The translations under genes and the position numbers were made by a program. This document shows positions 1-64,000 of a stretch of 64,000 nt of DNA, piece after piece (within the stretch, counting starts at the first letter, position 1; every line of letters begins with the position of its first letter). The notes below the pieces were generated by a model. That model did not search any database, was not told the origin of the DNA, and saw only the letters and a list, made by a program, of their open reading frames with translations. The stretch is from an uncultured Desulfobacteraceae bacterium (GTDB lineage: Bacteria > Desulfobacterota > DSM-4660 > Desulfatiglandales > HGW-15). The stretch is taken from assembly GCA_964520425.1 (NCBI GenBank), contig CAZFMX010000001.1, forward strand, positions 48,764 through 112,763, written 5' to 3'.

Positions 1-142
1 CCATCACCGGAGATGCCCCCATGGCCAATAAGGCATTGGCCGTATAATTCATCACCACATAATTCGTGATGTTATGAATCAGCGGTTTCCTCTCCCTGAC
101 AGCTTCCAAATTCTGTCCCGCTTTTTCAGACCAACCTGTCAC
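1..142 (-). CDS. thiM: hydroxyethylthiazole kinase ThiM, N-terminal part only (gene runs off the window start)
   Basis: My translation of the minus strand from GTG at 140-142 gives [47 protein letters not shown]. This matches the conserved ThiM N-terminus (HNITNxVxxNxxANxLLAxGASPxM). GGAGGAGG RBS just upstream (about 150-157). Absent from the ORF track because it is truncated. Confidence 0.8.
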
Positions 143-526
143 TGTTTCCTCCTCCTTATTCGCTCTGTTCAGTCAAAGGGATGAACCTTCCATACAAGGA
201 TTTCGGGGACCCAATTGTCTGATTGAGACTCAATCTTTTAGCTAATGTATGATGAGCCCCTAAGATACTCTCCTGATAATAAACCGATTTATGCCCTCAG
301 GCAACCACTAAAGTTTCATTTGAGTGTACTGGCCCACCAAAAGAGAGATGCAGAACTATATAACGTTGCCTCAAATTAAAACGACGATATGCATAAACTT
401 TTGATTGATTCCCTGATAAATTTACATATCTTCCTCAAAGGTGATATTGTAACGTCTGACTTATTCACATTGAATGAAGAACGCAGACTCTGTAAATATT
501 CATGCAGATTCAAACGGAGGCCATTT

Positions 527-805
527 ATGGAATACAAGACGCTGTTCACGACCTTTGCAATGATCTTCTTGGCTGAATTGGGTGACAAAACCCAACTGGC
601 GACCCTTGCCTTCGCCGCCGAAAGCAAATCCAAGGCAGCAGTATTTCTCGGCTCTGCCGGCGCGCTCTTATTGACTTCCCTGTTGGCTGTCGTCTTCGGA
701 TCTGCCCTGAGTAGGTTGATTCCTGCAGCCTATATGAAGACGGGGGCCGGAGTGCTCTTCGTCTTGCTGGGCCTGTGGATGATATTCTTTCAGGGAGGAA
801 AATAA
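527..805 (+). CDS. UPF0016/GDT1 (TMEM165) family single-domain membrane protein, putative Mn2+/Ca2+ transporter subunit
   Basis: Signature E-x-G-D-K-T motif (FLAELGDKTQLATL) and three hydrophobic segments. ATG at 527 is preceded by GGAGG at 516-520. The ORF-track start at 389 is judged too early. Confidence 0.75.
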   Translation: MEYKTLFTTFAMIFLAELGDKTQLATLAFAAESKSKAAVFLGSAGALLLTSLLAVVFGSALSRLIPAAYMKTGAGVLFVLLGLWMIFFQGGK

Positions 806-877
806 TCGATAAACAGAAGATGCAGCACTTCCCATGTTTTAGTGGGCAATAAAGACTAACTAAAACGAAGGGAGAAA

Positions 878-1036
878 ATGCCAAGACGAATACATGCCAA
901 GAAGGCAAACAGGTATAAATCCGTTGTATGCCAGGAGGACGCCTACCTGCTGGAATTGGTTCGATACATCCATTTATATCCCCCAAGAGCTAAGATTGTG
1001 GTTGACTTGTGCAAGTACACTAGGGTTAGATCTTAA
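878..1036 (+). pseudogene. C-terminal remnant of an IS200/REP-associated tyrosine transposase-like (COG1943/Y1_Tnp) gene
   Basis: My translation gives MPRRIHAKKANRYKSVVCQEDAYLLELVRYIHLYPPRAKIVVDLCKYTRVRS (52 aa). This matches the conserved C-terminal block GRYKSxxVxxDxYLLELxRYIHLNPVRAxLV of that family. The roughly 120 aa catalytic N-terminal part is absent, since only about 70 nt separate it from the upstream gene. Confidence 0.55.
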
Positions 1037-1445
1037 TTGTTAATTTTTGTTTGACGTAGAGATTGGCAAAAAGGAGAGTGTTTATTCGTGCATTAAATAA
1101 GAAGGATCAATGCACTTTCCAACTGATTTATGAGCCGCTGCATTATCCCATGATGGCCATATACTGAGTGATAGATTTCGATTTGCAATCCTAAAGGTTC
1201 GAGCAAAAATTACTTCACTTTTTTAGCGTTTAGATTTTAATAAGTTAAGTTTGGTAGTTTTTAGAAAGCAAAAGGCACGGTAATAGTGGACTATTTCTAT
1301 TTTTTACTCTCTAGAACCTGCCAAAAATGACCTGAAAACGAGATATCAAAATGTAAAATTATTTTTGTGAAACCCTTTGGGTATTGGGTAACCCCAAGAG
1401 AGTTGTTGGCTTAAATTGCACTTATGTACAGGAGGAACTTTAAAT

Positions 1446-2252
1446 ATGGCAATTATAACAATATCGAGGGGGTGTTACAGCAAGGGCAACGAAGTGGCTG
1501 AAAAGCTGGCTCAGAGGCTTGGATACGAGTGTATTTCGCGGGACGTAATTCTGGAGGCTTCCAGAGAATTTAATATTCCGGAGATTAAACTTGTCCGTGC
1601 GATCCATGATGCTCCGTCTATTTTGGATCGAATTGGCTATAGGAAAGAAAAATATATTGCCTTTATTCAGGCTGAAATCCTCAAGCACTTTCGGAAAGAT
1701 AATGTTGTCTATTCCGGTCTTGCAGGGCACTTTTTTGTGAACGATATTTCTCACGCACTTAAGGTGAGGATAATTGCCGACCTTAATGAACGAATTAAGA
1801 ACGAGGCACAAAGTGAGGGCATCTCCAGGAAAGAGGCTCTTCGTATTCTACAAAGTGATGATGAAGAGCGCCGGAAATGGAGTATTCACCTCTATGGAGT
1901 AGACACCCATAATCCCGAGCTTTACGATCTGTTTATCCATATCAAAAAGATCACGACTGATGATGCCGTCCACATTATCTCCGAAGCACTGGCGCTTGAT
2001 CTTTTTAAAACGAGCCATGAATCACAGCAACAAATGGAAGATCTGGCCCTTGCAGCCCAGGTAAAAGCTGCCATTGTGGATCTTGAGCCCGACGTCGATG
2101 TTGTCGCCTCTGAGGGTGAGGTCCAAATACATACAGCCGCACTGTTGACACGCGAGAGGGGTGTTGCTAATGAGATTGAAGTTGTCGCCAAATCTATTAA
2201 GGGCGTAACGAAAGTCACGGTGGGTGCGAAGCCTAAAAGCCATTTGGACTGA
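1446..2252 (+). CDS. cytidylate kinase-like family (PF13189-type) protein with C-terminal BON-like domain, paralog 1
   Basis: N-terminus MAIITISRGCYSKGNEVAEKLAQRLGYECISRD has the family-typical IxISR....G.E.A..LA..LG layout with a degenerate P-loop. The C-terminal about 70 aa (VDVVASEGEVQIHTAAL...IKGVTKVTV) looks BON-like. GGAGG at 1431-1435 precedes ATG 1446. Confidence 0.65.
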   Translation: MAIITISRGCYSKGNEVAEKLAQRLGYECISRDVILEASREFNIPEIKLVRAIHDAPSILDRIGYRKEKYIAFIQAEILKHFRKDNVVYSGLAGHFFVNDISHALKVRIIADLNERIKNEAQSEGISRKEALRILQSDDEERRKWSIHLYGVDTHNPELYDLFIHIKKITTDDAVHIISEALALDLFKTSHESQQQMEDLALAAQVKAAIVDLEPDVDVVASEGEVQIHTAALLTRERGVANEIEVVAKSIKGVTKVTVGAKPKSHLD

Positions 2253-2401
2253 AGACCATTACGGTATTATGGCCGCGCCTCCTGACGTCGATAATGTCCG
2301 CCTGTCCGCAACTTCCGCAGTGTACATATTTTTCGGTAAGACGATTTTTCGCATTCTATTCTATTTGTTTGGGTTCATTCTGAACCGGGGAGTCGCTTAA
2401 T

Positions 2402-3496
2402 ATGGAAGATGAACACTCGCAATCTGATGTTACCCGGAAATATACATCCAGCGGAGCGCATAGAAAGAGAGCCAAAAAGAAGGGCAGACTGCGGGCCCTC
2501 GTCCTCAGGGTTCCGGAACTAAGCATACTTATCATTTTGATTGCCTGCGGTTATATTGTGATAGCGATATTTTCAAAGGTTCAGGCTACGCAAACCCTCA
2601 CGCCATTTTCTATGTGGCTTATCATCACCGGATCCTTCTTTATCAGTATGGTCATAGCCATTATCGCAGTCATCGCCGGTATAGGCGGCGGAGTAATGTT
2701 TACGCCTATCATGCTGGGCTTTACCTCTATAGACAGCCTGGTGATAAGGGCTACTGGCCTAGTGGTCGCCATGTTCGGCGGTTTGATTTCATCCGGACCC
2801 TTTATGAAGACGAAACTGGCCAACTTGAGAGTGACTTTTTATTGCGCGGTTCCCATCACTATTGGAGCACTCACCGGCAGTATCAGTGCCATCTACTTAC
2901 ACCACGTTTTGGGGACCAGAGGTGACGGTGCAGTCCGCCTCTCCCTCGGGATTCTTATGCTTGTTATTGCCTTTTTTTTATTTACCGGTGGAGGCAAAAC
3001 CGAGTATCCGGAACCAAAGTTCATCGATCGATTTTCCATCAAGCTGGGACTAAAGGGCTCCTATTGGGAGGAATCACTTGGGCAGGTGGTCGAATACCAG
3101 ATGGTAAAAGCCCTGCTGGGGGGATTTCTTTTTATCCTTCTCGGCTTTATTGGCGGCTTCTTTGGTATGGGAGGAGGCGCATTTCTCACCGGGACACTAA
3201 ACCTTGTCATGTTGGCACCGGTTAAGGTTGCAGCGGCTTCCAGCGGCGTCTTGCTGGCCATAAGCGATGCTACCGCAATCTGGACATACATAAGATATGG
3301 AGCCCTCATTTCCATTCTTGCTGCTCCATGGATGTTGGGACACGTCGTCGGCGGAATTGTGGGAGCACACCTGTTAATCAGAATCAGGGCCGGTTTCGTG
3401 AGGAAAATTTTGATTATTATTCTTCTGGTTTCATCGGCGAAACTGATTGCGCGCGGGTTGGAGGCGATTTTAGGGATACATATACCCATTTTGTAG
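2402..3496 (+). CDS. TSUP (TauE/SafE, DUF81) family anion permease with N-terminal extension
   Basis: Polytopic membrane protein with the family-typical IAGIGGGVMFTPIMLGF and FGMGGGAFL glycine-rich motifs in its two halves. Confidence 0.75.
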   Translation: MEDEHSQSDVTRKYTSSGAHRKRAKKKGRLRALVLRVPELSILIILIACGYIVIAIFSKVQATQTLTPFSMWLIITGSFFISMVIAIIAVIAGIGGGVMFTPIMLGFTSIDSLVIRATGLVVAMFGGLISSGPFMKTKLANLRVTFYCAVPITIGALTGSISAIYLHHVLGTRGDGAVRLSLGILMLVIAFFLFTGGGKTEYPEPKFIDRFSIKLGLKGSYWEESLGQVVEYQMVKALLGGFLFILLGFIGGFFGMGGGAFLTGTLNLVMLAPVKVAAASSGVLLAISDATAIWTYIRYGALISILAAPWMLGHVVGGIVGAHLLIRIRAGFVRKILIIILLVSSAKLIARGLEAILGIHIPIL

Positions 3497-3505
3497 GAGC
3501 GTTTT

Positions 3506-3925
3506 ATGAAAAAAGGCCAATTGAAGCCACCTCTTGCCGGGGTAATATATGGCGGGATCGTTTATTGGGGGGTGTTAGTGGGCTCTCTCATTGTCATTAT
3601 TGGATCGGTATTGTCATTTTTGGGAGATAACTTTGTGCCGGCCTCTTACTGGTTGTCCACGGTATGGGAGGGTGAGTCTGTCTCTCAAATTTGGCAAGGC
3701 GCCACGGGTTCGCTCCCCATGGGGCACTGGTACCTTTCTCACCTGGCAACCGGTGATGGTTTGACTGCCATGGGAATTTCTTTGGCTGTTTTTTCAGTGG
3801 TACCAGCACTTTTTTTATCCTCAGCGGCTCTTTTCAGGGAGCGCGACTGGATATACGGCTCGCTTGCCTGTATTGCCGGAGTGATTGTGATGATAGGAGT
3901 CCTGGGCCTGTTTTCCGTAGGTTAA
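3506..3925 (+). CDS. small polytopic membrane protein (possibly DUF1634-like partner of TSUP permeases)
   Basis: 139 aa with about four hydrophobic segments, starting 10 nt after the TSUP stop. The DUF1634 assignment is from memory of gene neighbourhoods only. Confidence 0.5.
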   Translation: MKKGQLKPPLAGVIYGGIVYWGVLVGSLIVIIGSVLSFLGDNFVPASYWLSTVWEGESVSQIWQGATGSLPMGHWYLSHLATGDGLTAMGISLAVFSVVPALFLSSAALFRERDWIYGSLACIAGVIVMIGVLGLFSVG

Positions 3926-4019
3926 CTCCCATAACACCGGAAAGTCCGAGGGGGTGCGCGAACTGCAGGGCTGCCCAGAGGCTCCCACTTCTCCGGTAAT
4001 CTGGATAAAGGAGGTAGAT

Positions 4020-4817
4020 ATGTCTATCATTGCGATTGGCAGAGCTTCTTATAGCCATGGCAAGGAGATCGCTGAAAGGGTGGCGCGAGAGCTGAATTAT
4101 GATTGTATCTCTAAGGAAATTATCAGCCTTGCCTCCCAGGAATATGATATTCCGGAAAATTGGTTGAAGAAGGCTGTTGAAAACACCCCCACCATTCGTG
4201 ACCGATTCAGTTATGGAAAAAAGAAATACGTCGCTTACATCCGTGCTGCCCTGTTAGAGTATGCCGCCAAAGACAATCTGGTGTATCATGGGCTTGCAGG
4301 ACAATTTCTTCTTGAAGGCATTCCAAATATCCTCAAAGTCCTCATTTCCGCCACTACCGAGGAGCGATTAAACCTCATCATGCAAAGAGAAAATGTCTCA
4401 AAGACAGAGGCACTGAAAACCATTAAGAAGTTTGATAATGAACGGAGAAAGTGGACAATGTATTTCCATAACCAGGACCCCTGGGACTTGAGTTTATATG
4501 ATCTTGGTTTGGTTATTGGGAGACTGTCTATTGATGATGCCGTTGATAAAATCCTCGCTACGGTAACCTTGCCTTCTTTTCAAACCACTGCCGAGTCTCG
4601 CAGAATTCTTGCAAACGAAAGCCTGGCTGCCAGGGTAAAGTCGGATTTGATGAATTTTTACGCCGATGTTGAGGTCTCTGTAGAGGATCATACGGTGGTT
4701 GTACACATAAAGCGCAGTATGGCCCAGAAAGAAGCCCTTACGGACGATATCCGCGCAATCCTACAGGAAATACCGGGTGTAAAGGAGTTTCGGATTAATG
4801 TAATCCCCGTATATTAG
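4020..4817 (+). CDS. cytidylate kinase-like family (PF13189-type) protein with C-terminal BON-like domain, paralog 2
   Basis: MSIIAIGRASYSHGKEIAERVARELNYDCISKE... is collinear with the 1446..2252 product along its whole length, including NERRKW and the C-terminal VEVSVEDHTVVVHI...IPGVKEFRINV. AGGAGG at about 4008-4013 precedes ATG 4020. Confidence 0.65.
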   Translation: MSIIAIGRASYSHGKEIAERVARELNYDCISKEIISLASQEYDIPENWLKKAVENTPTIRDRFSYGKKKYVAYIRAALLEYAAKDNLVYHGLAGQFLLEGIPNILKVLISATTEERLNLIMQRENVSKTEALKTIKKFDNERRKWTMYFHNQDPWDLSLYDLGLVIGRLSIDDAVDKILATVTLPSFQTTAESRRILANESLAARVKSDLMNFYADVEVSVEDHTVVVHIKRSMAQKEALTDDIRAILQEIPGVKEFRINVIPVY

Positions 4818-4827
4818 AGAAAAAATT

Positions 4828-6237
4828 ATGAAGCTGGTACAGAAAATAACACTTGGCAATACCCTCGGCATTATCTCTATCATCCTGATAGGCGCTTTTT
4901 CCTATCATGAAATTGATCTAATTCTTGCCAAGTTACGTTTTGTTGAAATAGCCGACAGTCTTAACGCCTCTTTTCTAAGGATGAGGCTTTCAGAAAAGAA
5001 TTATTTTCTCTATAAAGATCGCTCCGAACTTTCATCGATAAAAAATGATCTGGAAGTAAGCCGTGTAACGGCTGAGAAACTGAGTCCAGATATAATCAAA
5101 GCCATCGGCGAGCAAAACTGGAATAAACTTGAATTATATCTCAACAAATATGAGCAAGAAATTGACGAGTTGGGAGAGAATAATAAAACGGCGCTGGATA
5201 TGCAAATGAAAGTCCGGGACTCTGGACGGAACTTGAGGCTCTTTTCGGAGAATATGATCAGCCTTGAGAGAAAAAGGATTAATGAAATTCTGTCTGCTTC
5301 AAAAAAGACATTACTGGTTTTCTCCTGCTTTATTATTTTTGTGGCCATAACGATCTCCTATCTTTTTTCTTCAAGAATGTTCAAGAATCTTCACCGCATA
5401 GGAAAAACGGCAAAAGCAATATCTGCCGGGAACTTCATGAAAATACAACGGAATATACCCGACAATGAGCTGGGCTCCGTCATGAAGGCAATCAATACTA
5501 TGTGTGAAGAACTTGAGACTCGCCATGAGCAACTTATTCAATCAAAGAAACTGGCATCTTTAGGCATACTCACCTCCGGCGTAGCACACGAGCTTGGCAA
5601 CCCGCTAAATAACATATCCATGGTTGCCGAGACTTACTTAGAGCTCTATGATCGTATTCCAAACGAAGATAAAATAGAATATATGAAAACGATCCAGGAG
5701 GAAAGTGAGAGAATCAGGAAGATTGTTCAGGATCTTCTGGACTTCTCAAGACCCAAAAAGGCTAATTTCAAAGTTGCGAATATTAATAGCGTCATAAAAA
5801 ATTCTCTCAAACTGGTCCAGGGTACGCTTGACATTTCAAGAATCAAGACTCAACTGGATCTTAAAGAAAACCTTCCTACCGTTTTTATCGATGAAGACAG
5901 GATCATGGAAGTAATGGTTAATTTACTAAACAATGCCATTCAGGCCATGCCTTCAGGGGGAACTTGTTTCATTCGTACGAAGCTCCCAAATAATCAAAAG
6001 AATATCATCATAGAAGTCAAAGATACCGGCGAAGGAATTCCCCAAGAGCTAATCTCTCATATCTTTGACCCTTTTTTCAGCACCAAGGAGGCGGAGGGAA
6101 CGGGATTGGGTCTGTCTATCAGTTACGGTATTGTAAGAACACATAAAGGAAAAATGGAAGTGAGGAGTAAAGTGGGAGTCGGAACAACTTTTATTATAGA
6201 ATTACCTATTCATAGGAAAAGGGGGGAACGGAGATGA
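4828..6237 (+). CDS. sensor histidine kinase (helical periplasmic sensor, HAMP, HisKA, HATPase_c)
   Basis: Two TM segments flank an about 150 aa helical domain. H-box SGVAHELGNPLNNI is present. N and G boxes are LLNNAIQA, DTGEGIP and GTGLGLSI. Confidence 0.9.
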   Translation: MKLVQKITLGNTLGIISIILIGAFSYHEIDLILAKLRFVEIADSLNASFLRMRLSEKNYFLYKDRSELSSIKNDLEVSRVTAEKLSPDIIKAIGEQNWNKLELYLNKYEQEIDELGENNKTALDMQMKVRDSGRNLRLFSENMISLERKRINEILSASKKTLLVFSCFIIFVAITISYLFSSRMFKNLHRIGKTAKAISAGNFMKIQRNIPDNELGSVMKAINTMCEELETRHEQLIQSKKLASLGILTSGVAHELGNPLNNISMVAETYLELYDRIPNEDKIEYMKTIQEESERIRKIVQDLLDFSRPKKANFKVANINSVIKNSLKLVQGTLDISRIKTQLDLKENLPTVFIDEDRIMEVMVNLLNNAIQAMPSGGTCFIRTKLPNNQKNIIIEVKDTGEGIPQELISHIFDPFFSTKEAEGTGLGLSISYGIVRTHKGKMEVRSKVGVGTTFIIELPIHRKRGERR

Positions 6238-6599
6238 ATGAATATAGAATCATGGTGATCGATGATGAAAACATTGTCGGCAAGATGATCAAGACTGTTT
6301 TTGAACCGGACGGATATACCGTGGAGACTTTTCTGGATGCAAAACCGGCGCTCGCAAGATTAAAGGAAGAAAAATTTGATGTCGTCATTACAGATCTGAA
6401 AATGAAGGATATTGACGGCATGGAGGTCCTGAGAATCATCAAAAAGGAATTACCGAAAGTCAAAGTGATAATGATTACCGCTTTTGCAAGTATGGATGCC
6501 TCCATCGAAGCATTTAGAGCGCATGTAGATGATTTTTTTCCAAAGCCGGTAAAAATATCAGAATTGAAAGCCTGTGTTAAGAAACTACTGACTGGTTGA
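6234..6599 (+). CDS. single-domain response regulator (CheY-like receiver)
   Basis: IMVIDDE acidic pocket, phospho-acceptor in VVITDLKMKDIDG, and the conserved K in FPKP. Its ATGA start overlaps the kinase stop, which suggests translational coupling. Confidence 0.9.
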   Translation: MNEYRIMVIDDENIVGKMIKTVFEPDGYTVETFLDAKPALARLKEEKFDVVITDLKMKDIDGMEVLRIIKKELPKVKVIMITAFASMDASIEAFRAHVDDFFPKPVKISELKACVKKLLTG

Positions 6600-6736
6600 C
6601 AATAAATATTACAAACATCGGGATCAGGCATTCATTCTTGACAGAATTGAAGAAACAAGTGAAAGCGACTTTACAGGGCCACAAAATGTACAGGGCGCCA
6701 AACTGCTGGCGGTTTCATTTCTATGTTTGAAAGACA

Positions 6737-7246
6737 ATGAAAGTAAAGAAAGGATTTCCTCCCATAGCTGAAGAAACAGCAACGGTACTGATTTTGGGCT
6801 CAATGCCTGGTGAGGAATCGTTGAGGAAGAAGGAATATTACGGACACCCAAGAAATGCTTTCTGGAGAATTATGGCTACTCTGTTTGGATTTGATTCTTC
6901 GATGAAATACGAAGAAAGAATAAAAGTTTTGTTGAAGAACAGAATAGCACTATGGGATGTAATGCGATTTTGCGAAAGGAAAGGCAGTCTTGATATCAAT
7001 ATAAAGAATAAAACGGTAATTGAAAATGACTTTGATTCTTTCTTCAATAGTCATCCAAATATAGTGCATGTTTATTTTAATGGTGTAAAGGCAGAAAAGG
7101 AATACTTTAAAAGGGTATTACCCAAGCTATCAAGATCAAAACGTAATATAAATTATGGCCGGCTTCCATCAACAAGTCCTGCTATGACTCAATTATCGCT
7201 CAAGGCCAAGATATTAGAATGGTCAAAGATTAAGAAAAAAACATAA
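6737..7246 (+). CDS. DNA-deoxyinosine (hypoxanthine) glycosylase, UDG family 6-like
   Basis: The N-terminal motif VLILGSMPGEESLRKKEYYGHPRNAFWRIM is typical of this UDG-superfamily branch. Confidence 0.7.
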   Translation: MKVKKGFPPIAEETATVLILGSMPGEESLRKKEYYGHPRNAFWRIMATLFGFDSSMKYEERIKVLLKNRIALWDVMRFCERKGSLDINIKNKTVIENDFDSFFNSHPNIVHVYFNGVKAEKEYFKRVLPKLSRSKRNINYGRLPSTSPAMTQLSLKAKILEWSKIKKKT

Positions 7247-7319
7247 CGTCGTTGTTTCACACAGACCGCTTGTACTTCACGTCCTATGAGCAACCCGTTA
7301 GGCTAGGAGGGTAACTATT

Positions 7320-7502
7320 ATGATTACAACCATTCGTGAAACCGACTACGTACTCAACAAGGTTGATGGTAGCGTAAGTATCAAAAAAATTCTCGATTAT
7401 GCGCAGTGCAATGTGGGTAAATGGCTCTCAGATCCAGTTCTCTTCGATCTATCAAATGCTACTATCTCGCCTAATCGGTCTTTCAAGGTTCGCCACATTT
7501 AA
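7320..7502 (+). CDS. hypothetical 60 aa protein (possibly a gene fragment)
   Basis: Strong RBS TAGGAGGG 8 nt upstream of the ATG. No recognisable family. It sits in an AT-rich about 600 bp stretch with no other convincing gene. Confidence 0.3.
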   Translation: MITTIRETDYVLNKVDGSVSIKKILDYAQCNVGKWLSDPVLFDLSNATISPNRSFKVRHI

Positions 7503-7875
7503 TCTGTTAGTAAACCTTAATGGCATGCATTGCATGCCCGTTCATTTCTCGTTATTATCGGAACACCCACTTCCCTCCTTTCCCAGACACTGCGTTTGAC
7601 AAAAGGAGCATCGTTCCGTATGTCAAAAAAGAATGACCAGAGAATAGCCAACAACCTCAGATACTTATATCCGTTTGAATTCGGCAGTTTTCTGCCAAAT
7701 CTCAGATTGCAGAATAAGTGATACTCTACTGCCAATGCCTTGAATTCCTTCCAGTTTTTCCTTGAATTGAATGACACAATGTGGCACTTATATCAAATCG
7801 TGTTTATGTTAGGATGACTTTTAGGAAGGAAGGCTTCATTAGCGGCTTAAAGTTTTTCTTTTGTTCGGAGTTTCC

Positions 7876-9591
7876 ATGAAAATACTCCAATTGAAAAAGC
7901 TGTATGTACCTGCCTATTCCATTGTCGCCGTAGTGCTTCTGTTGTTCGTGCTTATCAGCGTGTCCACATACCGCAATCTGAATCGGGACAAAACGAGGGC
8001 CCTGGAATTCGTCCATCGCCAGGCGCTGTCGTTGATACGCACACTGGAAATCGGTGTAAAGGTTGGAATGAATCAGTCTTATAACAAAGAGGATCCCGAA
8101 CTTATAGGAAGACTGATTCATGAAGAGGGAAAGGATGAAGAGATTGACTATATCTATTTAACGGATGACCAAGGCAACATTCTTTATCATTCCGATCCCT
8201 CACAGGAAGGAAGACGTTCCGATCTTAACTCGCCATTAGAAAGCAAGGATCAAATTCAAAGCCGATTCAGAGAGTTTACAAATGGCTCCAGCGTGTATGA
8301 ATTGACCAAGTGTTTTTTACCTTTTAATAAATCTGCTCCTCAGTCAAAATGCGACCATACTCTTGTTCTAGCTATGAAGATGAACGCCTATGAAGAGGCG
8401 CGCCAAACTGATTTCCATCATGCCTTGATTATGGCTGGTATTGTTGTGACCTTGGGTTCTGCAGTACTCTTTTTTGTGTTCGTTATCCAGAACTATTATC
8501 TGGTGAGGGGGACACTTAAAGAGACTCAAGACTATACCAGGCAAGTCGTGGCCAACATGGCCAACGGTCTGCTGAGCATTAATCCTCAGGGAAGGGTCGT
8601 CTCTTACAATCTCTTGGCCTTGGAGTTGCTCGGTATTGAAGAATCTGAGGCCCGGGGAATGGACTTGAACAAGTATCTTGATTTCCAGATGAGCGGCATT
8701 GATGAAACCCTTACTCAATGTTACTCCGTTCTGGAGCGGGAGATCCATCATCAAAAAGGATCAGGTGAAGTGGTTCCCTTGGCATTAAGCGTATCACCGA
8801 TCTTGGATGAGAACGAGAAGTGTAAAGCGGCCGTGATCGTGCTTCGGGATTTGAGGGAAATCAAAAGATTGGAGGAAAAGGTCAAGCGTACGGAAAAACT
8901 TGCTGCGATCGGAAAACTCGCAGCCGGTGTAGCCCATGAGATTCGAAATCCCTTAGGTTCGGTCCGGGGTTTTGCACAGTTTTTGAGCCATTCCCTGAAA
9001 GACCATCCACAAGAACGAGAATACTCTGAGACCATGGTCAAAGAAGTGGATAGAATCGACAGGGTCGTCACAGACCTTCTCACCTTTGCCCGGCCTTTAG
9101 AAGCACGATTGGCTCCTGTGGATGTAAACGGATTGGTGGAGCACACATTACGATTGGTGCACGCAGATGCCCAGAATCGAGGGATCGAAATACGCAGAGC
9201 CATTTCATCTGGTCTAAGAGAGATTCTTTTGGATGATACACAGATGACACAAGCCCTCCTCAACCTTTTACTCAATGCCATACAAGCCATAGAGACCGAA
9301 GGCAACATCGAAGTGGGCGCGAACCTGGATGAACATGGCACACACCTCAATATCTGGGTCGAAAGCGATGGCCCCAGTATCCCACCTGGGCAAAGGGAGA
9401 GAATCTTCGATCCTTTTTTCACGACCCGAAAAAAAGGAACGGGACTGGGATTGGCCATTGTCCACAAGATCGCGGAAAATCATGGGGGTGAAATCTTGTT
9501 AGAGAGCCCTCTTTCTGATAAAGATCGTGGATGCCGCTTTACCATCGCCATCCCGATAGACGCAGATATCACGGATTCTCAAACATCTTAA
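7876..9591 (+). CDS. sensor histidine kinase, ZraS/AtoS-like (periplasmic domain, PAS, HisKA, HATPase_c)
   Basis: Two TM segments bracket an about 150 aa periplasmic region. A PAS-like segment follows. H-box AGVAHEIRNPLGSV; N and G boxes LLLNAIQA and GTGLGLAI. ATG 7876 is preferred over the TTG at 7861. Confidence 0.9.
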   Translation: MKILQLKKLYVPAYSIVAVVLLLFVLISVSTYRNLNRDKTRALEFVHRQALSLIRTLEIGVKVGMNQSYNKEDPELIGRLIHEEGKDEEIDYIYLTDDQGNILYHSDPSQEGRRSDLNSPLESKDQIQSRFREFTNGSSVYELTKCFLPFNKSAPQSKCDHTLVLAMKMNAYEEARQTDFHHALIMAGIVVTLGSAVLFFVFVIQNYYLVRGTLKETQDYTRQVVANMANGLLSINPQGRVVSYNLLALELLGIEESEARGMDLNKYLDFQMSGIDETLTQCYSVLEREIHHQKGSGEVVPLALSVSPILDENEKCKAAVIVLRDLREIKRLEEKVKRTEKLAAIGKLAAGVAHEIRNPLGSVRGFAQFLSHSLKDHPQEREYSETMVKEVDRIDRVVTDLLTFARPLEARLAPVDVNGLVEHTLRLVHADAQNRGIEIRRAISSGLREILLDDTQMTQALLNLLLNAIQAIETEGNIEVGANLDEHGTHLNIWVESDGPSIPPGQRERIFDPFFTTRKKGTGLGLAIVHKIAENHGGEILLESPLSDKDRGCRFTIAIPIDADITDSQTS

Positions 9592-9617
9592 ACCAGGAAA
9601 TGGACGCCGGAGAGCAA

Positions 9618-10973
9618 ATGAAAAAGAAGATTCTGGTCGTAGACGATGAACTCGCACACAGGCAAATGCTTGACGCCGTCCTCTCTAAAGAGGGGTATGA
9701 GGTCCGTAAGGCTGATGACGGGGAGTCGGCCATTGCCGCAGTGGAAGAGCAGTTTTATGACCTTATTCTTATGGATATCCGTATGAGCCGTGTTGGGGGC
9801 ATAGAGGCCCTGGAGAAAATCAAAGAAATCAGCCCGGGAATCCCTATTATTATCATGACCGCCTATGCATCCGTGAGTACGGCCATTGACGCCTTAAAGA
9901 AAGGAGCCTTCGATTATCTGACAAAGCCGCTCGATATTGAAGAGCTGAAGATTCTGGTCAACAAGGCCCTGCGGCACCATCAACTGGAGCAAGAGAATCT
10001 GATTCTCAAAGAACAATTGGGCAACCGATTTGATTTCTCAAACATCATCGGCAGAAGCGCTGCCATGCGGGAACTATTTGAGACTATAGCACTGGTAGCA
10101 CCGACAGATGCTACTGTGCTGATCACCGGTGGGAGCGGGACGGGAAAGGAACTTATTGCCAATGCCATCCATCAGAACAGCCCGCGGCGGGATCGGCCCT
10201 TTATCAAGGTAAACTGCGCAACCCTGCCTGAAACCCTTCTGGAAAGCGAACTTTTCGGTCACGAAAAAGGGGCCTTCACTGGCGCGGTTGCTCGAAAAAG
10301 GGGTCGTTTTCATTTAGCCCATACCGGTTCCATCTTCTTGGACGAAATCGCCGAGATGACAACGGTGACCCAAGCAAAGATCCTTCGCGTGCTTCAGGAA
10401 CGCCAGTTTGAATCCCTGGGGAGTTCGCATACCGTGGAGGTCGACACTCGGGTGATTGCGGCTACAAATAGAAACCTTGAAGAAGATATTCGTGAAGGTC
10501 GGTTTCGAGAGGACCTCTATTACCGACTGAATGTCGTCACCCTAGAAATTCCGCCACTTCATGAACGCCGAGAGGATATCCCCTTGCTGTCGGAGTTCTT
10601 TCGAAAACAATACGCGGAAAAGAACCAGCGCCTTATCAAGGGATTTAATCCGCGTGCCATGGACCTGCTCATGCGCTACGAATGGCCCGGTAATGTCCGG
10701 GAATTAGAGAATGTGGTGGAGCGAGCCGTGATTATGGCTCGGGGCGACATGATCACTCCTACAGAATTCCCGGATGTCTTGAAAGACCTGGATCCCGAAA
10801 TTTCAGAGATTGAGGTCGATTTAACACCCGGCAGATCTCTCAAAGAGGTTGAAAAAGAGATGATCATCAGGACTCTTGAGGAGACGGGTGGCAACCGTAC
10901 TCACGCGGCTGAAATCCTTGGCATTAGCCGCCGTACACTACAGCTTAAACTCAAAGACTATCAGATCAAATGA
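9618..10973 (+). CDS. sigma-54-dependent response regulator (NtrC/ZraR family bEBP)
   Basis: Receiver (ILVVDDE, LILMDIRM), AAA+ Walker A GGSGTGKE, the ESELFGHEKGAFTGA GAFTGA motif, and a C-terminal Fis-type HTH (NRTHAAEILGISRRTLQLKLK). Confidence 0.95.
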   Translation: MKKKILVVDDELAHRQMLDAVLSKEGYEVRKADDGESAIAAVEEQFYDLILMDIRMSRVGGIEALEKIKEISPGIPIIIMTAYASVSTAIDALKKGAFDYLTKPLDIEELKILVNKALRHHQLEQENLILKEQLGNRFDFSNIIGRSAAMRELFETIALVAPTDATVLITGGSGTGKELIANAIHQNSPRRDRPFIKVNCATLPETLLESELFGHEKGAFTGAVARKRGRFHLAHTGSIFLDEIAEMTTVTQAKILRVLQERQFESLGSSHTVEVDTRVIAATNRNLEEDIREGRFREDLYYRLNVVTLEIPPLHERREDIPLLSEFFRKQYAEKNQRLIKGFNPRAMDLLMRYEWPGNVRELENVVERAVIMARGDMITPTEFPDVLKDLDPEISEIEVDLTPGRSLKEVEKEMIIRTLEETGGNRTHAAEILGISRRTLQLKLKDYQIK

Positions 10974-11032
10974 TTGCCCATTCTCTCATCGTTTACCATT
11001 CAATAATCTTCTCATAGACCATTCCCGACAAG

Positions 11033-11093
11033 TGCAAAAAATTTTCGCATCCAGTTCCAATCTGATCGGATACAAGCGCGAAATAATTTTGCG
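11033..11093. promoter_or_regulatory. pair of similar imperfect palindromes, candidate bEBP upstream activating sites
   Basis: TGCAAAAAATTTTCGCA (11033-11049) and CGCGAAATAATTTTGCG (11077-11093) share GC(A/G)AAA-N-TTT(T/C)GC half sites. Their centres are about 44 bp apart and lie 140-200 bp upstream of the sigma-54 promoter at 11234. Confidence 0.35.
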
Positions 11094-11233
11094 GCTGAGA
11101 AAAAAGCACAAGAGAATGTGATTCAATGCCTTACGCCGGTGACAAAAGGGATTTCCGATGAGTCTAGTGAATTCAAAGGGTTACGTTAGATAAGCCAATG
11201 GTATCCAGATGCAAAATATCCTTCAATTGATCC

Positions 11234-11249
11234 TGGCACACGCCTTGCT
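11234..11249 (+). promoter_or_regulatory. sigma-54 (-24/-12) promoter
   Basis: TGGCACACGCCTTGCT matches TGGCAC-N5-TTGCW exactly in spacing and in the core GG/GC. It lies about 65 nt upstream of ATG 11314 and directly downstream of a sigma-54 activator gene. Confidence 0.8.
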
Positions 11250-11313
11250 TTGAAACATTCACAGAACACATTACCCGCTGTATATCAAGATTATTATTCA
11301 AGGGAGAAATTTG

Positions 11314-12576
11314 ATGAAAACAAGACGATTGGGCATGGGACAGTCTCATGTAAAAAAGGCAATGAAGCACGAGAAGATTACACGGGATTTTCATCTGAAA
11401 ACTATGTTGGGATTAATGCTGGTCACCCTATTGGTGGTTGGATGCAGTGGTGAGGGCGGTGGCCTCGTCGGTGGCGACGGGAGTTCTTCGGAAGCCTTAC
11501 TCCAGGGGATATTTATGGACAGTGCGGTCGAGGGGCTGGAGTATGAGACTGAAACCCAATTCGGTGTGACCGATCATGACGGGACTTTCATGTACATGGA
11601 AGGAGAAACCGTCATGTTTCACGTTGGAGATATCGTATTGGGAGAGGCTCATGCTCAATCCATGATGACACCGATCGATCTGGTAAATGGCGCCATGGAT
11701 GAAACCCATCCCATGGTCATCAACATGGCCCGGTTTATTCAGACCCTGGATGAGGACATGGATCCTGAAAACGGGATTACCATTACCGAAGAGATGAGGA
11801 CCGCAATGATCGGCCACATGATAGATTTCAATATGGACCCAGACTTATTTGAGTATGATCCTGATGTTCAGATGTTCATGCATACGCTCAACGGGATGCA
11901 TTCATCGGGTTCCATGAGAATGATGGTGTCCGCCGAAAACGCGAAGTGGCACCTCCATATTACGATAATGGGGATGATGGACTTTGTGACGGCTGGAAGG
12001 TTTTTGGACAGTTCAGTTGAGGGACTTGAATATCAGACTCAAATGCATTTTGGTGTGACGGATCAAAACGGTACCTTTATATACATGGAAGGAGAGACTG
12101 TCATGTTTCACGTCGGGGATATTGTATTGGGAGAGGCCCATGCTCAATCCATAATGACGCCGATCGATCTGGTGGATGGCGCCACGGATGAAACCCATCC
12201 CATGGTCATCAACATGGCCCGGTTCCTTCAGACCCTGGATGAGGACATGGATTCCGAAAACGGGATTACTATTACCGACGAAGTGAGGGCCGTGATGGTC
12301 GGTCACATGATTGATTTTGATATGGCCCCGGACCTTTTTGAGTATGATCCTGATGTTCAGCTGTTTTTGGATACGCTCAATGGAGTCTTTTCATCGGGTC
12401 CCATGAGAATGATGGTGTCCGCTGAAGATGCTCAGGATCACTTGCGTAAGACAATGGAGGAGATGATGTCGGACGATTCTGGGATGATGGACGATGAAAA
12501 CATGATGGATGGTAACAGCGGCATGACTACGAGTGATACCGATTCAATGGCGGGTGACATGAATCTGATGGGTTAA
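11314..12576 (+). CDS. Met-rich lipoprotein with internal tandem duplication and Met/Asp-rich tail (putative periplasmic Cu(I)/Ag(I)-binding protein)
   Basis: Lipobox LLVVGCSG. About 50 Met in about 420 aa by my count. Two about 163 aa repeats. C-terminal tail MMSDDSGMMDDENMMDGNSGM...MAGDMNLMG. AGGGAG RBS precedes ATG 11314. The N-region is unusually long, so a later Met start is possible. Confidence 0.7.
   Translation: MKTRRLGMGQSHVKKAMKHEKITRDFHLKTMLGLMLVTLLVVGCSGEGGGLVGGDGSSSEALLQGIFMDSAVEGLEYETETQFGVTDHDGTFMYMEGETVMFHVGDIVLGEAHAQSMMTPIDLVNGAMDETHPMVINMARFIQTLDEDMDPENGITITEEMRTAMIGHMIDFNMDPDLFEYDPDVQMFMHTLNGMHSSGSMRMMVSAENAKWHLHITIMGMMDFVTAGRFLDSSVEGLEYQTQMHFGVTDQNGTFIYMEGETVMFHVGDIVLGEAHAQSIMTPIDLVDGATDETHPMVINMARFLQTLDEDMDSENGITITDEVRAVMVGHMIDFDMAPDLFEYDPDVQLFLDTLNGVFSSGPMRMMVSAEDAQDHLRKTMEEMMSDDSGMMDDENMMDGNSGMTTSDTDSMAGDMNLMG
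11497..12474 (+). repeat. in-gene tandem duplication, 2 x 489 bp (163 aa)
   Basis: GGAC at 11517 aligns with GGAC at 12006, giving a period of 489 bp. Long near-identical blocks are present, for example ATGGAAGGAGA.ACCGTCATGTTTCACGT and GATGAAACCCATCCCATGGTCATCAACATGGCCCGGTT. Confidence 0.9.
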
Positions 12577-12667
12577 AAGGCGGATATATTCAACTGTTTC
12601 CTACTAAAACTCGTTCTTGTATACCCACAATAATAAAACTAAACATGAGAAAAAGGAGGTTTTTAAG

Positions 12668-13141
12668 ATGAAAAAGACATTGGGAATCATATGTGGCGGA
12701 GTGCTTATTCTTCTCGTCCTTTCCGGTATCTCATTCGCCGGAACGAACGGAGATCATATGGGAGATGGGATGACGGGGGGCAGTTCCCCGCGAATGGACC
12801 AAATCAGTGGAAACGGGGAAGGCGACCATTCTCATGGCGCCCATCAGCAACACCAGATGCAAACCATGGGTCAGAACATGTCTGATCCCGATATTCACAA
12901 TGAAATCATGGACCGGAAGATGAAGGAATCGGATTTAATGAATAAAGAGATCGATTTAAAACCACAAACCGTTTGCCCAGTCATGGGGGGCAAAATAGAT
13001 AAGAATGTTTACGTTGATTACCAAGGGCAGCGAGTCTATTTCTGTTGTTCGAGCTGCAAGGCAGCATTTCTTAAAGAACCGGAAAAATACATGAAGAAAC
13101 TTGCGGAAGAGAAGGTGTTATTGGAGAAGTCCACGCAGTAG
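12668..13141 (+). CDS. secreted YHS/TRASH-domain protein with His/Met-rich linker (putative periplasmic metallochaperone)
   Basis: Signal peptide MKKTLGIICGGVLILLVLSGISFA. His/Met-rich stretch GDHSHGAHQQHQMQTMGQNM. YHS-type motif CPVMGGKIDKNVYVDYQGQRVYFCCSSCKAAFLKEPEKY. AAAGGAGG RBS precedes ATG 12668. Confidence 0.8.
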   Translation: MKKTLGIICGGVLILLVLSGISFAGTNGDHMGDGMTGGSSPRMDQISGNGEGDHSHGAHQQHQMQTMGQNMSDPDIHNEIMDRKMKESDLMNKEIDLKPQTVCPVMGGKIDKNVYVDYQGQRVYFCCSSCKAAFLKEPEKYMKKLAEEKVLLEKSTQ

Positions 13142-13346
13142 GACTGTCCCGCAGTGTGAAGAGGAATGTGCCCTTATTCATCTTTGAGAGCACTTCATAT
13201 TCCAATGAGTTGATGAATGGTGTACTTGCTATCACCTCCCATGGTGAGTGGAGGCACAAAGGGAAAGAACCGGATACCTACCATCTCAGCCTTGCGTGGT
13301 TTCTTGGCCCCTGACTCGAAAGCATTAGGCGATCAATCCTGATTTT

Positions 13347-13931
13347 CTATTCCTCTTTCAACCGATCCTCCATTTCCTGAGCGATATCGATCATTTTTAC
13401 ATCACCACTTGTGGTATAATCGCCTATTTTTATTTCGGTTATCTCACGCAAAGATTTGATAACGGCGTCTATCTTTCGGCCCTGTTCTTCTATCACCTCC
13501 AAGGCCTCCAGGATATCTCCATTTGAGGTGGCTTTTTGGGAATGCCTGGTTTTCCCGCCAATGATCATATTGGCATTAAGAAGGTGATGGGATAGGGTGA
13601 CCATAAGCTTTCTAATGGTCTCTAATGCGAGTCTCTTTTTCTCGTTTTCATACTCGGAGGCGATCAGCCTCTTTTTTCTGTCAATAATTGTGGCTGAAAG
13701 AAGTCCAATAAAGCCACCGAAAACGGTAAAGGCGATGGCCATAGGAAACATCGACGGCTCTAAAGCCAAAATCGAATATATGCTCAGATCATCCCAATAT
13801 GCATGAATTCCGTTATATTCATGCCCAGGCATAAAAGTGTACACCAGCATGGTGAAGGGATGAAGAATGAGAAAGCCGCCAGCCATTCCCAAGAGAACAA
13901 ACAATACTTTTCCTTTGTTGATTTTCGACAT
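13347..13931 (-). CDS. membrane protein with DHp (HisKA)-like helical domain but no ATPase domain
   Basis: Two or three TM segments are followed by ALETIRKLMVTLSHHLLNANMIIGG, which resembles an H-box. The protein ends about 70 aa later with no N/G boxes. Start taken at MSKINKGK (ATG complement at 13929-13931). Confidence 0.45.
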   Translation of the reverse strand: MSKINKGKVLFVLLGMAGGFLILHPFTMLVYTFMPGHEYNGIHAYWDDLSIYSILALEPSMFPMAIAFTVFGGFIGLLSATIIDRKKRLIASEYENEKKRLALETIRKLMVTLSHHLLNANMIIGGKTRHSQKATSNGDILEALEVIEEQGRKIDAVIKSLREITEIKIGDYTTSGDVKMIDIAQEMEDRLKEE

Positions 13932-14113
13932 AAGGTTTCTCTGGTGGTAAATGTTAAGGAATATCAACGTATTATATCTTAAAATGACGAAGCCTGAAAG
14001 GCTTGGCAAGGCAATTGAGCGCATTGTATGCTAAAATCGGCATGAAGTACATTTCAAATGACTGAAATTCCAAAGATAGATAAATATTTCCATGTGAGGG
14101 AGGACTATTAACC

Positions 14114-14440
14114 ATGAAAGAGAAAAGTCTCAGAATATTACATCGCCGAATGGGCATTATACTCGCCCTGTTCATTATTCTCCAGGCAGGGAGCGGCTTA
14201 TTAATCAGCTTTGGAGAAATAGAAACACCACACAGCCACGCATATAGTGACGGTGCGGCTCATTCTGAAATTCACCACCGGGGAGAGTCCATTCTTGAAA
14301 CATCAATTTCATTCATTCATCATGGTGCAGGTACAACCGGAGATATTTACCGCATCCTATTGGGAATAGGAATACTTGGAATGGTTGTTACAGGAACAAT
14401 GATCCACTTCAAAATCAGGGCCCGCGCCAAAAGAGAGTGA
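14114..14440 (+). CDS. small His-rich membrane protein (PepSY-TM-like N-terminal helix)
   Basis: LHRRMGIILALFIILQAGSGLLI resembles the PepSY-associated TM helix. A His-rich loop (ETPHSHAYSDGAAHSEIHHRGE, FIHHGAG) and a second TM helix follow. Confidence 0.5.
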   Translation: MKEKSLRILHRRMGIILALFIILQAGSGLLISFGEIETPHSHAYSDGAAHSEIHHRGESILETSISFIHHGAGTTGDIYRILLGIGILGMVVTGTMIHFKIRARAKRE

Positions 14441-14458
14441 AGGGAGAGGGAACTAAGG

Positions 14459-14860
14459 TTATGAGCATGTGTTCGCAAGGGCGCTATCTTCTACATCCAG
14501 AACGGCTCTTGCTGCCCAGCATAAACCCTGTATATCAATAGGTAGGTCAAGGACATATTCTATGCTAAACTGCTCTGCAACATTATGCAAAATGCTTGTG
14601 CCGTCATTCAGAGCAATAGTTTTGATGAATGGGTTCCCTTTTTTGGCCAACATATGTATTCCAAAACCGCTGACCTCATCAACAATGAGATCTGTGATGA
14701 GAAGTTGATAAGGGGAACGCTCATGAATCAACCGAAGTGCTTCCAAACCTTCGTTGGCAACATCTACAGTGCAGTAAAGGGGCTCAAGAAGATTCTTCAA
14801 CATTTCGGCCCTCAGATAATCTTTGAACACTATAAGTACTCTGTCCGTGATCTTTGCCAT
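14459..14860 (-). CDS. stand-alone receiver-domain protein with atypical acidic pocket
   Basis: CheY-like fold pattern. A phospho-acceptor-like Asp is present in QLLITDLIVDE. The usual N-terminal DD pair is replaced (VLIVFKDY). Confidence 0.55.
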   Translation of the reverse strand: MAKITDRVLIVFKDYLRAEMLKNLLEPLYCTVDVANEGLEALRLIHERSPYQLLITDLIVDEVSGFGIHMLAKKGNPFIKTIALNDGTSILHNVAEQFSIEYVLDLPIDIQGLCWAARAVLDVEDSALANTCS

Positions 14861-15037
14861 TCCCTGGATTTCCTCTATTACGGGTACTGTCTTTGTCAGT
14901 CTATTATGCCCTTAAAAGATGGGGCTTTTTCTTAAGGTTTGTCCCTGATCGGAAATCCTCGATCCATTCCAACATGAGACTCCGCCAGTTGATAGAGGTT
15001 ATAGTTGGTTTCAGATTCGAAGGAAGCCGCTCGCACG

Positions 15038-15553
15038 CTAACAAGCCCAGTCATAAAGGGCTATATTATAAGAATCTCTTATGTTTGGATAAACCTTCGA
15101 GACTGCGTTCAAGATCAGCTCAACGTCAATTTCTTGAGGTGTTTTTTCAAGTTCCTTTACAACCTTGTCAGCATCTGTCTTTTCCATGGCATGTTGAATC
15201 AACTCAAAGCTGAGTCGCGCCTGGAGAAGCTTTATGCCCGCTGTTTCCGTGTTGTCACATTCTCTTACATGATTGGCTTGTGCCATCTTATTAACGAAGG
15301 ACTCCACGAAAAGTTTGTCCATCGCATTCACAATTCTCTTATCCAATGCCTGGCTAGCCTCTTCCGCAATTTCCGAAAAAACGTCCTGATAAACCTCTTC
15401 CGACAGTATATCTGATTTTGGCAAAGCCTCCTGACCTATGGTTTTGTCTTCCGCAAGAAGTCCTTCTCCAAAGTTGGTATCCTGGGCCATTCCCGGGCCT
15501 GCAATACCGGCAACCAGTACCAAAATCCCTAAAATCATCGTTAACTTTTTCAT
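15038..15553 (-). CDS. secreted hypothetical protein
   Basis: Signal peptide MKKLTMILGILVLVAGIAGPGMA, then an acidic helical protein. No family recognised. Confidence 0.5.
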   Translation of the reverse strand: MKKLTMILGILVLVAGIAGPGMAQDTNFGEGLLAEDKTIGQEALPKSDILSEEVYQDVFSEIAEEASQALDKRIVNAMDKLFVESFVNKMAQANHVRECDNTETAGIKLLQARLSFELIQHAMEKTDADKVVKELEKTPQEIDVELILNAVSKVYPNIRDSYNIALYDWAC

Positions 15554-15953
15554 GACTTCACCTCGATAGTTATATTTTTTGATTTGCCCTTTTTATACAG
15601 CAAAATCTATGCCACATTGTGGTACTATAATCTAACCCTTTGAATTCATATGGAATATTGTTTCCAGCTCTTTGTGCCTCTCATTCTTAAATCAATTGGA
15701 CTACCAGCTGATGAGTAAAAACGATCCAGTTAACCTTGAGAAACACGTCCAGGAGGATCGAAATTACCCACCTCAGAGTTTACGTGGCACCTTTGAACTA
15801 TAGCGATTTCAATCTGCTCAATCCATACAGATATATTACATGGTATTTTGATTGAATATACAGGATTCACCTTATTGCAATCAACCTCCTCTCCAGCTCA
15901 ATATAATAGAAAATTCATAAGTCCTATAACCATCCATATGGGAGGGACATTTT

Positions 15954-16298
15954 ATGAAAGAAGTCAAGGCATACATCCGGCCCAACTTTCTTGACACCAC
16001 CATTGAACAATTAGAAAAGGAAGGAGCCAAAGATATTACCGTCATCAGAGTTGATGCGATCGGTGTATTGGCTGATTACGAGCACGATAGACAGCACATT
16101 ATACGGAAATACGCGGAAAAATATTCTAAGATTGCTAAATTGGAAATCGTCTGCCAGGACGATGAGGCGGAGAAATTTATGCGAATCATTCAACAACACG
16201 CTTATTTTGGAGAACACGGGGATGGAGGTGTATTTGTGTCTGATATCCTGCGTGCGATCAACATCCGTACAGGGGACCAGGATGAAGAGGCGCTGTGA
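15954..16298 (+). CDS. PII (GlnB)-like signal transduction family protein with non-canonical T-loop
   Basis: MKEVKAYIRP...ITVIRVDAIG...KLEIVCQDDEAEKFMRII...GDGGVFVSDILRAINIRTGDQDEEAL is collinear with PII (MKKIEAIIRP...GDGKIFV...IRIRTGE). The T-loop region differs from the canonical sequence. Confidence 0.7.
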   Translation: MKEVKAYIRPNFLDTTIEQLEKEGAKDITVIRVDAIGVLADYEHDRQHIIRKYAEKYSKIAKLEIVCQDDEAEKFMRIIQQHAYFGEHGDGGVFVSDILRAINIRTGDQDEEAL

Positions 16299-16365
16299 AA
16301 ATAAACTGTCATTATTTTTGATGGCAGAATTTTAATCAACAACCAAAAAGATAAGGAGAAGAAAC

Positions 16366-16758
16366 ATGAAAAAGATTGCATTAATCGGTATGACAATTTT
16401 GCTACTTTCAGGGGGGATTGTTTTGGCACAAATGAGCCACAGCGGCGGAATGATGGGCAGTGAGGGAAAAGGCATGATGATGGGCGGCAATATGATGAAT
16501 ATGCCGATGATGTCAGGGATGCCCATGTCCGGAATGATGGGCATCAGAGTGATCGCGACCTCGGATGGAGGAGTCGTCGTAATGGTTGCTAACAAGTTAT
16601 ATAAATACGACAAGAAATTGGACCTGGTTAAAGAAGCAGAAGTCCCGATTGATCTGGAACATATGAAAAATATGATGATGAACATGCAGAAGATGGGAAT
16701 GATGGGTGGAATGATGGGCGGAATGAAAGGACCGGAGTCGACAGAATCCCAAAAGTAA
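16366..16758 (+). CDS. secreted, extremely Met/Gly-rich protein (putative Cu(I)/Ag(I) binder)
   Basis: Signal peptide MKKIALIGMTILLLSGGIVLA. 29 Met in 130 aa by my count, clustered as GGMMGSEGKGMMMGGNMMNMPMMSGMPMSGMMG and MKNMMMNMQKMGMMGGMMGGM around a short beta-like core. AAGGAG RBS. Confidence 0.75.
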   Translation: MKKIALIGMTILLLSGGIVLAQMSHSGGMMGSEGKGMMMGGNMMNMPMMSGMPMSGMMGIRVIATSDGGVVVMVANKLYKYDKKLDLVKEAEVPIDLEHMKNMMMNMQKMGMMGGMMGGMKGPESTESQK

Positions 16759-16823
16759 TGAAGTTCAAAGATATTGTATTCTCTTAGATCCATTATTTAC
16801 GGGTCATCCGATCATATGTCTTT

Positions 16824-16860
16824 CCCTGACATAAATAGTCCTATTCTGTTTATGTCAGGG
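16824..16860. other. perfect 12 bp stem hairpin (13 nt loop)
   Basis: CCCTGACATAAA (16824-16835) pairs perfectly with TTTATGTCAGGG (16849-16860). No flanking T-run on either strand. Confidence 0.6.
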
Positions 16861-16947
16861 AACCATATATGTAATAAATAATATGAAAGAAAATTATCCA
16901 TTGTTCGATGAAAAGGATCACAATGGGGAATCAAAAGGAGAAATATT

Positions 16948-17175
16948 ATGCACTGGGATCATGCCATGATGGGATGGGGAGGTGGCTTTGAAATGATATT
17001 CTTTTGGATTGTATTGGTGATAGTGATAATTGTACTTATTCGATTGTTTATGACAAAAACAGATGGAAGAATAGAACACAAAGATACTCCATTGGAAATA
17101 CTTAAACGTCGATATGCAAACGGAGAAATTGATAAGGCAGAATACGACGAAAAGAGAAAAGATTTACAGATTTAA
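16948..17175 (+). CDS. SHOCT-domain small membrane protein
   Basis: One TM helix (IFFWIVLVIVIIVLIRLF) followed by LEILKRRYANGEIDKAEYDEKRKDL, the typical SHOCT motif. AAAGGAG RBS. Confidence 0.8.
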   Translation: MHWDHAMMGWGGGFEMIFFWIVLVIVIIVLIRLFMTKTDGRIEHKDTPLEILKRRYANGEIDKAEYDEKRKDLQI

Positions 17176-17466
17176 GATATAATGGGTTCTTCCGGCAAAA
17201 AACAAAAAAACACGCTGTGCGCCTTTCCACAATCTCATGCGTTTTAGACATGATTCTCACGCTTTCACCGGATCAAAGCCGCGCGGTGATAAGCTATATT
17301 AATAAAAACCATCTGATTACTGACAGATACATGCTGAACTGTGATACGCTGTTCTGTGGAATGATGCTCGCCATCGCCGATGGGATGGATAAATACCTGA
17401 GAATTCAAGACAAGCTGATTAGCCGGTGAGGAATTGCTTAACTATGATTTAAGGGGAGGTTGGACA

Positions 17467-19932
17467 ATGCACAATAATGAACATTCCGGTCATCAAACCA
17501 TGGGTCATGATGAATTCACTGACCCTGTTTGCGGCATGAAGACCGACAAAGTAGGCAAGTTCCTCCAGTACGAACATGATGGAAAAAACTACTATTTTTG
17601 CAGCAGTCATTGCCTTGAAAAATTTAAAGATGATCCCCAGAAATATATCCATGCAATGCCTTCCGAAACTGTTGAATCCCGATCAAATGGGGATACAGGG
17701 AGACTTTACATCTGTCCCATGGACCCCGAAGTAGAGCAATACGGTCCCGGAACGTGCCCCAAATGCGGTATGGCGCTCGAGCCGGCAACAACTGTGCCTC
17801 CTGCTTCTCATACGGAATATGTCTGCCCCATGCATCCGGAAGTGGTTCAGGATCAGCCGGGGAATTGCCCAAAATGCGGCATGGCGCTCGAGGCTCGCGT
17901 CACTTCCCTTGATGAGGAAGAAAAAAATCCTGAATACGAGGATATGCGGAAACGATTTATCATCGGCGGCATACTCACCTTGCCGCTGGTGATAATCGCC
18001 ATGCGCGAGCTCATTCCGGGGGGCCGTATTCTTGACTCGATTGCCTCGGCCAGGATCTATGAATGGCTGGAATTAATTCTCGCGACCCCTGTGGTGCTCT
18101 GGGCCGGATGGCCCTTTTTTATCAGAGGGGTGCAATCCGTGATCAACCGGAGCCTCAACATGTTCACACTCATCGGCCTTGGGGTCTCGGTAGCCTATAT
18201 ATACAGCCTGGTGGCCGTCTTTTTCCCTGAATTATTTCCAGAGGCTATGCGATCAGCCGAGGGCAATGTCGGCGTTTATTTTGAGGCATCGGCTGTAATT
18301 GTTACTCTCATCCTGATGGGCCAGGTTTTAGAATTGCGGGCCCGGAGCCGCACTGGTGCAGCTATCAAGGCGCTTTTAGGCCTTGCCCCGAAGACGGCCA
18401 GAAAAATCAGTGAAACAGGTGAAGAGACGGATATCCCCCTCGACCAAGTCGAGGCGGGAGATAAGCTGAGAGTGCGTCCGGGTGAAAAAATCCCGGTAGA
18501 TGGTATCGTGCTGGAGGGATCGAGCAGTGTAGATGAATCCATGATCACCGGCGAACCTATCCCTGTGGAAAAAAATGCTGGCGACAGGGTAATCGGGGCC
18601 ACGGTAAACGGTACCGGCACGATTATTATGCGGGCGGAAAAGGTGGGCACTGAAACAGTTCTGTCGCAAATCGTCAGGATGGTAGCGGAAGCCCAGAGAA
18701 GTAGGGCCCCAATTCAGAAACTGGCGGATATTGTCGCCGGTTATTTTGTTCCTACCGTTATCGCCGTTGCCGTCTTATCCTTTGTGATCTGGTTTATTGT
18801 CGGTCCTGCTCCGAGGTTAGCCGCTGCTCTCATAGCGGCGGTATCGGTGCTCATTATTGCATGCCCCTGCGCTCTGGGTCTCGCCACTCCAATGTCTATA
18901 ATGGTTGCGACCGGTAAAGGTGCTACCATGGGTGTGTTGTTTAGAAACGCGGAGGCTATAGAGACCCTCCGTAAGATCGATACGCTTGTCGTCGATAAAA
19001 CCGGCACACTTACAGAAGGGAGTCCAAAATTAACAAAGGTCATTGGGGTGAATGATTTTGATGAAAACAGGGTCCTTTCCCTTGCCGCGACGCTGGAGAA
19101 GGGAAGCGAACATCCCCTAGCCGCAGCCATACTTTCGGGGGCGATGGATAGAGGTGTGACGCTCGGCGTTGCGAACGATTTTACATCTCACACCGGAATG
19201 GGTGTTTCCGGCAATGTGGACAATCATCAGGTCGCATTGGGCAATATGAAGTTGATGCAGGATTTCGGGGCGGACCCCGGCAGCATACAGGACCGGGCCG
19301 GAAATTTGCGGGACGAAGGCGAGACCGTCATGTTTGTGGCAATAGACGGAAAAGTTGCGGGCCTGGTTGGAGTGGCCGACCCTATTAAAAAAACAACGCC
19401 TGAGGCGATTAAACAACTGCATCGGGAAAATATCAGGATTGTTATGCTTACAGGTGACAGCCGGGCCACCGCTGAGGCTGTTGCCCGAAAACTCAATATC
19501 GATGAAGTCGTGGCGGAGGTCTTGCCCGATGAAAAGGCAGCGGCAGTCAAACGGTTTCAGGAGGCAGGGTACATGGTGGCTATGGCAGGAGACGGCATCA
19601 ATGATGCCCCGGCCCTTGCCCAGGCAGAGGTGGGAATCGCCATGGGAACCGGTACGGATGTGGCCATGGAAAGTGCGGGTGTCACCCTTGTTAAAGGGGA
19701 CCTCCTTGGCATTCTAAAGGCAAGGCTTCTGAGCCGGGCCACCATGCGCAATATCAAACAGAACCTCTTTTTCGCTTTTATTTACAATAGCATTGGTGTA
19801 CCGATTGCTGCCGGAGTATTGTATCCATTTTTTGGCATATTATTGAGCCCTATGATCGCCGCACTGGCCATGAGCTTCAGCTCTGTTTCGGTGGTCGGCA
19901 ATGCCTTGCGCTTACGGACCGTGAAGATCTAA
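17467..19932 (+). CDS. copA: copper/silver-translocating P1B-type ATPase with N-terminal YHS plus two HMBD-type Cys4 metal-binding modules
   Basis: CPC motif ([12 protein letters not shown]), DKTGTLT, SEHPLA, MLTGD and [10 protein letters not shown]. The N-terminus carries DPVCGMKTD...[12 protein letters not shown] (YHS) and two [18 protein letters not shown] repeats. GGGGAGG RBS precedes ATG 17467. Confidence 0.95.
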
Positions 19933-20586
19933 AAGGCCGAACAAATTAGAGGGAGAAAGGAATCAAATTCTGAATACCGGCAATTCCTAAAGAAGTTTAA
20001 CAATCCTATGGAAAGCAGGCTTCCTGCCGACATATTTACTTGGGGAAATGTCATAGCATGGAATGCTAAACTGAAATATTATGTAACATGCTAAAACAAG
20101 TCGACTTTTTCGCAAGACATGTCAGGACGTCTTCCCGGTGCGCATTAATTTCGCACCTGGGATATTTTTCATAGCTGAAACTGCGCATTTCTTTTGCATC
20201 GCCTTAGCGACGCCTCCAATCTTAGCGCTAGACGGTCATGGGGGAATAGTGGAAGAAACGAGGCTATAGAGAGAAGGTGATTCTTCTTGATAACCTCTTG
20301 AAAACATGCAGTAAACACCAGCTTGAATAACCAGCTCCGGTCCCCAATAACCAAAAAAAGGAGCTTTGATGATTCAAGGAAAAGCGACTCAGGCATTGAT
20401 CTTGCGAAATGATCAGTTGAATAGTAAAAATGACGCTCTTATATTGAAAGCGTCGTGAGGAGTTCAGGGTATTATCGTTTGCGATGTCACTTGGTTTGAG
20501 AACGCTTCTTGAGAATCATGATTCAAGAGTAGAATCGAGTTGTGAAGCGACCGATACGCTTCTATTCGAAATGGGGAGGCGAAACG

Positions 20587-21969
20587 ATGACAATCATACG
20601 AAACTCATTAGTACTGATTGGTGTCTTTGTTCTTGTAACGGCTTGTGCAACGGTTCAGGAAAAGCAGGCTTTTTCGGATTGGAACAAGGAGGCTCGGAAA
20701 TGGAGTAGAACTGTCGAGGAAGATGTGGATCTACCTGAGCTGGATGAAAAAGCCTCACTTGATGACTACGTGCTCTACGCCATGCTCAACAACCCAGGAC
20801 TACGGGCAGCCTTTGACCGCTGGAAAGCGGCACTCGACAAAGTAGGTCCCGCTCAGACCCTTCCTGACCCTCGTTTTACTTATGCCAACTATGTTCGTGA
20901 AGTGGAGACCCGCGTCGGCGCTCAGGAGCAAAAATTCGGCCTAGCCCAGACCTTCCCATGGTTTGGCAAGCTGGATCTTCAGGGCGACATCGCGCTTCAG
21001 GCGGCTCATGCCGAACAGCAGCGTTATGAAGCCGCCAAATTGGGTTTGATGTACCGGGTCAAAAACATCTATTACGAATACGCGTATCTGGCAGAGGCCA
21101 TTGAGATCACAAAAAATAATCTGACCCTCCTCACTTATTTGGAAGGGGTTGCACGAACAAAATACAAGAGCGGAGAAGGACTTCAGAGCGCTGTGATTAA
21201 GGCCCAGGTGGAGTTGGGCAAATTGGAGGATCGTTTGCACTCCCTTCAGGATTTGATGAGGCCTATGGTGACAAAACTGAACATGGCACTGAACCGTCCT
21301 TCGAATATGCCTCTTCCCATGCCAAAAGGCCTGCCTCAAGAAAAACCTGCTTTCGATGATGATGCCCTGTTCGCTTTACTGCATGAGAATAATCCGAATC
21401 TCAAGGCCTTTGATTACATGACAACCAAAGAGGATCTGGCAATCCGACTTGCAGAAAAAAACCATTTCCCCGATGTGACTCTTGGTGTGGATTACATCGA
21501 TACCGCCTCCCGTACTGATGCAAATCCCGTTGACAATGGCAAGGATCCTGTCGTTGCTATGTTATCTTTCAACCTGCCCATATGGCAGCAGAAATATGAC
21601 GCCGTCACATCCGAAGCCAGAGCGCGTCGTCGAGCAGTCGTGCGTGAAAAAAAGGAAAAAGAGAATCTACTCATTGCAGACCTTGAGGTAGCCCTCTTCG
21701 GGCTACGTGACGCGGATCGAAAAATCGACCTGTATCGGGATACCCTGCTCCCAAAGGTAGAGCAAAGCTTAAAGATCACGGAACTGGCATTTACGGCAGA
21801 AAAGGCGACTTTTCTCGACCTGATTGATTCACAACGAATCCTTCTTGGATTCCAGCTTGAACACAAACGAGCCCTCGCCGATCGCGCCCAGCGAGTGGCA
21901 GAGATCGAGATGCTCACGGGTGGGAGTATGGGTCAGAAGCTTCTTGAACGAAGCAATGAGGAGAAATGA
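20587..21969 (+). CDS. cusC: TolC-family outer membrane efflux lipoprotein (CusC-like)
   Basis: Lipobox VLVTAC and two OEP-type repeats. It lies directly upstream of, and overlapping, the adaptor gene. GGGGAGG RBS precedes ATG 20587. Confidence 0.85.
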   Translation: MTIIRNSLVLIGVFVLVTACATVQEKQAFSDWNKEARKWSRTVEEDVDLPELDEKASLDDYVLYAMLNNPGLRAAFDRWKAALDKVGPAQTLPDPRFTYANYVREVETRVGAQEQKFGLAQTFPWFGKLDLQGDIALQAAHAEQQRYEAAKLGLMYRVKNIYYEYAYLAEAIEITKNNLTLLTYLEGVARTKYKSGEGLQSAVIKAQVELGKLEDRLHSLQDLMRPMVTKLNMALNRPSNMPLPMPKGLPQEKPAFDDDALFALLHENNPNLKAFDYMTTKEDLAIRLAEKNHFPDVTLGVDYIDTASRTDANPVDNGKDPVVAMLSFNLPIWQQKYDAVTSEARARRRAVVREKKEKENLLIADLEVALFGLRDADRKIDLYRDTLLPKVEQSLKITELAFTAEKATFLDLIDSQRILLGFQLEHKRALADRAQRVAEIEMLTGGSMGQKLLERSNEEK

Positions 21970-23996
21970 TCATGAAAAAAATCATAACGAGAATGATGGA
22001 AAAGAACAGAATGAGACGATTTGTCTTCCCTCTCATTCTAGTGGTTATCGCCTTTCTTTTTGGGTTTATGCTCCGGGGCGGTGGAACGGAAATAGCTATG
22101 GAGCCTGAAGTCCATGAACATGCCTCCGAAGAGACCCAAGCACAGATATGGACCTGTTCCATGCACCCGCAGATCCGCATGTCTCATCCGGGAAAATGCC
22201 CCATTTGCGGCATGGACCTTATACCGGTTGCCAGCGGTAATCATGCTGAAAAAATGGGCGATCGTGAGTTGAAACTCTCACCATTGGCCATGAAGCTGGC
22301 CGACATACAAACCGTCCCTGTAGAGCGAAAATATGTTTCAGTGTCCATCCGAATGGTGGGTAAGGTGGATTATGATGAAACCCGTGTGGGGCACATTACA
22401 GCGTGGGTGCCCGGACGGCTCGACCGCCTTTATGTGGATTATACCGGCATCTCTGTGAGAAAGGGCGACCATATGGTCTATCTATACAGCCCCGAACTCC
22501 TAACCGCCCAGGAGGAATTGATTCAGGCTATTCGGGCATTGGGCGAACTCAAGGAAAGCGGAATGAAAATCATGCGCGAGACTGCCTCGCAGACAGTTGA
22601 AGCCTCCAGAGAGAAACTCCGTTTGTGGGGACTGACCGAAAAGCAGATCACCGAGATTGAGAAGAGCGGAGAGGCTTCTGATCACATCACGATCTACTCC
22701 CCCATGGGAGGTGTAGTTATTGAAAAGCATGTGGAGGAAGGAGAGTACGTTAAAACCGGTACGCGTCTTTACACTATCGCTGACCTTTCACACTTATGGA
22801 TAAGACTGGACGCCTACGAATCAGATCTTGTATGGCTCCGGTATGGCCAAGAGGTCCAGATTGAAACTGAGGCCTATCCGGGTGAGGTATTCAAAGGGAC
22901 CATTGCATTTATTGATCCGGTCCTTGATACAAAAACCAGAACAGTAAAGGTGCGTGTCAACGTCCCCAATACCGACGGCCGGCTGAAGCCGGAGATGTTT
23001 GTCCACACCACGGTCCATGCCCGTGTGGCCGCATCCGGCAAGGTGATGGATGAAGCCTTGGCAGGCAAGTGGATCTGCCCTATGCATCCGGATATCATTA
23101 AGGATCAAGCCGGTTCCTGTGACATCTGCGGCATGCCGTTGGCGCGTACGGAATCACTGGGATATGCCTCTGTCTCAGGCGATGAGGAAGATACCGCTCC
23201 GCTCGTGATTCCCGCATCCGCCCCTCTTATCACGGGTAAGCGAGCCGTTGTGTACGTGGCTCATTCCGAGAAAGAAGGGATTTTTGAAGGACGTGAAATC
23301 GTTTTGGGTTCCAGGGCCGGAGATTATTATCTCGTCAGTGATGGTCTTGAGCAGGGTGAAAGAGTGGTCGTGAACGGCAATTTCAAGATTGATAGCGCCC
23401 TTCAAATCCTTGCAAAGCCCAGCATGATGAGTCCTGAGGGAGGCGTACCGATGACAGGCCATGCCCTTCACGGGGATATGGTGATGCCCCAGAAGGAGGC
23501 CAAGGATACTCCAAAAACCGCAAAGCAGGAGACACAAGCGCCCCTGGCATTTAGGGAACAGATCGATGGGGTTTTGATCGCCTATTTTGAGATTCAAAAG
23601 GAACTCTATCGGGATGAGGCAAAGGAGGTCAGAAAGGGGAGTAAGAGCCTGCTGAACGCCCTCAGAACAGTCGATATGGAACTATTAAGTGGGAATGCCC
23701 ATATGGCTTGGATGAAGGAACTCAAAGATCTTAACGAACAAGCTTCAGCTCTGGAGAAGACTTCGGATATCAACAAGCAACGAGAAGCCTTTTACCTGGT
23801 TTCCGAGACCCTCACATCGGTCGTCAAACAATTCGGAACCAGCGGGAAACGGGCTGTCCTGCAATTCCATTGTCCCATGGCATTCGAAGGCAGAGGAGCC
23901 GATTGGTTGCAGAACGAATCCGAAGTACAAAACCCCTATTTTGGACAGGCTATGCCCCGGTGCGGAGAAGAGATCGCGACTTTGGTGCAACCTTAG
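21966..23996 (+). CDS. cusB: efflux RND periplasmic adaptor (CusB-like) with two HMBD Cys4 modules and DUF3347-like C-terminus
   Basis: HlyD/MFP core (ITAWVPGRLDRLYVDYTG...). CSMHPQIRMSHPGKCPICGMDL and CPMHPDIIKDQAGSCDICGMPL are present. The helical C-terminal region is similar to DUF3347. ATGA overlap with the cusC stop. Confidence 0.9.
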   Translation: MIMKKIITRMMEKNRMRRFVFPLILVVIAFLFGFMLRGGGTEIAMEPEVHEHASEETQAQIWTCSMHPQIRMSHPGKCPICGMDLIPVASGNHAEKMGDRELKLSPLAMKLADIQTVPVERKYVSVSIRMVGKVDYDETRVGHITAWVPGRLDRLYVDYTGISVRKGDHMVYLYSPELLTAQEELIQAIRALGELKESGMKIMRETASQTVEASREKLRLWGLTEKQITEIEKSGEASDHITIYSPMGGVVIEKHVEEGEYVKTGTRLYTIADLSHLWIRLDAYESDLVWLRYGQEVQIETEAYPGEVFKGTIAFIDPVLDTKTRTVKVRVNVPNTDGRLKPEMFVHTTVHARVAASGKVMDEALAGKWICPMHPDIIKDQAGSCDICGMPLARTESLGYASVSGDEEDTAPLVIPASAPLITGKRAVVYVAHSEKEGIFEGREIVLGSRAGDYYLVSDGLEQGERVVVNGNFKIDSALQILAKPSMMSPEGGVPMTGHALHGDMVMPQKEAKDTPKTAKQETQAPLAFREQIDGVLIAYFEIQKELYRDEAKEVRKGSKSLLNALRTVDMELLSGNAHMAWMKELKDLNEQASALEKTSDINKQREAFYLVSETLTSVVKQFGTSGKRAVLQFHCPMAFEGRGADWLQNESEVQNPYFGQAMPRCGEEIATLVQP

Positions 23997-24028
23997 CTAC
24001 CTTCGCTTTGGCAACATAGGAGAATACC

Positions 24029-27000
24029 ATGGCAGATGATGTTCGCACAGATAAAGGAACCACACCTTCCATTCTGGACCGGGTGATACGGTTTTTTCTG
24101 GAAAATAAACTCGTCGTGATCCTGATGATACTCCTTGTTGTGACATGGGGAATCATGGTTGCGCCATTTGATTGGGACACAGGATCCCTGCCACGCGATC
24201 CGGTGCCTGTGGACGCGATCCCCGACATCGGAGAGAACCAACAGATCGTTTTTACTCAGTGGATGGGGCGTTCTCCTCAGGACGTGGAAGATCAGGTGTC
24301 CTATCCATTGACTGTGGCACTGTTGGGCGTCCCCAAGGTCAAGACCATCCGCAGTTATTCCATGTTCGGATTCTCGATCGTTTATGTCATCTTCAAGGAA
24401 GATGCTGAATTTTATTGGTCCAGATCCCGGGTGCTCGAAAAGCTGAACAGCCTGCCGCCCGAAACCCTGCCGGAAGGGGTTCAGCCCATGCTGGGGCCGG
24501 ATGCCACGGCCTTGGGCCAGATATACTGGTATACACTGGAAGGCCGTGATTCCAAAGGCCACCCAACGGGCGGGTGGGATCTGCAAGAACTCCGTTCCAT
24601 ACAGGATTGGACCGTGCGCTATGCCCTGATGGGGGCGGAGGGCGTGAGTGAAGTGGCCTCTGTGGGCGGTTTTGTGAAGGAATATCAGATTGACGTGGAC
24701 CCCGATGCCATGCGGGCCTGGAACGTGAAACTGGAGGAGGTTTTCCGTGCCGTCAAGATGTCCAATAAAGATGTCGGGGCCAGGACTATCGAGATCAACC
24801 GCGCCGAGTACATCATCCGTGGAATCGGTTTTGTGAAAAGCCTATCCGACCTGGAAAACGCCGTCATCAAAGTCAATGACAATGTGCCGGTCTACGTCAA
24901 GAACGTGGCCCATGTCAGCCTGGGACCGGCATTACGGCGGGGGGCTCTGGACAAGGAAGGCGCTGAGGTGGTTGGCGGTGTCGTTGTGGTGCGTTATGGA
25001 GAAAACCCGCTGGCCGCCATCAAGAATGTCAAAAAAAAGATTGCCGAAATCGCGCCGGGACTCCCCAAAAAGACACTTCCGGACGGGACTGTGAGTCAGG
25101 TAACCATTGTCCCTTTTTACGACCGCACTACCCTGATCAACGAGACATTGGGAACGCTCAATACCGCCTTGACAGAAGAAATCCTGGTCACCATCATTGT
25201 CATCCTGTTCATGTTAATGCATTTGAGGAGTTCCATACTTGTGGCAGGCCTGCTTCCCCTGGCCGTTCTCATGTGTTTTGTCGCCATGAAGCTTTTTGGC
25301 GTGGATGCCAACATTGTGGCCTTATCAGGTATTGCCATAGCCATCGGCACCATGGTGGACATGGGCATTGTCTTATGTGAGAATATCGTGAGGCGGCTGG
25401 AGGAGGCCGGGCCGGACCAGAGCCGCCTCGAGGTCATCTATAGCGCTTCTATTGAGGTGGGGAGCGCCGTACTCACGGCCGTGTCCACCACCGTAATCGG
25501 GTTTCTGCCGGTCTTCACCATGCAAGCGGCCGAAGGCAAGCTGTTTAAACCTCTGGCATTTACTAAGACATTCGCCCTCATTTCCTCGGTCATCGTCGCC
25601 CTGACCATCATCCCGGCTCTGGCCCATCTACTCTTTTCCAGTAGCTTCAAGGTCAAAAGACTAAGGGGCATCACCCACTGGGCTTTGATTGTGTTGGGCA
25701 TCATTGTGGCCTTTATCCTAAATGTATTTTTAGGTGTTTTACTTGCTCTTGTTGGCGCCTTTCACCTGGTTGAATCACGAGTTCCGCAGATCATCAAACG
25801 TGCTGTTCCCTATTTGCTGGTAGCCGCTGTGCTCCTGTTTTTTATCATTGTGTTGAGTGAGCACTGGCTGCCCATGGGACCGGAACAGGGCATTGTCCGT
25901 AATTTCATCTTTGTTGTTATGGTCATTGGCGGGTTGTTGCTGTCCATCCAGTTCTTTATTCGTGTGTACCGACCGATCCTGGCCTGGTGTCTGGACCACA
26001 AGACACTTTTTTCAATGATCCCCCTGGCCATTCTTCTTTTTGGAGGGATGACCTGGCTGGGCTTTGACAGTTTCTTCGGATGGCTTCCTGACGGGATTAA
26101 AAACAGCCGGATTGTGTCACCCATCGCGAATCGATTCCCCGGGTTGGGCAAGGAATTCATGCCGCCGCTGGATGAGGGGTCATTTCTCTATATGCCCACC
26201 ACCATGCCCCATGCTTCCATCGGTGAGGCCCTGGACGTATTGCAGAAACAGGACATGTCTTTCCGTGATATTCCAGAAATCGAATCCGTTGTGGGCAAAC
26301 TGGGGCGCGCTGACACACCGCTTGATCCTGCCCCCATTTCAATGATTGAAACCGTCATCAATTATAAGAGTAAGTATGTTGTCGATAAAAAAGGACGACG
26401 GGTCACGTTCAAATTCGACGAAGATCAAACAGATCTCTTCCGCGACGTCAACGGAGTGCCTCTATCCGCCCCTGACGGGGAACCCTTTTTCGTGCGGGGG
26501 TTATACCCAAGGGATAATTCAGGTCGTCTCATCCCGGACAAGGACGGCAAACCTTTTCGCTTATGGCGGCCGGTCCTGGATCCCGATCTTAAAGGCCGTT
26601 TAGAAGATGGTACTGTGTCGGATCTCAACTCCGGTCGCGAGGCGTGGAAAGGGATTCAAAGTCCGGATGACATATGGGACGGGATCGTGAAGGCTGGAGA
26701 AATTCCGGGGACCACTTCAGCACCGAGACTCCAACCCATTGCAGCGCGTATCGTGATGCTCCAGAGCGGCATGCGGGCCCCCATGGGAATCAAGGTGAAG
26801 GGTCCCAGCCTGGAGATCATTGAGAAGGTGGGTCTCCAACTGGAACGGTTTCTCAAGGAGGTCCCATCCGTGGAGCCTTCTGCTGTGATCGCGGACCGCA
26901 TCGTGGGCAAGCCCTACCTGGAGATAAAGATTGATCGTGAAGCCATCGCCCGCTACGGTATCATGCTGGAAAAGGTCCAGGATGTCATTGAAATCGCCAT

Positions 27001-27946
27001 CGGAGGCAGGCCAATTACCACAACCGTGGAAGGGCGTGAACGCTATCCGGTCCGGGTCCGCTACCTGCGGGAGTTGCGTGACAGCATCGAGGACATCGGG
27101 CGTATCCTTGTGCCGGCAGCAGGCGGGGCGCAGATCCCCTTAGCACAATTGGCTGAAATCAAATATGTCCGCGGCCCACAGGTCATCAAGAGTGAGGACA
27201 CTTTCTTGATAGGCTATGTGCTTTTTGACAAACGGGAAGGCTGGGCCGAGGTGGATGTAGTGGAGCAGGCAGGGGCCTATCTAAATGAAAAGATCAAGAA
27301 TGGTGAATTTGAATTGCCGGCAGGTGTCAGCTACACCTTTGCCGGGAGTTATGAAAATCAGGTCCGATCGGAGAAGAAACTGATGGTCGTCCTTCCTTTG
27401 GCGCTTTTTGCCATTTTTCTCATTCTCTATTTTCAATTCCATTCCGTATCAACAACATTACTCGTTTTCTCCGGTATCTTTGTGGCCTGGGCAGGCGGCT
27501 TTATGCTCATCTGGCTCTACGCCCAGCCCTGGTTTATGAATTTTTCGGTCTTCGGTAGCCATATGCGGGATTTTTTTCAGGTCCATCCCATCAACCTGAG
27601 TGTCGCCGTATGGGTGGGTTTCCTCGCCCTTTTCGGCATTGCCTCGGATAACGGCGTGATCATGGCGACCTATCTCAATCAGACTTTTGATCGGACCAAA
27701 CCTGAATCGGTCAAAACCATCCGCGAAGCCACCATCGAAGCCGGTATGCGGAGGGTGAGGCCGTGTCTCATGACTACAGCCACAACCATCCTGGCGCTTG
27801 TGCCGGTACTCGCGTCTACGGGTCGCGGTTCCGATATCATGGTGCCCATGGCCATCCCGTCGTTCGGCGGGATGCTTGTCGTGATCGTGAGTATCTTTAT
27901 CGTACCGGTCCTCTACTGTGCTATCAGAGAGTATAGGTTAAAGTAA
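24029..27946 (+). CDS. cusA: CusA/CzcA-family heavy-metal RND permease, long (1305 aa) variant
   Basis: Collinear with E. coli CusA as I recall it. This includes the contexts of the Met triad (LYMPTT, SMIETV, IVMLQSG). It carries extra hydrophobic and periplasmic insertions. Confidence 0.9.
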   Translation: MADDVRTDKGTTPSILDRVIRFFLENKLVVILMILLVVTWGIMVAPFDWDTGSLPRDPVPVDAIPDIGENQQIVFTQWMGRSPQDVEDQVSYPLTVALLGVPKVKTIRSYSMFGFSIVYVIFKEDAEFYWSRSRVLEKLNSLPPETLPEGVQPMLGPDATALGQIYWYTLEGRDSKGHPTGGWDLQELRSIQDWTVRYALMGAEGVSEVASVGGFVKEYQIDVDPDAMRAWNVKLEEVFRAVKMSNKDVGARTIEINRAEYIIRGIGFVKSLSDLENAVIKVNDNVPVYVKNVAHVSLGPALRRGALDKEGAEVVGGVVVVRYGENPLAAIKNVKKKIAEIAPGLPKKTLPDGTVSQVTIVPFYDRTTLINETLGTLNTALTEEILVTIIVILFMLMHLRSSILVAGLLPLAVLMCFVAMKLFGVDANIVALSGIAIAIGTMVDMGIVLCENIVRRLEEAGPDQSRLEVIYSASIEVGSAVLTAVSTTVIGFLPVFTMQAAEGKLFKPLAFTKTFALISSVIVALTIIPALAHLLFSSSFKVKRLRGITHWALIVLGIIVAFILNVFLGVLLALVGAFHLVESRVPQIIKRAVPYLLVAAVLLFFIIVLSEHWLPMGPEQGIVRNFIFVVMVIGGLLLSIQFFIRVYRPILAWCLDHKTLFSMIPLAILLFGGMTWLGFDSFFGWLPDGIKNSRIVSPIANRFPGLGKEFMPPLDEGSFLYMPTTMPHASIGEALDVLQKQDMSFRDIPEIESVVGKLGRADTPLDPAPISMIETVINYKSKYVVDKKGRRVTFKFDEDQTDLFRDVNGVPLSAPDGEPFFVRGLYPRDNSGRLIPDKDGKPFRLWRPVLDPDLKGRLEDGTVSDLNSGREAWKGIQSPDDIWDGIVKAGEIPGTTSAPRLQPIAARIVMLQSGMRAPMGIKVKGPSLEIIEKVGLQLERFLKEVPSVEPSAVIADRIVGKPYLEIKIDREAIARYGIMLEKVQDVIEIAIGGRPITTTVEGRERYPVRVRYLRELRDSIEDIGRILVPAAGGAQIPLAQLAEIKYVRGPQVIKSEDTFLIGYVLFDKREGWAEVDVVEQAGAYLNEKIKNGEFELPAGVSYTFAGSYENQVRSEKKLMVVLPLALFAIFLILYFQFHSVSTTLLVFSGIFVAWAGGFMLIWLYAQPWFMNFSVFGSHMRDFFQVHPINLSVAVWVGFLALFGIASDNGVIMATYLNQTFDRTKPESVKTIREATIEAGMRRVRPCLMTTATTILALVPVLASTGRGSDIMVPMAIPSFGGMLVVIVSIFIVPVLYCAIREYRLK

Positions 27947-28023
27947 CACTCATGAATTCTATCGACTTTAGGTGCCGATTGAGCCATCATTTTTATGTCG
28001 AAGAAAAAGTTGAGAAAGGAAGT

Positions 28024-29319
28024 ATGAATGTGAATGAAGCGAAGAACTTGAGTGACTTGAAAGGTGAATTCAGGGAGAAGGTCAGAGAATTGCTGCCTGA
28101 AGGCATTCTGGACGTCTGTCTCACGTGTGAGGTTTGCGCGAGTGAATGCCCGGCCACCGGGCTCGAAGATATGGACCCCAAAAAGTTTGTCAGGATGGTT
28201 GCTCTTGGAATGGATGAGGAGGTTTTGACCACTCCCTGGGTGTGGATGTGCAGTATGTGCCAGCGGTGTCTCCATGCCTGCCCCAAGAAGGCGGATATCC
28301 CTCAGATAGTCAGTTTGGTTCGAAAGAATTGGCCCAGAGAGGAGGTCCCTAAAGGTATCTTGGGATCGTGTAATATGGCCCTCAAACACGACACCTGTAG
28401 TGCGATGGGAGTCAGTGAAGAAGAATTCCAATCTTTGGTTGAGGATTTGGTTGAGGAAGTTCGCGAGGATCAACCGGGCTGGGAGGATCTACAGGCCCCG
28501 GTCAATAAAGAAGGAGCGGAATTCTTCCTTAATCAAAACTCAAGGGAGCCGGTAACCGAACCTGATGAGATGGTTCCCCTATGGAAGATACTGCATCTTG
28601 TCGGGGCTGATTGGACTTACGGCACAAAAGGATGGGCAGCAGAAAACTATTGCATGTTTATGGAAGATTGGGATTCGTGGGAACATATTGTTAGGGTCAA
28701 AGCAAAGGCCGTTGACGACCTGGGCTGCAAGTATTGGCTCAACACGGAATGAGGCCACGAGTTCTTTGCGGTCCGGGACGGACTGGAGAAATTCAATATT
28801 CCTCATAAATTTGAGATTATTTCGATCATTCAGTGTTATGCCAAATGGATCAGGGAAGGAAAACTGAGGGTCAACTCTGATTGGAACAAGAATCTCAAGG
28901 TGAAGTTCACGGTTCATGACCCCTGCCAATTGGTGAGAAAGACCCTTGGTGATCCAGTTGCGGAAGATCTAAGGTTTGTCGTCAAATCGGTTGTGGGTGA
29001 AGAGCATTTCATTGACATGCATCCCAACAGATCCAACAATTACTGTTGCGGCGGCGGCGGAGGTTATTTGCAGTCTGGACTCACTGAAGCCAGACGTCAC
29101 TTTGGAAAACTGAAATTCAATCAGATCAAGGACACGGGGGCTGATTATTGTATTACGCCATGCCATAACTGCCATACGCAAATTCGCGATCTGAGCACGC
29201 ATTTTAAAGGGGGCTACCATACCGTTCACTTATGGACCCTTATCTGCCTTTCACTGGGATGTCTCGGAGAGAATGAAAGAGCCTATCTCGGACCTGACCT
29301 CGCAGAGGTGGGATTGTGA
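28024..29319 (+). CDS. HdrD/DsrK-like (Fe-S)-binding CCG-domain protein, predicted selenoprotein (TGA at 28750-28752 read as Sec)
   Basis: ORF-track entries 27952..28752 and 28900..29319 are in the same frame, and the 147 nt between them are open. Two CxxCxxCxxxCP motifs (CLTCEVCASECP, CSMCQRCLHACP) are present. A complete CCG domain lies downstream of the TGA (DPCQLV...NYCCGGGGG...PCHNCH). A SECIS-like hairpin follows the TGA. Confidence 0.7.
28769..28785 (+). promoter_or_regulatory. SECIS-like hairpin downstream of in-frame UGA
   Basis: CGGUCCG-GGA-CGGACUG forms a 7 bp GC-rich stem (one G-U pair) with a G-rich apical loop. It starts 16 nt after the UGA. A weak lower-stem extension (UUU/AGA) is possible. 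Confidence 0.5.
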
Positions 29320-29562
29320 TCTATTTAGTGCCCATCCATAAACGGCCCTTTTGGCCAATCTCTGCGTCACTCTTCAGATTGTAATCCTCGAAATACTCTA
29401 ATGTATTCCTGTGGTTACAATCCTTGCGTTCCTTGACCTTGACCAAAAAACCTCGTTTTTGGATGGACACTATTTAATAAAAAGGCCATATAGAATATAC
29501 TTTCTTCAGTCCCTCGCTTCAGTCTTTAGCCTTCGACCTTCAACCTAGTTTGAGGAAACACT

Positions 29563-30588
29563 ATGCCCATTCCCGGAAACCTTCTCACTACGGCCATGGC
29601 CGTTATGCCCCATACAGACGTGGACAAGGCCATTGAAGTGGCCCTTTCAATGGATATCCCTTTCTGGCCGCAATTACCTCACTACAATTATTATGAAGAC
29701 ATGTATGTTCAAGCCTCGGAACACTTTCCAGGCATTCTACTCAACATGGAAGCAAAGACTCTCAGATTCTCTACAGATAAATTCCTGGAAGAACTGGAAG
29801 AGACCATGAGCCATTTTAATGATCCTGAATACTTTGACATAAGCGACACATACTCCGTTGTGTACCATCGTTTTTTGAATCTGGATCTCGCCAAGAGACC
29901 CGCCATACGTGGTCAACTGGAAGGTCCGATCAGCTTTGGATTTAATGTTGTGGATGAAAACGATCGTCCCATTCTGTTCAACGATACTGTCAGGATGGTC
30001 ATGCTCGATTTTATGGCCAGGAGAGTGAATGTTCAGTTGAAAAGGCTGAAGGAGAAAAATCCCAATGCCTTTATGTTTATTGATGAACCCGGGCTTCAGT
30101 TCCTCTGGAGTGCCATGTCGGGTTACGGAGACCAAGCGGCCAGAGAAGACATGGATTCGTTTTTTACCATGATTGAAAGGCCGCGAGGAGTGCATCTATG
30201 TGGAAATCCGGATTGGGATTTCCTCTTGGGGATGGATCTGGATATTCTATCCCTTGATATTTATACGAACAACGAGATCTTTGTGTCCTACGCCAAGTCC
30301 GTACAGAGGTTCCTGGATCGTGGCGGAACCCTCGTTTGGGGCATCGTCCCCACCAATTTCGAGCCCTTTGAAAAAGAAGACATCCCTTCCCTGATTTCAA
30401 GGCTAGAGGATGTGTGGTCGGTCCTTGATCATAAGGGCATTGACAGGGAGTTCCTCTTGTCTCGGAGCCTGCTTTCCCCGGCCACTTGCTGTCTGATCAA
30501 TCCGGACGGGGAAACAACCGTGGAAAAGGCCTTTGAGGTAGTCAGGGAATTGTCGGGTACCCTTCGAGATCGGTATGGACTGAAGTAA
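29563..30588 (+). CDS. MetE C-terminal/UROD-fold (TIM-barrel) methyltransferase-like protein
   Basis: 341 aa with GVHLCGNPDW and SPATCCLINP, reminiscent of the His/Cys Zn site of cobalamin-independent methionine-synthase-like proteins. The assignment is tentative. Confidence 0.4.
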   Translation: MPIPGNLLTTAMAVMPHTDVDKAIEVALSMDIPFWPQLPHYNYYEDMYVQASEHFPGILLNMEAKTLRFSTDKFLEELEETMSHFNDPEYFDISDTYSVVYHRFLNLDLAKRPAIRGQLEGPISFGFNVVDENDRPILFNDTVRMVMLDFMARRVNVQLKRLKEKNPNAFMFIDEPGLQFLWSAMSGYGDQAAREDMDSFFTMIERPRGVHLCGNPDWDFLLGMDLDILSLDIYTNNEIFVSYAKSVQRFLDRGGTLVWGIVPTNFEPFEKEDIPSLISRLEDVWSVLDHKGIDREFLLSRSLLSPATCCLINPDGETTVEKAFEVVRELSGTLRDRYGLK

Positions 30589-30890
30589 AAAACCGTATCA
30601 TCATTTCTGAGACTAATACTCAAAGTCCTTGATAGAATTCTCAATTATTCTGACGTGTGATAAGGCATGGACTATTTCCCCAAGACGATACTTCTCTTCT
30701 TAATGTCCCATTCTGGGAATGGGAGAAAATCCCTCGCCTTTAGGCGAAGACTTCAGTTCGATTTTATTTAGACAGTCAGGATTCAAGGGAAACCATAATC
30801 GTTTTTTCACTTGGCCCCTTGACCTCTTGACTCCTTGGCCCCTCAAGCCTTCGGCTTCAGCCGAAGGTGGTTGACTTCTTATTCACGGTA

Positions 30891-31478
30891 CTAGTTTCCC
30901 AACAATCCCTTTCGTATCTTTTTGTTGGCCTTTTCTCCAAAGTTGTAACGGTAATACATTTCGATGAATTCCTTGTTGGCTATAGTCCCCCTTTCCTCAC
31001 CCTGGTACTCCAAGGTCAGGCCCTTGCCCGGCACATAGGTGGAAACGGATGTCAGCCCCGGGTGCATATCTTTGTCGAGCCAGGATGCATAAAGCAGAAT
31101 ATCCTCTTCATTGCGTTCATACATTTCCGCAGGGTTGCATTCTTTCATCAAGTCAAGATACCCCTCTCTCAACTTCTTGGCCGTTGCCTTATCGGTAAGG
31201 TAATGAAAGTACAACTGCTTGATTTGTTCAGATGTGATAACCTCCTGAGGATCTCCGGTGATTTTTTCCAAATAGAGTCCCACTACGTAGACTTTGACCA
31301 ACCCCAGGGCCTTTCGATAGGCCACGCCGTTGAGTTTGAGAGTTTTCCCTTGCACCACCTTTTCGGCTGGGAAACATACCCCTAGAATCTCCACATCCTC
31401 TTCAACTAACGCGGGAACAGCCGTGATCAGAAGGCAAGCTGCGAAAAGGAAAACAACCACGGATCTCATCCAAGTCAT
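30891..31478 (-). CDS. chalcone isomerase-like (Chalcone_3) family secreted protein
   Basis: GKTLKLNGVAYRKALGLVKVYVVGLYLEK is the family hallmark, and a signal peptide is present. The start is set at MTWMRS because AAAGGAG lies 7 nt upstream. The ORF-track start at 31505 is judged too early. Confidence 0.7.
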   Translation of the reverse strand: MTWMRSVVVFLFAACLLITAVPALVEEDVEILGVCFPAEKVVQGKTLKLNGVAYRKALGLVKVYVVGLYLEKITGDPQEVITSEQIKQLYFHYLTDKATAKKLREGYLDLMKECNPAEMYERNEEDILLYASWLDKDMHPGLTSVSTYVPGKGLTLEYQGEERGTIANKEFIEMYYRYNFGEKANKKIRKGLLGN

Positions 31479-31713
31479 ATTTTCTCCTTTCTTTGCCATT
31501 ATCATTCTCCCTTTATGTTGAAAATTCCATAGATCTGCAAGGATCGTCCTCGTGCCTTAGATTATACTCTTTGATGATTTTTCTTGCAGCCTGATTCTTA
31601 CAGCCCCCTTGTCTTACATGACTCAAAAAGCAGCACATGTGCCGGAACATAAGCCAGATATTTGAAGGTTCATAACCACAGAAACAGTGAATACAGAGAT
31701 CCCGATCAGGTCT

Positions 31714-32562
31714 TCAAGTTTTCCCAACAAACATGTCCTCGAGTCTCTCGAAACTCACCCGGCCCAGCTTTCCGGCTCGTAATTCGCGTAGAAAGATCTC
31801 TGAGGACCTTTGAACATCGATTCCTCCACCACTGATCAAGCAACCGCGCCGGCGACCGATTTCCTCGATGGTTTCGCTGGCGGTCTTGGGCATTGTTTTG
31901 AACTTGTAACGGCGCATGACTTGTTCCGGATACCGAATGGCCATAAATTCCGCTGCAAACAGGGCCAGATCAACATCATCGACGGCCTTGTCTCCTATGG
32001 CGCCGCTGACCGCCAACCGATAGGCCCCGTTCTGGTCGTCCAGACGCGGCCAGAGAAGACCAGGTGTATCGGATAGGAGAATATGGTTATGGAGATCAAT
32101 CTGTTGTGGACAAGTGGTCAAAGCGGGTCTATTTCCAACCCGGGCAACGCGTTTTCCTGCCAGTGTGTTGATCAGGGTCGATTTTCCGACATTGGGAATG
32201 CCGACCACCATAGTACGTACAGGCTTTCCCGGCTTGCCGCGACGGGGTGCCAGGTTTCGGCAAAGTCTGGGGATACGCGCCACACTAAGGGGTTCTTTGG
32301 CTTCCAATGGCAAGGCGCGAATCCCGTCCTCCTTTTCAAAATGAACTACCCATTCTTGGGTCACATCGGGATCGGCCAAATCGTTTTTGTTCAGGACTTT
32401 GATACAGGGCTTGTCCCGATTCAACTCTCTTAGAACCGGATTGGCGCTGCCCATCGGCAGACGAGCGTCAAGGACCTCGATGACGACATCAATTCTCGGC
32501 AGCATTTCACCAATCTGTCGACGCGCCCTTTTCATATGTCCTGGATACCAATTGATTTTCAT
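31714..32562 (-). CDS. rbgA: ribosome biogenesis GTPase A (YlqF/RbgA)
   Basis: MKINWYPGHMKRARRQI, circularly permuted G motifs (NKNDL ... GIPNVGKSTLINTL ... DTPG). Confidence 0.9.
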   Translation of the reverse strand: MKINWYPGHMKRARRQIGEMLPRIDVVIEVLDARLPMGSANPVLRELNRDKPCIKVLNKNDLADPDVTQEWVVHFEKEDGIRALPLEAKEPLSVARIPRLCRNLAPRRGKPGKPVRTMVVGIPNVGKSTLINTLAGKRVARVGNRPALTTCPQQIDLHNHILLSDTPGLLWPRLDDQNGAYRLAVSGAIGDKAVDDVDLALFAAEFMAIRYPEQVMRRYKFKTMPKTASETIEEIGRRRGCLISGGGIDVQRSSEIFLRELRAGKLGRVSFERLEDMFVGKT

Positions 32563-32929
32563 CTCTTTTTCGCTTTCTCAAAATGAGTTCATCCCATCCG
32601 AAAACCCGATAAAAGCTTTTATCCTTCCTGTTTGGATTAGTCAACCGGAAGCCTTCTCCCTGATCCTACATCGAGGCGTCATCTGCCACAATTTCAATCC
32701 ACACAGAGAACAGTAAAAACTGAGAAGCAAGAGGAGATTTCACATACTATGACGATACTCAAGTATTTGACCGAAGCAGGATATCATATACTATGATCCA
32801 AGGGTAAAAATATGCCACCTATTCCATGATTCAAGTGATTAAGGATAATGACAAATCATCTTGATTTCTGTATTTTATTATGAGTATGTCTTATTCGTTG
32901 TTCGCAACGCATCATAGAGGAGAGGAAAG

Positions 32930-33496
32930 ATGACTACGATTATTGGTATATCAGGCAGCCTGAGAAAAGGTTCCTACAATGCGGGCCTGCTCCGTGCCGC
33001 GGTGGAGGCGGCGCCAGAGGGTTGTATGGTGGATGTGGTATCCATCAGAGGGATTCCCTTTTATGATGGAGATGTAGAGGAGAATGAAGGTATTCCGGAG
33101 GTCGTCGAGGAAATTAAGGGCCGCATCGAGAAGGCGGACGCTTTGCTGCTGGTCACTCCTGAGTACAACAACTCCATTCCAGGCGTCTTCAAGAACGCTA
33201 TTGATTGGCTCTCCAGACCACCTCAAGATCGAGCCAGAGTATTTGGAGAAAAACCCGTAGGTCTCATGGGCGCGGGTCTTGGTTTTTATGGGACCATTAA
33301 TGCCCAAACTGCCTGGCTGCCCGTCTTTAGAGTCCTCAACATGCGGGTCTGGTTTGGAAAGCAGGTATACGTGGGCGGAGCCATGAACCTTTTTGACGAA
33401 TCAGGGAATCTGTTGGATGAGAACACGAGAAAGCGTGTGACATCCTATATGACGGCTTTTGCAGAACATGTGGCCACCCAGAAGCGCCACGGTTAG
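32930..33496 (+). CDS. NAD(P)H-dependent FMN reductase family oxidoreductase
   Basis: IGISGSLRKGSYNAGLLRAA and LLLVTPEYNNSIPGVFKNAIDWLSR motifs. Confidence 0.85.
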   Translation: MTTIIGISGSLRKGSYNAGLLRAAVEAAPEGCMVDVVSIRGIPFYDGDVEENEGIPEVVEEIKGRIEKADALLLVTPEYNNSIPGVFKNAIDWLSRPPQDRARVFGEKPVGLMGAGLGFYGTINAQTAWLPVFRVLNMRVWFGKQVYVGGAMNLFDESGNLLDENTRKRVTSYMTAFAEHVATQKRHG

Positions 33497-33619
33497 GAGC
33501 GTTTTTATGCCGTCTGCGTCGATCAATAGAAGAGGTTGATCTCTGCGAGATGCCATGTGATGTCCCTCTGAGGAGTCACCTGCCTCTGGCAGGTCCACCC
33601 GCGAGAGACTTGTAAACCT

Positions 33620-33955
33620 TTATACTCTCTTACTATCCTTCTTATGGTAGAGGTCAAAAAAGATTACACTCTGATCAGGGAGAGACTCACAATGTTCGCA
33701 AGCAGATTCCAACCGTCTGTTTTCCTTTTTGCATAACTCACACCAGTCATAGATCAACCGATAGTCCTTGCGACCCACGTATTTCTTCAGTTTACCGTGA
33801 TATTGGCCATGCATCTTACCGTCGGCATCGCCAGGATTGACAAGCAACCGGTCTATGACTCGCAGAATTCGGGTATAACCCTTTGGATCGGTTTTTCTAA
33901 TATCATCCAGTTTACCCACAAAGGCCTCGGAGGGCTTGTAAAGGTATTTCTCCAT
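33620..33955 (-). CDS. RelE/ParE-superfamily toxin-like protein with inserted CxxC...CxxC module, no adjacent antitoxin ORF seen
   Basis: ILRVIDRLLVNPGD...LHGKLKKYVGRKDYRLIYDW...VIFFDLYHKKD follows the RelE/ParE pattern. The insert is CELCKKENRRLESACEHC. Confidence 0.45.
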   Translation of the reverse strand: MEKYLYKPSEAFVGKLDDIRKTDPKGYTRILRVIDRLLVNPGDADGKMHGQYHGKLKKYVGRKDYRLIYDWCELCKKENRRLESACEHCESLPDQSVIFFDLYHKKDSKRV

Positions 33956-34219
33956 AAAGTTTTCCTGTCATTATGGGCCCGATTGAGTTAAAAATTCATA
34001 GGGCTTCTTACATCACGTGGATGTTGACACAAAATGAATAGGTGATCCACTAAAATGTGTATGGAGCGGCAACTAAAAGGAATGACGGATCGTTGAGTCT
34101 TCCATGGACAATTCAATTTTCCTCAAACGATAAGAAGGTGCTTCAAATCAAATGAAACGTAGATGAGATGGAACACGCCTCTACCGCTGCCATGTGTTGA
34201 CGAGAAGAAGGAGAGTGAT

Positions 34220-34711
34220 ATGAACATCTTCGTCCTGGACTATGATATAAGAAAGTGCGCGAGGTATCACGCGGATCAACACGTGGTTAAAATGATCCTT
34301 GAAGGGACTCAAATGCTCTGTACTGTTCTGAATGAAAATGGCGTAAAAACACCCTACAAATCAACCCACTTGAATCACCCCTGCACCCTCTGGGTTGCGC
34401 ATTCTCTTTCAAATTGGATATGGCTGCGCAAACTTACGCTGCAGTTAAATGAGGAGTTCTTGTTTCGATATCAAAGGCTTATGGACCATCAATCGGTGAT
34501 CGTTGCTCGTGAACTCTTACCCCCACCCATTGCCGATATAGGTCTCACCGAATTTGTTCAGGCCATGCCCGATGCCTACAAGGTGCCGGGCGCGCCTGTT
34601 GAAGCCTATCGAAAATTCTATGTGGGTGAGAAGCGGCACTTTGTGAAATGGACAAGACGAAGGCCTCCGAAGTGGTTCATAGAAGGGGTCAAAGCACTGG
34701 AAAGAAAATGA
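34220..34711 (+). CDS. conserved hypothetical protein (family with DxHVVKM and NHPC motifs seen in phages and diverse bacteria)
   Basis: MNIFVLDYDIRKCARYHADQHVVKMILEGTQML...THLNHPCTLWV...AYRKFYVGEK..FVKWTRRRPPKWF. I recognise this as a recurrent uncharacterised family. AAGGAG RBS precedes ATG 34220. Confidence 0.5.
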   Translation: MNIFVLDYDIRKCARYHADQHVVKMILEGTQMLCTVLNENGVKTPYKSTHLNHPCTLWVAHSLSNWIWLRKLTLQLNEEFLFRYQRLMDHQSVIVARELLPPPIADIGLTEFVQAMPDAYKVPGAPVEAYRKFYVGEKRHFVKWTRRRPPKWFIEGVKALERK

Positions 34712-34726
34712 CAGTAGGAGATCTCT

Positions 34727-35116
34727 ATGAACGCTTGGTATGAAGGAATGAAAAAACCTCCACTGACTCCACCCAACTGGTTATTTGGTCCTGTTTGGAC
34801 CATGATCTATCTCATGATCGCTTCTTCCCTCTATTTGTATTTGCGGACCAAGTCCAAACATCACCCCGAAACGACAGTAACTCTACTCGTTATTCATTTG
34901 ATCAGCAATTTTATATGGACAGCTCTATTCTTTAGTCTTCAATCCCCTCTTCTCGCATTGTTTGATATCTTTGTTCTGGACCTGTCGTTGGCGGCAATCA
35001 TCTTCCTTTTCCGAAAGACAAACAAAATCGCAGCCGCCCTTCTTCTCCCTTATGGGCTGTGGGTAGGATTCGCGACTTACTTGAATATGGGATTTTTCCT
35101 ATTGAATAGGACGTAA
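34727..35116 (+). CDS. tspO: TspO/MBR family protein, short form lacking the usual first TM helix
   Basis: WYEGMKKPPLTPPNWLFGPVWTMIYLMI is the TspO loop1/TM2 signature but sits at residues 4-30. There are four rather than five hydrophobic segments. Confidence 0.65.
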   Translation: MNAWYEGMKKPPLTPPNWLFGPVWTMIYLMIASSLYLYLRTKSKHHPETTVTLLVIHLISNFIWTALFFSLQSPLLALFDIFVLDLSLAAIIFLFRKTNKIAAALLLPYGLWVGFATYLNMGFFLLNRT

Positions 35117-35206
35117 ATCATTTCTGAGAACTAAAGATAGGACCATCTCTAGGAAATAGTGCAACAGCATTCTTGAATATCAGTATCATATGAAGGAGTT
35201 TTGATA

Positions 35207-36157
35207 ATGGAAACCCTCATAAAAATCGGTATCAGTCGATGTCTGCTTGGCGATAGAGTTCGTTATGACGGGGGCCACAAGAAAGATCCCTTCCTGACAG
35301 ATACTCTTTCGATGTATGTGGACTATATTCCTGTCTGCCCCGAGGTCGAGGCCGGCTTTCCCATACCTCGCGAAGCATTCCGGTTGGTGGGAGATTCGGA
35401 AAATCCTGTCATGATCACTTCAAAGACCAGAAAGGATGTCACGAATGTCATGAAAAAATGGGCTCAAAAGCGGGTCAGAGAACTTGAAAAAGAGTCCCTT
35501 TGCGGTTTTATTTTTAAAAAGGACTCTCCCAGTAGCGGCATGGAAAGGGTTAAGGTCTACAATGATAAAGGCATGGCGTATAAAAAAGGAGTCGGCATAT
35601 TCGCCGGAATCTTCATGAACCATTTCCCTCTTGTCCCTGTTGAAGAGGAGGGAAGACTCCACGATCCGATATTGCGGGAGAATTTTATAGAAAGGATCTT
35701 CTCTCTCAAGAGTTGGAGGGAGACTTTGAGTCTGAGAAAGAGTATGGTCAATATGATAGACTTTCACACTCGACATAAACTTCTGATCATGGCTCACAGT
35801 GTGAAGCATTACGAGCTGATGGGCCGCCTTGTCGCCGTTGGTAAAAAACGTCTGTTATCCGAAGTATATCATGAATACGAAGCATTATTGATGGAATCTC
35901 TTAAACTCAAGGCTACCGTGAAAAAGAATACCAATGTCCTGCAACATATGATGGGATATTTCAAAAGAGACCTTTCCACACACGAAAAAAAAGAATTGAA
36001 TGACATCATTGATCAGTACCGCAGGGAGTATATTCCATTAGTCGTACCAATCACGCTGATTAATCACTATGTGAACAAATATAGGCAGGAATACCTTCGC
36101 AAACAGGTTTACCTGAACCCCCATCCCATCGCTCTAAAACTCAGAAACCATTCATGA
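35207..36157 (+). CDS. DUF523 (TudS-like) - DUF1722 fusion protein
   Basis: IGISRCLLGDRVRYDGG...PVCPEVEAGFPIPRE is the DUF523 Cys motif. The C-terminal half resembles YbgA/DUF1722. GAAGGAG RBS precedes ATG 35207. Confidence 0.7.
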   Translation: METLIKIGISRCLLGDRVRYDGGHKKDPFLTDTLSMYVDYIPVCPEVEAGFPIPREAFRLVGDSENPVMITSKTRKDVTNVMKKWAQKRVRELEKESLCGFIFKKDSPSSGMERVKVYNDKGMAYKKGVGIFAGIFMNHFPLVPVEEEGRLHDPILRENFIERIFSLKSWRETLSLRKSMVNMIDFHTRHKLLIMAHSVKHYELMGRLVAVGKKRLLSEVYHEYEALLMESLKLKATVKKNTNVLQHMMGYFKRDLSTHEKKELNDIIDQYRREYIPLVVPITLINHYVNKYRQEYLRKQVYLNPHPIALKLRNHS

Positions 36158-37213
36158 CTGTTCCTGAATAATTCCATCTCTCAAGGACTTTGAAGATGGC
36201 ACTGGTATGGGTGAACAGTAGTCTTTTTCAGGGTTATACATAAGTCTGTATGAAACCCCTCTGATCCCTTCTTTATTCATATGATCCCAACCCCTTACAT
36301 AATACCGGCAGCTGTCGTTAAAACATATATACATAAAATCATTATCCCAAGTGCACGAAAAAGGATTATCAGGAACAGCCCATTTTTTCATTTTTTCTCC
36401 ACAATAGGGACATTTCAGGGTTTCTTTTACTCTCTTCTTTTTTCTTTCAACTTCTTCAGGTATCAACGCATCAACATACTCATTTATAATCGCAGGCCTT
36501 TTCACCCTTAAAAAATTCCTCCCTTTTTTATCGGAATAAACGGCATAAATAGGATCACTGGGCAAACCGGTTTCCGCGTACTTATCGTCTTTTGGACGGG
36601 GTCTTCCCTTTGACACAAAAACTGATGGGTTTTCAAAGATCCCAGCCTCATCAAAAAACTCCTGAACCAGAATCACTCTTTCGTCTTCACTTGATTCCCG
36701 CCAAACCTTTACAGCCTTTTCAGGGAACATTCTATTGGAAAAGATCACAAGAAAAAGTCCACCCGGTTTTAAGACTCTTCCAACTTCCCTAAAGAGATCT
36801 ATGGGGCGTGTTATATAATCAATTGATACAGTATTTAAAACAATATCGAAGTATTCGGACTGAAAAGGAAGGTGAAATTCATGATTGATATCATGCAAAA
36901 CCCATTCTGTGAGGTCTTTATTTCTCTCAAGCTCGTTCCTGTTAAGCCCGAGACCGACGACCTTGGCAGGAGTCAGAGTTCCGGGAATGTGTGAATTCCA
37001 CCCTGCCATTAGATCCAAAATAACAGGTTCTTCTTCGATTACTAATGAACCGATGATTTTTTCAACAGTTGATAAAGCGAGCGAATCAAGGTGATTCACA
37101 AATCTGTCTAGGGAATAAAATATCATATCATCCTCCTCGTTTTCTCGCGTAAAAGCATCTTTGCGATGGATCGGATTGATATTCCTGTATATTCTTTTTT
37201 CTTGAGTATCCAT
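36152..37213 (-). CDS. class I SAM-dependent methyltransferase with C-terminal zinc-ribbon-like domain
   Basis: ILDLMAGWNSH and VLKPGGLFLVIFSN (Methyltransf_11-like). C-terminal CPYCGEKM...CFNDSCRYY. AAGGAGG RBS precedes the MDTQEK start. Confidence 0.7.
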   Translation of the reverse strand: MDTQEKRIYRNINPIHRKDAFTRENEEDDMIFYSLDRFVNHLDSLALSTVEKIIGSLVIEEEPVILDLMAGWNSHIPGTLTPAKVVGLGLNRNELERNKDLTEWVLHDINHEFHLPFQSEYFDIVLNTVSIDYITRPIDLFREVGRVLKPGGLFLVIFSNRMFPEKAVKVWRESSEDERVILVQEFFDEAGIFENPSVFVSKGRPRPKDDKYAETGLPSDPIYAVYSDKKGRNFLRVKRPAIINEYVDALIPEEVERKKKRVKETLKCPYCGEKMKKWAVPDNPFSCTWDNDFMYICFNDSCRYYVRGWDHMNKEGIRGVSYRLMYNPEKDYCSPIPVPSSKSLRDGIIQEQS

Positions 37214-37463
37214 TTTCGCCTCCTTAATCGATGACAAAAAAGCCAGGATAAGATGATGATCTCAACCCGGCTCGTTGCCCCAGTCAATTGGGCAGGTTGT
37301 TTTGTTGCATTGTTTTAATAAAAAACTAAGAATTATAAGATGGTTGTCAACAATAGAGTTGTTGAAATTCACTTAATGAGACTTAAATTGTAAACATTCG
37401 ATGAACTGCAGATACGATATGACTCATTATGATGAGAATATGTTCGAGATAGGAGGATTCAAG

Positions 37464-37850
37464 ATGGACCTCAAAGCATACTTTGAAAATCATGAAGGCA
37501 AAGGCATCCTGGCTACATCAGACGATGCCGGTAAGGTTGATCTAGCCCTTTTTTCCAGGCCGCACGTGATGGATCCTGAGACCATCGCTTTTATCATGGC
37601 GGATCGCCTGACCCATCATAATCTGACTCTGAATGCAGGGGCGGCCTATATGTTTATGGAAAAAGGCGAAGGTTATAGAGGGGTGAGGCTTTTTTTGACC
37701 AAGATTCGTGAAGAACAGGACACAGATCTCCTTTATTCTCTGAGGAGTAAGAAATACCCCTCTGAAAAAGAGGAAGGAAAGACACGTTTTCTTGTTTTCT
37801 TCAGGGTTGAAAAGGTACTATCGCTTATCGGGGCAGGAGAGGATGAATAA
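37464..37850 (+). CDS. pyridoxamine 5'-phosphate oxidase-like FMN-binding split-barrel protein
   Basis: GILATSDDAGKVDLALFSRPHV...AAYMFMEKGEGYRGVRLFL pattern. AGGAGG RBS precedes ATG 37464. Confidence 0.55.
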   Translation: MDLKAYFENHEGKGILATSDDAGKVDLALFSRPHVMDPETIAFIMADRLTHHNLTLNAGAAYMFMEKGEGYRGVRLFLTKIREEQDTDLLYSLRSKKYPSEKEEGKTRFLVFFRVEKVLSLIGAGEDE

Positions 37851-38117
37851 TGCGTTGAAATGTCCTCGAGTCTTCTTAACCCACGATTTCTCATAGAAAG
37901 ACTATGGTACCCAAGGAGGGCTGTTCTAGCCAAAGAAGCCTGCCATTCAGTAAAAATTAAGGAAATAAACTCTTCAAATCAAGATCAGGCAGATCGTGGT
38001 CCAGCTTGTTCAGCAGGTGGCACTATCAGTAGAACAAGTACCGATAAGAGATTCGATATCACTCTAGCTCGGGTTGAGAAGAAAGGCTTGTATTGAGGGA
38101 GTGTGGTCGAAAGCACC

Positions 38118-38993
38118 TTAGTCATAAAAAACTTCGGATTCACCCACCTCTGCGACCCGATCCTCAAGGAGTTTGATGAGTAATTCACGTCTCACAAAGA
38201 ATGCGTCCACTTCTGCTTCACTCAGAAGGGACACCAGGGCTTCTCTCACTAATCCTTCGTCCATCTGCTTGAGGGCATTGTAGAGGTTCCTGGAGCATCG
38301 GGACACCTTTTCGGGCGTCGGGAGAGACTCATCCATGGCAAAGGAACGGGTGTGGTCGATAAACCAAAGGTTCCAATCTTTGTCAATGAGGATGTTGTTC
38401 TGATTTCGGTCAATATTGTTGATGAGGTTATCAAAGACCCGCATGTCGTGGGATTGCCGGTTCCAACTGGTGGCATCAGGGGGATCTGTACCCTTCCTTC
38501 TTCGGTCCACCTCTTTGGTGGTATTTTCCATCCAGAGCTGCACGGACCCTGACCTACCCTCAACCTCTCGATAGACTGTGGGCGGGATGTTGTTTAGACC
38601 GAGGATCTCGTTGATCTTGTATGCCGCCAGCTCGCTTTCATAGCTGTCACGAAAGTGCCTGTTTTGTCCGCCAAATGATGCTGAGTTGAAGTCCGGACGC
38701 TTAACCACGTTTTCCCAACGAAAAATACTGTTCACCCAGACTCCGTCTTTGTCCAACACGACTTTCTTGTACTTGTTAAGACCGTCCCTATGCGTTTTTG
38801 ATCGGGCCACCTCGGAATCGGTTAGAAACTTCTCCGCGTCTTTAAAACTCTCGAAGGGCAAAGGATCACCGGTAGGACCGACCCATGTATAATCATCTGC
38901 TGGTCGCGCGATTACGGAAGATGATATGGCATGACCGGGCAGAAGCGTGTAAAGTAACATGAGTCCGCATATTATAATGATGTTCTTTTTCAT
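38118..38993 (-). CDS. secreted PI3/PI4-kinase-like (protein-kinase-superfamily) protein
   Basis: Signal peptide MKKNIIIICGLMLLYTLLPGHA. Catalytic-loop-like IDRNQNNILID and activation-segment-like WFIDHTRSF (compare GDRHxxNILx and IDFGxxF). GGAGG RBS. Confidence 0.5.
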   Translation of the reverse strand: MKKNIIIICGLMLLYTLLPGHAISSSVIARPADDYTWVGPTGDPLPFESFKDAEKFLTDSEVARSKTHRDGLNKYKKVVLDKDGVWVNSIFRWENVVKRPDFNSASFGGQNRHFRDSYESELAAYKINEILGLNNIPPTVYREVEGRSGSVQLWMENTTKEVDRRRKGTDPPDATSWNRQSHDMRVFDNLINNIDRNQNNILIDKDWNLWFIDHTRSFAMDESLPTPEKVSRCSRNLYNALKQMDEGLVREALVSLLSEAEVDAFFVRRELLIKLLEDRVAEVGESEVFYD

Positions 38994-39513
38994 CTTATGA
39001 ATACCTCCTTTGGACCTGACGAAAGCGAAAAAGGCTGCTTGGAGTATCCAACACGGTAACTCTGCAGGAAATCCGGATTCGTTCCACGGCCATGATTAAG
39101 ATAGACCTAAAAAAAAGACCCCACCTCTTAAAACAAGAAACGGGATCTCAATAGCCTCCCCACAGTCAAGTGTGAGAGAATGGGCACTCAGCGCGCCCTT
39201 TGAAGCCATGAATCATCTACTTAGCGACAAGCCTGGACATTCTCCCCGTCCCTTAGGTCGAGTCGAAAACTTTTTCATTTAAACTGCTGTTCAATCCTCT
39301 GGATTGAACCGGACCATTCTGTCTTCAAATGGTTCCATTGTCACATGATACTAGATGGTAATCATTTCTTAAGATGAACTTATTTTAGCAAAAACAACGA
39401 ATTATGTCAATCTCTAGATTGATCAAAACTGCTCATACCTGGAGCCTCAATGACACGGTTTTCGCCAACAAGGATAAGCGTACTGAACACCATATGTAGT
39501 GGTTTCTTTTCCC

Positions 39514-39543
39514 TTGACATACATCCTCTTGGCCTCTTATACT
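39514..39543 (+). promoter_or_regulatory. sigma-70-type promoter candidate
   Basis: TTGACA (39514-39519), 18 nt spacer, TATACT (39538-39543). About 130 nt upstream of ATG 39676. Confidence 0.45.
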
Positions 39544-39675
39544 CGCTTGAGTCTAATAATAGCATTCTGAGAGAAGCATGCGGGGCGTAAGCACCGACCG
39601 CCGAAAAAGAAACGATCAAGAATAATCAAATATAGGTACCCATACGAACTGCCCTTCGGCCTGAGCGAGAGGAAA

Positions 39676-40335
39676 ATGAAAGACAAAGAGAAAAAGAGAA
39701 TTATTGATGGAATCATCAAAATTAATAATGAACTCGTAACAGAGAGGATCAACGAGATCTTCAGAACAAGACCGGAGTATTACCGGACCGAACTGGCCAT
39801 GTTAGGATTTGAATGGATTGATGATCACCCGGATGAAGTGGAAGAGGAAAACAATGCCATTCCTGAGAACAAAGATCAAGAGCTTCTTGTCGCCTATTTT
39901 GATGGAGAGGTTGAGTTTTCGGATGAAGTAATGGAAGTCTTCCTAAGAGAGAAATGGAGCGACAAACCCAATTATGCATTGCTCCGTCGATACTTCAGAC
40001 AAGGGAATGATCATTTGAAGATCCTCATCAACTACGGTCTTGAAATAGATCCGACCGACGATGGTTTTCTAAATGATCTTTCCCTGATTCATGAGTTTCA
40101 TCCCATGCTTGGGGAGTTGATAGAACGCTACACTGAAGCATGCAGAATTCAGGAAGACCTGGATTCCTTTAGTGAACTGGCTCAGGATTTCTTTTACAAT
40201 ACAACGCTTGATGGGTATGAGGCCTATAATGCCTTAAAAGAAATCTATAGCTCAGACACTCCAAAAGGAAAGATCATCGACTCTCTCGTTTACATGGAAG
40301 AGGCTTTGAGTGGACAACCCTATGTAGAGCATTAG
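39676..40335 (+). CDS. acidic cytoplasmic hypothetical protein
   Basis: 219 aa ORF with GAGAGGA RBS. No family recognised. Confidence 0.5.
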   Translation: MKDKEKKRIIDGIIKINNELVTERINEIFRTRPEYYRTELAMLGFEWIDDHPDEVEEENNAIPENKDQELLVAYFDGEVEFSDEVMEVFLREKWSDKPNYALLRRYFRQGNDHLKILINYGLEIDPTDDGFLNDLSLIHEFHPMLGELIERYTEACRIQEDLDSFSELAQDFFYNTTLDGYEAYNALKEIYSSDTPKGKIIDSLVYMEEALSGQPYVEH

Positions 40336-40587
40336 CCTCTCGATATTGCGTGTTGAGGGCAAAGCAGCGTGAGTAGTACACCAAGTACCCACCAGAGGTT
40401 CAAAAAATTGAACATGAAATTGGTTAACAAATTAAAGTAGTTATAAGACCTTGTGAATAAGCTACATTTTTCCGGTCAAAAGATTTGTACTTTAAAGATG
40501 AAGTAAAAAATAGGCCAGAAATCGTAATATCGAGGAATAGACAACAATACCCAATAGTTACAATTTCTTATCAAAGCATGTTTGTTT

Positions 40588-40603
40588 TGGCAAGAATCAT
40601 GCA
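40588..40603 (+). promoter_or_regulatory. sigma-54-like promoter candidate
   Basis: TGGCAAGAATCATGCA has the GG and GC cores at the correct 12 nt offset and matches the consensus at 14 of 16 positions. No protein-coding gene follows it. Confidence 0.35.
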
Positions 40604-40613
40604 GTAAATATAA

Positions 40614-40691
40614 ATGCCTTATGTAAGTGGAAGAATTGCTTTTTCCTCCTTTCTAAAGAAACCAATCTCTAAAGAGGTTGGTTTCTTTTTT
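40614..40691 (+). ncRNA. candidate small RNA (about 78 nt) with CCUCCU anti-Shine-Dalgarno-like stretch
   Basis: Bounded by the sigma-54-like promoter at 40588-40603 and the strong terminator at 40658-40691. Contains UUUUCCUCCUUUC (40641-40653). No RBS-preceded ORF. Confidence 0.25.
40658..40691 (+). terminator. rho-independent terminator
   Basis: GAAACCAATCTC-TAAA-GAGGTTGGTTTC forms a 12 bp stem (one G-U pair) followed by TTTTTT. It lies 320 nt downstream of the nearest upstream CDS. Confidence 0.75.
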
Positions 40692-41008
40692 CGTCCTCTA
40701 CTCTTCGGCAATCTCTATCAGACTTTGAAAATACACAGCCCGCCCCATTAAATTACGCTTCGCGAACCCGAAGGGATTTAACGGGGCAAGCGCATTCCCC
40801 GTTGCTTGTCCATCCTCCGTTGTCTTTTTTTATGCCGAGGTTTCCTTTGATGTTTGAACGGCTTTTGAAGCTGTCCAGATACTCAGCTTCCCAGACCGTC
40901 CGGTTTCCACGCTCATTTTCTGGTGGATTATGCGGCAGCCAAACCTATACTAAAGGTGAGGCTTCCAAAAGAAGATGTGATTTTTTATCGATCTGAAGCT
41001 GAGCCCTT

Positions 41009-41392
41009 TCATGCAATCATTCGACGTTCTTTGCCAATCCTCCGATCTGTACCACTCCGTTGTCCATGGCTCATATACCCCATGGGAACACCCTCCTCAG
41101 AATAGATCAGTATGACATCCTTGGCAGGGAGCTGAAAAGGAAGCTCCCCAATGTCGATCTTCCTCCTTCGGTCCTTGTTTTGTCTTCGATCCCTGCCATT
41201 TCGTCTCTCAAAATAGCTTTGAAGAAAAGCTGTTGCACTAGTCTTCTCATCTCTTTTGGGGTGCTCTTGTCCTAATTGGACATAGAAAACAGCCTGACAT
41301 CCTGAGCATTTAGCCCTCTTTCTGGTTTTGTAATCAGCTTCAGAACCATCAACCACATATACAGTGCTGCATTCGGGACAACGGACTCTCAT
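41009..41392 (-). CDS. MJ0042-type zinc-ribbon protein with Arg-rich DRR-repeat tail
   Basis: MRVRCPECSTVYVVD...KCSGCQAVFYV zinc ribbon. Repeated DRR motifs (GRDRRQNKDRRRK, GTDRRIGKERR). Confidence 0.6.
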   Translation of the reverse strand: MRVRCPECSTVYVVDGSEADYKTRKRAKCSGCQAVFYVQLGQEHPKRDEKTSATAFLQSYFERRNGRDRRQNKDRRRKIDIGELPFQLPAKDVILIYSEEGVPMGYMSHGQRSGTDRRIGKERRMIA

Positions 41393-41836
41393 TTAGATCC
41401 TCTCTTTTGCGGGCATCCGGAAGAAAATGCAATACTTTATTCTTCCCGAAGAAAGTCTAGAAAATCTTGCCTTGTGTGTCAAAAACAAAAACACTAAAAG
41501 ATGTTTTGGGCAAGGATCTTGGTCAGGTATCCCATTTCTCTCCTTCGGACGTGTAATGATAAATCATTGCGGAGCAATCGGGAAAACAAGTCTTAAGATA
41601 AGAAGGATAGACGCTAGGCCAAGGATTATCGTCAATAAAAACAGCCCTTTGAACCCATATATTATTGACTTCTTTCTGTCAGTTGATCTACCATCCGTGG
41701 AGTTTCCGGGGAAGGGTTGGCAGAAAAGGCATGGCATCTTGAAAAAGAGGAGAAGTATGACTAATCTGTGAGGAAATAAGTCTTCAAAAAAGGACGGCAA
41801 ATACTAAATACTTGCCCCATAGAGAAGGAGAATGAA

Positions 41837-42490
41837 ATGGAGAAACCCATAGAGCATTACTGGATGAAACGCTTGCAGGATCTCAAAGAGAGTCTGGAGC
41901 TCAATCATTTTGAGGTCTTTATAGCCGACAATCGGGCAGAGGCTCAGAAGATTGTAATGGAAGAGATTCTTCCCAAGACTGGTGCAAAGAGCGTCTCATG
42001 GGGAGGATCCATGACCTTCATGGACACAGGACTTTACCAGGTCCTCAAGGATAATCCGAAACTGGAGGTGCTGGATACCTTTAACAAGAATCTTCCCCGT
42101 GAGGAGAGTATGGAATTGCGTAGAAAAGCACTCCTCTGCGATCTTTTTGTTACGGGGACAAATGCTGTCACAGAAGATGGGCAACTTGTCAATCTGGACA
42201 TGATCGGCAATCGAGTCGGAGGCATTACCTTTGGACCCAAGCATGTCGTGATTCTTATGGGACGCAACAAGATCGTGGGCGATTTGGATACGGCGATGGA
42301 CCGTATTAAGGATTATGTAGCGCCTACCAATGCCATGAGGTTGGGTAAGGAGACCCCTTGTGTGAAGACCTCCTTTTGTGAAGAATGCAGCAGTCCCAGT
42401 CGAATCTGTAACATCTGGACCATCACGGAAAAGTGCTTTCCAAAGAGAAGAGTTAAAATCGTCCTGATTAACGAAGACATGGGGCTGTAG
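41837..42490 (+). CDS. LUD-domain (LutC/YkgG-like, DUF162) protein
   Basis: FVTGTNAVTEDGQLVNLDMIGNRVGGITFGPKHVVILMGRNKIV is typical of LUD-domain proteins. C-terminal Cys cluster CVKTSFCEECSSPSRIC. Confidence 0.7.
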   Translation: MEKPIEHYWMKRLQDLKESLELNHFEVFIADNRAEAQKIVMEEILPKTGAKSVSWGGSMTFMDTGLYQVLKDNPKLEVLDTFNKNLPREESMELRRKALLCDLFVTGTNAVTEDGQLVNLDMIGNRVGGITFGPKHVVILMGRNKIVGDLDTAMDRIKDYVAPTNAMRLGKETPCVKTSFCEECSSPSRICNIWTITEKCFPKRRVKIVLINEDMGL

Positions 42491-42589
42491 CACTGATCAT
42501 CGAGCACTGATCATTTGTCGTTGAACATTGATGAATAAAAAAATGGCTGAGGATCAATATAAATATTATAAAAAAGAGCAGAAAACAAC

Positions 42590-44386
42590 ATGTCAAAAAT
42601 TCGCAACTTTAGCATTATCGCTCATATCGATCATGGGAAATCAACCCTTGCCGATCGTTTGATCCAATACGCGGGACTGGTGAGTGATCGTCAGTTCCGC
42701 GATCAGATCCTGGACACCATGGACATTGAACGAGAAAGGGGAATCACCATCAAGAGCAATAGCATTACCCTCCCTTATACCGGCAAAGCGGGAGAAGAAT
42801 ATGTCCTCAACCTGATAGACACCCCCGGACATGTGGACTTCTCCTACGAGGTTTCCAGATCTCTCTCCTCTTGTGAAGGTGCGCTGCTTTTGGTAGACGC
42901 GGCCCAAGGCGTACAGGCACAAACCGTATCCAATGTCTATATGGCCATGGAGCATGATCTCACCATTATCCCCGTGATCAACAAGATCGATCTCCCGTCT
43001 GCGGATGTGGAGCGAACAAAGGAACAGATCGAAACCGAGCTGGGATTGGATTCGGAGTCGTGCATTCTCTGTTCAGCCAAAGAAGGAATTGGTATTGAAG
43101 AGATCCTTGAGGGAATCGTGGCACGTATCCCCGGACCTGATGGGAAAGAGGAAAGCCCTCTTAAGGCCCTGCTCTTTGACGCCTACTATGATTCTTTTCG
43201 GGGCGTCATTATCAGTTGCCGTCTGTTTGATGGTAGGGTCCGGACCGGAGACATCATTCGGTTTATGTCCAATGATGCCACCTATAAGGTAGAAGAAGTT
43301 GGGGCTTTTCGTCTTCGAAGAGAACCGAGGGATGGACTCTATGCCGGCGAGGTAGGCTATATCATCTCTGGTATCAAGACAGTGAGTGACACGAGCATCG
43401 GGGATACTATCACGCTGGACGTCCACCCCGCCTTAGTCCCTTTGCCCGGCTTCAAAGAGGTTAAACCAGTGGTTTTTTCATCTCTCTACCCTATTTCCTC
43501 TGACGATTATCCCTCCATCGTGGAGGCTCTCGAGAAATACAAGCTCAATGATGCGGCACTGGTCTATCAGAAGGATTCCTCTGCGGCTCTTGGACAGGGA
43601 TTCCGATGTGGATTCCTGGGTCTCCTTCATTTGGAGATCGTGCAAAAGAGGCTGGAGACGGAATACGATCAATCCTTTATCATGACAGTACCCAGTGTTC
43701 AGTATCAGTTCACTCTCCAGGACGGTACAACGGTTACAGTGGATAATCCACAGTACTATCCGGATCCCGGCTCTATCACAAGTACGGCAGAACCCTTTAT
43801 CAAGGCGAATATACTGATCCCTGAACGCTATATGGGGGCGGTGATGAAACTGTGCATAGGCCGTCGCGGGGTCAATTCCCGATTCAATTACCCTACGCCG
43901 GGTCGGATCGAGATATTTTTTGATATACCTCTGGCCGAAGTGATTGTTGATTTTTACGATGAGCTGAAGACCATCACCCAAGGGTATGGCTCATTTGATT
44001 ATGAGATGATCGGCTATCGCGAGAGCAACCTGGTAAAGCTGGACATCCTTGTCAATGGTGAACCCGTGGATGCACTCTCGATCATTGTTCACGCTGATCG
44101 CGCAAGGGAATGGGGCGTACGAATGTGTGACCGGCTCAAGGATGAGATCCCCAGACATCAGTTCAAGATCGCCATTCAAGGAGCCATAGGGGGAAAGATC
44201 ATCTCCCGTTCAACCATTTCCCCCTTTCGAAAGGATGTTACAGCCAAGTGCTATGGGGGTGATGTGACACGTAAGCGAAAACTTCTCGAAAAACAGAAGA
44301 AAGGGAAGAAGAGGATGAAGATGGTCGGCTCTGTGATGATCCCCCAAAACGCCTTTGTGGCTGTCTTGAAGTCTGACAAGGATTAA
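42590..44386 (+). CDS. lepA: elongation factor 4 (LepA)
   Basis: IRNFSIIAHIDHGKSTLADRL, DTPGHVDF, NKIDL, and the conserved LepA C-terminal domain. Confidence 0.97.
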   Translation: MSKIRNFSIIAHIDHGKSTLADRLIQYAGLVSDRQFRDQILDTMDIERERGITIKSNSITLPYTGKAGEEYVLNLIDTPGHVDFSYEVSRSLSSCEGALLLVDAAQGVQAQTVSNVYMAMEHDLTIIPVINKIDLPSADVERTKEQIETELGLDSESCILCSAKEGIGIEEILEGIVARIPGPDGKEESPLKALLFDAYYDSFRGVIISCRLFDGRVRTGDIIRFMSNDATYKVEEVGAFRLRREPRDGLYAGEVGYIISGIKTVSDTSIGDTITLDVHPALVPLPGFKEVKPVVFSSLYPISSDDYPSIVEALEKYKLNDAALVYQKDSSAALGQGFRCGFLGLLHLEIVQKRLETEYDQSFIMTVPSVQYQFTLQDGTTVTVDNPQYYPDPGSITSTAEPFIKANILIPERYMGAVMKLCIGRRGVNSRFNYPTPGRIEIFFDIPLAEVIVDFYDELKTITQGYGSFDYEMIGYRESNLVKLDILVNGEPVDALSIIVHADRAREWGVRMCDRLKDEIPRHQFKIAIQGAIGGKIISRSTISPFRKDVTAKCYGGDVTRKRKLLEKQKKGKKRMKMVGSVMIPQNAFVAVLKSDKD

Positions 44387-44390
44387 GCCC

Positions 44391-45500
44391 ATGAACTCAG
44401 GTCTCTATATCCATATCCCTTTCTGTCGGACAAAGTGCCTCTACTGCGACTTTTACTCGATTCCTTCTCTTTCCCTTGTTCCTAAATGGTTAGAAGCCGT
44501 TAAAAAGGAGACTTTTCTCTACAAAGGGCTTTTCCCCATCTTTGATTCCCTCTACCTGGGAGGGGGCACTCCAACGGTCTTAAGCCGAAGCCAATGGTCA
44601 GGATTGATGGAGATCCTTTTCACCCACTTTGCTTTTTCGCCTTTAGCCGAGGTGACCGTAGAGGTTAATCCCGATGACGTGACCGAAGGTCTTATGGGGC
44701 ATTTGCTCGGTCTGGGAGTGAATCGCATTAGTCTCGGAGTCCAGTCCTTTGATGACCAAGAACTCCATGGCTTGGGAAGACGCCATACTTCCTATAACGC
44801 CATGGAAGCGATCCGATGTATCAGAGACCTTGGTTTCAGCAATATGGGATTAGACCTGATGTATGGACTTCCGGGACAGACTCAAGCCCAATGGTTCAAA
44901 ACCCTGAAAAAGGCTGTTGATTTTTCACCGGAACATCTCTCCTGCTACCAACTAACCATCGAAGAAGAAACCCCATTTGGGAAGATGCGGGACAAAGGGG
45001 ATATTCATCTCCCGGATGAAGAAGCGCAGAGGGCATTGTTCATTCTCACCTCCAGCTTCCTTGAGCAGGAAGGGTATTTACAATATGAGATTTCAAATTT
45101 TGCCAAAGGGAGGGAATTCATCTGCTACCATAACATGAAATACTGGCAGCATGTCCCCTACCTGGGGCTTGGTCCTTCGGCCCATTCCTTCCTGAGGAAT
45201 CGACGATGGTGGAACTTCAAATCTGTGGAGGATTATTGTGAAGCTCTTGCTGGCAGAAGGAGGCCTGTGGCCGATGAGGAGATTCTTACTAGGGAACAGC
45301 AGGATCTGGAGTCTCTTATGCTCGGGTTGAGAACCATGGAGGGGATTGAGCTGGATCGGCTTGGTGACCGATCAAGAAGCGAAAAGGTCCTGAGAGATTT
45401 GGAGGGAACGGGGCTGGTGAGGATCGAAGAAGGACGGGTCATACCCACGCGAGAGGGATTTCTGGTAGCGGATAGCCTTCCGCTTCTTTTCTCTCTGTGA
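44391..45500 (+). CDS. hemW: radical SAM heme chaperone HemW (HemN-like)
   Basis: LYIHIPFCRTKCLYCDF radical SAM CxxxCxxC, GGGTP, and a HemN_C-like C-terminus. The position after lepA is typical. Confidence 0.9.
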   Translation: MNSGLYIHIPFCRTKCLYCDFYSIPSLSLVPKWLEAVKKETFLYKGLFPIFDSLYLGGGTPTVLSRSQWSGLMEILFTHFAFSPLAEVTVEVNPDDVTEGLMGHLLGLGVNRISLGVQSFDDQELHGLGRRHTSYNAMEAIRCIRDLGFSNMGLDLMYGLPGQTQAQWFKTLKKAVDFSPEHLSCYQLTIEEETPFGKMRDKGDIHLPDEEAQRALFILTSSFLEQEGYLQYEISNFAKGREFICYHNMKYWQHVPYLGLGPSAHSFLRNRRWWNFKSVEDYCEALAGRRRPVADEEILTREQQDLESLMLGLRTMEGIELDRLGDRSRSEKVLRDLEGTGLVRIEEGRVIPTREGFLVADSLPLLFSL

Positions 45501-45910
45501 CTCGGGCATGAAGATTCGATATGGGGATGTCTCGTGTCGTGTCCCAGAAATACCTTCCATAATTTTTGCAGGTTCTATGATACGTTGGGGGCATGGGGAT
45601 CTCTTTTCAGTTTCACCACCATCTATCCAGAGGTCGTGGAACGGCACCATAATTTTGCATATTATGAAGCAGCCCCACGAACAATGTACCCACAGCGATG
45701 GGCATTCTTTGTGCCTGTTCACCAAACGTTGTCCTCTTTGGGGGGGCGGTTAAGGACTCAGGCGTCTTTTGGGTGGTGGAACTGAAAAGAGACCTCCATG
45801 CCCCCTTTGAAGCTGTGCAGTATGTATTTATTATTCAAGGTATTTCTAAGACACGATACTCGTTTATGCCTTTTATTATCGTTTTTGAATAAATGTGAAA
45901 GAGGAAACAA

Positions 45911-46978
45911 ATGAAAATAGGATTAATGGGATTATCCCATTCAGGAAAAACAACGATCTTCAAAGCACTGACCAGTGTTGAAGCGGATGTTCAGGCCTAC
46001 GCAACAGAAAAGGCCGAGCCGAACCTGGCTATTGTGGCTGTCGCGGATGAAAGGGTGACGCGTCTTTCGCAGATGTATGAGCCGAGGAAGACCATCCATG
46101 CGACCATTGAGATGATGGATTTGGTGGGTGTGAGTCGCGACCCGGTCAAGGACTCAGCCCTGTCCGATCAGTCCATTACTCTGTTGAAGAATACGGACGC
46201 GTTGGCCTTGGTGGTTCGTAACTACAGAGACGATTTGATGGGGCCGCCAAATCCCCTGGCCGATATGAGCAGGGTGGAGGAGGAGTTGTTGTTTTCGGAT
46301 CTCGCCCTTTGCGAGGGACGCTTGGAACGCATTGAGAAGAGCTATCAACGCGGCAAGAAGACACCACAATTACAGAGGGAAGAAAAGATCGTGCGAAGGA
46401 TCTTGGAGCAGTTGAACAATGAGAAGCCTGTTCGAAAGCTCCCCATAACTAAAGATGAGCAGAAGATCATTCGCGGATTTCAATTACTCACCGAGAAACC
46501 GATGATGGTGGTTCTGAACTCCAACGAAGTGAATTTCGGAGACAATCAAACCCTAATGGACAAGATAGAGAAAGAATATAGCATCATCGAGTTTGCGGGA
46601 AAGTTTGAGATGGAGTTGTCCCGACTGGATGAAGAGGAAATGGCACTCTTCATGGAAGACATGGGGGTGACAGAGTCTGCCCGTGATCGTCTGTCTCGCA
46701 TGGCCTACGGGACATTGGAGTACATCAGTTTTTTTACAGTGGGCTCTGATGAGGTGCGTGCCTGGACCCTAAAAAGGGGTGAGACTGCTCTGGACGCGGC
46801 CGGAACCGTCCACACGGATTTGGCCCGAGGGTTTATACGGGCCGAGTGTTTTTCCTATGATGACCTCATGGAATGTGGGTCTGAAAAGGGTGTCAGAGAA
46901 AAGGGGCGGTTGCGTTTGGAGGGAAAGAACTACGTGGTTCAGGATGGGGATATTCTGAATATAAGGTATAACATTTAA
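45911..46978 (+). CDS. ychF: YchF/OLA1-family ATPase/GTPase
   Basis: G1 GLSHSGKTT. The C-terminus FFTVGSDEVRAWTLKRGETALDAAGTVHTDLARGFIRAE...EGKNYVVQDGDILNIRYN matches the YchF DUF933/TGS region. Confidence 0.85.
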   Translation: MKIGLMGLSHSGKTTIFKALTSVEADVQAYATEKAEPNLAIVAVADERVTRLSQMYEPRKTIHATIEMMDLVGVSRDPVKDSALSDQSITLLKNTDALALVVRNYRDDLMGPPNPLADMSRVEEELLFSDLALCEGRLERIEKSYQRGKKTPQLQREEKIVRRILEQLNNEKPVRKLPITKDEQKIIRGFQLLTEKPMMVVLNSNEVNFGDNQTLMDKIEKEYSIIEFAGKFEMELSRLDEEEMALFMEDMGVTESARDRLSRMAYGTLEYISFFTVGSDEVRAWTLKRGETALDAAGTVHTDLARGFIRAECFSYDDLMECGSEKGVREKGRLRLEGKNYVVQDGDILNIRYNI

Positions 46979-47091
46979 GGGCAAGGTTTACGGGACACGG
47001 TGTAAGGTACAAGGCGTATGGCGCGGGGCGCAAGGAATAAAATCCAGGTATTCTGTACCTTCAGCATTCAGTCTTTAGCCTTCCGCCTTCC

Positions 47092-47838
47092 TCACTCAAC
47101 TGTCTCCATGGCCGCGAATTTGGGTTCGTGAAGCGGAATCAGGATGTCGGTCATCCCTTTGATCTTGATCATGATGTCATAGGCCTCATAGGGATTGACA
47201 CAGGTGCCCGGGGGAATGACTTCCATCTCCATAGCCGTGATCTGCTTTGGGGGATAGAAATTTTCCATGATCACACAAAAACCGGTAATGGCGGCTTTAC
47301 CCTTTTCGGTCTCCACCAGGACAGTAAGTCCTCCCGGCGTGTGGGCCGGGGTATGGATCACTTCAACGCCCGGGACAATCTCTGTGTTCCCTATGAGGGA
47401 TTTGATCTGGCCCCTTTCTTCCACCTCTTCGATGTAGTCCTCCAAATAACGAATATCCAGAGGATGGGGATTATGGATCTGCTCAAGTTCCTTTTCATGG
47501 ACATAAATCGTCGCGTTTTCACACTTGTAGTCATTTTCGCAGTGGTCGTTGTGGAGATGGGTATGAATCACTATGTCAATATCCTTTGGTGAAAGACCCC
47601 ACCGCCTTAGCCCCTCCTCAAAGGTATAGATTTTTCCTCCAATGTCTTTTTCCCTCTCCTCGGACTGAATTGGACTCATCTCTCCGGTGTCCACTAGAAT
47701 TTTCTGATCACCCCCTTCCAGATACCAGGAGTAGATGGGGATGGTGTATGATTCACCATAACCGTATTGATAGGTCATCATACCTTTATCAAAGACCTTT
47801 GTGCCCATCACAATGGGATGAATTCTGAACAATGCCAT
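47092..47838 (-). CDS. MBL-fold metallo-hydrolase (AHL-lactonase-like)
   Basis: HTHLHNDHCEN (HxHxDH motif) and a later HTPAHTPGG. Confidence 0.8.
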   Translation of the reverse strand: MALFRIHPIVMGTKVFDKGMMTYQYGYGESYTIPIYSWYLEGGDQKILVDTGEMSPIQSEEREKDIGGKIYTFEEGLRRWGLSPKDIDIVIHTHLHNDHCENDYKCENATIYVHEKELEQIHNPHPLDIRYLEDYIEEVEERGQIKSLIGNTEIVPGVEVIHTPAHTPGGLTVLVETEKGKAAITGFCVIMENFYPPKQITAMEMEVIPPGTCVNPYEAYDIMIKIKGMTDILIPLHEPKFAAMETVE

Positions 47839-48160
47839 GATCTGAGGTCTCTTTGTGCGAGGTTCAGGGGTTTGGGTTGGGAAACGCGATATCTATGAAC
47901 AAGGTTAACATATTCTTGTTAAATCTATAACCCGTTATCAGATTTTTTTGGTTTTTTCTGTTGGAAGAAGCCTGAGCATTTTCTGGAGGCCTCCTTTTCT
48001 TTGGGTCGGTCTCCATTATTTTTCATTAGGTTCGTCCATCCATAGCCTGTCCTCCGCAGAGCTTATATGGATTGCGGGCTGCGGAGGATGGATCGGAAAG
48101 TAACTGATTTGGGTAATTCAGTCATAGATCCCGTCCATTGTGGCCACCTGGAGTTTCAAT

Positions 48161-48355
48161 TTATCTTACTTGGAAACCGGACTCAGTGAACAAAATGGTC
48201 CCAATGAGAACCAGACTCACTCCAATGGCCATGGATGCAGGACAAGCCCAAGCGCCGGAGACAATCGTTCCCAGGGAGAAGAGTGTGAAAAAGTAATTCT
48301 TAAAGACAGAATTTCTGCTAGTTGCCTTTTTTGTCGATGTATAGATGCTTTTCAT
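48161..48355 (-). CDS. small two-TM membrane protein
   Basis: 64 aa from MKSIY. GGAGG lies 5 nt upstream of that ATG. Divergent from the pspA region. Confidence 0.4.
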   Translation of the reverse strand: MKSIYTSTKKATSRNSVFKNYFFTLFSLGTIVSGAWACPASMAIGVSLVLIGTILFTESGFQVR

Positions 48356-48900
48356 TTTTTCCTCCATTTGCTCATTGTTGTGTCATTCCATCTTTCTTGT
48401 TTGCGGTTAGGTTGAATCATTGGCTCTGTTATCCTGTTTGGAGGTTGAAGTATTCAACCTTATTTACTTGTCCTTTAGATGAGAGGTTACAGGTTATTCG
48501 TTTCTCTCCAGTATATATTTGACTTCATGAAATAGCATGAAGTGTGCCAAAAACTATTTTTCCTGAATAATCAACATGTTGATGGCAATCGGGAAATGGA
48601 TGGAGAAAAAAGAGATGGCAAAGAGAGGCCATGTCTGATGAAAAAACACTAATTAGTGGCGAAATTGACCATACGCCGAAGAGGGGGCGTGTGAGTGTTG
48701 AACACTCGAAAAAAGAAAGCGGTTCGGTGGATTAATAGTCGACTATCAGAATAGGGTTATGTCGACAGATGCGAAAATGGCAAAAAACGCCAGTGATTGG
48801 TTTTTTTTGCCAAATGAGGGTCTTTCTTGCTATATGCGGCTTTTTTAAACAAAGCGTCTAACATGCTGTCTTTACGGCATTGTTTTGATAATTGGATGAG

Positions 48901-48916
48901 TGGCACGATTCCTGCC
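48901..48916 (+). promoter_or_regulatory. sigma-54 promoter of pspA copy 1
   Basis: TGGCACGATTCCTGCC with correct GG/GC spacing, about 40 nt upstream of ATG 48955. E. coli pspA is also sigma-54 dependent. Confidence 0.8.
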
Positions 48917-48954
48917 TTTAATCTTGGCAAATAGGGAATAGAAGGAGGTCAGCT

Positions 48955-49638
48955 ATGGGAATCTTTACACGGTTTCGTGACATCGTAAGTGCAAATATCA
49001 ATTCCATGCTGGATAAGGCAGAAGACCCGGAGAAGATGCTTAAAATGATGATTCGTGAAATGGAGGACACTCTAGTTGAGATCAAATCGGCATGCGCCGG
49101 TGTGATGGCGGCCGGGAAGAGGATTGAACGTGAACTGGAGGGAACCCAGTCTCGTATAGACTACTGGAATGGGAAGGCGACTCTTGCCGTGAGTAAAGGC
49201 CGAGACGATCTGGCTCGGGACGCACTTATTGAAAAGAGACGATACACGGAAAAAGCGGAAAGCCTTCATAGGGAACTCAAAGAACATCAGGTTCTGGTGG
49301 CGCAGTATCAAGATGATATGGTCCAACTGGAGCAGAAACTGGGTGGGGTACGTGAAAAGCAGCGCACCCTCGTCCAGCGCCATATATATGCCCGACGTCA
49401 AAGACAGGCCCAGGAAGAAATCCGGAGAATCGATAATTCCGAGGCCCTTTTCAAATTTGAAGAGTACGAAAACCGCATCGAGAGAATGGAGGCGGAGGCT
49501 GATCTGGTGAATTTCGGTAGAAAAGAGACCATTGAACAGGAGCTGGACGCCCTCATTGTGGATGAGGATATTGAAAATGAACTACAAAATATCAAATCCT
49601 CTCTCTCAAAGGACTCACAACAAACGACTGAATCGTAG
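48955..49638 (+). CDS. pspA: phage shock protein A (PspA/IM30 family), copy 1
   Basis: MGIFTRFRDIVSANINSMLDKAEDPEKMLKMMIREMEDTLVEIK is the canonical PspA N-terminus. Coiled coil throughout. Confidence 0.95.
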   Translation: MGIFTRFRDIVSANINSMLDKAEDPEKMLKMMIREMEDTLVEIKSACAGVMAAGKRIERELEGTQSRIDYWNGKATLAVSKGRDDLARDALIEKRRYTEKAESLHRELKEHQVLVAQYQDDMVQLEQKLGGVREKQRTLVQRHIYARRQRQAQEEIRRIDNSEALFKFEEYENRIERMEAEADLVNFGRKETIEQELDALIVDEDIENELQNIKSSLSKDSQQTTES

Positions 49639-49657
49639 TATAGAGAGGAGAAACATC

Positions 49658-50044
49658 ATGAGACGGTTTCACAATATCTGTTATGATCGAGGACTTTATC
49701 GATCCAGAAAAGGGATCATAATGGGGGTTTGCAGGGGTATTGGGGATTACTTCGATTTTTCTGTCTTCTGGATTCGGGTCATCCTGATTATTCTGTTCTT
49801 GATCAGCGGATTCTGGCCCGTAGTTGTCCTCTACTTCGTGGCTGGTTCTATCATGAAACCTGAACCTGTGATACGTCCCCGACAACATTATGAGGAGGAG
49901 TTTTGTGATGGCTATGCCCATACAAGAAGACCTGACTCTGATTACATAAAGAGACGCCAAAAGACACTTGAACGGCGAATACGTAATCTGGAAAGCACCG
50001 TGACATCAAAAGAGTACGACTGGGATCAGCGGTTGAGGGCATAA
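49658..50044 (+). CDS. pspC: envelope stress response membrane protein PspC, copy 1
   Basis: LYRSRKGIIMGVCRGIGDYFDFSVFWIRVILIILFL (PspC domain plus TM helix) and the C-terminal LERRIRNLESTVTSKEYDW, as in E. coli PspC. GAGAGGAG RBS. Confidence 0.9.
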   Translation: MRRFHNICYDRGLYRSRKGIIMGVCRGIGDYFDFSVFWIRVILIILFLISGFWPVVVLYFVAGSIMKPEPVIRPRQHYEEEFCDGYAHTRRPDSDYIKRRQKTLERRIRNLESTVTSKEYDWDQRLRA

Positions 50045-50201
50045 TCTGACGAGAATACATTGAAGCTCCCTGCAGCAAGCTGCAGGGAATCTCCCAAATG
50101 TAAGGAAGTATTTATTGTAATTCGCTCGCTAACCCCGCAGCCAAGCTACGGGAAATGCGCTCGCTGTGCATTTTCAAGAAAGCAATAACCTGTCTCATAT
50201 G

Positions 50202-50229
50202 AAATCGCGCTACCCGCGCGATTTTCTTT
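50202..50229 (+). terminator. rho-independent terminator after pspA-pspC copy 1
   Basis: AAATCGCGC-TACCC-GCGCGATTT forms a 9 bp stem followed by TCTTT. A further T-run follows nearby. Confidence 0.65.
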
Positions 50230-50242
50230 ACCAATTTTTTCT

Positions 50243-50270
50243 GGCAACCCTTTTGGGTGAGTCAGCGTCT
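50243..50270 (+). promoter_or_regulatory. ECF-type promoter candidate upstream of the ECF sigma gene
   Basis: GGCAAC-N17-CGTCT (AAC ends at 50248, CGTC starts at 50266), fitting the common ECF AAC-N16/17-CGT architecture. It lies 46 nt upstream of the start at 50316. Confidence 0.45.
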
Positions 50271-50315
50271 CTATAATATATCACTCAGAAAAGAACCTGA
50301 CGAACAGCCCTGAAG

Positions 50316-50894
50316 TTGAACTCACAAAATGAAAAAGTAGGTGTCACGACTTTCAACGACTCAAATCGCAAGAAGTCCCTCTTTGACTTAATTAGGTGTT
50401 GTCAGGATGGTGACACGAAGGCCATGGAAGAAATATACAGAGATTACAAATCCTCTCTCTTCAACCTAACTTATCGTTATACAAGAGATTTATCTTCAGC
50501 CGAGGATCTCCTTCAGGACATTTTCATAAAAATCTTCACACATATCCGTAAACTCCGTTCTCCGGAAGCATTTAATGCATGGGTTTACAGGACCGCTATT
50601 AATGCATGTATCAGCTTCACCCGCAGGTCTGGGAGGCGAAAGCATATTCCCCTCAATGAGATAGACAAGCCTGATAAAGCTGAAGAAAATAATACCCATA
50701 TCAAGCTGGATATGGAAAAAGCAGTAAGTACCCTGCCGCCTAAAGAGAAGGCCGTGTTTCTGCTTCACGATGTTCAGGGCTTCACCCACGGTGAGATAGC
50801 GCAGGTCATGAAATGGTCGGAAGGCACATCAAAATCTCAACTCTTTAGAGCGAGGATGAGGATAAGGGATCATCTAAAGGAGAAAAGAAAATGA
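50316..50894 (+). CDS. ECF-type RNA polymerase sigma-70 family factor
   Basis: Region 2 (DLIRCCQDGDTKAMEEIYRDYKSSLFNL...AEDLLQDIFIKIF) and region 4 (LPPKEKAVFLLHDVQGFTHGEIAQVMKWSEGTSKSQLFRAR). TTG at 50316 is the only start that keeps region 2 intact. Confidence 0.85.
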   Translation: MNSQNEKVGVTTFNDSNRKKSLFDLIRCCQDGDTKAMEEIYRDYKSSLFNLTYRYTRDLSSAEDLLQDIFIKIFTHIRKLRSPEAFNAWVYRTAINACISFTRRSGRRKHIPLNEIDKPDKAEENNTHIKLDMEKAVSTLPPKEKAVFLLHDVQGFTHGEIAQVMKWSEGTSKSQLFRARMRIRDHLKEKRK

Positions 50895-51559
50895 GATGCG
50901 CAAAGGCGCAAAGGTATATAAGTGATCACACCGACAAGCTCCTAAGTAGAGAACAGACTCAAGCCCTGGAACGGCATATGAAGGAATGCCCGGCGTGTAA
51001 GGAGCTTCTTGATGAAATGCAGATGATTGCGGGAGAGGCCAAGAACATGAAGTCTGTTCTGCCATCTGATAGCCTGTGGCTAAGCATTGAAGGTCAAATA
51101 CACAGGAGTGGCCGGAAAAGCAGAAGCTGGCCGATTGGAATAGGACAGTTTTTCCGGTTCTCTTTGTATTCCAGAGAGTTGGCCTTTTCAGGGAGTGGCC
51201 TTTTAGCCGGCCTGGTTTTGATGACTCTTTTCTACTACGGTATCCCTTTTATTCAAAATGTTAGGAGTATTCCGGATCAGGTGGCATCGGACCAGTTCGA
51301 AGAAGTGGATCGCCACTACCAAATCGCGATAGCGGCGTTGAATCAGGCGATATCAGAACAAGATGTGGAACTCAGCCCGGAGCTTGCAGCGGTATTTGAA
51401 GAGAATCTAGAGATTATTGATGAGGCGATTCAATCTTTCCGGACAGCAATGAACGAATATCCTGAAGACCAAGAGGTCAATGAATATCTTTTGATTTGCT
51501 ACAAGAAGAAGCTTGAACTCTTGGGGGAAATGAAAGACTTGATGATGCGGTCTGGATAA
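50891..51559 (+). CDS. zf-HC2 anti-sigma factor (single TM)
   Basis: HMKECPACKELL (H-x3-C-x2-C), a central TM segment, and an ATGA overlap with the sigma gene. Confidence 0.8.
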   Translation: MRCAKAQRYISDHTDKLLSREQTQALERHMKECPACKELLDEMQMIAGEAKNMKSVLPSDSLWLSIEGQIHRSGRKSRSWPIGIGQFFRFSLYSRELAFSGSGLLAGLVLMTLFYYGIPFIQNVRSIPDQVASDQFEEVDRHYQIAIAALNQAISEQDVELSPELAAVFEENLEIIDEAIQSFRTAMNEYPEDQEVNEYLLICYKKKLELLGEMKDLMMRSG

Positions 51560-51673
51560 GACCCGTTTTCAGCTGAAGTCAGGCCGAAGGCGTGATTTCC
51601 TTTCGAAATTTGAAAATGCGAAGCGGAAATCCAGCTTGCTGGGCTGCAGGGATCTTCAAATAGAGGACGATTA

Positions 51674-52600
51674 ATGAAAAGATCAAAACGTGACATAGCA
51701 CTGCTGACCATTCTTAGTATCGTGATTTGTTTTCCCTCTCTTGGATTCGCGATGGCAGAAGAGAGGATTGTCGAAACCTATCCTTTGGAGAGCACAGGCA
51801 AGGTGTATCTGGAAAACATATCCGGTGACATCACAGTGAGTAGCTGGGATAAAAACGAAATTGAGATCACGGCGATCAAAAAAGGTCGAAGGGAGAGAGA
51901 TCTTGATGACGCCACTATTCATATTCGTCAAATCGACGGTAATATCCGGATCATTACAAGGCACGACAGAGAATTCAGTCTGTTCCGATCAGGCTCTGTA
52001 TCCATTATTTATGACATCGTTGTCCCTGCCAAAGCGTCGGTGAGGGTGAAAAGCATAAGCGGTGATGTTGAAGTACGAAAGATAGGCGGCCTTCTAAATG
52101 TAGAGACTGTCAGTGGTGAGATACGGGTAAGACTTGCCGAGAGTAACGTGCGATGCAAAAGCACAAGCGGTGATATCGATATGGAATACATTCACGGAGA
52201 TGCTGAGTTAGAAAGCGTATCCGGAGAAATATCTATACAGGAGATTGAGGGCTCCGTAGAAGCAGGAACCGTCAGTGGAGACATTGAGCTGGAGGCATTT
52301 TCTTATTCGGAAGAAATAGAGGTGAGTTCCACCAGCGGGGATGTAAAGTTACGAGGAGAGTTGAGCCCCGGAGGCATCTATAGACTCGATTTATTCAGCG
52401 GAGATACAAAAGTGGTTATACCGTCCGACTCAGACTTTGAGTTTTCAGCAAAAACGTTTAGTGGTTCTATAGAGTCTGACTTTGAGCTTAAGCTGTCAGG
52501 GAGATTCAACCCGAAAAAAATCCGAGGGACTGTCGGCAAAGGCGGGGCCAGCCTTGCCATTTCTTCATTCAGTGGAAATATACGCATTATGAAACGGTAA
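51674..52600 (+). CDS. DUF4097 (toast-rack) beta-repeat protein 1, secreted
   Basis: Signal peptide, then many repeats of the SGDI/SGEI-x-V type (ISGDVEVRKIGG, VSGEIRVRLAE, TSGDIDMEY, VSGEISIQE, VSGDIELE). Confidence 0.8.
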   Translation: MKRSKRDIALLTILSIVICFPSLGFAMAEERIVETYPLESTGKVYLENISGDITVSSWDKNEIEITAIKKGRRERDLDDATIHIRQIDGNIRIITRHDREFSLFRSGSVSIIYDIVVPAKASVRVKSISGDVEVRKIGGLLNVETVSGEIRVRLAESNVRCKSTSGDIDMEYIHGDAELESVSGEISIQEIEGSVEAGTVSGDIELEAFSYSEEIEVSSTSGDVKLRGELSPGGIYRLDLFSGDTKVVIPSDSDFEFSAKTFSGSIESDFELKLSGRFNPKKIRGTVGKGGASLAISSFSGNIRIMKR

Positions 52601-52712
52601 AGCCCTGAGTTTAGTGATGCGTTTACAACAGAGTGTTGTAATGTAGAGACTGGCTATAAGCTGGAAAAAGAATATAGAGACTAAAACATTTTTATCAGCG
52701 GAGGGTGTTGTT

Positions 52713-53084
52713 ATGTATAGCGTGAGACGTGTGTGTGTATGGGTTATGATAATGAGTCTGTGCCTTATTATTAGCGGGTGTTTGATTTCTACGCGACAAT
52801 ATACGAATCAGACATCTCCGGGACGCGAATTATCAAAGAGTCAAATAAAGAAGATCGAGCCGGGAGTAACGACGAAAGAGTGGCTGTTGCAGACATTCGG
52901 AATGCCGACAAGGCAAAGGACCTTTGATAATGGTGAGGAAACATGGGAATATGAGAGAAGTTACAGAACAGAGTCTGAAAGCCATGTATTCTTCATTATC
53001 AACACAGAAACTGTCACCAGGACAAGAGAGACATTGATCATTGACATAAAGGACGGCATTGTCCAGGACTACGTGTTTGAATGA
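52713..53084 (+). CDS. BamE/SmpA_OmlA-like lipoprotein
   Basis: Lipobox LIISGC, and KIEPGVTTKEWLLQTFGMPT...GEETWEY typical of SmpA_OmlA. Confidence 0.65.
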   Translation: MYSVRRVCVWVMIMSLCLIISGCLISTRQYTNQTSPGRELSKSQIKKIEPGVTTKEWLLQTFGMPTRQRTFDNGEETWEYERSYRTESESHVFFIINTETVTRTRETLIIDIKDGIVQDYVFE

Positions 53085-53160
53085 TGGTAAAAAGCCCCTT
53101 TTTTCAGAGATGGGCAAGGCTCGGAACTGGTTCCGGCAACAACCTCTAAAAAGGAGCATC

Positions 53161-53973
53161 ATGATGAAATGTAAACCCTGTTTTATTGCTGCGGTTCTGT
53201 GCGTCCTTTGGGCCGCCTGGACACTGACTGGCTATTCATGGGCTTATTCGGAAGAAAGCCAGTATTTTGAAGAGACCTATCCCGTATCAGGGAGGGGGGC
53301 GCGAGTCAGTCTCGAGAACGTCAACGGAGACGTTCGCATTGAGGTGTGGGATCAGGCAGAGGTTCGGGTGCAGGCAGAAAAATTCGCCAGTTCCCAGGAA
53401 TTGCTGGATGACTTAGAGATCAAGATCATCGCTAGCCAAGACTCTGTCCGTATTGACACCCATTCCCCTGATCATCGTTTCTTCTTTGGTTGGCTTTCCT
53501 CCGGCAGAAACGGGCACTATAGAGTGGAATACACTTTGACCGTGCCGCGTGACGCCGAGCTGGATTCCATTGATCTCGTCAACGGTGATCTTGTTGTCAT
53601 CGGGGTTCAAGGTGGGATGCAGGCTGAGTTGGTCAACGGGGATATCATCGCCAAGGATATAGGCGGAGACCTGCGCCTATCCACAGTCAACGGCTCTATC
53701 AGTCCGGAGTTCGAGGACATGGAGAATGTCGAGCGTATCGAGTTGGAATCGGTAAACGGAGAAATCAGACTCATTTTACCATCGGGGGCGAGTGCCTCGG
53801 TCCGCGCCGAGACGCTCAACGGCTCCCTCCGAAATGACTTCGGGCTCGAGGTCCATAAGCACGAATACGTGGGCGCTGACATGTGCGGCGAGATCGGTGG
53901 TGCTGACGTTGACGTCAGAATCGAGACCGTCAACGGTGGCGTTGAGATAAGCCTGAGTGACAAGGCCAAGTAA
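53161..53973 (+). CDS. DUF4097 (toast-rack) beta-repeat protein 2, secreted
   Basis: Signal peptide and VNGD/VNGS/VNGE repeats (LENVNGDVRIEV, LVNGDLVVIG, LVNGDIIAKD, TVNGSISPE, SVNGEIRLIL, TLNGSLRND, TVNGGVEISL). AAAGGAG RBS precedes ATG 53161. Confidence 0.8.
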   Translation: MMKCKPCFIAAVLCVLWAAWTLTGYSWAYSEESQYFEETYPVSGRGARVSLENVNGDVRIEVWDQAEVRVQAEKFASSQELLDDLEIKIIASQDSVRIDTHSPDHRFFFGWLSSGRNGHYRVEYTLTVPRDAELDSIDLVNGDLVVIGVQGGMQAELVNGDIIAKDIGGDLRLSTVNGSISPEFEDMENVERIELESVNGEIRLILPSGASASVRAETLNGSLRNDFGLEVHKHEYVGADMCGEIGGADVDVRIETVNGGVEISLSDKAK

Positions 53974-54354
53974 GGGGCCAGACAGAGCCTATTGTCTTCG
54001 GATTGTACCTTTTCCCTCCTTTGAGTTATCGGCAGCCTGATTTTCTTCTGCACTGTGAATCTTCAGTGAAAAATGTTCGAAAACGAACAAAATAACCTTA
54101 AAAACGGACAACCCTCAGTTGGGAGATCAAGTTAACTTATTGAAATAAAAAGAATTAAAGCCACGGCACGCTTATTGCTGATATGAAATGACATGGCGTT
54201 TTCATATCGGTTTCATTTTGAAATCTCTTCATTGGCCAAATAGGGCACTTGTTAGTTTCTTTCGCCAGATATGGGCTTTTTAACCAAATCTCGTAATCCT
54301 GGTGAATATATGTAACATGCTGATTTGACAGTAGTTCTTGGACTATATGATCAA

Positions 54355-54370
54355 TGGCACGATTCCTGCG
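54355..54370 (+). promoter_or_regulatory. sigma-54 promoter of pspA copy 2
   Basis: TGGCACGATTCCTGCG, identical to copy 1 over 15 nt, about 38 nt upstream of ATG 54408. Confidence 0.8.
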
Positions 54371-54407
54371 ATTGTATATGGCAAACAGAGAACAAAGGAG
54401 GCCAGCT

Positions 54408-55094
54408 ATGGGAGTCTTTACACGGTTTCGTGACATTGTGAGTTCAAACATCAATGACATACTGGATAAGGCAGAAGACCCGGTTAAAATGCTCAAGCTT
54501 ATGATTCGTGAAATGGAAGATACCCTTGTGGAGATCAAGTCAGACTGTGCCAGTGACATGGCGACCGGCAAAAAAATTGAGCGTGAGTTGCTAGATGCCC
54601 AGTCTCGCGCCGGCTTTTGGGAAAAGAGGGCAGCGGTTGCCGTGAGAAAAGGAAGGGATGATCTGGCTCGGGACGCGCTTGTTGAAAAGAAACGGTACAA
54701 GGAAAAGGCGGAAGTCCTTAAGGGGCAACTTAGAAAACATCAGGTCCTGGTGGTGCAGTATCAAGATGATATGGTCCAAATGGAGCACAAACTGAGTGCC
54801 GCCCGTGAAAAGCAGCGCAATCTCGCCCAGCGCCGTATCCAGGCAAAATGTCAAAGACAGGCCTGGGAGGAGATTCGGATAATCGAAAACTCAGAGGCAC
54901 TCTATAAGTTTGAAGAATTTGAAAATCGCATTGAGAGAATGGAGGCGGAAGCAGGCCTAGTGAATTACGGCAAAGAAGTGATCATTGAGCAGGAATTGGA
55001 CGCCATGATCGTGGACGAGGATATTGAAAGCGAGTTGCATCATATCAAGTCCTCTCTTCCCAAGGATTCACAACAAACAACTCAAGTCGGATGA
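54408..55094 (+). CDS. pspA: phage shock protein A (PspA/IM30 family), copy 2
   Basis: MGVFTRFRDIVSSNINDILDKAEDPVKMLKLMIREMEDTLVEIK. AAAGGAGG RBS. The ORF-track start at 54354 is judged too early. Confidence 0.95.
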   Translation: MGVFTRFRDIVSSNINDILDKAEDPVKMLKLMIREMEDTLVEIKSDCASDMATGKKIERELLDAQSRAGFWEKRAAVAVRKGRDDLARDALVEKKRYKEKAEVLKGQLRKHQVLVVQYQDDMVQMEHKLSAAREKQRNLAQRRIQAKCQRQAWEEIRIIENSEALYKFEEFENRIERMEAEAGLVNYGKEVIIEQELDAMIVDEDIESELHHIKSSLPKDSQQTTQVG

Positions 55095-55105
55095 GGAGAA
55101 ACATC

Positions 55106-55492
55106 ATGAGACAATTTCACAATATGTGTTATGACCGGGGCCTTTATCGATCCAGAAGCGGGATCATCATGGGAGTTTGCAGGGGAGTTGGAGAATATCT
55201 CGATTTCTCTGTCTTCTGGATTCGGGCCATCCTGATTGTTCTGTTCCTGATCAGCGGATTCTGGCCCGTGGTCGTCCTCTACTTCCTGACCGCTATCCTG
55301 ATGAAATCTGAACCCGTAATCCGTCCCCACCAACATTATGAGGAGGGATTTTGTACTACCTATACACAGTCCAGAAGACCCTCGTCGGATCACATAAGAA
55401 GACGTCAACAGACTCTTGAGCGGAGGCTACATAATCTGGAGAGCATTGTGACATCAAAGGAATACGACTGGGAAGAGCGGTTGAGAACTTAA
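55106..55492 (+). CDS. pspC: envelope stress response membrane protein PspC, copy 2
   Basis: LYRSRSGIIMGVCRGVGEYLDFSVFWIRAILIVLFL and LERRLHNLESIVTSKEYDW. GAGGAG RBS. Confidence 0.9.
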   Translation: MRQFHNMCYDRGLYRSRSGIIMGVCRGVGEYLDFSVFWIRAILIVLFLISGFWPVVVLYFLTAILMKSEPVIRPHQHYEEGFCTTYTQSRRPSSDHIRRRQQTLERRLHNLESIVTSKEYDWEERLRT

Positions 55493-55635
55493 TTGCAGGA
55501 GAACATCGCAATATCATTCTTTTGTAACCTTTTCGCAAAGATAGAGTTTTATAGGGGGAATAAGCAGTAATGAACCAGCGAATTCATAACGAAAACCTTC
55601 AGAAGATAACGAAGACCATGAAAGGAGACTGAGTG

Positions 55636-56436
55636 ATGAATAGAAAAGGATGGACCATATTCTTTGTGAGTATGTTTATACTCTATGCAGCGGCATCTTC
55701 TTTCGCCTCGACGGCAACAAAGGACTTTGAGAAGGTCTATGATTTCAGTCCAGGCGGGGATGTTATTGTGAGAGCCGTGAACGGCGGAATCGAAGTCTCC
55801 TCATGGAGTCAAGATAAAGTAGAGATAGTATCTGAAGTAAAGGTGAGAGCCGGAAATCGCCGAGAGGCGGAGGATCTATTAGAGGAAGTGGAAATCGTCA
55901 TAGACTATGATTCAGACAGGATTCATGTCGAAGCAGATTACCCAAAACGCTTCGGCAGAAATGGCTTTTTCAATTGGGCATTTGGCTCCAACGCAGGCGT
56001 ATGGGTGCGTTATTGGATCAAGGTGCCAGAAAAGACGAATATAGATCTGAAATCAGTCAATGGAGGCATAGGGGCGGAAAACGTAGAAGGAAGGGCTGAG
56101 CTAAGGACGACAAATGGGGGCATTGAGGGCTCTGAGATGAAAGGAACCGTTTCTGTTCAAACCACAAACGGTTCTGTTCGTATGAGAGTCGATTCCTTTT
56201 CAGATAGCGATGAAATTACCATACGGACGGTCAATGGCAGCGTTCGGCTGGCGTTGCCTTCAGATGTGAGTGCCGACCTGGAAGCCAGCACGGTGAATGG
56301 ATCGATTCGTACGGATTTCCCTTTAACCGTGCAGGGCAGACTCAGTAAGCGACATCTCGATGGAAAGATCAAGGAAGGAGGAGGCCGCGTCACTCTTGGC
56401 ACAGTAAACGGAAGCGTGACGATTTCAGAAAGATAG
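55636..56436 (+). CDS. DUF4097 (toast-rack) beta-repeat protein 3, secreted
   Basis: Signal peptide and VNGG/TNGS/VNGS repeats (AVNGGIEVSS, SVNGGIGAEN, TTNGGIEGSE, TTNGSVRMRV, TVNGSVRLAL, TVNGSIRTDF, TVNGSVTISE). AAAGGAG RBS. Confidence 0.8.
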   Translation: MNRKGWTIFFVSMFILYAAASSFASTATKDFEKVYDFSPGGDVIVRAVNGGIEVSSWSQDKVEIVSEVKVRAGNRREAEDLLEEVEIVIDYDSDRIHVEADYPKRFGRNGFFNWAFGSNAGVWVRYWIKVPEKTNIDLKSVNGGIGAENVEGRAELRTTNGGIEGSEMKGTVSVQTTNGSVRMRVDSFSDSDEITIRTVNGSVRLALPSDVSADLEASTVNGSIRTDFPLTVQGRLSKRHLDGKIKEGGGRVTLGTVNGSVTISER

Positions 56437-56477
56437 AGAACAACGGCTTTTTATGTGGAGAGATGGAGGAGCAAGAT

Positions 56478-57077
56478 ATGAAACAAAAGGGATTACTTGT
56501 GATACTCGTGCCGATGTTGGCTTTTTTGGCTTTGTTTGTGAGTTCAGTTAGCGCTGGCGAACATCGGGACTGCCCCTTTTCCGGGAGGGATCTGAATAAA
56601 TGGCACGCGGATGGTGTCCAATATGAAATCGATGATCATTCGCTCTTCCTCTCACACCACGGTCTTCATGGCGACAGAGTGGAAATCACCTGGGATGGTC
56701 AACTCTATATCAACGATGAATTTGTAAAACTTGACAGCGATCAACAGAGACTCGTCGCGACCTACTATGCCTTAACAATGGGCATTGTGAGTCAGGCCAA
56801 GGATTTGGGGCATGAAGGGGCAAGAGTCGGTATGGAGGGTGCCGGCCTGGGCTTGAAGGCGGTCGGAGGTGTATTCAAAATGATGTTCACTTCATACGAT
56901 GGAGATGATCTTGATCAGGATATGGAATGGGAGGCCGGGAAATTGGAGAGAAAGGCCGAGCGTCTTGAGGAAAAAGCAGAAGAGATTGAAGATCTGGCCG
57001 AAGATCTGGAACGGGTTGCCGAAAGGATGAATGAGAAGATTCCGGAACTTAGAGAATTAGGCTGGTTTTACCGATAG
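56478..57077 (+). CDS. secreted hypothetical protein with acidic coiled-coil C-terminus
   Basis: Signal peptide MKQKGLLVILVPMLAFLALFVSSVSA. C-terminus KLERKAERLEEKAEEIEDLAEDLERVAERMNE. GGAGGAG RBS. Confidence 0.55.
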   Translation: MKQKGLLVILVPMLAFLALFVSSVSAGEHRDCPFSGRDLNKWHADGVQYEIDDHSLFLSHHGLHGDRVEITWDGQLYINDEFVKLDSDQQRLVATYYALTMGIVSQAKDLGHEGARVGMEGAGLGLKAVGGVFKMMFTSYDGDDLDQDMEWEAGKLERKAERLEEKAEEIEDLAEDLERVAERMNEKIPELRELGWFYR

Positions 57078-57104
57078 GAATAGGGAAGAAAAGGGGAGAG
57101 TAAT

Positions 57105-57130
57105 GAAACAACTCTCGGAGTTATTCGTCT
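57105..57130 (+). promoter_or_regulatory. ECF-type promoter candidate upstream of the ABC efflux operon
   Basis: GAAAC-N16-CGTCT, with the same CGTCT -10 element as at 50266-50270. It lies 56 nt upstream of ATG 57186. Confidence 0.4.
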
Positions 57131-57185
57131 GTATTTATAGCTGCAAAGAGAGTCTGAGAATATTTAAAGGGGATGGAGGTAGGAA

Positions 57186-58295
57186 ATGGCCAAGATATTA
57201 AAGATACTCCTGGTTCTCGTGATCCTGGCTGCAACGGTCGTGGGCGGGTATGCCTGGGTTCAGAACCGGCAGCCGGACGATCGGGGGTTCACCTTTGTAG
57301 ATGTCGCCAGGGGCGACATCACCGAAAAAGCTGTGGCCGTGGGTCAGATCGAACCCCGCCAAAAGTTCCACATCAAGTCGAAGATATCTGGAATCGTCAG
57401 ACGGTGCCCGGTTGATGTGGGTGACCGGGTGAAAGCCGGGGATCCCATCATTGAAATCAGTCCGGACCCCACCCCTACGGAATTGTTGGAGGCTGAACGT
57501 CAGGTTGAAAAGGCCTTATCCGCGCACAATCGCGCCAAGGCGGACTGGGAACGCTCCCAAGACCTTGTGAAGCAGGGCGTTTTAACGAGAGACAGATTGG
57601 ATGCCGATCATGAGGCCTATGATCTAACCCGGATCGAGCTGGATCGTGCCCGGGACCATCTACAGCTCATCCAGGAGGGGCGGGTTGCCGGCCGCGGGGA
57701 AAAAATGGAGACCGTCATTCGCGCTCCTGCAGCAGGAATCCTCCTCGAGCGGCTTGTCGATCCCGGCGATCCGGTTGTTCCCCTCACGAGCTACCAGGCG
57801 GGTACCGAATTAGCTACCTTGGCTGATATGAGCGACCTGATCTTCAAGGGCACGGTGGATGAGATTGACGTGGGCAAGCTGGATATGGGTCTGCCCGTTC
57901 GTCTAAAAATCGGTGCCCTGCCTGATCAACCCATCACCGGCAAATTGACCCGCATTGCCCCGCAGGCGATTGAACGTGATAATGCCAAGCTCTTCGAGGT
58001 GGAGATCGAGTTGGACTCTTTCGAAGGCGTGCTGCTGCGTGCGGGTTATTCAGCCAATGCTGATGTGGTCATCCGGGAGAAGAAAAACATTCTTCTCATC
58101 CCCGAGCGCCTGATCATATTTGAGGATGATGGTGCCCAAACATTCGTAGAGCTGCCAGGTGAGATCCCGGAAGCGGAGCCCCGAAAAGTGACCGTTAAAA
58201 TCGGTCTCTCCGATGGCCTGAACACCGAAGTGATCTCAGGGGTCAAAGAAGGGGACAAACTGGTGCAGCGGCCTCCCAGAGAAATCGAGGGATAG
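57186..58295 (+). CDS. HlyD/MacA-family periplasmic adaptor
   Basis: N-terminal TM anchor, lipoyl/barrel-sandwich motifs (VDVGDRVKAGDPIIEI...IRAPAAGIL), and a coiled-coil hairpin. Confidence 0.85.
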   Translation: MAKILKILLVLVILAATVVGGYAWVQNRQPDDRGFTFVDVARGDITEKAVAVGQIEPRQKFHIKSKISGIVRRCPVDVGDRVKAGDPIIEISPDPTPTELLEAERQVEKALSAHNRAKADWERSQDLVKQGVLTRDRLDADHEAYDLTRIELDRARDHLQLIQEGRVAGRGEKMETVIRAPAAGILLERLVDPGDPVVPLTSYQAGTELATLADMSDLIFKGTVDEIDVGKLDMGLPVRLKIGALPDQPITGKLTRIAPQAIERDNAKLFEVEIELDSFEGVLLRAGYSANADVVIREKKNILLIPERLIIFEDDGAQTFVELPGEIPEAEPRKVTVKIGLSDGLNTEVISGVKEGDKLVQRPPREIEG

Positions 58296-58307
58296 GATTC
58301 ATCTGTC

Positions 58308-59531
58308 ATGATCAACACCATTCGCCAACTCGTACGTGACACACGCAGCCAGAAACTGCGCACTTTGCTGACTCTCTTTGGCATGATCTGGGGGACTACT
58401 GCGGTGAGTCTATTACTGGCGTTTGGCGATGGCTTACATAAGCAGACAGTAAAAAACAACAGGGGCATAGGTAATAATGTGATTATTGGCTGGCCCTCAC
58501 GAACTTCCATGCCCTTTGAAGGATTAGCCAAGGGCCGTTACATACTCATGGATGATGACGATATCCAGCTTCTCCGGCAGAAGGCTTATGGGCTTAAAGC
58601 CATTTCCGTGGAGTATCAGGCCGGGCTTAAACTCCAACGCGCTGCCAAAGTACTTACCGTGTCTGTATCAGGAGTGGAACCTGACTTCGGAGAAATACGC
58701 AATCTGATTCCAGCCGCAGGTGGTCGCTTCATCAATCACCTGGACCAGGAAAAGAGAAGGAGGGTGGCCTTTCTGGGAAATGAACTGGCTGGACAGATCT
58801 TTGGTGAGGAGTTTCCTATAGGGCAGTCTATTCAACTCAATGGATTCCCCTTTCTTGTCATAGGTGTGCTCAACGAAAAGATTCAGAATTCCAATTACGC
58901 AGGACCGGATAACGGGAGAGTTTTTATCCCTGCCTCCACGCTCAAAGTAATGACCGGACTGAGGTTTATCAACAACTTTGTCTTTTCGGCCAGTGATGTG
59001 ACCAAGACCGAAGCATTGATTAATGATGTGCGGCGGATCATGGCCCTTCAACACAGGTTTGATCCCATGGACGATCAAGCGATTGCTCTCTGGGATACCA
59101 CTGAGACATTTCGATTTCTCCATACCTTTATGCTTGCCTTCAAGATCTTCCTTGGAGTGGTCGGATGTTTGACCCTTGTTGTCGGGGGAATCGGTGTTTC
59201 CAATATCATGAATGTGGTGGTTGAAGAGAGGACCCGCGAAATCGGAATCAAAATGGCCCTGGGCGCGAAACCTCGCCTCATCCTTGGACAGTTTGTGTTT
59301 GAAACACTGGCCCTGACCATCGTGGGAGGAATCCTGGGTATATTGATTACCCTGGGAATCTGCGCGATTTTCCCTGCGTTCAATTTGACCGATTATGTGG
59401 GTGATCCTGCTATCTCTCCCGGCGCGGCTGCCGCCACCGCAGTGATGCTCGGTTTGATCGGTCTTGTTTCAGGTTATTTCCCCGCACGCACCGCTTCCAA
59501 CCTGGATCCGGTGGTGGCAATGAAGATGTGA
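58308..59531 (+). CDS. MacB-type (FtsX/MacB_PCD) ABC transporter permease 1
   Basis: Four-TM FtsX topology with a large periplasmic domain. N-terminus RSQKLRTLLTLFGMIWGT. C-terminus GYFPARTASNLDPVVAMK. Confidence 0.85.
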   Translation: MINTIRQLVRDTRSQKLRTLLTLFGMIWGTTAVSLLLAFGDGLHKQTVKNNRGIGNNVIIGWPSRTSMPFEGLAKGRYILMDDDDIQLLRQKAYGLKAISVEYQAGLKLQRAAKVLTVSVSGVEPDFGEIRNLIPAAGGRFINHLDQEKRRRVAFLGNELAGQIFGEEFPIGQSIQLNGFPFLVIGVLNEKIQNSNYAGPDNGRVFIPASTLKVMTGLRFINNFVFSASDVTKTEALINDVRRIMALQHRFDPMDDQAIALWDTTETFRFLHTFMLAFKIFLGVVGCLTLVVGGIGVSNIMNVVVEERTREIGIKMALGAKPRLILGQFVFETLALTIVGGILGILITLGICAIFPAFNLTDYVGDPAISPGAAAATAVMLGLIGLVSGYFPARTASNLDPVVAMKM

Positions 59532-59541
59532 GGTAAGAGAA

Positions 59542-60801
59542 ATGCGTAAACCGAGGCTAGGTCTGGTATTTCAACTCTTTCTGCGTGCGAGTCGTGTGCA
59601 GAAAAAGAGGGCGATCCTCACCGTGGCCTCCATCGCGTGGGGTTCACTCTCTCTGCTCTTGCTTCTGGCTTTTGGTGAAGGGCTCAAAATATCGTTAACC
59701 ACCGCCATGTACGGAATGGGCGAAGATCTGGCCATCTTTTGGCCCGGCACCACCAGCCTGATCTGGCAAGGACTGCCCGCGGGTCGGCCGATTCGGCCTC
59801 GCATAGAGGACATTGCCCTTCTAAGAGAGCGCGTTCCCAATCTGGAAGATGTGGCGGGTGAGATAAAAAGATGGGGTGTAGTCGTCAACCATGGTGAAAC
59901 GTCCACAACAGCTCAGGTCAAAGGTGTCACCCATGGTTTTGGTGAGATACGCAACCACATTCCTGCGCCTGGGGGGCGATTCCTCGATCCTCTGGACGAA
60001 CGACTGAGGCGTCGAGTGGCCTTTCTGGGAGACAAACTCACGGAGAAGCTTTTTTATGGAAAGGATCCAATAGGTAAGCAGATCCTTCTGGATAAAGTTC
60101 CCTATACGGTCATCGGGGTCATGATGCCCAAGATGATGATGGGGAACTATGGTGGAATGGACGAGGATCAAATCTCCATACCCATTACCACATTCAAGGC
60201 CCATTTCGGCCAGGACAGACTGAGTAATATCATAGTCAAACCGAACCAACCCCAGAGTATGGGATTTGTACTTGAAGAACTGCACAAAACCCTGGGGGCC
60301 AAATATGGATTTGATCCGAAGGACAAACGGGTATTCGGTATCTGGAATACGGTAGAGACATTCCAGGTCACCCGCGATATTTTGATGGGGATTCAGCTCT
60401 TTCTGGGTATTATTGGTGGTCTCACCCTGATAGTCGGCGGTGTGGGAGTGGCCAACATTATGTACGCGGTGGTCAAAGAACGCACCAAGGAGATCGGGGT
60501 TAAAATGGCACTGGGCGCGCGTAGGCGTTGGATCACAGGCCCTATTGTTCTCGAATCTTTGCTCTATTCTCTTTTGGGAGGAGCAGCCGGGCTGATCATG
60601 GCCGTGGTTGTTATTATTCTTCTGGAACAGTTGCCCACAGAAGGAAACGATGCCTTGACCATGATTGGCACTCCGACGCTATCTCTATCCATCGGTCTGG
60701 TGTCCGCCTCCATCCTGGGTTTTATCGGACTTATGGCAGGGTATTTTCCCGCGAGGCGTGCCGCGTCCATTAATCCGGCGGAGACGCTTCGTTACGAATG
60801 A
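59542..60801 (+). CDS. MacB-type (FtsX/MacB_PCD) ABC transporter permease 2
   Basis: Paralog of the previous gene (KKRAILTVASIAWGS ... GYFPARRAASINPAETLR). Confidence 0.85.
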   Translation: MRKPRLGLVFQLFLRASRVQKKRAILTVASIAWGSLSLLLLLAFGEGLKISLTTAMYGMGEDLAIFWPGTTSLIWQGLPAGRPIRPRIEDIALLRERVPNLEDVAGEIKRWGVVVNHGETSTTAQVKGVTHGFGEIRNHIPAPGGRFLDPLDERLRRRVAFLGDKLTEKLFYGKDPIGKQILLDKVPYTVIGVMMPKMMMGNYGGMDEDQISIPITTFKAHFGQDRLSNIIVKPNQPQSMGFVLEELHKTLGAKYGFDPKDKRVFGIWNTVETFQVTRDILMGIQLFLGIIGGLTLIVGGVGVANIMYAVVKERTKEIGVKMALGARRRWITGPIVLESLLYSLLGGAAGLIMAVVVIILLEQLPTEGNDALTMIGTPTLSLSIGLVSASILGFIGLMAGYFPARRAASINPAETLRYE

Positions 60802-60808
60802 GGGAGAT

Positions 60809-61543
60809 ATGTTTTTAGACGGGATTTTTAATTCAAAGAAGCATCAATCACCTGTTGAGAACGGTAGGGTGATCGACCTAAAAGGTCTGACCAAGGTCTA
60901 CGATACCGGCAAGATCAAGGTGGAGGCCCTCAAGGGTATTGACCTGGAGGTTCGGGATGGGGATATGGTGGCCATAACCGGTCCCTCCGGATCCGGCAAG
61001 AGCACCCTGATGAACCTCATCGGGTGTCTCGACACGCCCACATCAGGGAGCTACTTCCTACGGGGGGAATCGGTCTCAGGTTTGAGCCGGGAAGAGCTGG
61101 CAGGTATCCGAAACCGTCGGGTGGGCTTCATCTTCCAGAACTTTAACCTGCTTCCGCAGATTTCTGCTTTTGAAAATGTTGAGATGCCTCTTCTCTTCAG
61201 CGGCCTGCCCCGTCGTAAGCGTCGCGAAAGGGTCCATGAGCTTTTTGATCGGGTGGGTCTTGCTGATCGTATGGATCATAAGCCCACTGAACTCTCAGGG
61301 GGACAGATGCAGCGGGTGGCCACGGCCCGTGCCCTGGCCATGGACCCCGACATTATCCTGGCGGACGAGCCGACCGGCAACCTTGACACCAGTTCAGGAA
61401 GCGATATCATGGATCTCTTTCAGGAATTGTGGGAACAGGGTCGTACGGTCCTGGTGATCACACATGATCCGGCCTTGGCCCGTCGTGCCCCACGTCAGGT
61501 GGAGATCCGGGACGGGCTGATCACACGGGATAGTCGAAATTAA
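60809..61543 (+). CDS. ABC transporter ATP-binding protein (MacB/LolD-type NBD)
   Basis: Walker [10 protein letters not shown], signature [10 protein letters not shown], Walker [22 protein letters not shown] precedes ATG 60809. Confidence 0.92.
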
Positions 61544-61802
61544 CCCTAACGTTGCATAAAAAACATGACAAGGATTTGTCAAAAGCAAGGTGTACTTGAA
61601 TAAGAGCATCCACACGAATATGGGCGCAAAATGAGCGATAATCGATTGTCGATCAAATGAAAGATCACATTCGGCTTGGATTGTGATATAAAGAAAGCTG
61701 AAGAAGTCTGATCAAGGGAGTCATGACGAGTCGTGGCTGAAAGTGGAGAATTCGTAATCAGTGAATGATCGGATCAGTACGAGAGGAGGGGAGGAACCCA
61801 AA

Positions 61803-63170
61803 ATGAGATGTATGAGATGGATTGTTGTGTTCAGCATTTTCGTTTTTCTATTACTTGGAATGATGCGAAGTCCTCTATTTGCGCAAGAAGAGAAAGAGTT
61901 CTTCACATTGAGTGAGAGTATTGACACGGCCTTGGATAAGAATTGGTCGCTTAAGGCCAAGAAGGAAGGCGTCAGCCAAGCCACGGCCGTGAAAAACCAG
62001 GCTAGATCCGATTTTCTGCCGTCTCTGAACACCAGGTATGGCTACACTTACAGTAGAGATATAGACCAGAATTACGCCTATATCGAATTTTCCGGATTTC
62101 ACGATACGTTTCAGTGGGTAACAAGTGCGAGTGTTCCGGTGTTTACCGGGTTCGCCTCGATCAGTTCTTATGAGCTTGCGAAACTCGGGATTGACCGGGC
62201 CGAAGTGGAGGTCGCCCTGGAGAAATTGGATCTGGCGTTACGAGTAAAAGAGGCCTATTTCAATATCCTCATCGCGGACAAAGTCGTAGAGGTGGCGGAA
62301 AAGGATGTGGCATCCAGAAAATCCAACGCGGATGTGGCCCGTAACTTCTACGAGGTGGGCATGATTCCGGTGAATGATCTTTTGCAGGCCGAAGTGGAAT
62401 GGGCCGATGCCCAACAGACTCTGGTGAAAGTTCAGAACGGCGCACGGGTTACTCGGTCGACCTTTAATGTGATTTTGGCTAGGGAGGTCAACGCACCGGT
62501 AGATGTGGAAGATATTCTGGATTATAAACCGGAGATCGGGAAATATGAAGACTATCTGAAGCAGGCCCTGAAACAACGACCGGAGATAAAGACCCTTGAA
62601 ATTGCCATTCTCCAGGCGGATCAACAAATCCGATTGGTCAAGAGTGGATATTTCCCGACAGTTTCTCTCTCAGCCCAATACACGAAACTAGGGGATACTT
62701 TCGATGTTAGCGGGAGTGTTCTCAGATTTCCTATCGATAGTGAAGGAAACTATATGGAGTCAGAATATCACAAGTCCCATGATTTCAGGGCCGGGATCGA
62801 CCTTTCTTGGAAGTTGTCGGAGTTGGGATGGGGCAGGACCCGTTCCTCTGTAAGAGAGAAGGAAAGCCTCAAGAGAGAGCTGTTGGAGAACAAGCGCGCC
62901 GTAGAGGATTCCATAAACCTCGAGTTGAAGACGGCTTTAATGGATCTGGAAACCGCAGAGAAAAATATTCCCACCACAAGAAAGGCGGTTGAGCAGGGTG
63001 AGGAGAATCTGAGGGTCAGTGAGGAGAGGTATAAGGCCCAGGTGACGACTATTACGGAAGTACTAGATGCTCAGACCCGCCTGAGCCAGGCAAGAGTAAA
63101 CTATTTCAGGGCCTTCTATGACCATAACTTGGCTAAGGCACGCCTATTACGGGCCATCGGAGAATATTAA
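61803..63170 (+). CDS. TolC-family outer membrane efflux protein
   Basis: Signal peptide MRCMRWIVVFSIFVFLLLGMMRSPLFA and two OEP repeats. Last gene of the efflux operon. Confidence 0.85.
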   Translation: MRCMRWIVVFSIFVFLLLGMMRSPLFAQEEKEFFTLSESIDTALDKNWSLKAKKEGVSQATAVKNQARSDFLPSLNTRYGYTYSRDIDQNYAYIEFSGFHDTFQWVTSASVPVFTGFASISSYELAKLGIDRAEVEVALEKLDLALRVKEAYFNILIADKVVEVAEKDVASRKSNADVARNFYEVGMIPVNDLLQAEVEWADAQQTLVKVQNGARVTRSTFNVILAREVNAPVDVEDILDYKPEIGKYEDYLKQALKQRPEIKTLEIAILQADQQIRLVKSGYFPTVSLSAQYTKLGDTFDVSGSVLRFPIDSEGNYMESEYHKSHDFRAGIDLSWKLSELGWGRTRSSVREKESLKRELLENKRAVEDSINLELKTALMDLETAEKNIPTTRKAVEQGEENLRVSEERYKAQVTTITEVLDAQTRLSQARVNYFRAFYDHNLAKARLLRAIGEY

Positions 63171-63291
63171 AGATGTAGAGAACTGTTGCGGAGTTAGGTT
63201 TGACAGAACGCTCTGGATCGGGTAGATTGGACTAAGGTTTTCAATCCCAATGAACCCGTAATCACGAGGGCGACATGAACTGAATGCCAAG

Positions 63292-63330
63292 AACCCCATT
63301 TCTTTAAAGAAGAGGTGGGGTTTTATTTTT
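63292..63330 (+). terminator. rho-independent terminator after the TolC-family gene
   Basis: AACCCCATTTCTT...AAGAAGAGGTGGGGTT forms an about 13 bp stem followed by TTATTTTT. Confidence 0.7.
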
Positions 63331-63480
63331 CCCTTTGCATGGGAAGTGTTGACCAGTTGACCCAGGATTGAGATTGGTCTCAAACATCTTTGGCGTGGTC
63401 TCACCATTCCCGGGGCGATCTTGAGTTTTGTCGTCTTTTCCCTTGATTGAGCATTCTATGATTGAAACAGGAGGTAAGAC

Positions 63481-64000
63481 ATGGCGGTTATAACCATATC
63501 AAGACAGTTCGGGGCCGGGGGTTGGGTTCTTGGCGAAAGACTGGCAAAAAGGCTCGGGTATCGTTATGTCAATGAGGGAATGATCCAGGAAGTGGCAAAG
63601 AAGGGGAAGATCTCATCAGGACGCGTGCGTGTATTTGAAAAATCTGGAACCAATAAATTGATGAAGTTCCTTGATAGACTGGTCTCTACAGATTCCGTGG
63701 ATCGTTTTGTCTCTGAAAGGCACGGGCATTTGGATGAAAAGGACTATGTGAAGATAGTTCGTGGCATATTCGAGGAGCTTCATGAAAAGGGGAATGCCAT
63801 CATCATAGGGAGGGGCGGTCAATATATTCTCAAGGGTTATTCCAACGTTCATCATGTTTTACTCGTAGCAGACGTGAAGAGTAGAATTCGTTTAATCATG
63901 GACACCCACAAACTAACGGAAGATAAGGCCAAGGCCATGATTAAACAGATGGAAAATCAGCGAGCCCGGGTCTTACGCCTATTTTCAGGACATGAATTCC
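63481..64000 (+). CDS. cytidylate kinase-like family (PF13189-type) protein, paralog 3, truncated by window end
   Basis: My translation gives MAVITISRQFGAGGWVLGERLAKRLGYRYVNEGMIQEVAKKG...IIIGRGGQYILKGYSNVHHVLLVADVKSRI... It stays open to the window edge. AGGAGG RBS at about 63471. Absent from the ORF track because it has no stop. Confidence 0.7.
   Translation, partial: MAVITISRQFGAGGWVLGERLAKRLGYRYVNEGMIQEVAKKGKISSGRVRVFEKSGTNKLMKFLDRLVSTDSVDRFVSERHGHLDEKDYVKIVRGIFEELHEKGNAIIIGRGGQYILKGYSNVHHVLLVADVKSRIRLIMDTHKLTEDKAKAMIKQMENQRARVLRLFSGHEF

Follow-up and report, generated by a model that had tools for sequence, protein, structure and literature searches.

Regulators of the PII type (GlnK with AmtB, SbtB with SbtA) are encoded beside the permease that they plug, and respond to a covalent or a ligand signal. 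Permeases of the TSUP family (TauE/SafE, DUF81; TC 2.A.102) form systems with DUF1634/AF_1016 proteins, known examples of which have not been described together with PF13189/BON proteins or with a dedicated kinase; this pairing is recognised in annotation, and was co-regulated in a Dissulfuribacter proteome (PMC13490349). Two PF13189 proteins with solved structures, PDB 3HDT (a 'putative kinase' of Clostridium symbiosum) and 3FDI (Eubacterium ventriosum), came from structural genomics; both are single-domain, about 200 aa long and without a functional assignment. Bryant et al. 2020 (bioRxiv 10.1101/2020.08.10.244616, supplement) already list the combination of PF13189 with a BON domain among eight major BON architectures, assigning it no function, and no published function for such proteins was found in the literature.

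A permease pair that appears to be of the TSUP and DUF1634/AF_1016 type is present at positions 2402-3925 of the window (the whole stretch of 64,000 nucleotides that was analysed, from an uncultured Desulfobacteraceae bacterium), within a cluster of six genes (1446-6599) on the + strand, as are all features of the cluster given below. These encode, in order, a cytoplasmic protein with a PF13189 domain (NMP-kinase fold) and a C-terminal BON-like domain (CKB1; 1446-2252, 268 aa), a TSUP/TauE-family permease (2402-3496, 364 aa, PF01925), an AF_1016/DUF1634-like membrane protein as TSUP partner (3506-3925, 139 aa), a paralog of CKB1 with both domains (CKB2; 4020-4817, 265 aa, PF13189), a membrane sensor histidine kinase (4828-6237, 469 aa, HisKA and HATPase_c), and a receiver-only (CheY-like) response regulator (6234-6599, 121 aa, PF00072); CKB is the name used here for the family that joins PF13189 to BON. 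The genes are co-oriented and closely spaced as the preliminary description had them, with intergenic gaps of 149, 9, 94 and 10 nt and one ATGA overlap (6234-6237), and an AGGAGG ribosome-binding site lies 8 nt upstream of CKB1. The same order recurs at loci L007-L009, L011-L014 and L085 with 66-83% identity, and is found in about nine Desulfobacteraceae-type, species-level genomes and in further metagenome contigs, so that synteny extends well beyond this genome. The AGGAGG site of CKB2, and the start codon of the TSUP gene with its ribosome-binding site, are conserved at the orthologous loci. The two longer gaps, after CKB1 and before CKB2, have spacers that are not conserved, which would fit unrelated genes sharing a strand by chance; this reading is contradicted by the recurrence of the order in other genomes and contigs, as well as by the neighbourhood statistics and domain fusions described below, and is scarcely credible. 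Two soluble CKB paralogs, a dedicated membrane histidine kinase and a receiver-only regulator are inherited together with the TSUP permease and its small partner in the membrane. The six genes may constitute one signalling-and-transport module, in which CKB would be a membrane-peripheral pseudokinase effector for two-component control of the adjacent permease; this is the likeliest reading, though in our judgement it falls just short of an even chance.

The permease matches TauE (PF01925) over model positions 2-237 of 237 (E=2.3e-28, 99.9 bits against a cut-off of 32.6; TauE domain at residues 79-348, 2636-3445), and its hydropathy profile shows two blocks of hydrophobic segments and an additional N-terminal segment (residues 40-58, 2519-2575), in agreement with the initial assignment of a TauE/SafE-type permease with an extra N-terminal helix. 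It differs from named TSUP members in this helix and in its distant sequence (best NCBIfam match E=1e-5); a search for a related solved structure found none, and no conserved sulfur-metabolism genes were found near the locus. The small membrane protein scores 22 bits against DUF1634 (E=1.8e-4), under the 27.5-bit cut-off, and has a precomputed match to AF_1016 (PF27327); it had been taken for a 4-TM protein, but simple hydropathy shows three clear hydrophobic segments. At 10 loci, the gene directly after TSUP is AF_1016/DUF1634-like.

Both CKB proteins exceed the PF13189 gathering threshold of 28 bits (CKB1, E=6.5e-44, 150.6 bits, model positions 1-175 of 176; CKB2, E=2.6e-38, 132.4 bits). They align with each other without gaps at 38% identity, and CKB2 belongs to a separate subfamily of 592 clusters. 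A third kinase-like gene reported at 63481, truncated by the window end, does lie after an efflux operon (MacAB/TolC-like) and does match PF13189 above the same threshold (E=2.6e-38, 132.4 bits), with 27% identity to CKB1 and the generic PF13189 'GAGG' loop; because it is a distant generic member of PF13189, the argument drawn from three copies in 64 kb is weak.

Foldseek comparison of the AF2 model of CKB1 (pLDDT 85.7, pTM 0.83) gave 3hdt and 3fdi as top matches, with CMP kinases next. Family and fold are common to the N-terminal 185 residues and 3HDT/3FDI (profile E=7e-18 and 3e-15; Foldseek E=3e-10 and 4e-9), and the glycine-rich loop of those structures is likewise degenerate; the window proteins differ by the added BON-like domain and by the loop (SRGSYSKGKE vs REYGSGGR). 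The P-loop-like segment is RGCYSKGNE in CKB1 (residues 8-16, 1467-1493), where the model has it after strand 1 and before helix 1, and RASYSHGKE in CKB2 (4041-4067); neither protein conforms to the Walker A motif GxxxxGK[ST] (CKB1 has GCYSKGNE and CKB2 has ASYSHGKE). The preliminary description had called this P-loop degenerate for want of GxxxxGK, which holds for the two window proteins but not for the family, whose consensus, SRGSYSKGKE, contains GxxxxGK followed by E; CKB1, with N at the Walker-K position, is an outlier, and CKB2 matches [AG]xxxxGK. Across 100 CKB relatives the Walker-K position is occupied by K, R, Q, N, E or M, and the serine or threonine after it is replaced by E or D, and also by Q, K or A. 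The CKB family is widespread and has no conserved Walker-A lysine or serine; its kinase-fold domain is conserved and retains invariant Arg, Asp and Trp.

Assignment of CKB1 and CKB2 as ordinary CMP kinases (EC 2.7.4.25) was rejected because the Walker-lysine position is variable and the serine/threonine replaced; their scores of 38 and 36.7 bits against TIGR02173 are also below its cut-off of 102.1. Bacterial and archaeal CMP kinase (Cmk) resembles CKB in the NMP-kinase fold, with structural matches at E=1e-7 to 1e-4, but identity is about 11-16%, and CKB differs in its Glu for Ser/Thr, its extra BON domain and its genomic context of permease and two-component genes. A role for CKB as an active small-molecule or nucleotide kinase, which would trap or activate the transported compound or act on a linked nucleotide, has in its favour this fold, structural matches that include CMP and shikimate kinases, the GxxxxGK retained by most family members and the PPDK-like genes noted below. 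It is nevertheless very improbable, considering the Walker lysine replaced by N in CKB1 and by R, Q, E or M elsewhere, the loss of the Mg2+-binding Ser/Thr throughout, the TIGR02173 scores, the absence of the loop from the SulP-type receiver fusions described below, and the BON domain and receiver fusions themselves, which are atypical of metabolic kinases.

The BON-like domain (residues 191-261 of CKB1, 2016-2228; about 4590-4802 in CKB2) has a helix-strand-strand-helix-strand topology in both models (DSSP). Single sequences score below the Pfam BON (PF04972) cut-off of 27 bits (CKB1, 16.4 bits, E=0.012; CKB2, 15 bits, E=0.031), but the assignment made earlier was recovered by family profile and predicted fold: a profile of 29 C-terminal domains retrieved from the PDB OsmY (E=1.8e-7, both of its BON repeats) and DolP (E=1.8e-4), with the next match at E=0.07, and the top three Foldseek matches to the domain model, whose confidence is moderate (pLDDT 79), were OsmY (E=1.9e-4, TM 0.62), DolP and BonA, with Kbp also listed. 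The CKB relative P0096 carries a precomputed PF04972 match. The C-terminal topology is thus common to CKB and to OsmY, DolP (YraP), BonA and Kbp, but the known BON proteins are secreted or periplasmic (Kbp being BON-LysM), whereas CKB has a single BON domain on a cytoplasmic kinase fold and no signal peptide. Characterised BON domains are mostly periplasmic, which counts against a role for CKB at the cytoplasmic face. Hydropathy shows no hydrophobic segment in CKB1, CKB2 or the receiver. One CKB member, P0504, has a C-terminal hydrophobic tail, which, like the BON-like domain, speaks for membrane association. The BON domain of DolP binds anionic phospholipid (PMC7806268); that of CKB may tether the protein to the inner membrane face or to the permease.

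The histidine kinase (HisKA at residues 247-309, 5566-5754, 53.9 bits; HATPase_c at residues 355-461, 5890-6210, 96.9 bits) has a visible H-box, AHELGNPL. Hydropathy places a first transmembrane segment at residues ~10-30, followed by a periplasmic region of about 130 aa and a second transmembrane segment at residues 162-180 (5311-5367). It had been described as a HAMP kinase; the HAMP-like match directly after the second segment (residues 180-230, 5365-5517, model positions 2-52 of 53) is weak (E=0.006, 17.3 bits against a cut-off of 25). The receiver matches Response_reg (PF00072; E=4.9e-28, 98 bits), with residues D10, D11, D54, T82 and K104 all in place, and the pair has the features of a two-component system with a class I histidine kinase. 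As in other single-domain (CheY-like) regulators, the catalytic residues are complete and there is no DNA-binding domain, and therefore the output must be a protein-protein interaction. The sensor region of the kinase (residues 1-235) is homologous to those of kinases at other TSUP/CKB loci (E=1e-17 to 1e-119).

Neighbours of CKB genes were counted at 80 loci, which are phylogenetically non-independent and were subjected to crude ORF calling, with 'near' meaning within 3 genes and 'far' at least 5 genes away. TSUP ORFs were found 21 times near and never far (Fisher p=3e-7), SulP ORFs 5 times near and never far, DctM 3 times near and never far, and histidine kinase ORFs 28 times near and 8 times far (p=6e-4); a TSUP, SulP-STAS or TRAP permease is beside CKB relatives in 28 of the 80 loci, and at least two CKB genes are present in 19. 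By gene neighbourhood, CKB is thus linked both to two-component systems and to secondary anion permeases of three unrelated families (TSUP, SulP-STAS and TRAP). No recognisable anion permease was found within three genes at 52 of the 80 loci, and no two-component gene nearby at 45; therefore, the CKB family is not an obligate permease subunit. The contexts include TRAP (TAtT-DctPQM)-CKB-REC and a second TSUP subfamily followed by a histidine kinase, an NtrC-type regulator and CKB, where, given the NtrC-type regulator, control may act on transcription alone. The two TSUP contexts have homologous kinase sensor domains.

In a large sister group, and in one canonical relative, CKB is fused to a receiver (CKB::REC). 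Among the matches listed for a CKB::REC query, all 120 relatives have both PF13189 and PF00072, and the receivers retain the invariant DD, D, T and K. The gene immediately upstream of the fusion encodes a SulP permease in 61 of 67 cases, and the next gene downstream encodes a kinase in 40 of 45. Receiver fusion is found in two separate CKB subgroups, the divergent one beside SulP permeases, which lacks the P-loop-like loop, and the canonical P0379, which has 50% identity to CKB1 and is followed by a second CKB gene. The window receiver has 39% identity to that of P0379 but only about 30% to every receiver class of the SulP loci, with no clear ortholog there, and therefore the argument from fusions is good at the domain level only. 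The fusion proteins are annotated merely as response regulators, but differ from known ones in having the CKB domain, which has no characterised activity, N-terminal to the receiver. To our knowledge, CKB is not among the described response-regulator output domains, and no paper describing it as such was found in the literature searched.

Its recurrence beside several kinds of anion permease, often as a receiver fusion, makes CKB a probable and so far undescribed regulator of anion transport under phosphorylation control. The regulatory part of the initial suggestion, of a pair gating or sensing an anion exporter, gains independent support from the enrichment beside three permease families and kinases and from the receiver fusions. 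Alternatively, CKB could be an input co-sensor that informs the histidine kinase of some condition in the cytoplasm or of the permease's state (ligand load, flux or membrane state), with the receiver signalling elsewhere. DctA-DcuS and BceAB-BceS are established cases of co-sensing by a transporter and a kinase. Translational coupling links CKB2 to the kinase across the 10-nt gap, the sensor family of the kinase is inherited along with the TSUP/CKB genes, and CKB also follows kinase and NtrC-type pairs with transcriptional output. This alternative is unlikely, as the fusions join CKB covalently to a receiver whose phospho-acceptor site is intact and therefore place CKB downstream of phosphorylation, and the kinase has a periplasmic region of its own.

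In the effector reading, CKB would be non-catalytic: the histidine kinase would sense a periplasmic signal and phosphorylate the receiver, which would act on CKB1 and CKB2 (in trans here, in cis in the fusions), and these in turn would switch the activity of the adjacent permease post-translationally. A conserved Arg/Gly-rich remnant of the phosphate site (R8, G9, G14, R116, D139 and R142) may also bind an anionic ligand of the cytoplasm, the candidates being a nucleotide or the transported anion, the latter implying feedback control. The likeness to PII regulators is a functional analogy only, that of a small soluble protein with a ligand-binding fold beside a secondary transporter with proposed post-translational control; the proposed input of CKB is receiver-domain phosphorylation, and the folds are unrelated (a ferredoxin-like trimer vs NMP-kinase plus BON). 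More broadly, and with appreciable doubt, PF13189+BON proteins could be a new effector class of membrane-peripheral pseudokinases, controlled by fused or separate receivers, that bind and gate secondary anion permeases of at least three unrelated families (TSUP, SulP-STAS and TRAP); if true, this would add a new output domain to the response regulators and a new principle by which anaerobes control anion transport post-translationally.

The CKB member P0396 is fused to universal stress protein domains. Along with the BON-like domain, the Usp and HtrA-type genes near some loci and the many loci that have no permease or two-component system, this fusion would suit a general membrane or stress factor that, like OsmY and DolP, stabilises or assembles membrane proteins, its adjacency to permeases being stress co-expression. 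Such a role is quite unlikely, for it leaves unexplained both the near-obligate SulP-CKB::REC-HK order and the conserved kinase-fold domain with its invariant residues. As minor observations on the neighbourhoods, PPDK-like phosphotransferases recur near CKB loci, and genes of the Usp and HtrA types are close to some of them.

Six genes lie on the forward strand of the window in the order CKB1 (1446-2252), TSUP permease (2402-3496), 139-amino acid membrane protein (3506-3925), CKB2 (4020-4817), histidine kinase (4828-6237) and receiver-only regulator (6234-6599), CKB denoting here proteins that join a PF13189 domain of the NMP-kinase fold to a C-terminal BON-like domain. The ORF listing bears out the co-oriented, closely spaced arrangement of the preliminary description: the intergenic gaps are 149, 9, 94 and 10 nt, the kinase stop and receiver start share an ATGA overlap, and AGGAGG-type ribosome-binding sites precede both CKB1 and CKB2. 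Pfam assigned PF13189 to both kinase-like proteins (E = 6.5e-44 for CKB1 and 2.6e-38 for CKB2), as had been read from the sequence, and TauE to the permease (E = 2.3e-28), which also has the extra N-terminal helix ascribed to it (residues 40-58, ahead of the TauE domain) and a start region that is kept among orthologs. The membrane protein gave a sub-threshold DUF1634 match and a precomputed match to PF27327 (AF_1016, the name used below). The kinase has HisKA and HATPase_c domains and two transmembrane segments flanking a region of ~130 residues that is probably periplasmic; the HAMP domain claimed for it is a weak match over the full model length, scoring under the Pfam cut-off for the single sequence. 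The regulator matched Response_reg, and no hydrophobic segments were found in it or in CKB1 and CKB2. With minor corrections, the initial observation is confirmed. About nine Desulfobacteraceae-type genomes share the exact six-gene order, and additional metagenome contigs carry it too; this is a genuine module, conserved outside this genome.

CKB1 and CKB2 are 38% identical in a gap-free alignment. The AlphaFold2 model of CKB1 (pLDDT 85.7, pTM 0.83) predicts an NMP-kinase-type domain and, C-terminal to it, a domain of helix-strand-strand-helix-strand topology. Its best structural matches as a whole were the PF13189 structural-genomics entries 3HDT and 3FDI, both also matched by sequence profile (E = 7e-18 and 3e-15), followed by CMP, shikimate and adenylate kinases. 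The proposed BON-like module falls below the Pfam cut-off in the single CKB1 and CKB2 sequences, but a profile of 29 CKB C-terminal domains matched OsmY (E = 1.8e-7, both BON repeats) and DolP (E = 1.8e-4) as its only significant hits in the PDB, and OsmY, DolP and BonA were the top three structural matches of the C-terminal domain model. CKB carries a BON-like domain. Two profile-search hits are longer: P0504 (511 amino acids) has a long C-terminal extension ending in hydrophobic segments, and P0396 (554 amino acids) has, beyond its BON-like domain, a tandem pair of universal stress protein domains.

The P-loop had been described as degenerate, lacking GxxxxGK. The position of the Walker lysine does vary across the family (K/R/Q/N/E/M; N in CKB1), no member compared keeps the Mg-binding Ser/Thr, and the whole loop is gone in one subgroup, but the family consensus of the Walker A-equivalent loop, SRGSYSKGKE, itself keeps the GxxxxGK spacing. 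With the archaeal CMP-kinase model the score is 38 bits, far short of the cut-off of 102, and the view that these proteins are other than ordinary CMP kinases stands. A true kinase is a less probable reading of CKB. R8, R116, D139, R142, W145 and Y160-D161 remain conserved; taken together, the varying lysine, the replaced Ser/Thr, the low CMP-kinase score and the retained Arg, Asp and Trp residues lead us to regard the kinase-fold domain as non-catalytic and probably ligand-binding.

A word-indexed search returned at least 5815 clusters related to CKB, the best 120 of which are all ~268 amino acids long, mostly from Desulfobacterota metagenomes, and labelled 'cytidylate kinase'. When 1.84 billion representatives were searched exhaustively by profile, 662 clusters (50% identity) passed E ≤ 1e-30 and 3301 passed E ≤ 1e-10. 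Species-representative genomes contain at least 561 CKB loci, in Desulfobacterota, Nitrospirota (Thermodesulfovibrionales), Planctomycetota, Dehalococcoidia and others. Judged from sequence, 'cytidylate kinase' is a mis-naming of the family, and a corrected annotation removes a label able to mislead metabolic reconstructions. The PF13189+BON combination appears in a supplementary listing, unaccompanied there by study, as one of eight major BON architectures (Bryant et al. 2020, bioRxiv 10.1101/2020.08.10.244616). No published function for CKB or PF13189+BON proteins was found in the literature searched, which missed most subscription-journal papers, and this absence is no proof.

All neighbours in 80 CKB loci were clustered without prior labels, and five contexts recurred: CKB1-TSUP-AF_1016-CKB2-HK-REC, as in the window (HK, histidine kinase; REC, receiver); a TRAP transporter (TAtT-DctP-DctQ-DctM) followed by CKB, REC and LPG_synthase_TM; a second TSUP subfamily followed either by HK, an NtrC-type regulator and CKB or by a PPDK-like protein and CKB; SulP-STAS followed by CKB::REC (CKB fused to a C-terminal receiver), CKB, HK and REC; and divergent CKB/CKB-HK pairs. 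When ORFs within three genes of CKB were compared with those at least five genes away in the same loci, TSUP permeases numbered 21 near and 0 far (Fisher p = 3e-7) and histidine kinases 28 and 8 (p = 6e-4), the 80 loci being phylogenetically non-independent; the counts were 5 and 0 for SulP and 3 and 0 for DctM. CKB thus has a genomic link both to anion permeases and to two-component systems. We infer that CKB serves as the effector by which kinase and receiver would act post-translationally on the adjacent permease; the BON domain would attach CKB to the membrane or the permease, and a nucleotide or the transported anion may bind at what is left of the phosphate-binding site. This reading is weakened by the many CKB loci without a permease or two-component system (a permease is nearby in 28 of the 80 and two-component genes in 35), and CKB could instead be a general membrane or stress factor. 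In 19 of the loci there is more than one CKB gene. The sensor region of the kinase (residues 1-235) is homologous between both TSUP contexts, with E down to 1e-29 outside orthologs, and therefore the module is accompanied by a kinase lineage of its own; CKB could also be a co-sensor feeding this kinase.

In three of the surveyed loci (L003:5981-12418, L015 and L017), a CKB relative 62% identical to CKB1 lies between the TAtT-DctPQM TRAP transporter and a 168-amino acid receiver protein, after which comes the LPG_synthase_TM-family membrane protein. Elsewhere (L031, L035, L055, L076, e.g. L055:5376-7979, and L088:1-988), proteins of ~870-905 amino acids with PPDK_N and PEP-utilizer mobile domains, and without a recognised C-terminal catalytic domain, adjoin CKB genes and TSUP/SulP permeases, sometimes with Usp proteins alongside.

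The CKB::REC proteins (~406-418 amino acids) form a sister group with the CKB architecture plus a C-terminal receiver; PF13189 and PF00072 co-occur in 120 of 120 relatives among the matches listed, under the source names 'response regulator' or 'CheY-like/cytidylate kinase'. The acidic pocket, the phospho-acceptor Asp and the Thr and Lys that are invariant in receivers are all retained in the fusions. Three genome contexts have SulP-STAS, CKB::REC, a dCache kinase and then more receivers. Adjacency was counted in 74 metagenome loci: among the 67 with an upstream ORF present, 61 have SulP immediately upstream and on the same strand, and a kinase is immediately downstream in 40 of 45. A second fusion class is represented by P0379, a canonical CKB (50% identical to CKB1, 44% to CKB2) whose receiver is 39% identical to that of the window and which has another CKB gene next downstream. 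CKB can therefore occur as an attachment to a receiver domain. The suggestion that the pair gates or senses an anion exporter is partly supported and considerably sharpened; its regulatory side gains support from these fusions and from the permease and two-component enrichment. The effector reading is again weakened in that the window receiver is not clearly orthologous to the fused receivers of SulP loci; at ~30% identity to every receiver class there, such orthology is not supported.

A module conserved in Planctomycetota and Desulfobacterota (L087-L089 and L090-L169, e.g. L087:4747-11447) comprises genes for a TetR-like protein, SulP-STAS, CKB::REC, dCache HK, REC (~120 amino acids), a ~220-amino acid protein with an H-box and no Pfam match, and REC (~142 amino acids); from its sequences it looks like a branched phosphorelay around the SulP permease. 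Desulfohalobiaceae bacterium Ax17 has genes for ATP sulfurylase and APS reductase (sat-aprBA, L087:12883-15212) 4.7 kb downstream of SulP-CKB::REC. They are near a CKB locus this once and at 0 of ~160 other loci, and therefore a general tie to dissimilatory sulfate reduction was rejected.

Few transporters in sulfate reducers and other anaerobes are as poorly understood as TSUP and SulP, with substrates and regulation open and TSUP function in sulfate reducers acknowledged as unresolved (PMC5840216); annotation of TSUP in a pair with a small membrane protein is already recognised (PMC13490349). No solved structure of a TSUP relative was found. The CKB system is widespread and mis-annotated, a signalling module of uncharacterised function that accompanies anion permeases. 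We rate the cluster type as a variation on known transporter-plus-two-component arrangements, and there is a reasonable chance that CKB is a new effector class. As a conserved soluble partner, the family offers a concrete handle on how anaerobes switch anion transport via two-component signalling, and CKB::REC brings a large, uncharacterised response-regulator architecture to attention.

No sigma-54 promoter was found 5' of CKB1 (28 matches window-wide versus 27.7 by chance), sigma-70 promoter and terminator scans gave nothing beyond shuffled expectation to define transcript ends, and Rfam families, sought as riboswitch or RNA-leader clues to the substrate, had no matches across the entire window. 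The CKB1-TSUP and AF_1016-CKB2 spacers are not conserved among orthologous loci, ribosome-binding sites excepted. The sole perfect sigma-54 site, TGGCACACGCCTTGCT (11234-11249, +), lies outside the six-gene locus, ~60 nt 5' of a 421-amino acid ORF (11311-12576) without a Pfam match and directly downstream of genes for a PAS histidine kinase and an NtrC-type sigma-54 activator (7861-10973); this second two-component system is not conserved beside the CKB operon in orthologous loci.

A third paralog had been noted after an efflux operon. A PF13189 member (Pfam) is indeed there (63481-64000, +, cut by the window end before its C-terminus), but it is distant, with 27% identity to CKB1 and a generic 'GAGG' loop. 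The preceding MacAB/TolC-like operon (57186-63170) comprises HlyD, two MacB-like permeases, an ATPase-sized ORF and an OEP gene. Upstream of the CKB operon is an ORF of the GDT1/UPF0016 family of divalent cation/proton antiporters (389-805, +); because the gene as called on the matching contig encodes only 92 amino acids, or one repeat, this points to a half-size family member, which would have to form dimers.

Follow-up and report, generated by a model that had tools for sequence, protein, structure and literature searches.

The locus described here raises the question of which stress is answered by a two-component system that is followed, on the same strand, by a sigma-54-type promoter and two genes for exported proteins in an uncultured Desulfobacteraceae bacterium. 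Periplasmic handling of copper and silver is known mostly from aerobic Proteobacteria, in which CusF, PcoE/SilE and the Met-rich segment of CueO bind Cu(I)/Ag(I) via Met; in sulfate reducers and other anaerobes, Cu(I) is met in a reducing envelope and the components are largely unassigned. The initial annotation had proposed a Cu/Ag analogue of the E. coli zraSR-zraP module. This proposal was followed up in the window, i.e. the whole stretch of 64 kb that was analysed, and in related loci of other genomes.

Organization of the locus

The following features were assigned in the window:

7876..9591, + strand: sensor histidine kinase (Pfam: PAS, HisKA, HATPase_c)
9618..10973, + strand: NtrC-type sigma-54 enhancer-binding response regulator (Pfam domains, GAFTGA)
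11034..11048, strand not applicable: candidate activator-binding palindrome 1, GCAAAAAATTTTCGC, 200 nt upstream of the -24 element
11078..11092, strand not applicable: candidate activator-binding palindrome 2, GCGAAATAATTTTGC, 156 nt upstream of the -24 element and 44 nt from palindrome 1
11234..11249, + strand: putative sigma-54 (-24/-12) promoter, TGGCACACGCCTTGCT, matching the consensus TGGCAC-N5-TTGCW at 11/11 positions
11314..12576, + strand: Met-rich lipoprotein gene (ORF of 420 aa, RBS AGGGAG; alternative start at 11362, giving 404 aa)
11485..11982, + strand: repeat 1, predicted beta-sandwich followed by a small helical subdomain
11983..12465, + strand: repeat 2, same domain as repeat 1
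12475..12573, + strand: C-terminal Met/Asp/Gly tail, predicted to be disordered
12668..13141, + strand: secreted YHS/TRASH protein of 157 aa (signal peptide 12668–12739, His/Met-rich linker, YHS domain at about 12977–13093)
17467..19932, + strand: copper P1B-type ATPase (TIGR01511) with an N-terminal YHS and two HMBD domains
20542..27946, + strand: cusC-, cusB- and cusA-type efflux genes (context)

In the kinase, a periplasmic domain (about 150 aa) and two transmembrane segments precede the PAS, HisKA and HATPase_c domains, and a D-x-H-H motif preceding the second transmembrane segment is conserved among its orthologues. The activator shows the three elements by which the NtrC family was recognized, namely a receiver (Response_reg, PF00072, 112 bits), an AAA+ sigma-54 interaction domain (Sigma54_activat, PF00158, 240.9 bits, with AAA_lid_14) whose translation contains GAFTGA, and a Fis-type HTH (HTH_8, PF02954, 66 bits). 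Both assignments agree with those made initially. Membership in ZraS/ZraR was judged by the NCBIfam equivalogs NF007688 and NF007689 at scores equal to or above the curated cutoffs. The kinase scored 329.3 bits with ZraS (cutoff 479) and 335.8 with AtoS, and the activator scored 516.5 with ZraR (cutoff 760) and 561.4 with AtoC, all below cutoff. Orthology to ZraSR was rejected, since both scores lie below the cutoffs and those for AtoS/AtoC are equal or higher.

Sigma-54 promoters were recognized by a GG and a GC doublet spaced 10 nt apart in the consensus TGGCAC-N5-TTGCW, suitably placed relative to a gene start. As the initial annotation had claimed, such a promoter precedes the lipoprotein gene: the site at 11234–11249, whose end lies 64 nt from the ATG at 11314, is the only exact match in the window (0.04 expected by chance), and with one mismatch permitted 4 matches were found versus 1.6 expected. 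The two upstream palindromes belong to a consensus, GCGAAA-N3-TTTCGC, that recurs 5' of related sigma-54 promoters at -110 to -220 relative to them. Similar palindromes lie at comparable promoter distances in loci L004, L039, L027 and L001, in which they are enriched 18–50 fold over the remainder of the same loci, and in loci that encode orthologous kinases the palindrome was further found 5' of sigma-54 promoters preceding cusC, DUF6488 and YHS genes. Since the promoter recurs, with an upstream palindrome, 5' of diverged Met-rich homologues, the evidence extends beyond a single site and the promoter is plausibly sigma-54-dependent. Upstream of the window's own cusC, a UAS-like pair (20140 and 20183) and a weak -24/-12 site (20391–20406) were detected. 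A strong sigma-54 promoter was not found for this cusC gene, which counts against reading the locus as a metal-response module.

The copA and cusCBA neighbourhood noticed at the outset was borne out. The P1B ATPase scored 610.7 with TIGR01511, the NCBIfam model for the copper-ATPase subfamily (cutoff 397), and the product of the CusA-type pump gene (24029–27946) scored 778.4 with TIGR00914 (cutoff 701.45), which places it in the heavy-metal efflux RND family. Its best solved relative is E. coli CusA (637 bits, versus 421 for ZneA), and the residues aligned with CusA M573, M623 and M672, which we take to be the metal triad of that pump, are all Met. An Rfam search of positions 7000–21000 gave no match.

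The Met-rich lipoprotein and its repeat domain

The lipoprotein begins with a signal peptide ending in a lipobox of the pattern [LVI][ASTVI][GAS]C (LLVVG-C44-SGEGGG; Cys44 codon at 11443–11445), and lipidation is predicted; Cys44 is invariant in the two-domain homologues. Its Met content of 12.2–12.4% confirms the first estimate of about 12%. The Met/Asp tail noted initially is predicted to be disordered (residues 388–420, pLDDT about 36); comparable tails occur throughout the Met-rich subfamily, often with a GGGMM terminus. The two repeats have a period of 489 nt (163 codons) and share 86% DNA identity over 300 nt and about 75–80% protein identity. The structure prediction suggested initially for the 163-aa repeat gave a confident fold: the AlphaFold2 model of repeat 1, based on a 75-sequence alignment, had a pLDDT of 96.5 and a pTM of 0.91, and both repeat domains reached a pLDDT of about 90 in the full-length model.

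No Pfam match was obtained for the lipoprotein, and Foldseek of the repeat against PDB gave no match at E<0.001; the beta-sandwich half alone resembles generic Ig- or carboxypeptidase-regulatory-like folds. A profile of the repeat matched residues 274–331 of SslE (E=3e-10). Like the present protein, SslE/AcfD (PDB 23px) is a lipoprotein, and the beta-sandwich half also matched positions 170–269 of the model NF037974; in contrast, the score with this model was 44.6 bits versus a cutoff of 800, no M60 peptidase domain is present, and SslE is Met-poor. Identity as an SslE/AcfD zinc metalloprotease was therefore rejected, and the relationship to SslE is one of a common scaffold domain, not of common function. 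The repeat, which had not been recognised initially as a characterised copper-resistance component, proved to be a widespread N-terminal domain of lipoproteins with 6172 cluster representatives; it has no Pfam model and no fold match, and it is generic, usually Met-poor and shared with SslE/AcfD. Most members of the family are Met-poor, and the domain is fused to many unrelated modules. The closest relatives come from metagenome-assembled genomes of Desulfobacteraceae and Desulfobacterales.

The folded domain shows a bimodal distribution of Met content (0–2% or 6–15%), the Met-rich subfamily containing 6–16%. Met-rich members group together even when Met positions are masked, and since they are at most 77% identical to one another in pairwise comparison, they represent separate lineages. 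Neighbouring proteins in the same genome contain 2–4% Met, and genome composition bias was rejected as the cause of Met richness on this ground. The residues that Met replaces are polar at some positions and hydrophobic at others in the Met-poor relatives. The Met residues with the strongest conservation (positions 61, 81, 161 and 165) align with hydrophobic residues there and may be buried. Strict conservation was seen for no single Met cluster, so that no defined site is apparent, which also counts against a metal module.

Homologous loci were collected by a genome scan with a 12-sequence alignment. An orthologous two-component system and/or CusCBA/CopA adjoins 15 of the 16 Met-rich loci and none of the approximately 68 Met-poor ones, these being counts of loci regardless of kinship, many of them on short contigs. 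An orthologous kinase and activator were found within 5 kb in 10 Met-rich loci versus 0 of the Met-poor loci (Fisher p=3e-9), with kinases 43–57% identical and activators 57–74% identical, and CusCBA or CopA lies alongside 9 versus none (p=3e-8). A sigma-54 promoter was present within 350 nt upstream of 10 of the 16 Met-rich genes versus 2 of the 65 Met-poor genes for which promoters were scored (p=2e-7), and further secreted Met/His-rich small proteins cluster in the Met-rich loci. Comparative genomics thus supports the Cu/Ag reading made initially. That annotation had also held that its reading would suffer if the repeat turned out to be a known non-metal domain; this is in part what was found, the repeat domain being generic and only the Met-rich subfamily carrying a metal signal. 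The domain, which has a region in common with SslE, thousands of members and no Pfam model, merits a family definition, and its Met-rich and Met-poor branches form a natural pair for studying how Met decoration of one well-folded domain creates Cu(I)/Ag(I) affinity.

Viewed from the kinase, the association is looser. Of 80 loci anchored on an orthologous kinase, only one contains the Met-rich lipoprotein, which is therefore optional cargo rather than a core part of the two-component system. In the orthologous-kinase loci, sigma-54 promoters precede cusCBA, ZraP-family, YHS and DUF6488 genes, which these kinases and activators apparently drive.

The secreted YHS protein

The second gene, with a strong RBS (AAGGAGG), encodes a protein whose signal peptide ends at SFA|G and is followed by a His/Met-rich linker of about 70 aa. 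As first described, it belongs to the YHS family (PF04945, 37.2 bits versus a gathering cutoff of 30.3, residues 104–142), and its Cys pattern is C-x21-CC-x2-C. Neither a sigma-70-like promoter nor an intrinsic terminator was found in the 91-nt gap between the lipoprotein and YHS genes, and neither was clear after the YHS gene.

Two points on this protein had to be corrected. Secreted stand-alone YHS proteins, initially not recognised as a characterised copper-resistance component, are not unusual and constitute a large and common, uncharacterised family: 115 of 120 relatives have signal-peptide-like N-termini, and in L093 and L006 secreted YHS genes lie directly 3' of cusCBA as the fourth gene. 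The His/Met linker is shared with only one relative (P0122). In addition, a YHS gene is near only 3 of the 16 Met-rich loci; the lipoprotein and YHS genes were thus rejected as a conserved pair. No match to the CusF family in Pfam or NCBIfam, or to PF13801 (ZraP/Spy/CpxP), was found for either the lipoprotein or the YHS protein.

A candidate envelope copper/silver-stress module

We read the locus, with a probability of about 0.6, as an envelope copper/silver-stress module in which two genes stand under a dedicated sensor system. The membrane kinase would sense the stress and phosphorylate the NtrC-type activator, which would bind the palindromes at 11034–11048 and 11078–11092 and open the sigma-54 promoter at 11234–11249, and the lipoprotein and YHS genes would be co-transcribed. 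The lipidated Cys44 would tether the lipoprotein to a membrane, displaying two copies of a generic scaffold domain, heavily Met-substituted, and a floppy Met/Asp tail. Such a protein would act as a multi-site thioether buffer for periplasmic Cu(I)/Ag(I) and may hand metal on to the CusCBA pump. The secreted YHS protein would be a small carrier that holds Cu(I) through Cys, with the His/Met linker as an extension in this case; a carrier of this kind plausibly fits the reducing periplasm of an anaerobe.

The locus and its relatives define a conserved sigma-54 two-component regulon with a candidate operator motif, an uncharacterised family of Met-rich lipoproteins, and a large family of secreted YHS proteins encoded directly after cusCBA. 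A further step, which we offer tentatively as a possibility, is that a Met-poor scaffold was converted by wholesale Met substitution, including positions buried in its relatives, into a high-capacity sponge for Cu(I)/Ag(I), tethered to the membrane, that would also report metal status to the sigma-54 two-component system controlling it; the sponge would work with Cys-based secreted YHS carriers in the stead of CusF. Were this so, anaerobic Desulfobacterota would possess a class of periplasmic component for copper resistance and sensing that had not been recognised before.

The lipoprotein might instead be mainly a signalling accessory of the kinase, i.e. a periplasmic co-sensor or feedback modulator that reports the Cu/Ag load without bulk detoxification, as ZraP does for ZraS, and CpxP and NlpE for CpxA; ZraP and NlpE are precedents for metal-linked accessories. 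L014, L018 and L034 each have, on one strand and with gaps of 250–550 nt, the sigma-54 promoter followed by the lipoprotein, kinase and activator genes in this order, and in L011, L016 and L020 the lipoprotein gene lies about 50–450 nt from the kinase or activator gene; moreover, the periplasmic domain of the kinase has few conserved candidate ligands, only the D-x-H-H at the membrane edge. On the other hand, the rarity of the lipoprotein among kinase-anchored loci means that the kinase normally works without it, L001, L006, L027 and L039 have Cus or CopA genes but no two-component system in the flank read, and high Met content in tandem domains suggests capacity rather than signalling. A mainly signalling role thus seems unlikely, although buffering and co-sensing are compatible and one protein could do both.

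A reading in which Cu/Ag is no specific cue appears quite improbable. The Met-rich proteins would then be sacrificial oxidant sinks, or would respond to some different soft metal or stress on the envelope (Hg, Cd, Au, Zn or reactive chlorine species). Met is readily oxidised, ZraSR-type systems answer Zn/Pb and envelope stress, and Cu/Ag as the inducer of the present kinase is our inference. The Met-rich periplasmic protein CusF is oxidised in copper stress and repaired by MsrPQ (PMC9302797). However, the recurrent neighbours are CusA-type pumps and copper-type P1B ATPases, Cu(I)-type chemistry is suggested by the YHS/TRASH and HMBD domains, rich in Cys, that this island contains, and no Msr gene was conspicuous on reading through the neighbour genes. 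It is very improbable, and was already disfavoured, that the lipoprotein simply retains an ancestral role of its widespread domain, e.g. that of an anchor at the surface or a spacer, like in SslE, with Met richness arising by compositional drift without metal function and the promoter match being fortuitous. The generic nature of the domain, with its thousands of mostly Met-poor members and varied fusions, would suit such a role; yet the Met distribution is bimodal and follows clades, adjacent proteins are not enriched in Met, the links to context and promoter are far from random, and an exact promoter match is rarely expected by chance in a window of this size.

Comparison with known systems

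The analogy to ZraSR-ZraP holds for the design and fails for orthology. ZraP is a Zn-binding chaperone of the Spy/CpxP type. In both systems, a membrane kinase carrying a periplasmic sensor is paired with an NtrC-type activator, a sigma-54 promoter is present, and the main target lies adjacent and encodes an exported protein associated with metal; ZraP-family (PF13801) genes with sigma-54 promoters are present in loci holding orthologues of the present kinase. In contrast, this kinase has an extra PAS domain, it and its activator fall below the ZraS/ZraR equivalog cutoffs, and the present cargo lacks PF13801 and would use thioether and thiol chemistry. A tblastn search with the ZraP-like proteins of related loci detected no ZraP-like gene in the window.

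A copper precedent for this layout, which the initial annotation had missed, is CorSR of Myxococcus xanthus, experimentally shown to be a copper-responsive sigma-54 two-component system that controls exported proteins, lipoproteins and a CopA ATPase (PMC3707914). According to the published description, CorS has a signal peptide, a single transmembrane segment and a HAMP domain, and the curA operon encodes a cupredoxin-like protein, a multicopper oxidase, and PQQ_2 and DUF305 lipoproteins (PMC3707914). By comparison with this published description, the present kinase differs in having two transmembrane segments and PAS, and the curA cargo is unrelated to the lipoprotein and YHS protein. Searches of the literature on YHS proteins of the periplasm, copper lipoproteins rich in Met and copper systems of sulfate reducers under sigma-54 gave no characterised homologue, and CorSR was the sole relevant precedent.

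With CusF, PcoE/SilE and the CueO segment, the present proteins would share periplasmic, Met-dependent Cu(I)/Ag(I) handling and a genomic tie to Cus-type efflux, and the YHS genes that follow cusCBA in L093 and L006 recall E. coli cusF, which sits within cusCFBA. Neither a sequence nor a fold relationship exists, however; the present lipoprotein is predicted to be membrane-anchored and folded, and the YHS domain would use Cys instead of the Met2His site of CusF. The YHS/TRASH domains of P1B ATPases and of the archaeal CopM/CopT (PMC5328820) belong to the same Pfam family as the present YHS protein, and the window's own CopA has such a domain at its N-terminus. Whereas those domains are cytoplasmic, the present YHS protein is exported, stands alone and carries the His/Met-rich linker.

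The Met-rich lipoprotein and its domain family

The genes and sites considered here are as follows.

7876–9591 (+): sensor kinase with two transmembrane segments, a periplasmic domain, PAS, HisKA and HATPase_c
9618–10973: NtrC-type activator
11034–11048: candidate operator palindrome 1, GCAAAAAATTTTCGC, near-perfect, 200 nt upstream of the -24 element
11078–11092: candidate operator palindrome 2, GCGAAATAATTTTGC, near-perfect, 156 nt upstream of the -24 element
11234–11249 (+): sigma-54 promoter TGGCACACGCCTTGCT, exact TGGCAC-N5-TTGCW
11314–12576: Met-rich lipoprotein
12668–13141 (+): YHS protein with a signal peptide (SFA/G end), a ~70-residue His/Met/Gly/Gln-rich linker and a YHS domain

The lipoprotein, assigned to this class on testing, has a signal peptide and the lipobox LVVG-C44. 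The initial annotation described it as about 12% Met with a Met/Asp tail, and this was confirmed: it contains 12.2–12.4% Met (2–4% in other window-encoded proteins) and 10% Asp, with a Met/Asp/Gly tail at the C-terminal end. It consists of two 163-residue units (489-nt period, 86% DNA identity over 300 nt, protein identity about 75–80%). Structure prediction and profile searches had been proposed earlier for this repeat. A single repeat modelled on a 75-sequence alignment gave a confident fold (pLDDT 96.5, pTM 0.91), in which a beta part of seven strands precedes a small helical part, and the beta part matched residues 274–331 of PDB 23px, from the N-terminal region of SslE/AcfD (profile search, E=3e-10). 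The whole unit had no match at E<0.001 among solved structures and no model in Pfam; membership in the SslE family was rejected, the repeat scoring 44.6 bits against positions 170–269 of NCBIfam NF037974 (family cutoff 800). The full-length model is confident for both repeats; residues 42–59 (the linker after the lipid-anchored Cys) and the tail (388–420) are disordered, and the repeat-to-repeat orientation is undefined (pTM 0.48).

A one-repeat search of 1.84 billion cluster representatives returned 6172 proteins at E≤1e-3, of which 3321 reach E≤1e-10. In most members the domain directly follows the lipobox, and the downstream modules vary (beta-lactamase-type hydrolases, DM13, EF-hands, Big_2, giant proteins). 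The domain (11485–11982; homologues P0241–P0375) also occurs in SslE/AcfD and inside giant proteins reaching about 7000 residues.

The Met content of the folded domain is bimodal, being mostly 0–2%, with a second group at 6–15%. The nearest neighbour of a Met-rich member was another Met-rich member in 60 of 63 cases, and these members fell into a few nearly pure clusters even with all Met positions masked, indicating that they form a lineage rather than scattered compositional outliers. Met replaces hydrophobic residues of the Met-poor branch at positions 51, 61, 81, 104, 132, 147, 157, 161 and 165, and polar residues at 36, 38, 56, 77, 112, 117, 144 and 146. Since M36, M38, M44 and H46 of the hairpin FMYMEGETVMFH alternate with the conserved F35, Y37 and F45, we infer that the former make a surface patch. 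Almost all Met-rich members carry a low-complexity Met/Gly/Asp tail, frequently ending in GGGMM.

Loci of the two branches

Exact look-up of close homologues, together with scanning a single genome for each species, yielded 16 distinct Met-rich loci (≥5.9% Met; proteins at most 77% identical) and about 68 Met-poor loci (≤2.9% Met). With shared ancestry ignored in the counts and Fisher tests, an orthologous kinase and activator (activator 57–74% identical) lay within 5 kb in 10 of 16 Met-rich and 0 of ~68 Met-poor loci (p=3e-9), CusCBA-type or CopA genes in 9/16 and 0/~68 (p=3e-8), one or both of these sets in 15/16 and 0/~68, and an upstream sigma-54 promoter (same strand, no more than 350 nt away, matching ≥10/11 bases with GG and GC intact) in 10/16 and 2/65 (p=2e-7).

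Gene order varies among these loci. The order kinase, activator, promoter, lipoprotein is found in the window and L004, and promoter, lipoprotein, kinase, activator in L014, L018 and L034. The lipoprotein gene lies on the strand opposite the kinase and activator in L003, L008, L011, L016 and L020, is divergent from cusCBA in L026, L027 and L039, and adjoins csoR-copA in L006. In L003, an additional Met-rich locus, the promoter heads a four-gene operon. Met-rich loci also hold other secreted Met/His-rich small proteins.

The two-component system and its predicted regulon

The top NCBIfam matches of the kinase and activator were AtoS/AtoC and ZraS/ZraR, with all four scores under the curated cutoffs, indicating an NtrC-family two-component system orthologous to neither E. 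coli pair. The activator contains the GAFTGA motif and was placed in the NtrC activator class. Of the ZraSR-like system postulated initially, the likeness of overall design to ZraSR-ZraP stands, but orthology to ZraS/ZraR was rejected on these scores.

A metagenome scan anchored on the kinase sensor domain gave 80 loci with orthologous kinases, mostly with the activator next. The lipoprotein domain was present in one of them (L132; 4.3% Met, sigma-54 promoter upstream). In about 14 loci a sigma-54 promoter preceded the cusC gene of a divergently oriented cusCBA. Such promoters also stood before genes for YHS proteins of 85 residues that lack signal peptides (PF04945, 49 bits), ZraP-family proteins (PF13801, 50.6 and 30.6 bits), DUF6488 proteins (PF20098; HGGKH motif), RseC/MucC-like proteins (PF04246) and assorted Met/His-rich exported proteins. 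Examples within L095–L174 are L120 5970, L130 4113, L122 4772 and L125 4891. The window contains no ZraP-like, DUF6488 or RseC genes. These data suggest that the regulon of the orthologous systems is broader, with variable membership. Given the varied cargo genes and the single lipoprotein among 80 loci, the system appears to be a sigma-54 envelope-metal two-component system with variable exported cargo, and the Met-rich lipoprotein is best described as one optional cargo.

Seven kinase orthologues share few invariant residues in the periplasmic domain (sensor region 7876–8580); D-x-H-H, bordering the second transmembrane segment, stands out as a possible metal ligand pair. A second kinase (4828–6237, +) and a receiver-only regulator (6234–6599, +) lie just upstream of the metal island.

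Promoter and candidate operator sites

The near-consensus -24/-12 promoter of the initial annotation proved to be the only exact TGGCAC-N5-TTGCW match in the window (0.04 expected by chance); with one mismatch allowed there were 4 sigma-54-type sites (1.6 expected). The lipoprotein ATG (11314) lies 64 nt past the promoter end and is preceded by an AGGGAG ribosome-binding site.

The two palindromes are 44 nt apart, at positions (200 and 156 nt upstream) typical of NtrC-type activator binding sites. The pattern GCRAAA-N3-TTTYGC, built from the window and then searched in the other Met-rich loci with the window excluded, was 18–50 times commoner at -250 to -80 of sigma-54 promoters than elsewhere in the same loci; L004 has two sites (-192 and -148), spaced 44 nt apart as in the window. 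Among loci with orthologous kinases, the same palindrome lay upstream of the sigma-54 promoter in 10/10 cases for cusC (≤2 mismatches; several loci are close relatives), 6/9 for DUF6488 genes and 4/7 for YHS genes. This recurrence links the window operon with the regulon controlled by this family of activators, to which it is predicted to belong.

A second sigma-54-like promoter, TGGCATAGATTTTGCT (15599–15614, -; one mismatch), ends 46 nt upstream of ORF 15038–15553 (-), which encodes a secreted 171-aa protein without a Pfam or NCBIfam match and is followed by a receiver-only response regulator (ORF 14459–14860, -). No GCRAAA-N3-TTTYGC site was found upstream of this promoter. Two further one-mismatch sigma-54-like sites are at 48534–48549 (-) and 54164–54179 (+).

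The YHS protein

The exported YHS/TRASH protein with a His/Met-rich linker was correctly recognized at the outset: family membership was confirmed, the YHS domain scoring above the Pfam threshold, with the Cys pattern C-x21-CC-x2-C. Homologues are abundant, with single (about 91 aa) or tandem (about 131–142 aa) domains, and are annotated at source only as 'YHS domain-containing protein'. Among the homologues listed, 115 of 120 have signal-peptide-like N-termini and only P0122 (77% identity) shares the linker. L093 and L006 each carry a gene for a secreted tandem-YHS protein immediately behind cusCBA or adjoining cusA. In E. coli, cusF sits inside the cusCFBA operon.

The lipoprotein and YHS genes are probably co-transcribed, since the 91-nt gap between them contains no sigma-70-like promoter or terminator and a strong ribosome-binding site of its own precedes the YHS gene. 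A conserved pairing of the two proteins was rejected because, of the 16 Met-rich loci, just three have a YHS gene close by: the window, L006 and L003 (in L003 a short YHS-like ORF).

Probable metal specificity and proposed function

The ATPase (17467–19932) passes the copper-ATPase subfamily model, with a YHS domain at its N-terminus and two HMBD domains. The RND pump (24029–27946) passes the CusA/CzcA family model, has E. coli CusA as its best solved relative (637 bits, versus 421 for ZneA) and carries Met at all three positions aligned with CusA M573, M623 and M672, which we take to be the CusA Met triad; CusB contains two HMBD domains and DUF3347. Such features favour Cu(I)/Ag(I) over Zn/Cd, in line with the original reading of the neighbourhood. 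The gap upstream of cusC (likely ATG 20587) contains operator-like palindromes GCGCATTAATTTCGC (20140–20154) and GCGCATTTCTTTTGC (20183–20197), 43 nt apart and so spaced much like the lipoprotein-upstream pair, followed by a weak -24/-12 site, AGGCATTGATCTTGCG (20391–20406). Relatives carry a strong sigma-54 promoter before cusC, accompanied by the palindrome at about -120. The window cusCBA may share its regulator with the lipoprotein operon.

We propose that the two-component system would answer envelope Cu/Ag stress and drive the lipoprotein-YHS operon via the sigma-54 promoter. The lipoprotein, tethered to the membrane, would buffer Cu(I)/Ag(I) through thioether ligands at multiple sites, and the YHS protein would act as a small carrier with thiol ligands and may serve the Cus pump. 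We assign this reading a probability of about 0.6, as everything beyond the sequence is inferred. Its main rival, that the lipoprotein chiefly modulates the kinase as ZraP or NlpE do, would fit a lipoprotein gene that often adjoins the kinase gene or shares its operon, but 79 of 80 orthologous kinases lack the lipoprotein; buffering and modulation could coexist in it. An oxidant sink, or a different metal as the cue, is less consistent with the neighbouring genes, and chance or compositional drift is effectively excluded as an account of the findings.

In design, the Cu/Ag buffer system proposed here resembles ZraSR-ZraP; in metal specificity it would be closer to CorSR of Myxococcus xanthus, a copper-responsive system already described (PMC3707914). 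Tests for ZraP and CusF family membership were negative. Literature searches revealed no characterised homologue of the Met-rich lipoprotein or the secreted YHS proteins, neither of which the initial annotation had recognized as a characterised copper-resistance component. The regulatory logic and chemistry are already known. What is new is the cargo family, which is uncharacterised; the secreted-YHS family is large and without an assigned role.

Other genes of the copper island

The island also encodes a secreted 130-aa protein (16366–16758, +; 22% Met, with M and G runs and a short structured middle) without a family match; L014 has a relative of it (142 aa, 16% Met) in the vicinity of its Met-rich lipoprotein. 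Further products are a 225-aa membrane protein without a family match (13347–14024, -), a His-rich small membrane protein with a weak PepSY_TM match (14114–14440, +), and P-II-like and SHOCT-domain proteins (15954–16298, +; 16948–17175, +). A comparable group lies beside cusCBA-YHS in L093, made up of a receiver-only regulator, a SHOCT protein and one 131-aa protein that matches no family.

Follow-up and report, generated by a model that had tools for sequence, protein, structure and literature searches.

A selenoprotein family designated 'Fe-S oxidoreductase (GlpC)' was reported in 2006 (Zhang et al. 2006, PMC1794560), and a 2026 review lists an 'Fe-S oxidoreductase-like protein' family with the motif UGH and WP_174406253.1 as its example (PMC13188914). 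The Desulfobacterota are rich in selenoproteins and have complete sel genes where examined (PMC1794560; PMC2702500), and a Sec-containing HdrD4 has been annotated in Desulfobacterium autotrophicum HRM2 (PMC2702500). In most selenoprotein families, Sec is found in place of a redox-active Cys (PMC1794560). Proteins of the DsrK type share a conserved GECGH or T/GECGH motif (PMC10861901), the Cys of which is the one surviving residue of a lost distal-cluster site (PMC10861901; bioRxiv 10.64898/2026.08.25.746951). Cryo-EM of A. fulgidus DsrK placed this residue, Cys329, between the substrate and the cluster as a non-ligating, persulfidated Cys (bioRxiv 10.64898/2026.08.25.746951); a role as catalytic sulfur relay has been proposed for Cys329, and one as proton relay for His331 (PMC10861901; bioRxiv 10.64898/2026.08.25.746951). 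Both points of literature in the original prediction, namely, that GlpC/HdrD-like proteins are a reported deltaproteobacterial selenoprotein family and that DsrK-type proteins carry an E-C-G-H motif, agree with these papers.

The locus described here occupies positions 28024-29319 of the window, the whole 64-kb stretch of DNA that was analyzed. We consider it, with a probability of about 0.87, to be one selenoprotein gene with a bacterial SECIS element, encoding a soluble HdrD-like fusion in which Sec243 carries out redox chemistry. The features of the locus are as follows.

28024..29319, + strand: proposed complete selenoprotein CDS, 431 codons including Sec243 (frame continuous apart from one internal TGA; homologs; HmcF match across the TGA)
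28108..28293, + strand: HdrC-like ferredoxin domain with two CxxCxxCxxxCP motifs (Pfam Fer4_8, Fer4_17 and Fer4_9, residues 29-90; HdrC PDB matches)
28750..28752, + strand: UGA probably read as Sec243, within the motif N-T-E-U-G-H (Cys column in homologs; TGA recurrence)
28769..28785, + strand: probable SECIS hairpin CGGUCCG-GGA-CGGACUG with a 7-bp stem (folding, covariation, synonymous codons, Cys-form control)
28909..29187, + strand: complete CCG domain with Cys301, Cys341, Cys342, Cys380 and Cys383 (Pfam CCG, E = 4.9e-14, residues 296-388)
29317-29319, + strand: stop codon of the proposed selenoprotein CDS

Translation of positions 27952-29319 yielded a single frame whose sole internal stop, flanked as WLNTE-*-GHEFF, was the TGA at 28750-28752. 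The two ORFs reported for this region (27952..28752 and 28900..29319) were in phase, and the intervening 147 nt contained no stop, bearing out the prediction that the TGA is the only barrier between them. The ATG at 28024 was also chosen by other gene callers, as a 242-aa fragment was found in a protein collection, and initiation at this codon gives a product of 242 + Sec + 188 = 431 residues. Homologs are ~430 aa in length and cover 94 to 100% of this product at 55 to 75% identity. A Cys had been expected opposite the TGA, and this check was run: Cys occupied the TGA column in all of the best 120 full-length homologs (120/120). Homologs encoded as two genes, or with a C terminus at this point, would have spoken against a joined gene; the best 120 were all single genes. 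The NCBIfam HmcF model matched the product as one stretch (residues 27-406) across the TGA, and the TmcB model likewise aligned across it.

Two ferredoxin motifs upstream (CLTCEVCASECP and CSMCQRCLHACP) and one complete CCG motif downstream (DPC...YCCGGGGG...PCHNC) had been predicted, and both were seen in the translation and with Pfam. Pfam Fer4_8 spanned residues 29-89, and the best PDB matches were the HdrC chains 8rvv_C, 7bkb_C and 5odc_C (E values of 1e-17 to 2e-14); the HdrC-like domain is predicted to carry two cubane [4Fe-4S] clusters. In a profile alignment, the CCG domain matched the C-terminal CCG motif of HdrB (5odc_B residues 119-270), which is the proximal-cluster site (bioRxiv 10.64898/2026.08.25.746951). 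Only this C-terminal motif aligned with the HdrB profile, and the region of Sec243 was not covered. The HdrB-like part contains one complete CCG motif and so is predicted to hold one noncubane [4Fe-4S] cluster, with the CCG domain as its site. The N-terminal CCG-like half is degenerate, having two of five Cys, and keeps Cys210 and TE-U243-G-H245, both positions being invariant in the family. An internal-repeat hhalign comparison placed U243 opposite the first Cys of the CxxC, which is the expected register, in a weak alignment (E = 0.15). At the motif level, the protein thus resembles the single-noncubane-cluster type, with one CX..CCG..CxxC in addition to TE-U243-G-H245. Other NCBIfam models matching the product were GlpC, HdrB and HdrC, and the product is, as judged from its sequence, a soluble fused HdrC/HdrB-like (HdrD-like, 'GlpC'-type) Fe-S oxidoreductase.

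The original description of the protein as 'HdrD/DsrK-like' holds for the single-CCG architecture and the T/GECGH-type motif and does not extend to identity with DsrK, HmcF, TmcB or canonical HdrD. The score against the NCBIfam DsrK model (NF045796) was 125.9 bits relative to a cut-off of 400, and no dsrM was adjacent. Scores for HmcF (188.7; cut-off, 750) and TmcB (168.8; cut-off, 735) were also far below threshold, and no cytochrome partners of the Hmc or Tmc type were present within 6 kb on either side of the gene. Canonical HdrD of the methanogen type (HdrDE), which has two complete CCG motifs and the cytochrome b HdrE as its partner, was rejected on the basis of the single Pfam CCG domain, the two of five Cys in the N-terminal CCG-like half and the absence of an adjacent cytochrome b gene.

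The unique TE-C/U-GH motif and the collinear model matches suggest that Sec243 corresponds to Cys329 of DsrK. As the latter is non-ligating, persulfidated and the proposed relay, nucleophile chemistry is the most likely role of Sec243. The second noncubane cluster site is degenerate. By homology, Sec243 would attack a disulfide, persulfide or polysulfide substrate, forming a selenosulfide intermediate. This selenosulfide would be reduced by the neighboring noncubane cluster, with electrons delivered via the HdrC-like clusters and His245 acting as proton relay. Given a selenoprotein, Sec243 could alternatively ligate the noncubane 'special' iron and tune the potential of the cluster instead of serving as a free nucleophile, a role that we regard as unlikely. 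Sec is a ligand of Ni in [NiFeSe] hydrogenase and of Mo/W in formate dehydrogenase. The residue descends from a lost distal-cluster ligand, and the conserved Cys possibly binds the cluster in DsrK-type proteins, giving the open S = 1/2 state (PMC10861901). Against ligation stand the location and persulfidation of Cys329 in the DsrK structure and the tendency of Sec to replace redox-active Cys. The widespread presence of Sec at the T/GECGH Cys position would itself be evolutionary evidence for a redox-active nucleophile rather than a cluster ligand, a line of evidence that is not cited in the DsrK papers (PMC10861901; bioRxiv 10.64898/2026.08.25.746951).

The upstream RND pump ORF (cusA) ends at 27946 on the same strand, leaving a gap of 77 nt to the ATG at 28024, in line with the short distance given originally. 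The immediate neighbors are cusA and a 341-aa ORF of unknown function; the gene is preceded by a copA-cusCBA metal-efflux cluster, and the HdrA, MetF and FdhA neighbors that are common in the family are missing from this copy. These surroundings could be those of an orphan paralog that is cotranscribed with Cu/Ag efflux genes and functions in thiol, persulfide or Fe-S repair during metal stress, not in HdrA-linked energy metabolism. No terminator was predicted between cusA and the gene. The adjacency to cusA was shared with only one relative, at ~90% identity, and was gone in relatives with no more than 81% identity. A functional link to cusCBA was treated as unlikely because of this disappearance, and the orphan-paralog role is improbable.

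For the selenoprotein gene itself, one line of evidence came from the RNA downstream of the TGA. A GC-rich, SECIS-like hairpin 16 nt past the TGA had been predicted and proved to be a conserved RNA structure that is specific to TGA forms. Positions 28769-28775 pair with 28779-28785 around an apical GGA loop (28776-28778) that begins 23 nt past the UGA. The minimum free energy (MFE) of a 61-nt stretch was -20.4 kcal/mol, compared to a mean of -13.0 for shuffled sequences (z = -3.06), and only 1 of 200 shuffles was as stable. Across 119 distinct sequences, pairing was found in 94.9% of cells, as opposed to 16 to 44% when the partner was slid. Compensatory changes were detected at five of the eight pairs (G-C 67/U-A 43, G-C 94/A-U 17 and U-A 42/G-C 39 for the swapped pairs), and the first G of the loop (G27) was invariant. 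Synonymous codons followed the pairing: Ala was GCC after Arg CGG (n = 36) and GCA after Leu CUG (n = 22), with zero exceptions, while Leu was CUG opposite Val GUC (n = 91) and UUG opposite Ile AUC (n = 15). In TGA forms, 6.9 of 7 positions paired in register, with a local MFE of -11.3 kcal/mol, whereas in the control Cys forms (n = 8) only 2.9 of 7 paired, the local MFE was -3.3 and the hairpin was absent. An extended lower stem in the MFE fold of the window sequence (columns 10-18 with 38-45) was rejected, as 28 to 83 of the 119 sequences were unpaired at most of its pairs; the hairpin claim is limited to the apical 7 to 8 bp. Rfam searches detected no SECIS family, either in the window at the gathering threshold or in 28700-28860 at E values of up to 10, the only matches being two chance snoRNA-like ones.

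These data point to the hairpin within the CDS serving as a bacterial SECIS and the UGA at 28750 being decoded as selenocysteine during translation; by analogy with E. coli fdhF, the element would bring SelB-GTP-Sec-tRNA(Sec) to the ribosome. A search of the window for a second credible gene with an in-frame TGA, which might confirm Sec decoding in this organism, found none. Read-through of the UGA without Sec, by a near-cognate Cys or Trp tRNA following loss of the Sec machinery or under selenium limitation, would also account for the open frame, and tRNA-Sec, selA, selB and selD were not found within the 64-kb window. Such read-through is very improbable, as selection, seen in compensatory changes and at synonymous sites, maintains a hairpin that would be meaningless without SelB binding and as the carriers listed are almost all Desulfobacterota, in which sel genes were complete where examined (PMC1794560; PMC2702500).

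Decoding of the UGA as Sec also has to be weighed against termination. The UGA could be a true stop that yields a 242-aa ferredoxin-like protein and a reinitiated CCG protein, resembling the HdrC and HdrB of methanogens, which are separate subunits (PDB 5odc). Gene callers output two ORFs at this locus, as the original prediction anticipated, and every source in which the gene occurs has it as fragments, a 242-aa 'ferredoxin' and a 'CCG' protein of roughly 140 to 150 aa. The break, however, falls on an invariant Cys inside the HdrB-like part and not at the HdrC/HdrB boundary, the Cys forms are uninterrupted and the hairpin is confined to TGA forms. The first in-frame start of the downstream part is, as had been noted, the GTG at 28900, which is separated from the TGA by 49 codons that are conserved in frame and include no start codon. 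Initiation there was thought to truncate the CCG domain; the ORF starts at residue 293 and, therefore, retains the whole Pfam CCG match (296-388), while losing 49 conserved residues (244-292) upstream of the domain. Two separate polypeptides are accordingly a highly improbable outcome.

Recurrence of the TGA was examined in genome and metagenome collections, with counts taken from the 120 matches listed in each. With a TGA-specific degenerate pattern, a TGA was found at the same codon in the genomes of at least 120 species, all of the listed matches being true homologs (120/120), and 105 of the 107 genome loci with a stop inside the locus had 169 to 197 codons after the TGA. Among the genome matches listed, carriers were almost all Desulfobacterota and included the cultured Desulfopila aestuarii DSM 18488 and Desulfoprunum benzoelyticum DSM 28570. 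Of the metagenome contigs listed, 112/120 had TGA and 8/120 had TGY. In the protein cluster (90% identity) of the 242-aa fragment, all 13 members, from ENA, JGI, NCBI and Logan, ended in ...LNTE. In two TGA-form loci (L044 and L114), the frame was shortened, and these copies may be damaged. A nonsense mutation, pseudogene lesion or sequencing or assembly error in a Cys-type gene, for which the Cys in the best 120 protein-database homologs and the two shortened frames might be cited, is effectively refuted by the recurrence of the TGA, followed by a ~190-codon intact frame, in 232 or more independent contigs, by the 13 cluster variants from four sources and by the covarying hairpin.

UGA is otherwise in ordinary use in the window, where it terminates a third of the genes (14 TGA, 14 TAG and 14 TAA stop codons). 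The one-gene homologs, the conserved TGA, the hairpin and this ordinary use of UGA together point to a selenoprotein gene with a SECIS. Within this subfamily, the TGA form is apparently the common one in environmental data (112/120 metagenome contigs listed), so that the Cys forms, although the minority, make up most of what protein databases show. The enzyme will be missed or truncated when metabolism is reconstructed from metagenome-assembled Desulfobacterota genomes. Sec at the position of the non-ligating catalytic Cys of DsrK provides some comparative support for the DsrK proposal, and D. aestuarii and D. benzoelyticum are cultured carriers suited to a Sec/Cys comparison.

Among known systems, the SECIS of E. 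coli fdhF shares with the hairpin of this locus a location inside the CDS at a short fixed distance past the UGA and a conserved G opening the apical loop. Here, a three-base loop (GGN or GUN) caps a perfect 7- to 8-bp stem. The fdhF element has a bulged U, and no such bulge is evident in the window hairpin. The fdhF hairpin, immediately 3' of its UGA, binds SelB, while SelB binding is only predicted for the hairpin described here.

The N-terminal half of the protein resembles HdrC, and its CCG domain resembles residues 119-270 of HdrB, of the methanogen HdrBC complexes (5ODC, 7BKB and 8RVV). In contrast to HdrBC, it is a fused single chain whose lost distal site survives only in Cys210 and Sec243, so that two-cluster homolytic cleavage cannot apply. 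With DsrK, HmcF and TmcB, its best NCBIfam matches, it shares two ferredoxin-type clusters and one CCG motif. These proteins have T/GECGH where the window protein has TE-U-GH, with Sec in place of Cys, and the window gene has none of their membrane cytochrome b partners (DsrM, HmcE or TmcC) next to it. As its last CCG ligand, the window protein has Cys (CHNC), in contrast to the Asp of many DsrK proteins.

HdrD4 (PMC2702500) is similar by description, being a soluble protein of the Desulfobacteraceae with HdrC- and HdrB-homologous domains and without a transmembrane part, although it is located in hdrA/hdrL loci, unlike the window copy. The closest counterpart is the GlpC selenoprotein family, from which this copy differs in following copA-cusCBA and in having no HdrA, FrhD, MetF or FdhA neighbor. 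The features held in common are the COG0247/GlpC-type architecture (a ferredoxin dicluster plus CCG by Pfam), a single in-frame UGA giving one predicted Sec in U-G-H with Cys in 120/120 of the best homologs, a SECIS element just past the UGA and occurrence in Deltaproteobacteria/Desulfobacterota. Architecture, motif, taxon and the neighbors of related loci, thus, assign the window gene to the 'Fe-S oxidoreductase (GlpC)' family. Knowledge of selenoprotein families is unchanged; the literature already describes this family along with its UGH motif and taxonomic range. As the family has been known since 2006, the result is an annotation repair rather than a discovery, and the window copy is a new, misannotated member of a known family.

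When 27800-29500 was read and 27952-29319 translated, a single open frame emerged, with just one internal stop, the TGA at 28750-28752 (surrounding sequence ...GCKYWLNTE-*-GHEFFAVRDGLEKFNI...), and the mechanical ORFs 27952..28752 and 28900..29319 were in phase with each other. The original prediction, that these two ORFs form one frame with the TGA as the only barrier, was therefore borne out. The product joined from the ATG at 28024 has 431 residues, with the predicted selenocysteine (Sec) at position 243. The features discussed here were as follows.

11311-12576: 421-aa ORF, no Pfam match
17434-19932, same strand as the selenoprotein gene, upstream: CopA-type ATPase
20542-21969, same strand, upstream: CusC
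21966-23996, same strand, upstream: CusB
24029-27946, same strand, upstream: CusA-like RND pump, 1305 aa
28024-29319, + strand: predicted selenoprotein gene, frame joined across the TGA
28769-28785, + strand: predicted SECIS hairpin, from fold and covariation
29563-30588, downstream of the selenoprotein gene: 341-aa ORF, no Pfam match
51674-52600, 53059-53973 and 55633-56436, on a shared strand: DUF4097 ORFs

When the joined sequence was searched against a large protein collection, 2819 proteins had E <= 1e-10. The top 120 were mostly 412-450 aa long, with identities of 55-75% and query coverages of 94-100%. In a MAFFT alignment, all of these best 120 homologues had Cys in the TGA column, within an almost invariant N-T-E-C-G-H motif, and none exhibited two separate genes or a C-terminus at this point. 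The NCBIfam HmcF model produced one continuous match spanning the TGA (residues 27-406). As the Cys-form homologues and the HmcF match run across the TGA, no homologue C-terminus or gene boundary is located there. A downstream GTG start had been expected to truncate the CCG domain; this did not hold, as the GTG ORF at 28900 begins at residue 293 and therefore retains the whole Pfam CCG match (296-388), the missing part being 49 conserved residues (244-292). The window gene is predicted to encode a true selenoprotein and to carry a covarying SECIS, gene callers having wrongly split it, and the first observation and its interpretation were both correct.

The two ferredoxin motifs (CxxCxxCxxxCP) and the one complete CCG motif anticipated on either side of the TGA were both present in the translation, and Pfam placed Fer4_8 at 29-89 ahead of the CCG domain. 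In PDB profile searches the N-terminal part matched HdrC chains 8rvv_C, 7bkb_C and 5odc_C (E values of 1e-17 to 2e-14), while the C-terminal CCG motif matched residues 119-270 of HdrB chain 5odc_B, the proximal noncubane cluster motif (bioRxiv 10.64898/2026.08.25.746951). The best NCBIfam scores were far below the cut-offs (HmcF, 189 versus 750 bits; TmcB, 169 versus 735; DsrK, 126 versus 400), and the protein is similar to all three but a member of none. The region ahead of the CCG domain is probably a degenerate second CCG half; all that is left of it is Cys210 and position 243, neither of which varies across the family.

The hairpin proposed as a SECIS, CGGUCCG-GGA-CGGACUG, lies at 28769-28785, 16 nt 3′ of the TGA. 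A 61-nt segment beginning at that codon folded at −20.4 kcal/mol against a shuffle mean of −13.0 (z = −3.06; 1 of 200 shuffles folding as well). The MFE fold of the window sequence also extended the stem downwards, but this pairing was unconserved and the extension was rejected; no Rfam model matched the hairpin when the window and the hairpin region were searched. In a gapless alignment of 119 distinct 54-nt segments from the TGA onward, helix columns 19-26 and 30-37 held standard pairs in 94.9% of cells, falling to 16-44% when the 3′ partner was slid by 1-3 columns. Both-sided changes occurred in five of the eight pairs, including the loop-closing pair (G-C 67, U-A 43) and two further swapping pairs (G-C 94, A-U 17; U-A 42, G-C 39); the covariation score was 0.308 versus 0.140 ± 0.009 for shuffled alignments, with none of 500 as high. 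The first loop base was G in every sequence (loops GGC, GGA, GGU, GUC, GUU and GUA). The most telling SECIS result was the codon-level pattern. After Arg CGG the codon ended in C (Ala was GCC 36 times and never GCA), after Leu CUG it ended in A (GCA 22 times, never GCC), and Leu was CUG when facing Val GUC (91 cases) and UUG when facing Ile AUC (15 cases); synonymous sites thus track their pairing partner, which is not explicable by protein-level selection. TGA forms had 6.9 of 7 positions paired in register and a local MFE of −11.3 kcal/mol versus 2.9 of 7 and −3.3 for Cys forms, a small control (n = 8) with a large gap.

The TGA is conserved. A 242-aa N-terminal fragment was present in the protein collection as a 90%-identity cluster of 13 sequences (ENA, JGI, NCBI and Logan), all of which stop at ...LNTE although the residues just upstream vary, and one JGI contig carried the same split (242-aa ORF plus 151-aa CCG ORF). 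Scanning one genome per species with the degenerate DNA pattern [LIV]-N-T-E-TGA-G-H-x2-[YF]-[AS]-x3-G matched at least 120 contigs, and all 120 listed were true homologues. The frame continued for 169-197 codons beyond the TGA in 105 of the 107 loci with a downstream stop inside the fetched DNA. Two TGA-form genome loci had short frames, L044 (209+119 codons) and L114 (80+37 codons), perhaps through gene decay or misassembly. Carriers among the matches listed were nearly all Desulfobacterota and included the isolates Desulfoprunum benzoelyticum DSM 28570, Desulfopila aestuarii DSM 18488 and Desulfopila sp. IMCC35006. A metagenome scan with the same degenerate pattern, now allowing TGH (TGA, TGC or TGT) at this codon and missing Ser coded by AGY, gave 112 TGA, 7 TGC and 1 TGT among the 120 matches listed, a rough ratio. 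The TGA form seems dominant in the subfamily in environmental data and may be its majority form in nature; it is nearly invisible in protein databases. UGA is a normal stop in the window's organism, ORFs of at least 150 aa ending in 14 TGA, 14 TAG and 14 TAA codons.

By nearest-neighbour analysis Sec and Cys forms fell into separate groups (169 U-to-U, 119 C-to-C and 7 mixed), and all nearest relatives of the window copy were Sec forms. Four Cys-form proteins, P0005, P0008, P0011 and P0017, were closest to Sec forms (71-83% identity) and retained ...[VFM]R[AVS]G[LI]KKFN, the residues encoding the hairpin in Sec forms. This suggests Sec-to-Cys reversions which, on a protein-level reading, may be recent conversions with a fossil SECIS.

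The expected position close downstream of cusA on the same strand was found, with a gap of 77 nt rather than 78 and no terminator-like site within it. This adjacency was common only to the window copy and the metagenome locus L162, at 89.6% identity, and was lacking in relatives at <= 81%; it is best read as lineage-specific and probably without functional meaning. Recurrent neighbours across TGA-form loci were HdrA-like proteins (107 loci), MetF-type MTHFR (53), MetV (19), FdhA-type molybdopterin enzymes (12) and FrhB/FdhB-like proteins, none of which was within 6 kb of the window copy. Upstream of the homologous loci (L005-L244), HdrA-like neighbours were broken into 182 ORF pieces across 107 loci and FdhA-like neighbours came as 540-aa pieces, as would be expected if these neighbours, too, were selenoprotein genes interrupted by in-frame UGA codons. 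No tRNA, sel gene or second in-frame-TGA candidate was detected in the 64-kb window. ARAGORN identified a tRNA-SeC (anticodon tca) at 1821-1912 of L211, a metagenome contig bearing a Cys-form homologue.

A nested inverted repeat (29326-29472), single copy in the window, begins 7 nt past the selenoprotein gene's stop codon. Its 19-nt outer arms (TAGTGCCCATCCATAAACG / CGTTTTTGGATGGACACTA) are 89% complementary and 109 nt apart, and an imperfect palindrome of 20 nt lies between them (29377-29422). The repeat may represent a structured 3′ element, a terminator region or an insertion of REP/MITE type. The metal-efflux cluster (17434-27946) has unusual extra domains and length: the CusA-like ORF, presumably ∼260 aa longer than a typical CusA, matched ACR_tran in three stretches, the CusB-like protein has two HMBD domains and DUF3347, and CopA has YHS and HMBD domains. 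The DUF4097 'toastrack' ORFs are three paralogues in one same-strand cluster within 51674-56436.

GlpC/HdrD-like Fe-S oxidoreductases had been named as a reported selenoprotein family in Deltaproteobacteria, and this agrees with Zhang et al. 2006, who listed 'Fe-S oxidoreductase (GlpC)' as such a family, with members in Syntrophobacter fumaroxidans, Desulfotalea psychrophila and Desulfovibrio vulgaris (PMC1794560). A 2026 review lists a 'Fe-S oxidoreductase-like protein' with motif UGH and one Sec, 'predicted with high confidence' (PMC13188914), and a Sec-containing soluble HdrD (hdrD4) is annotated in Desulfobacterium autotrophicum HRM2 (PMC2702500). The window gene showed all of the family features tested and would be a newly found member of an already known selenoprotein family.

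DsrK, HmcF and TmcB have one CCG motif and, within a T/GECGH motif, a Cys that is strictly conserved (PMC10861901), in line with the E-C-G-H expected for DsrK-type proteins. In the cryo-EM structure of A. fulgidus DsrMKJOP (2026 preprint), Cys329 is persulfidated, does not ligate the cluster and lies between it and the substrate Cys; Cys329 and His331 are proposed as sulfur and proton relays, respectively (bioRxiv 10.64898/2026.08.25.746951). Neither of these DsrK papers mentions selenocysteine. The window protein has TE-U243-G-H245 at this position, so that in a motif-level mapping Sec would occupy the DsrK-type catalytic residue, falling exactly on the non-ligating Cys. Some added value of this gene lies in the apparent dominance of the TGA form in environmental data and in a predicted Sec, within TE-U-GH, at the Cys recently defined in DsrK, whereas DsrK, HmcF and TmcB carry Cys within T/GECGH.
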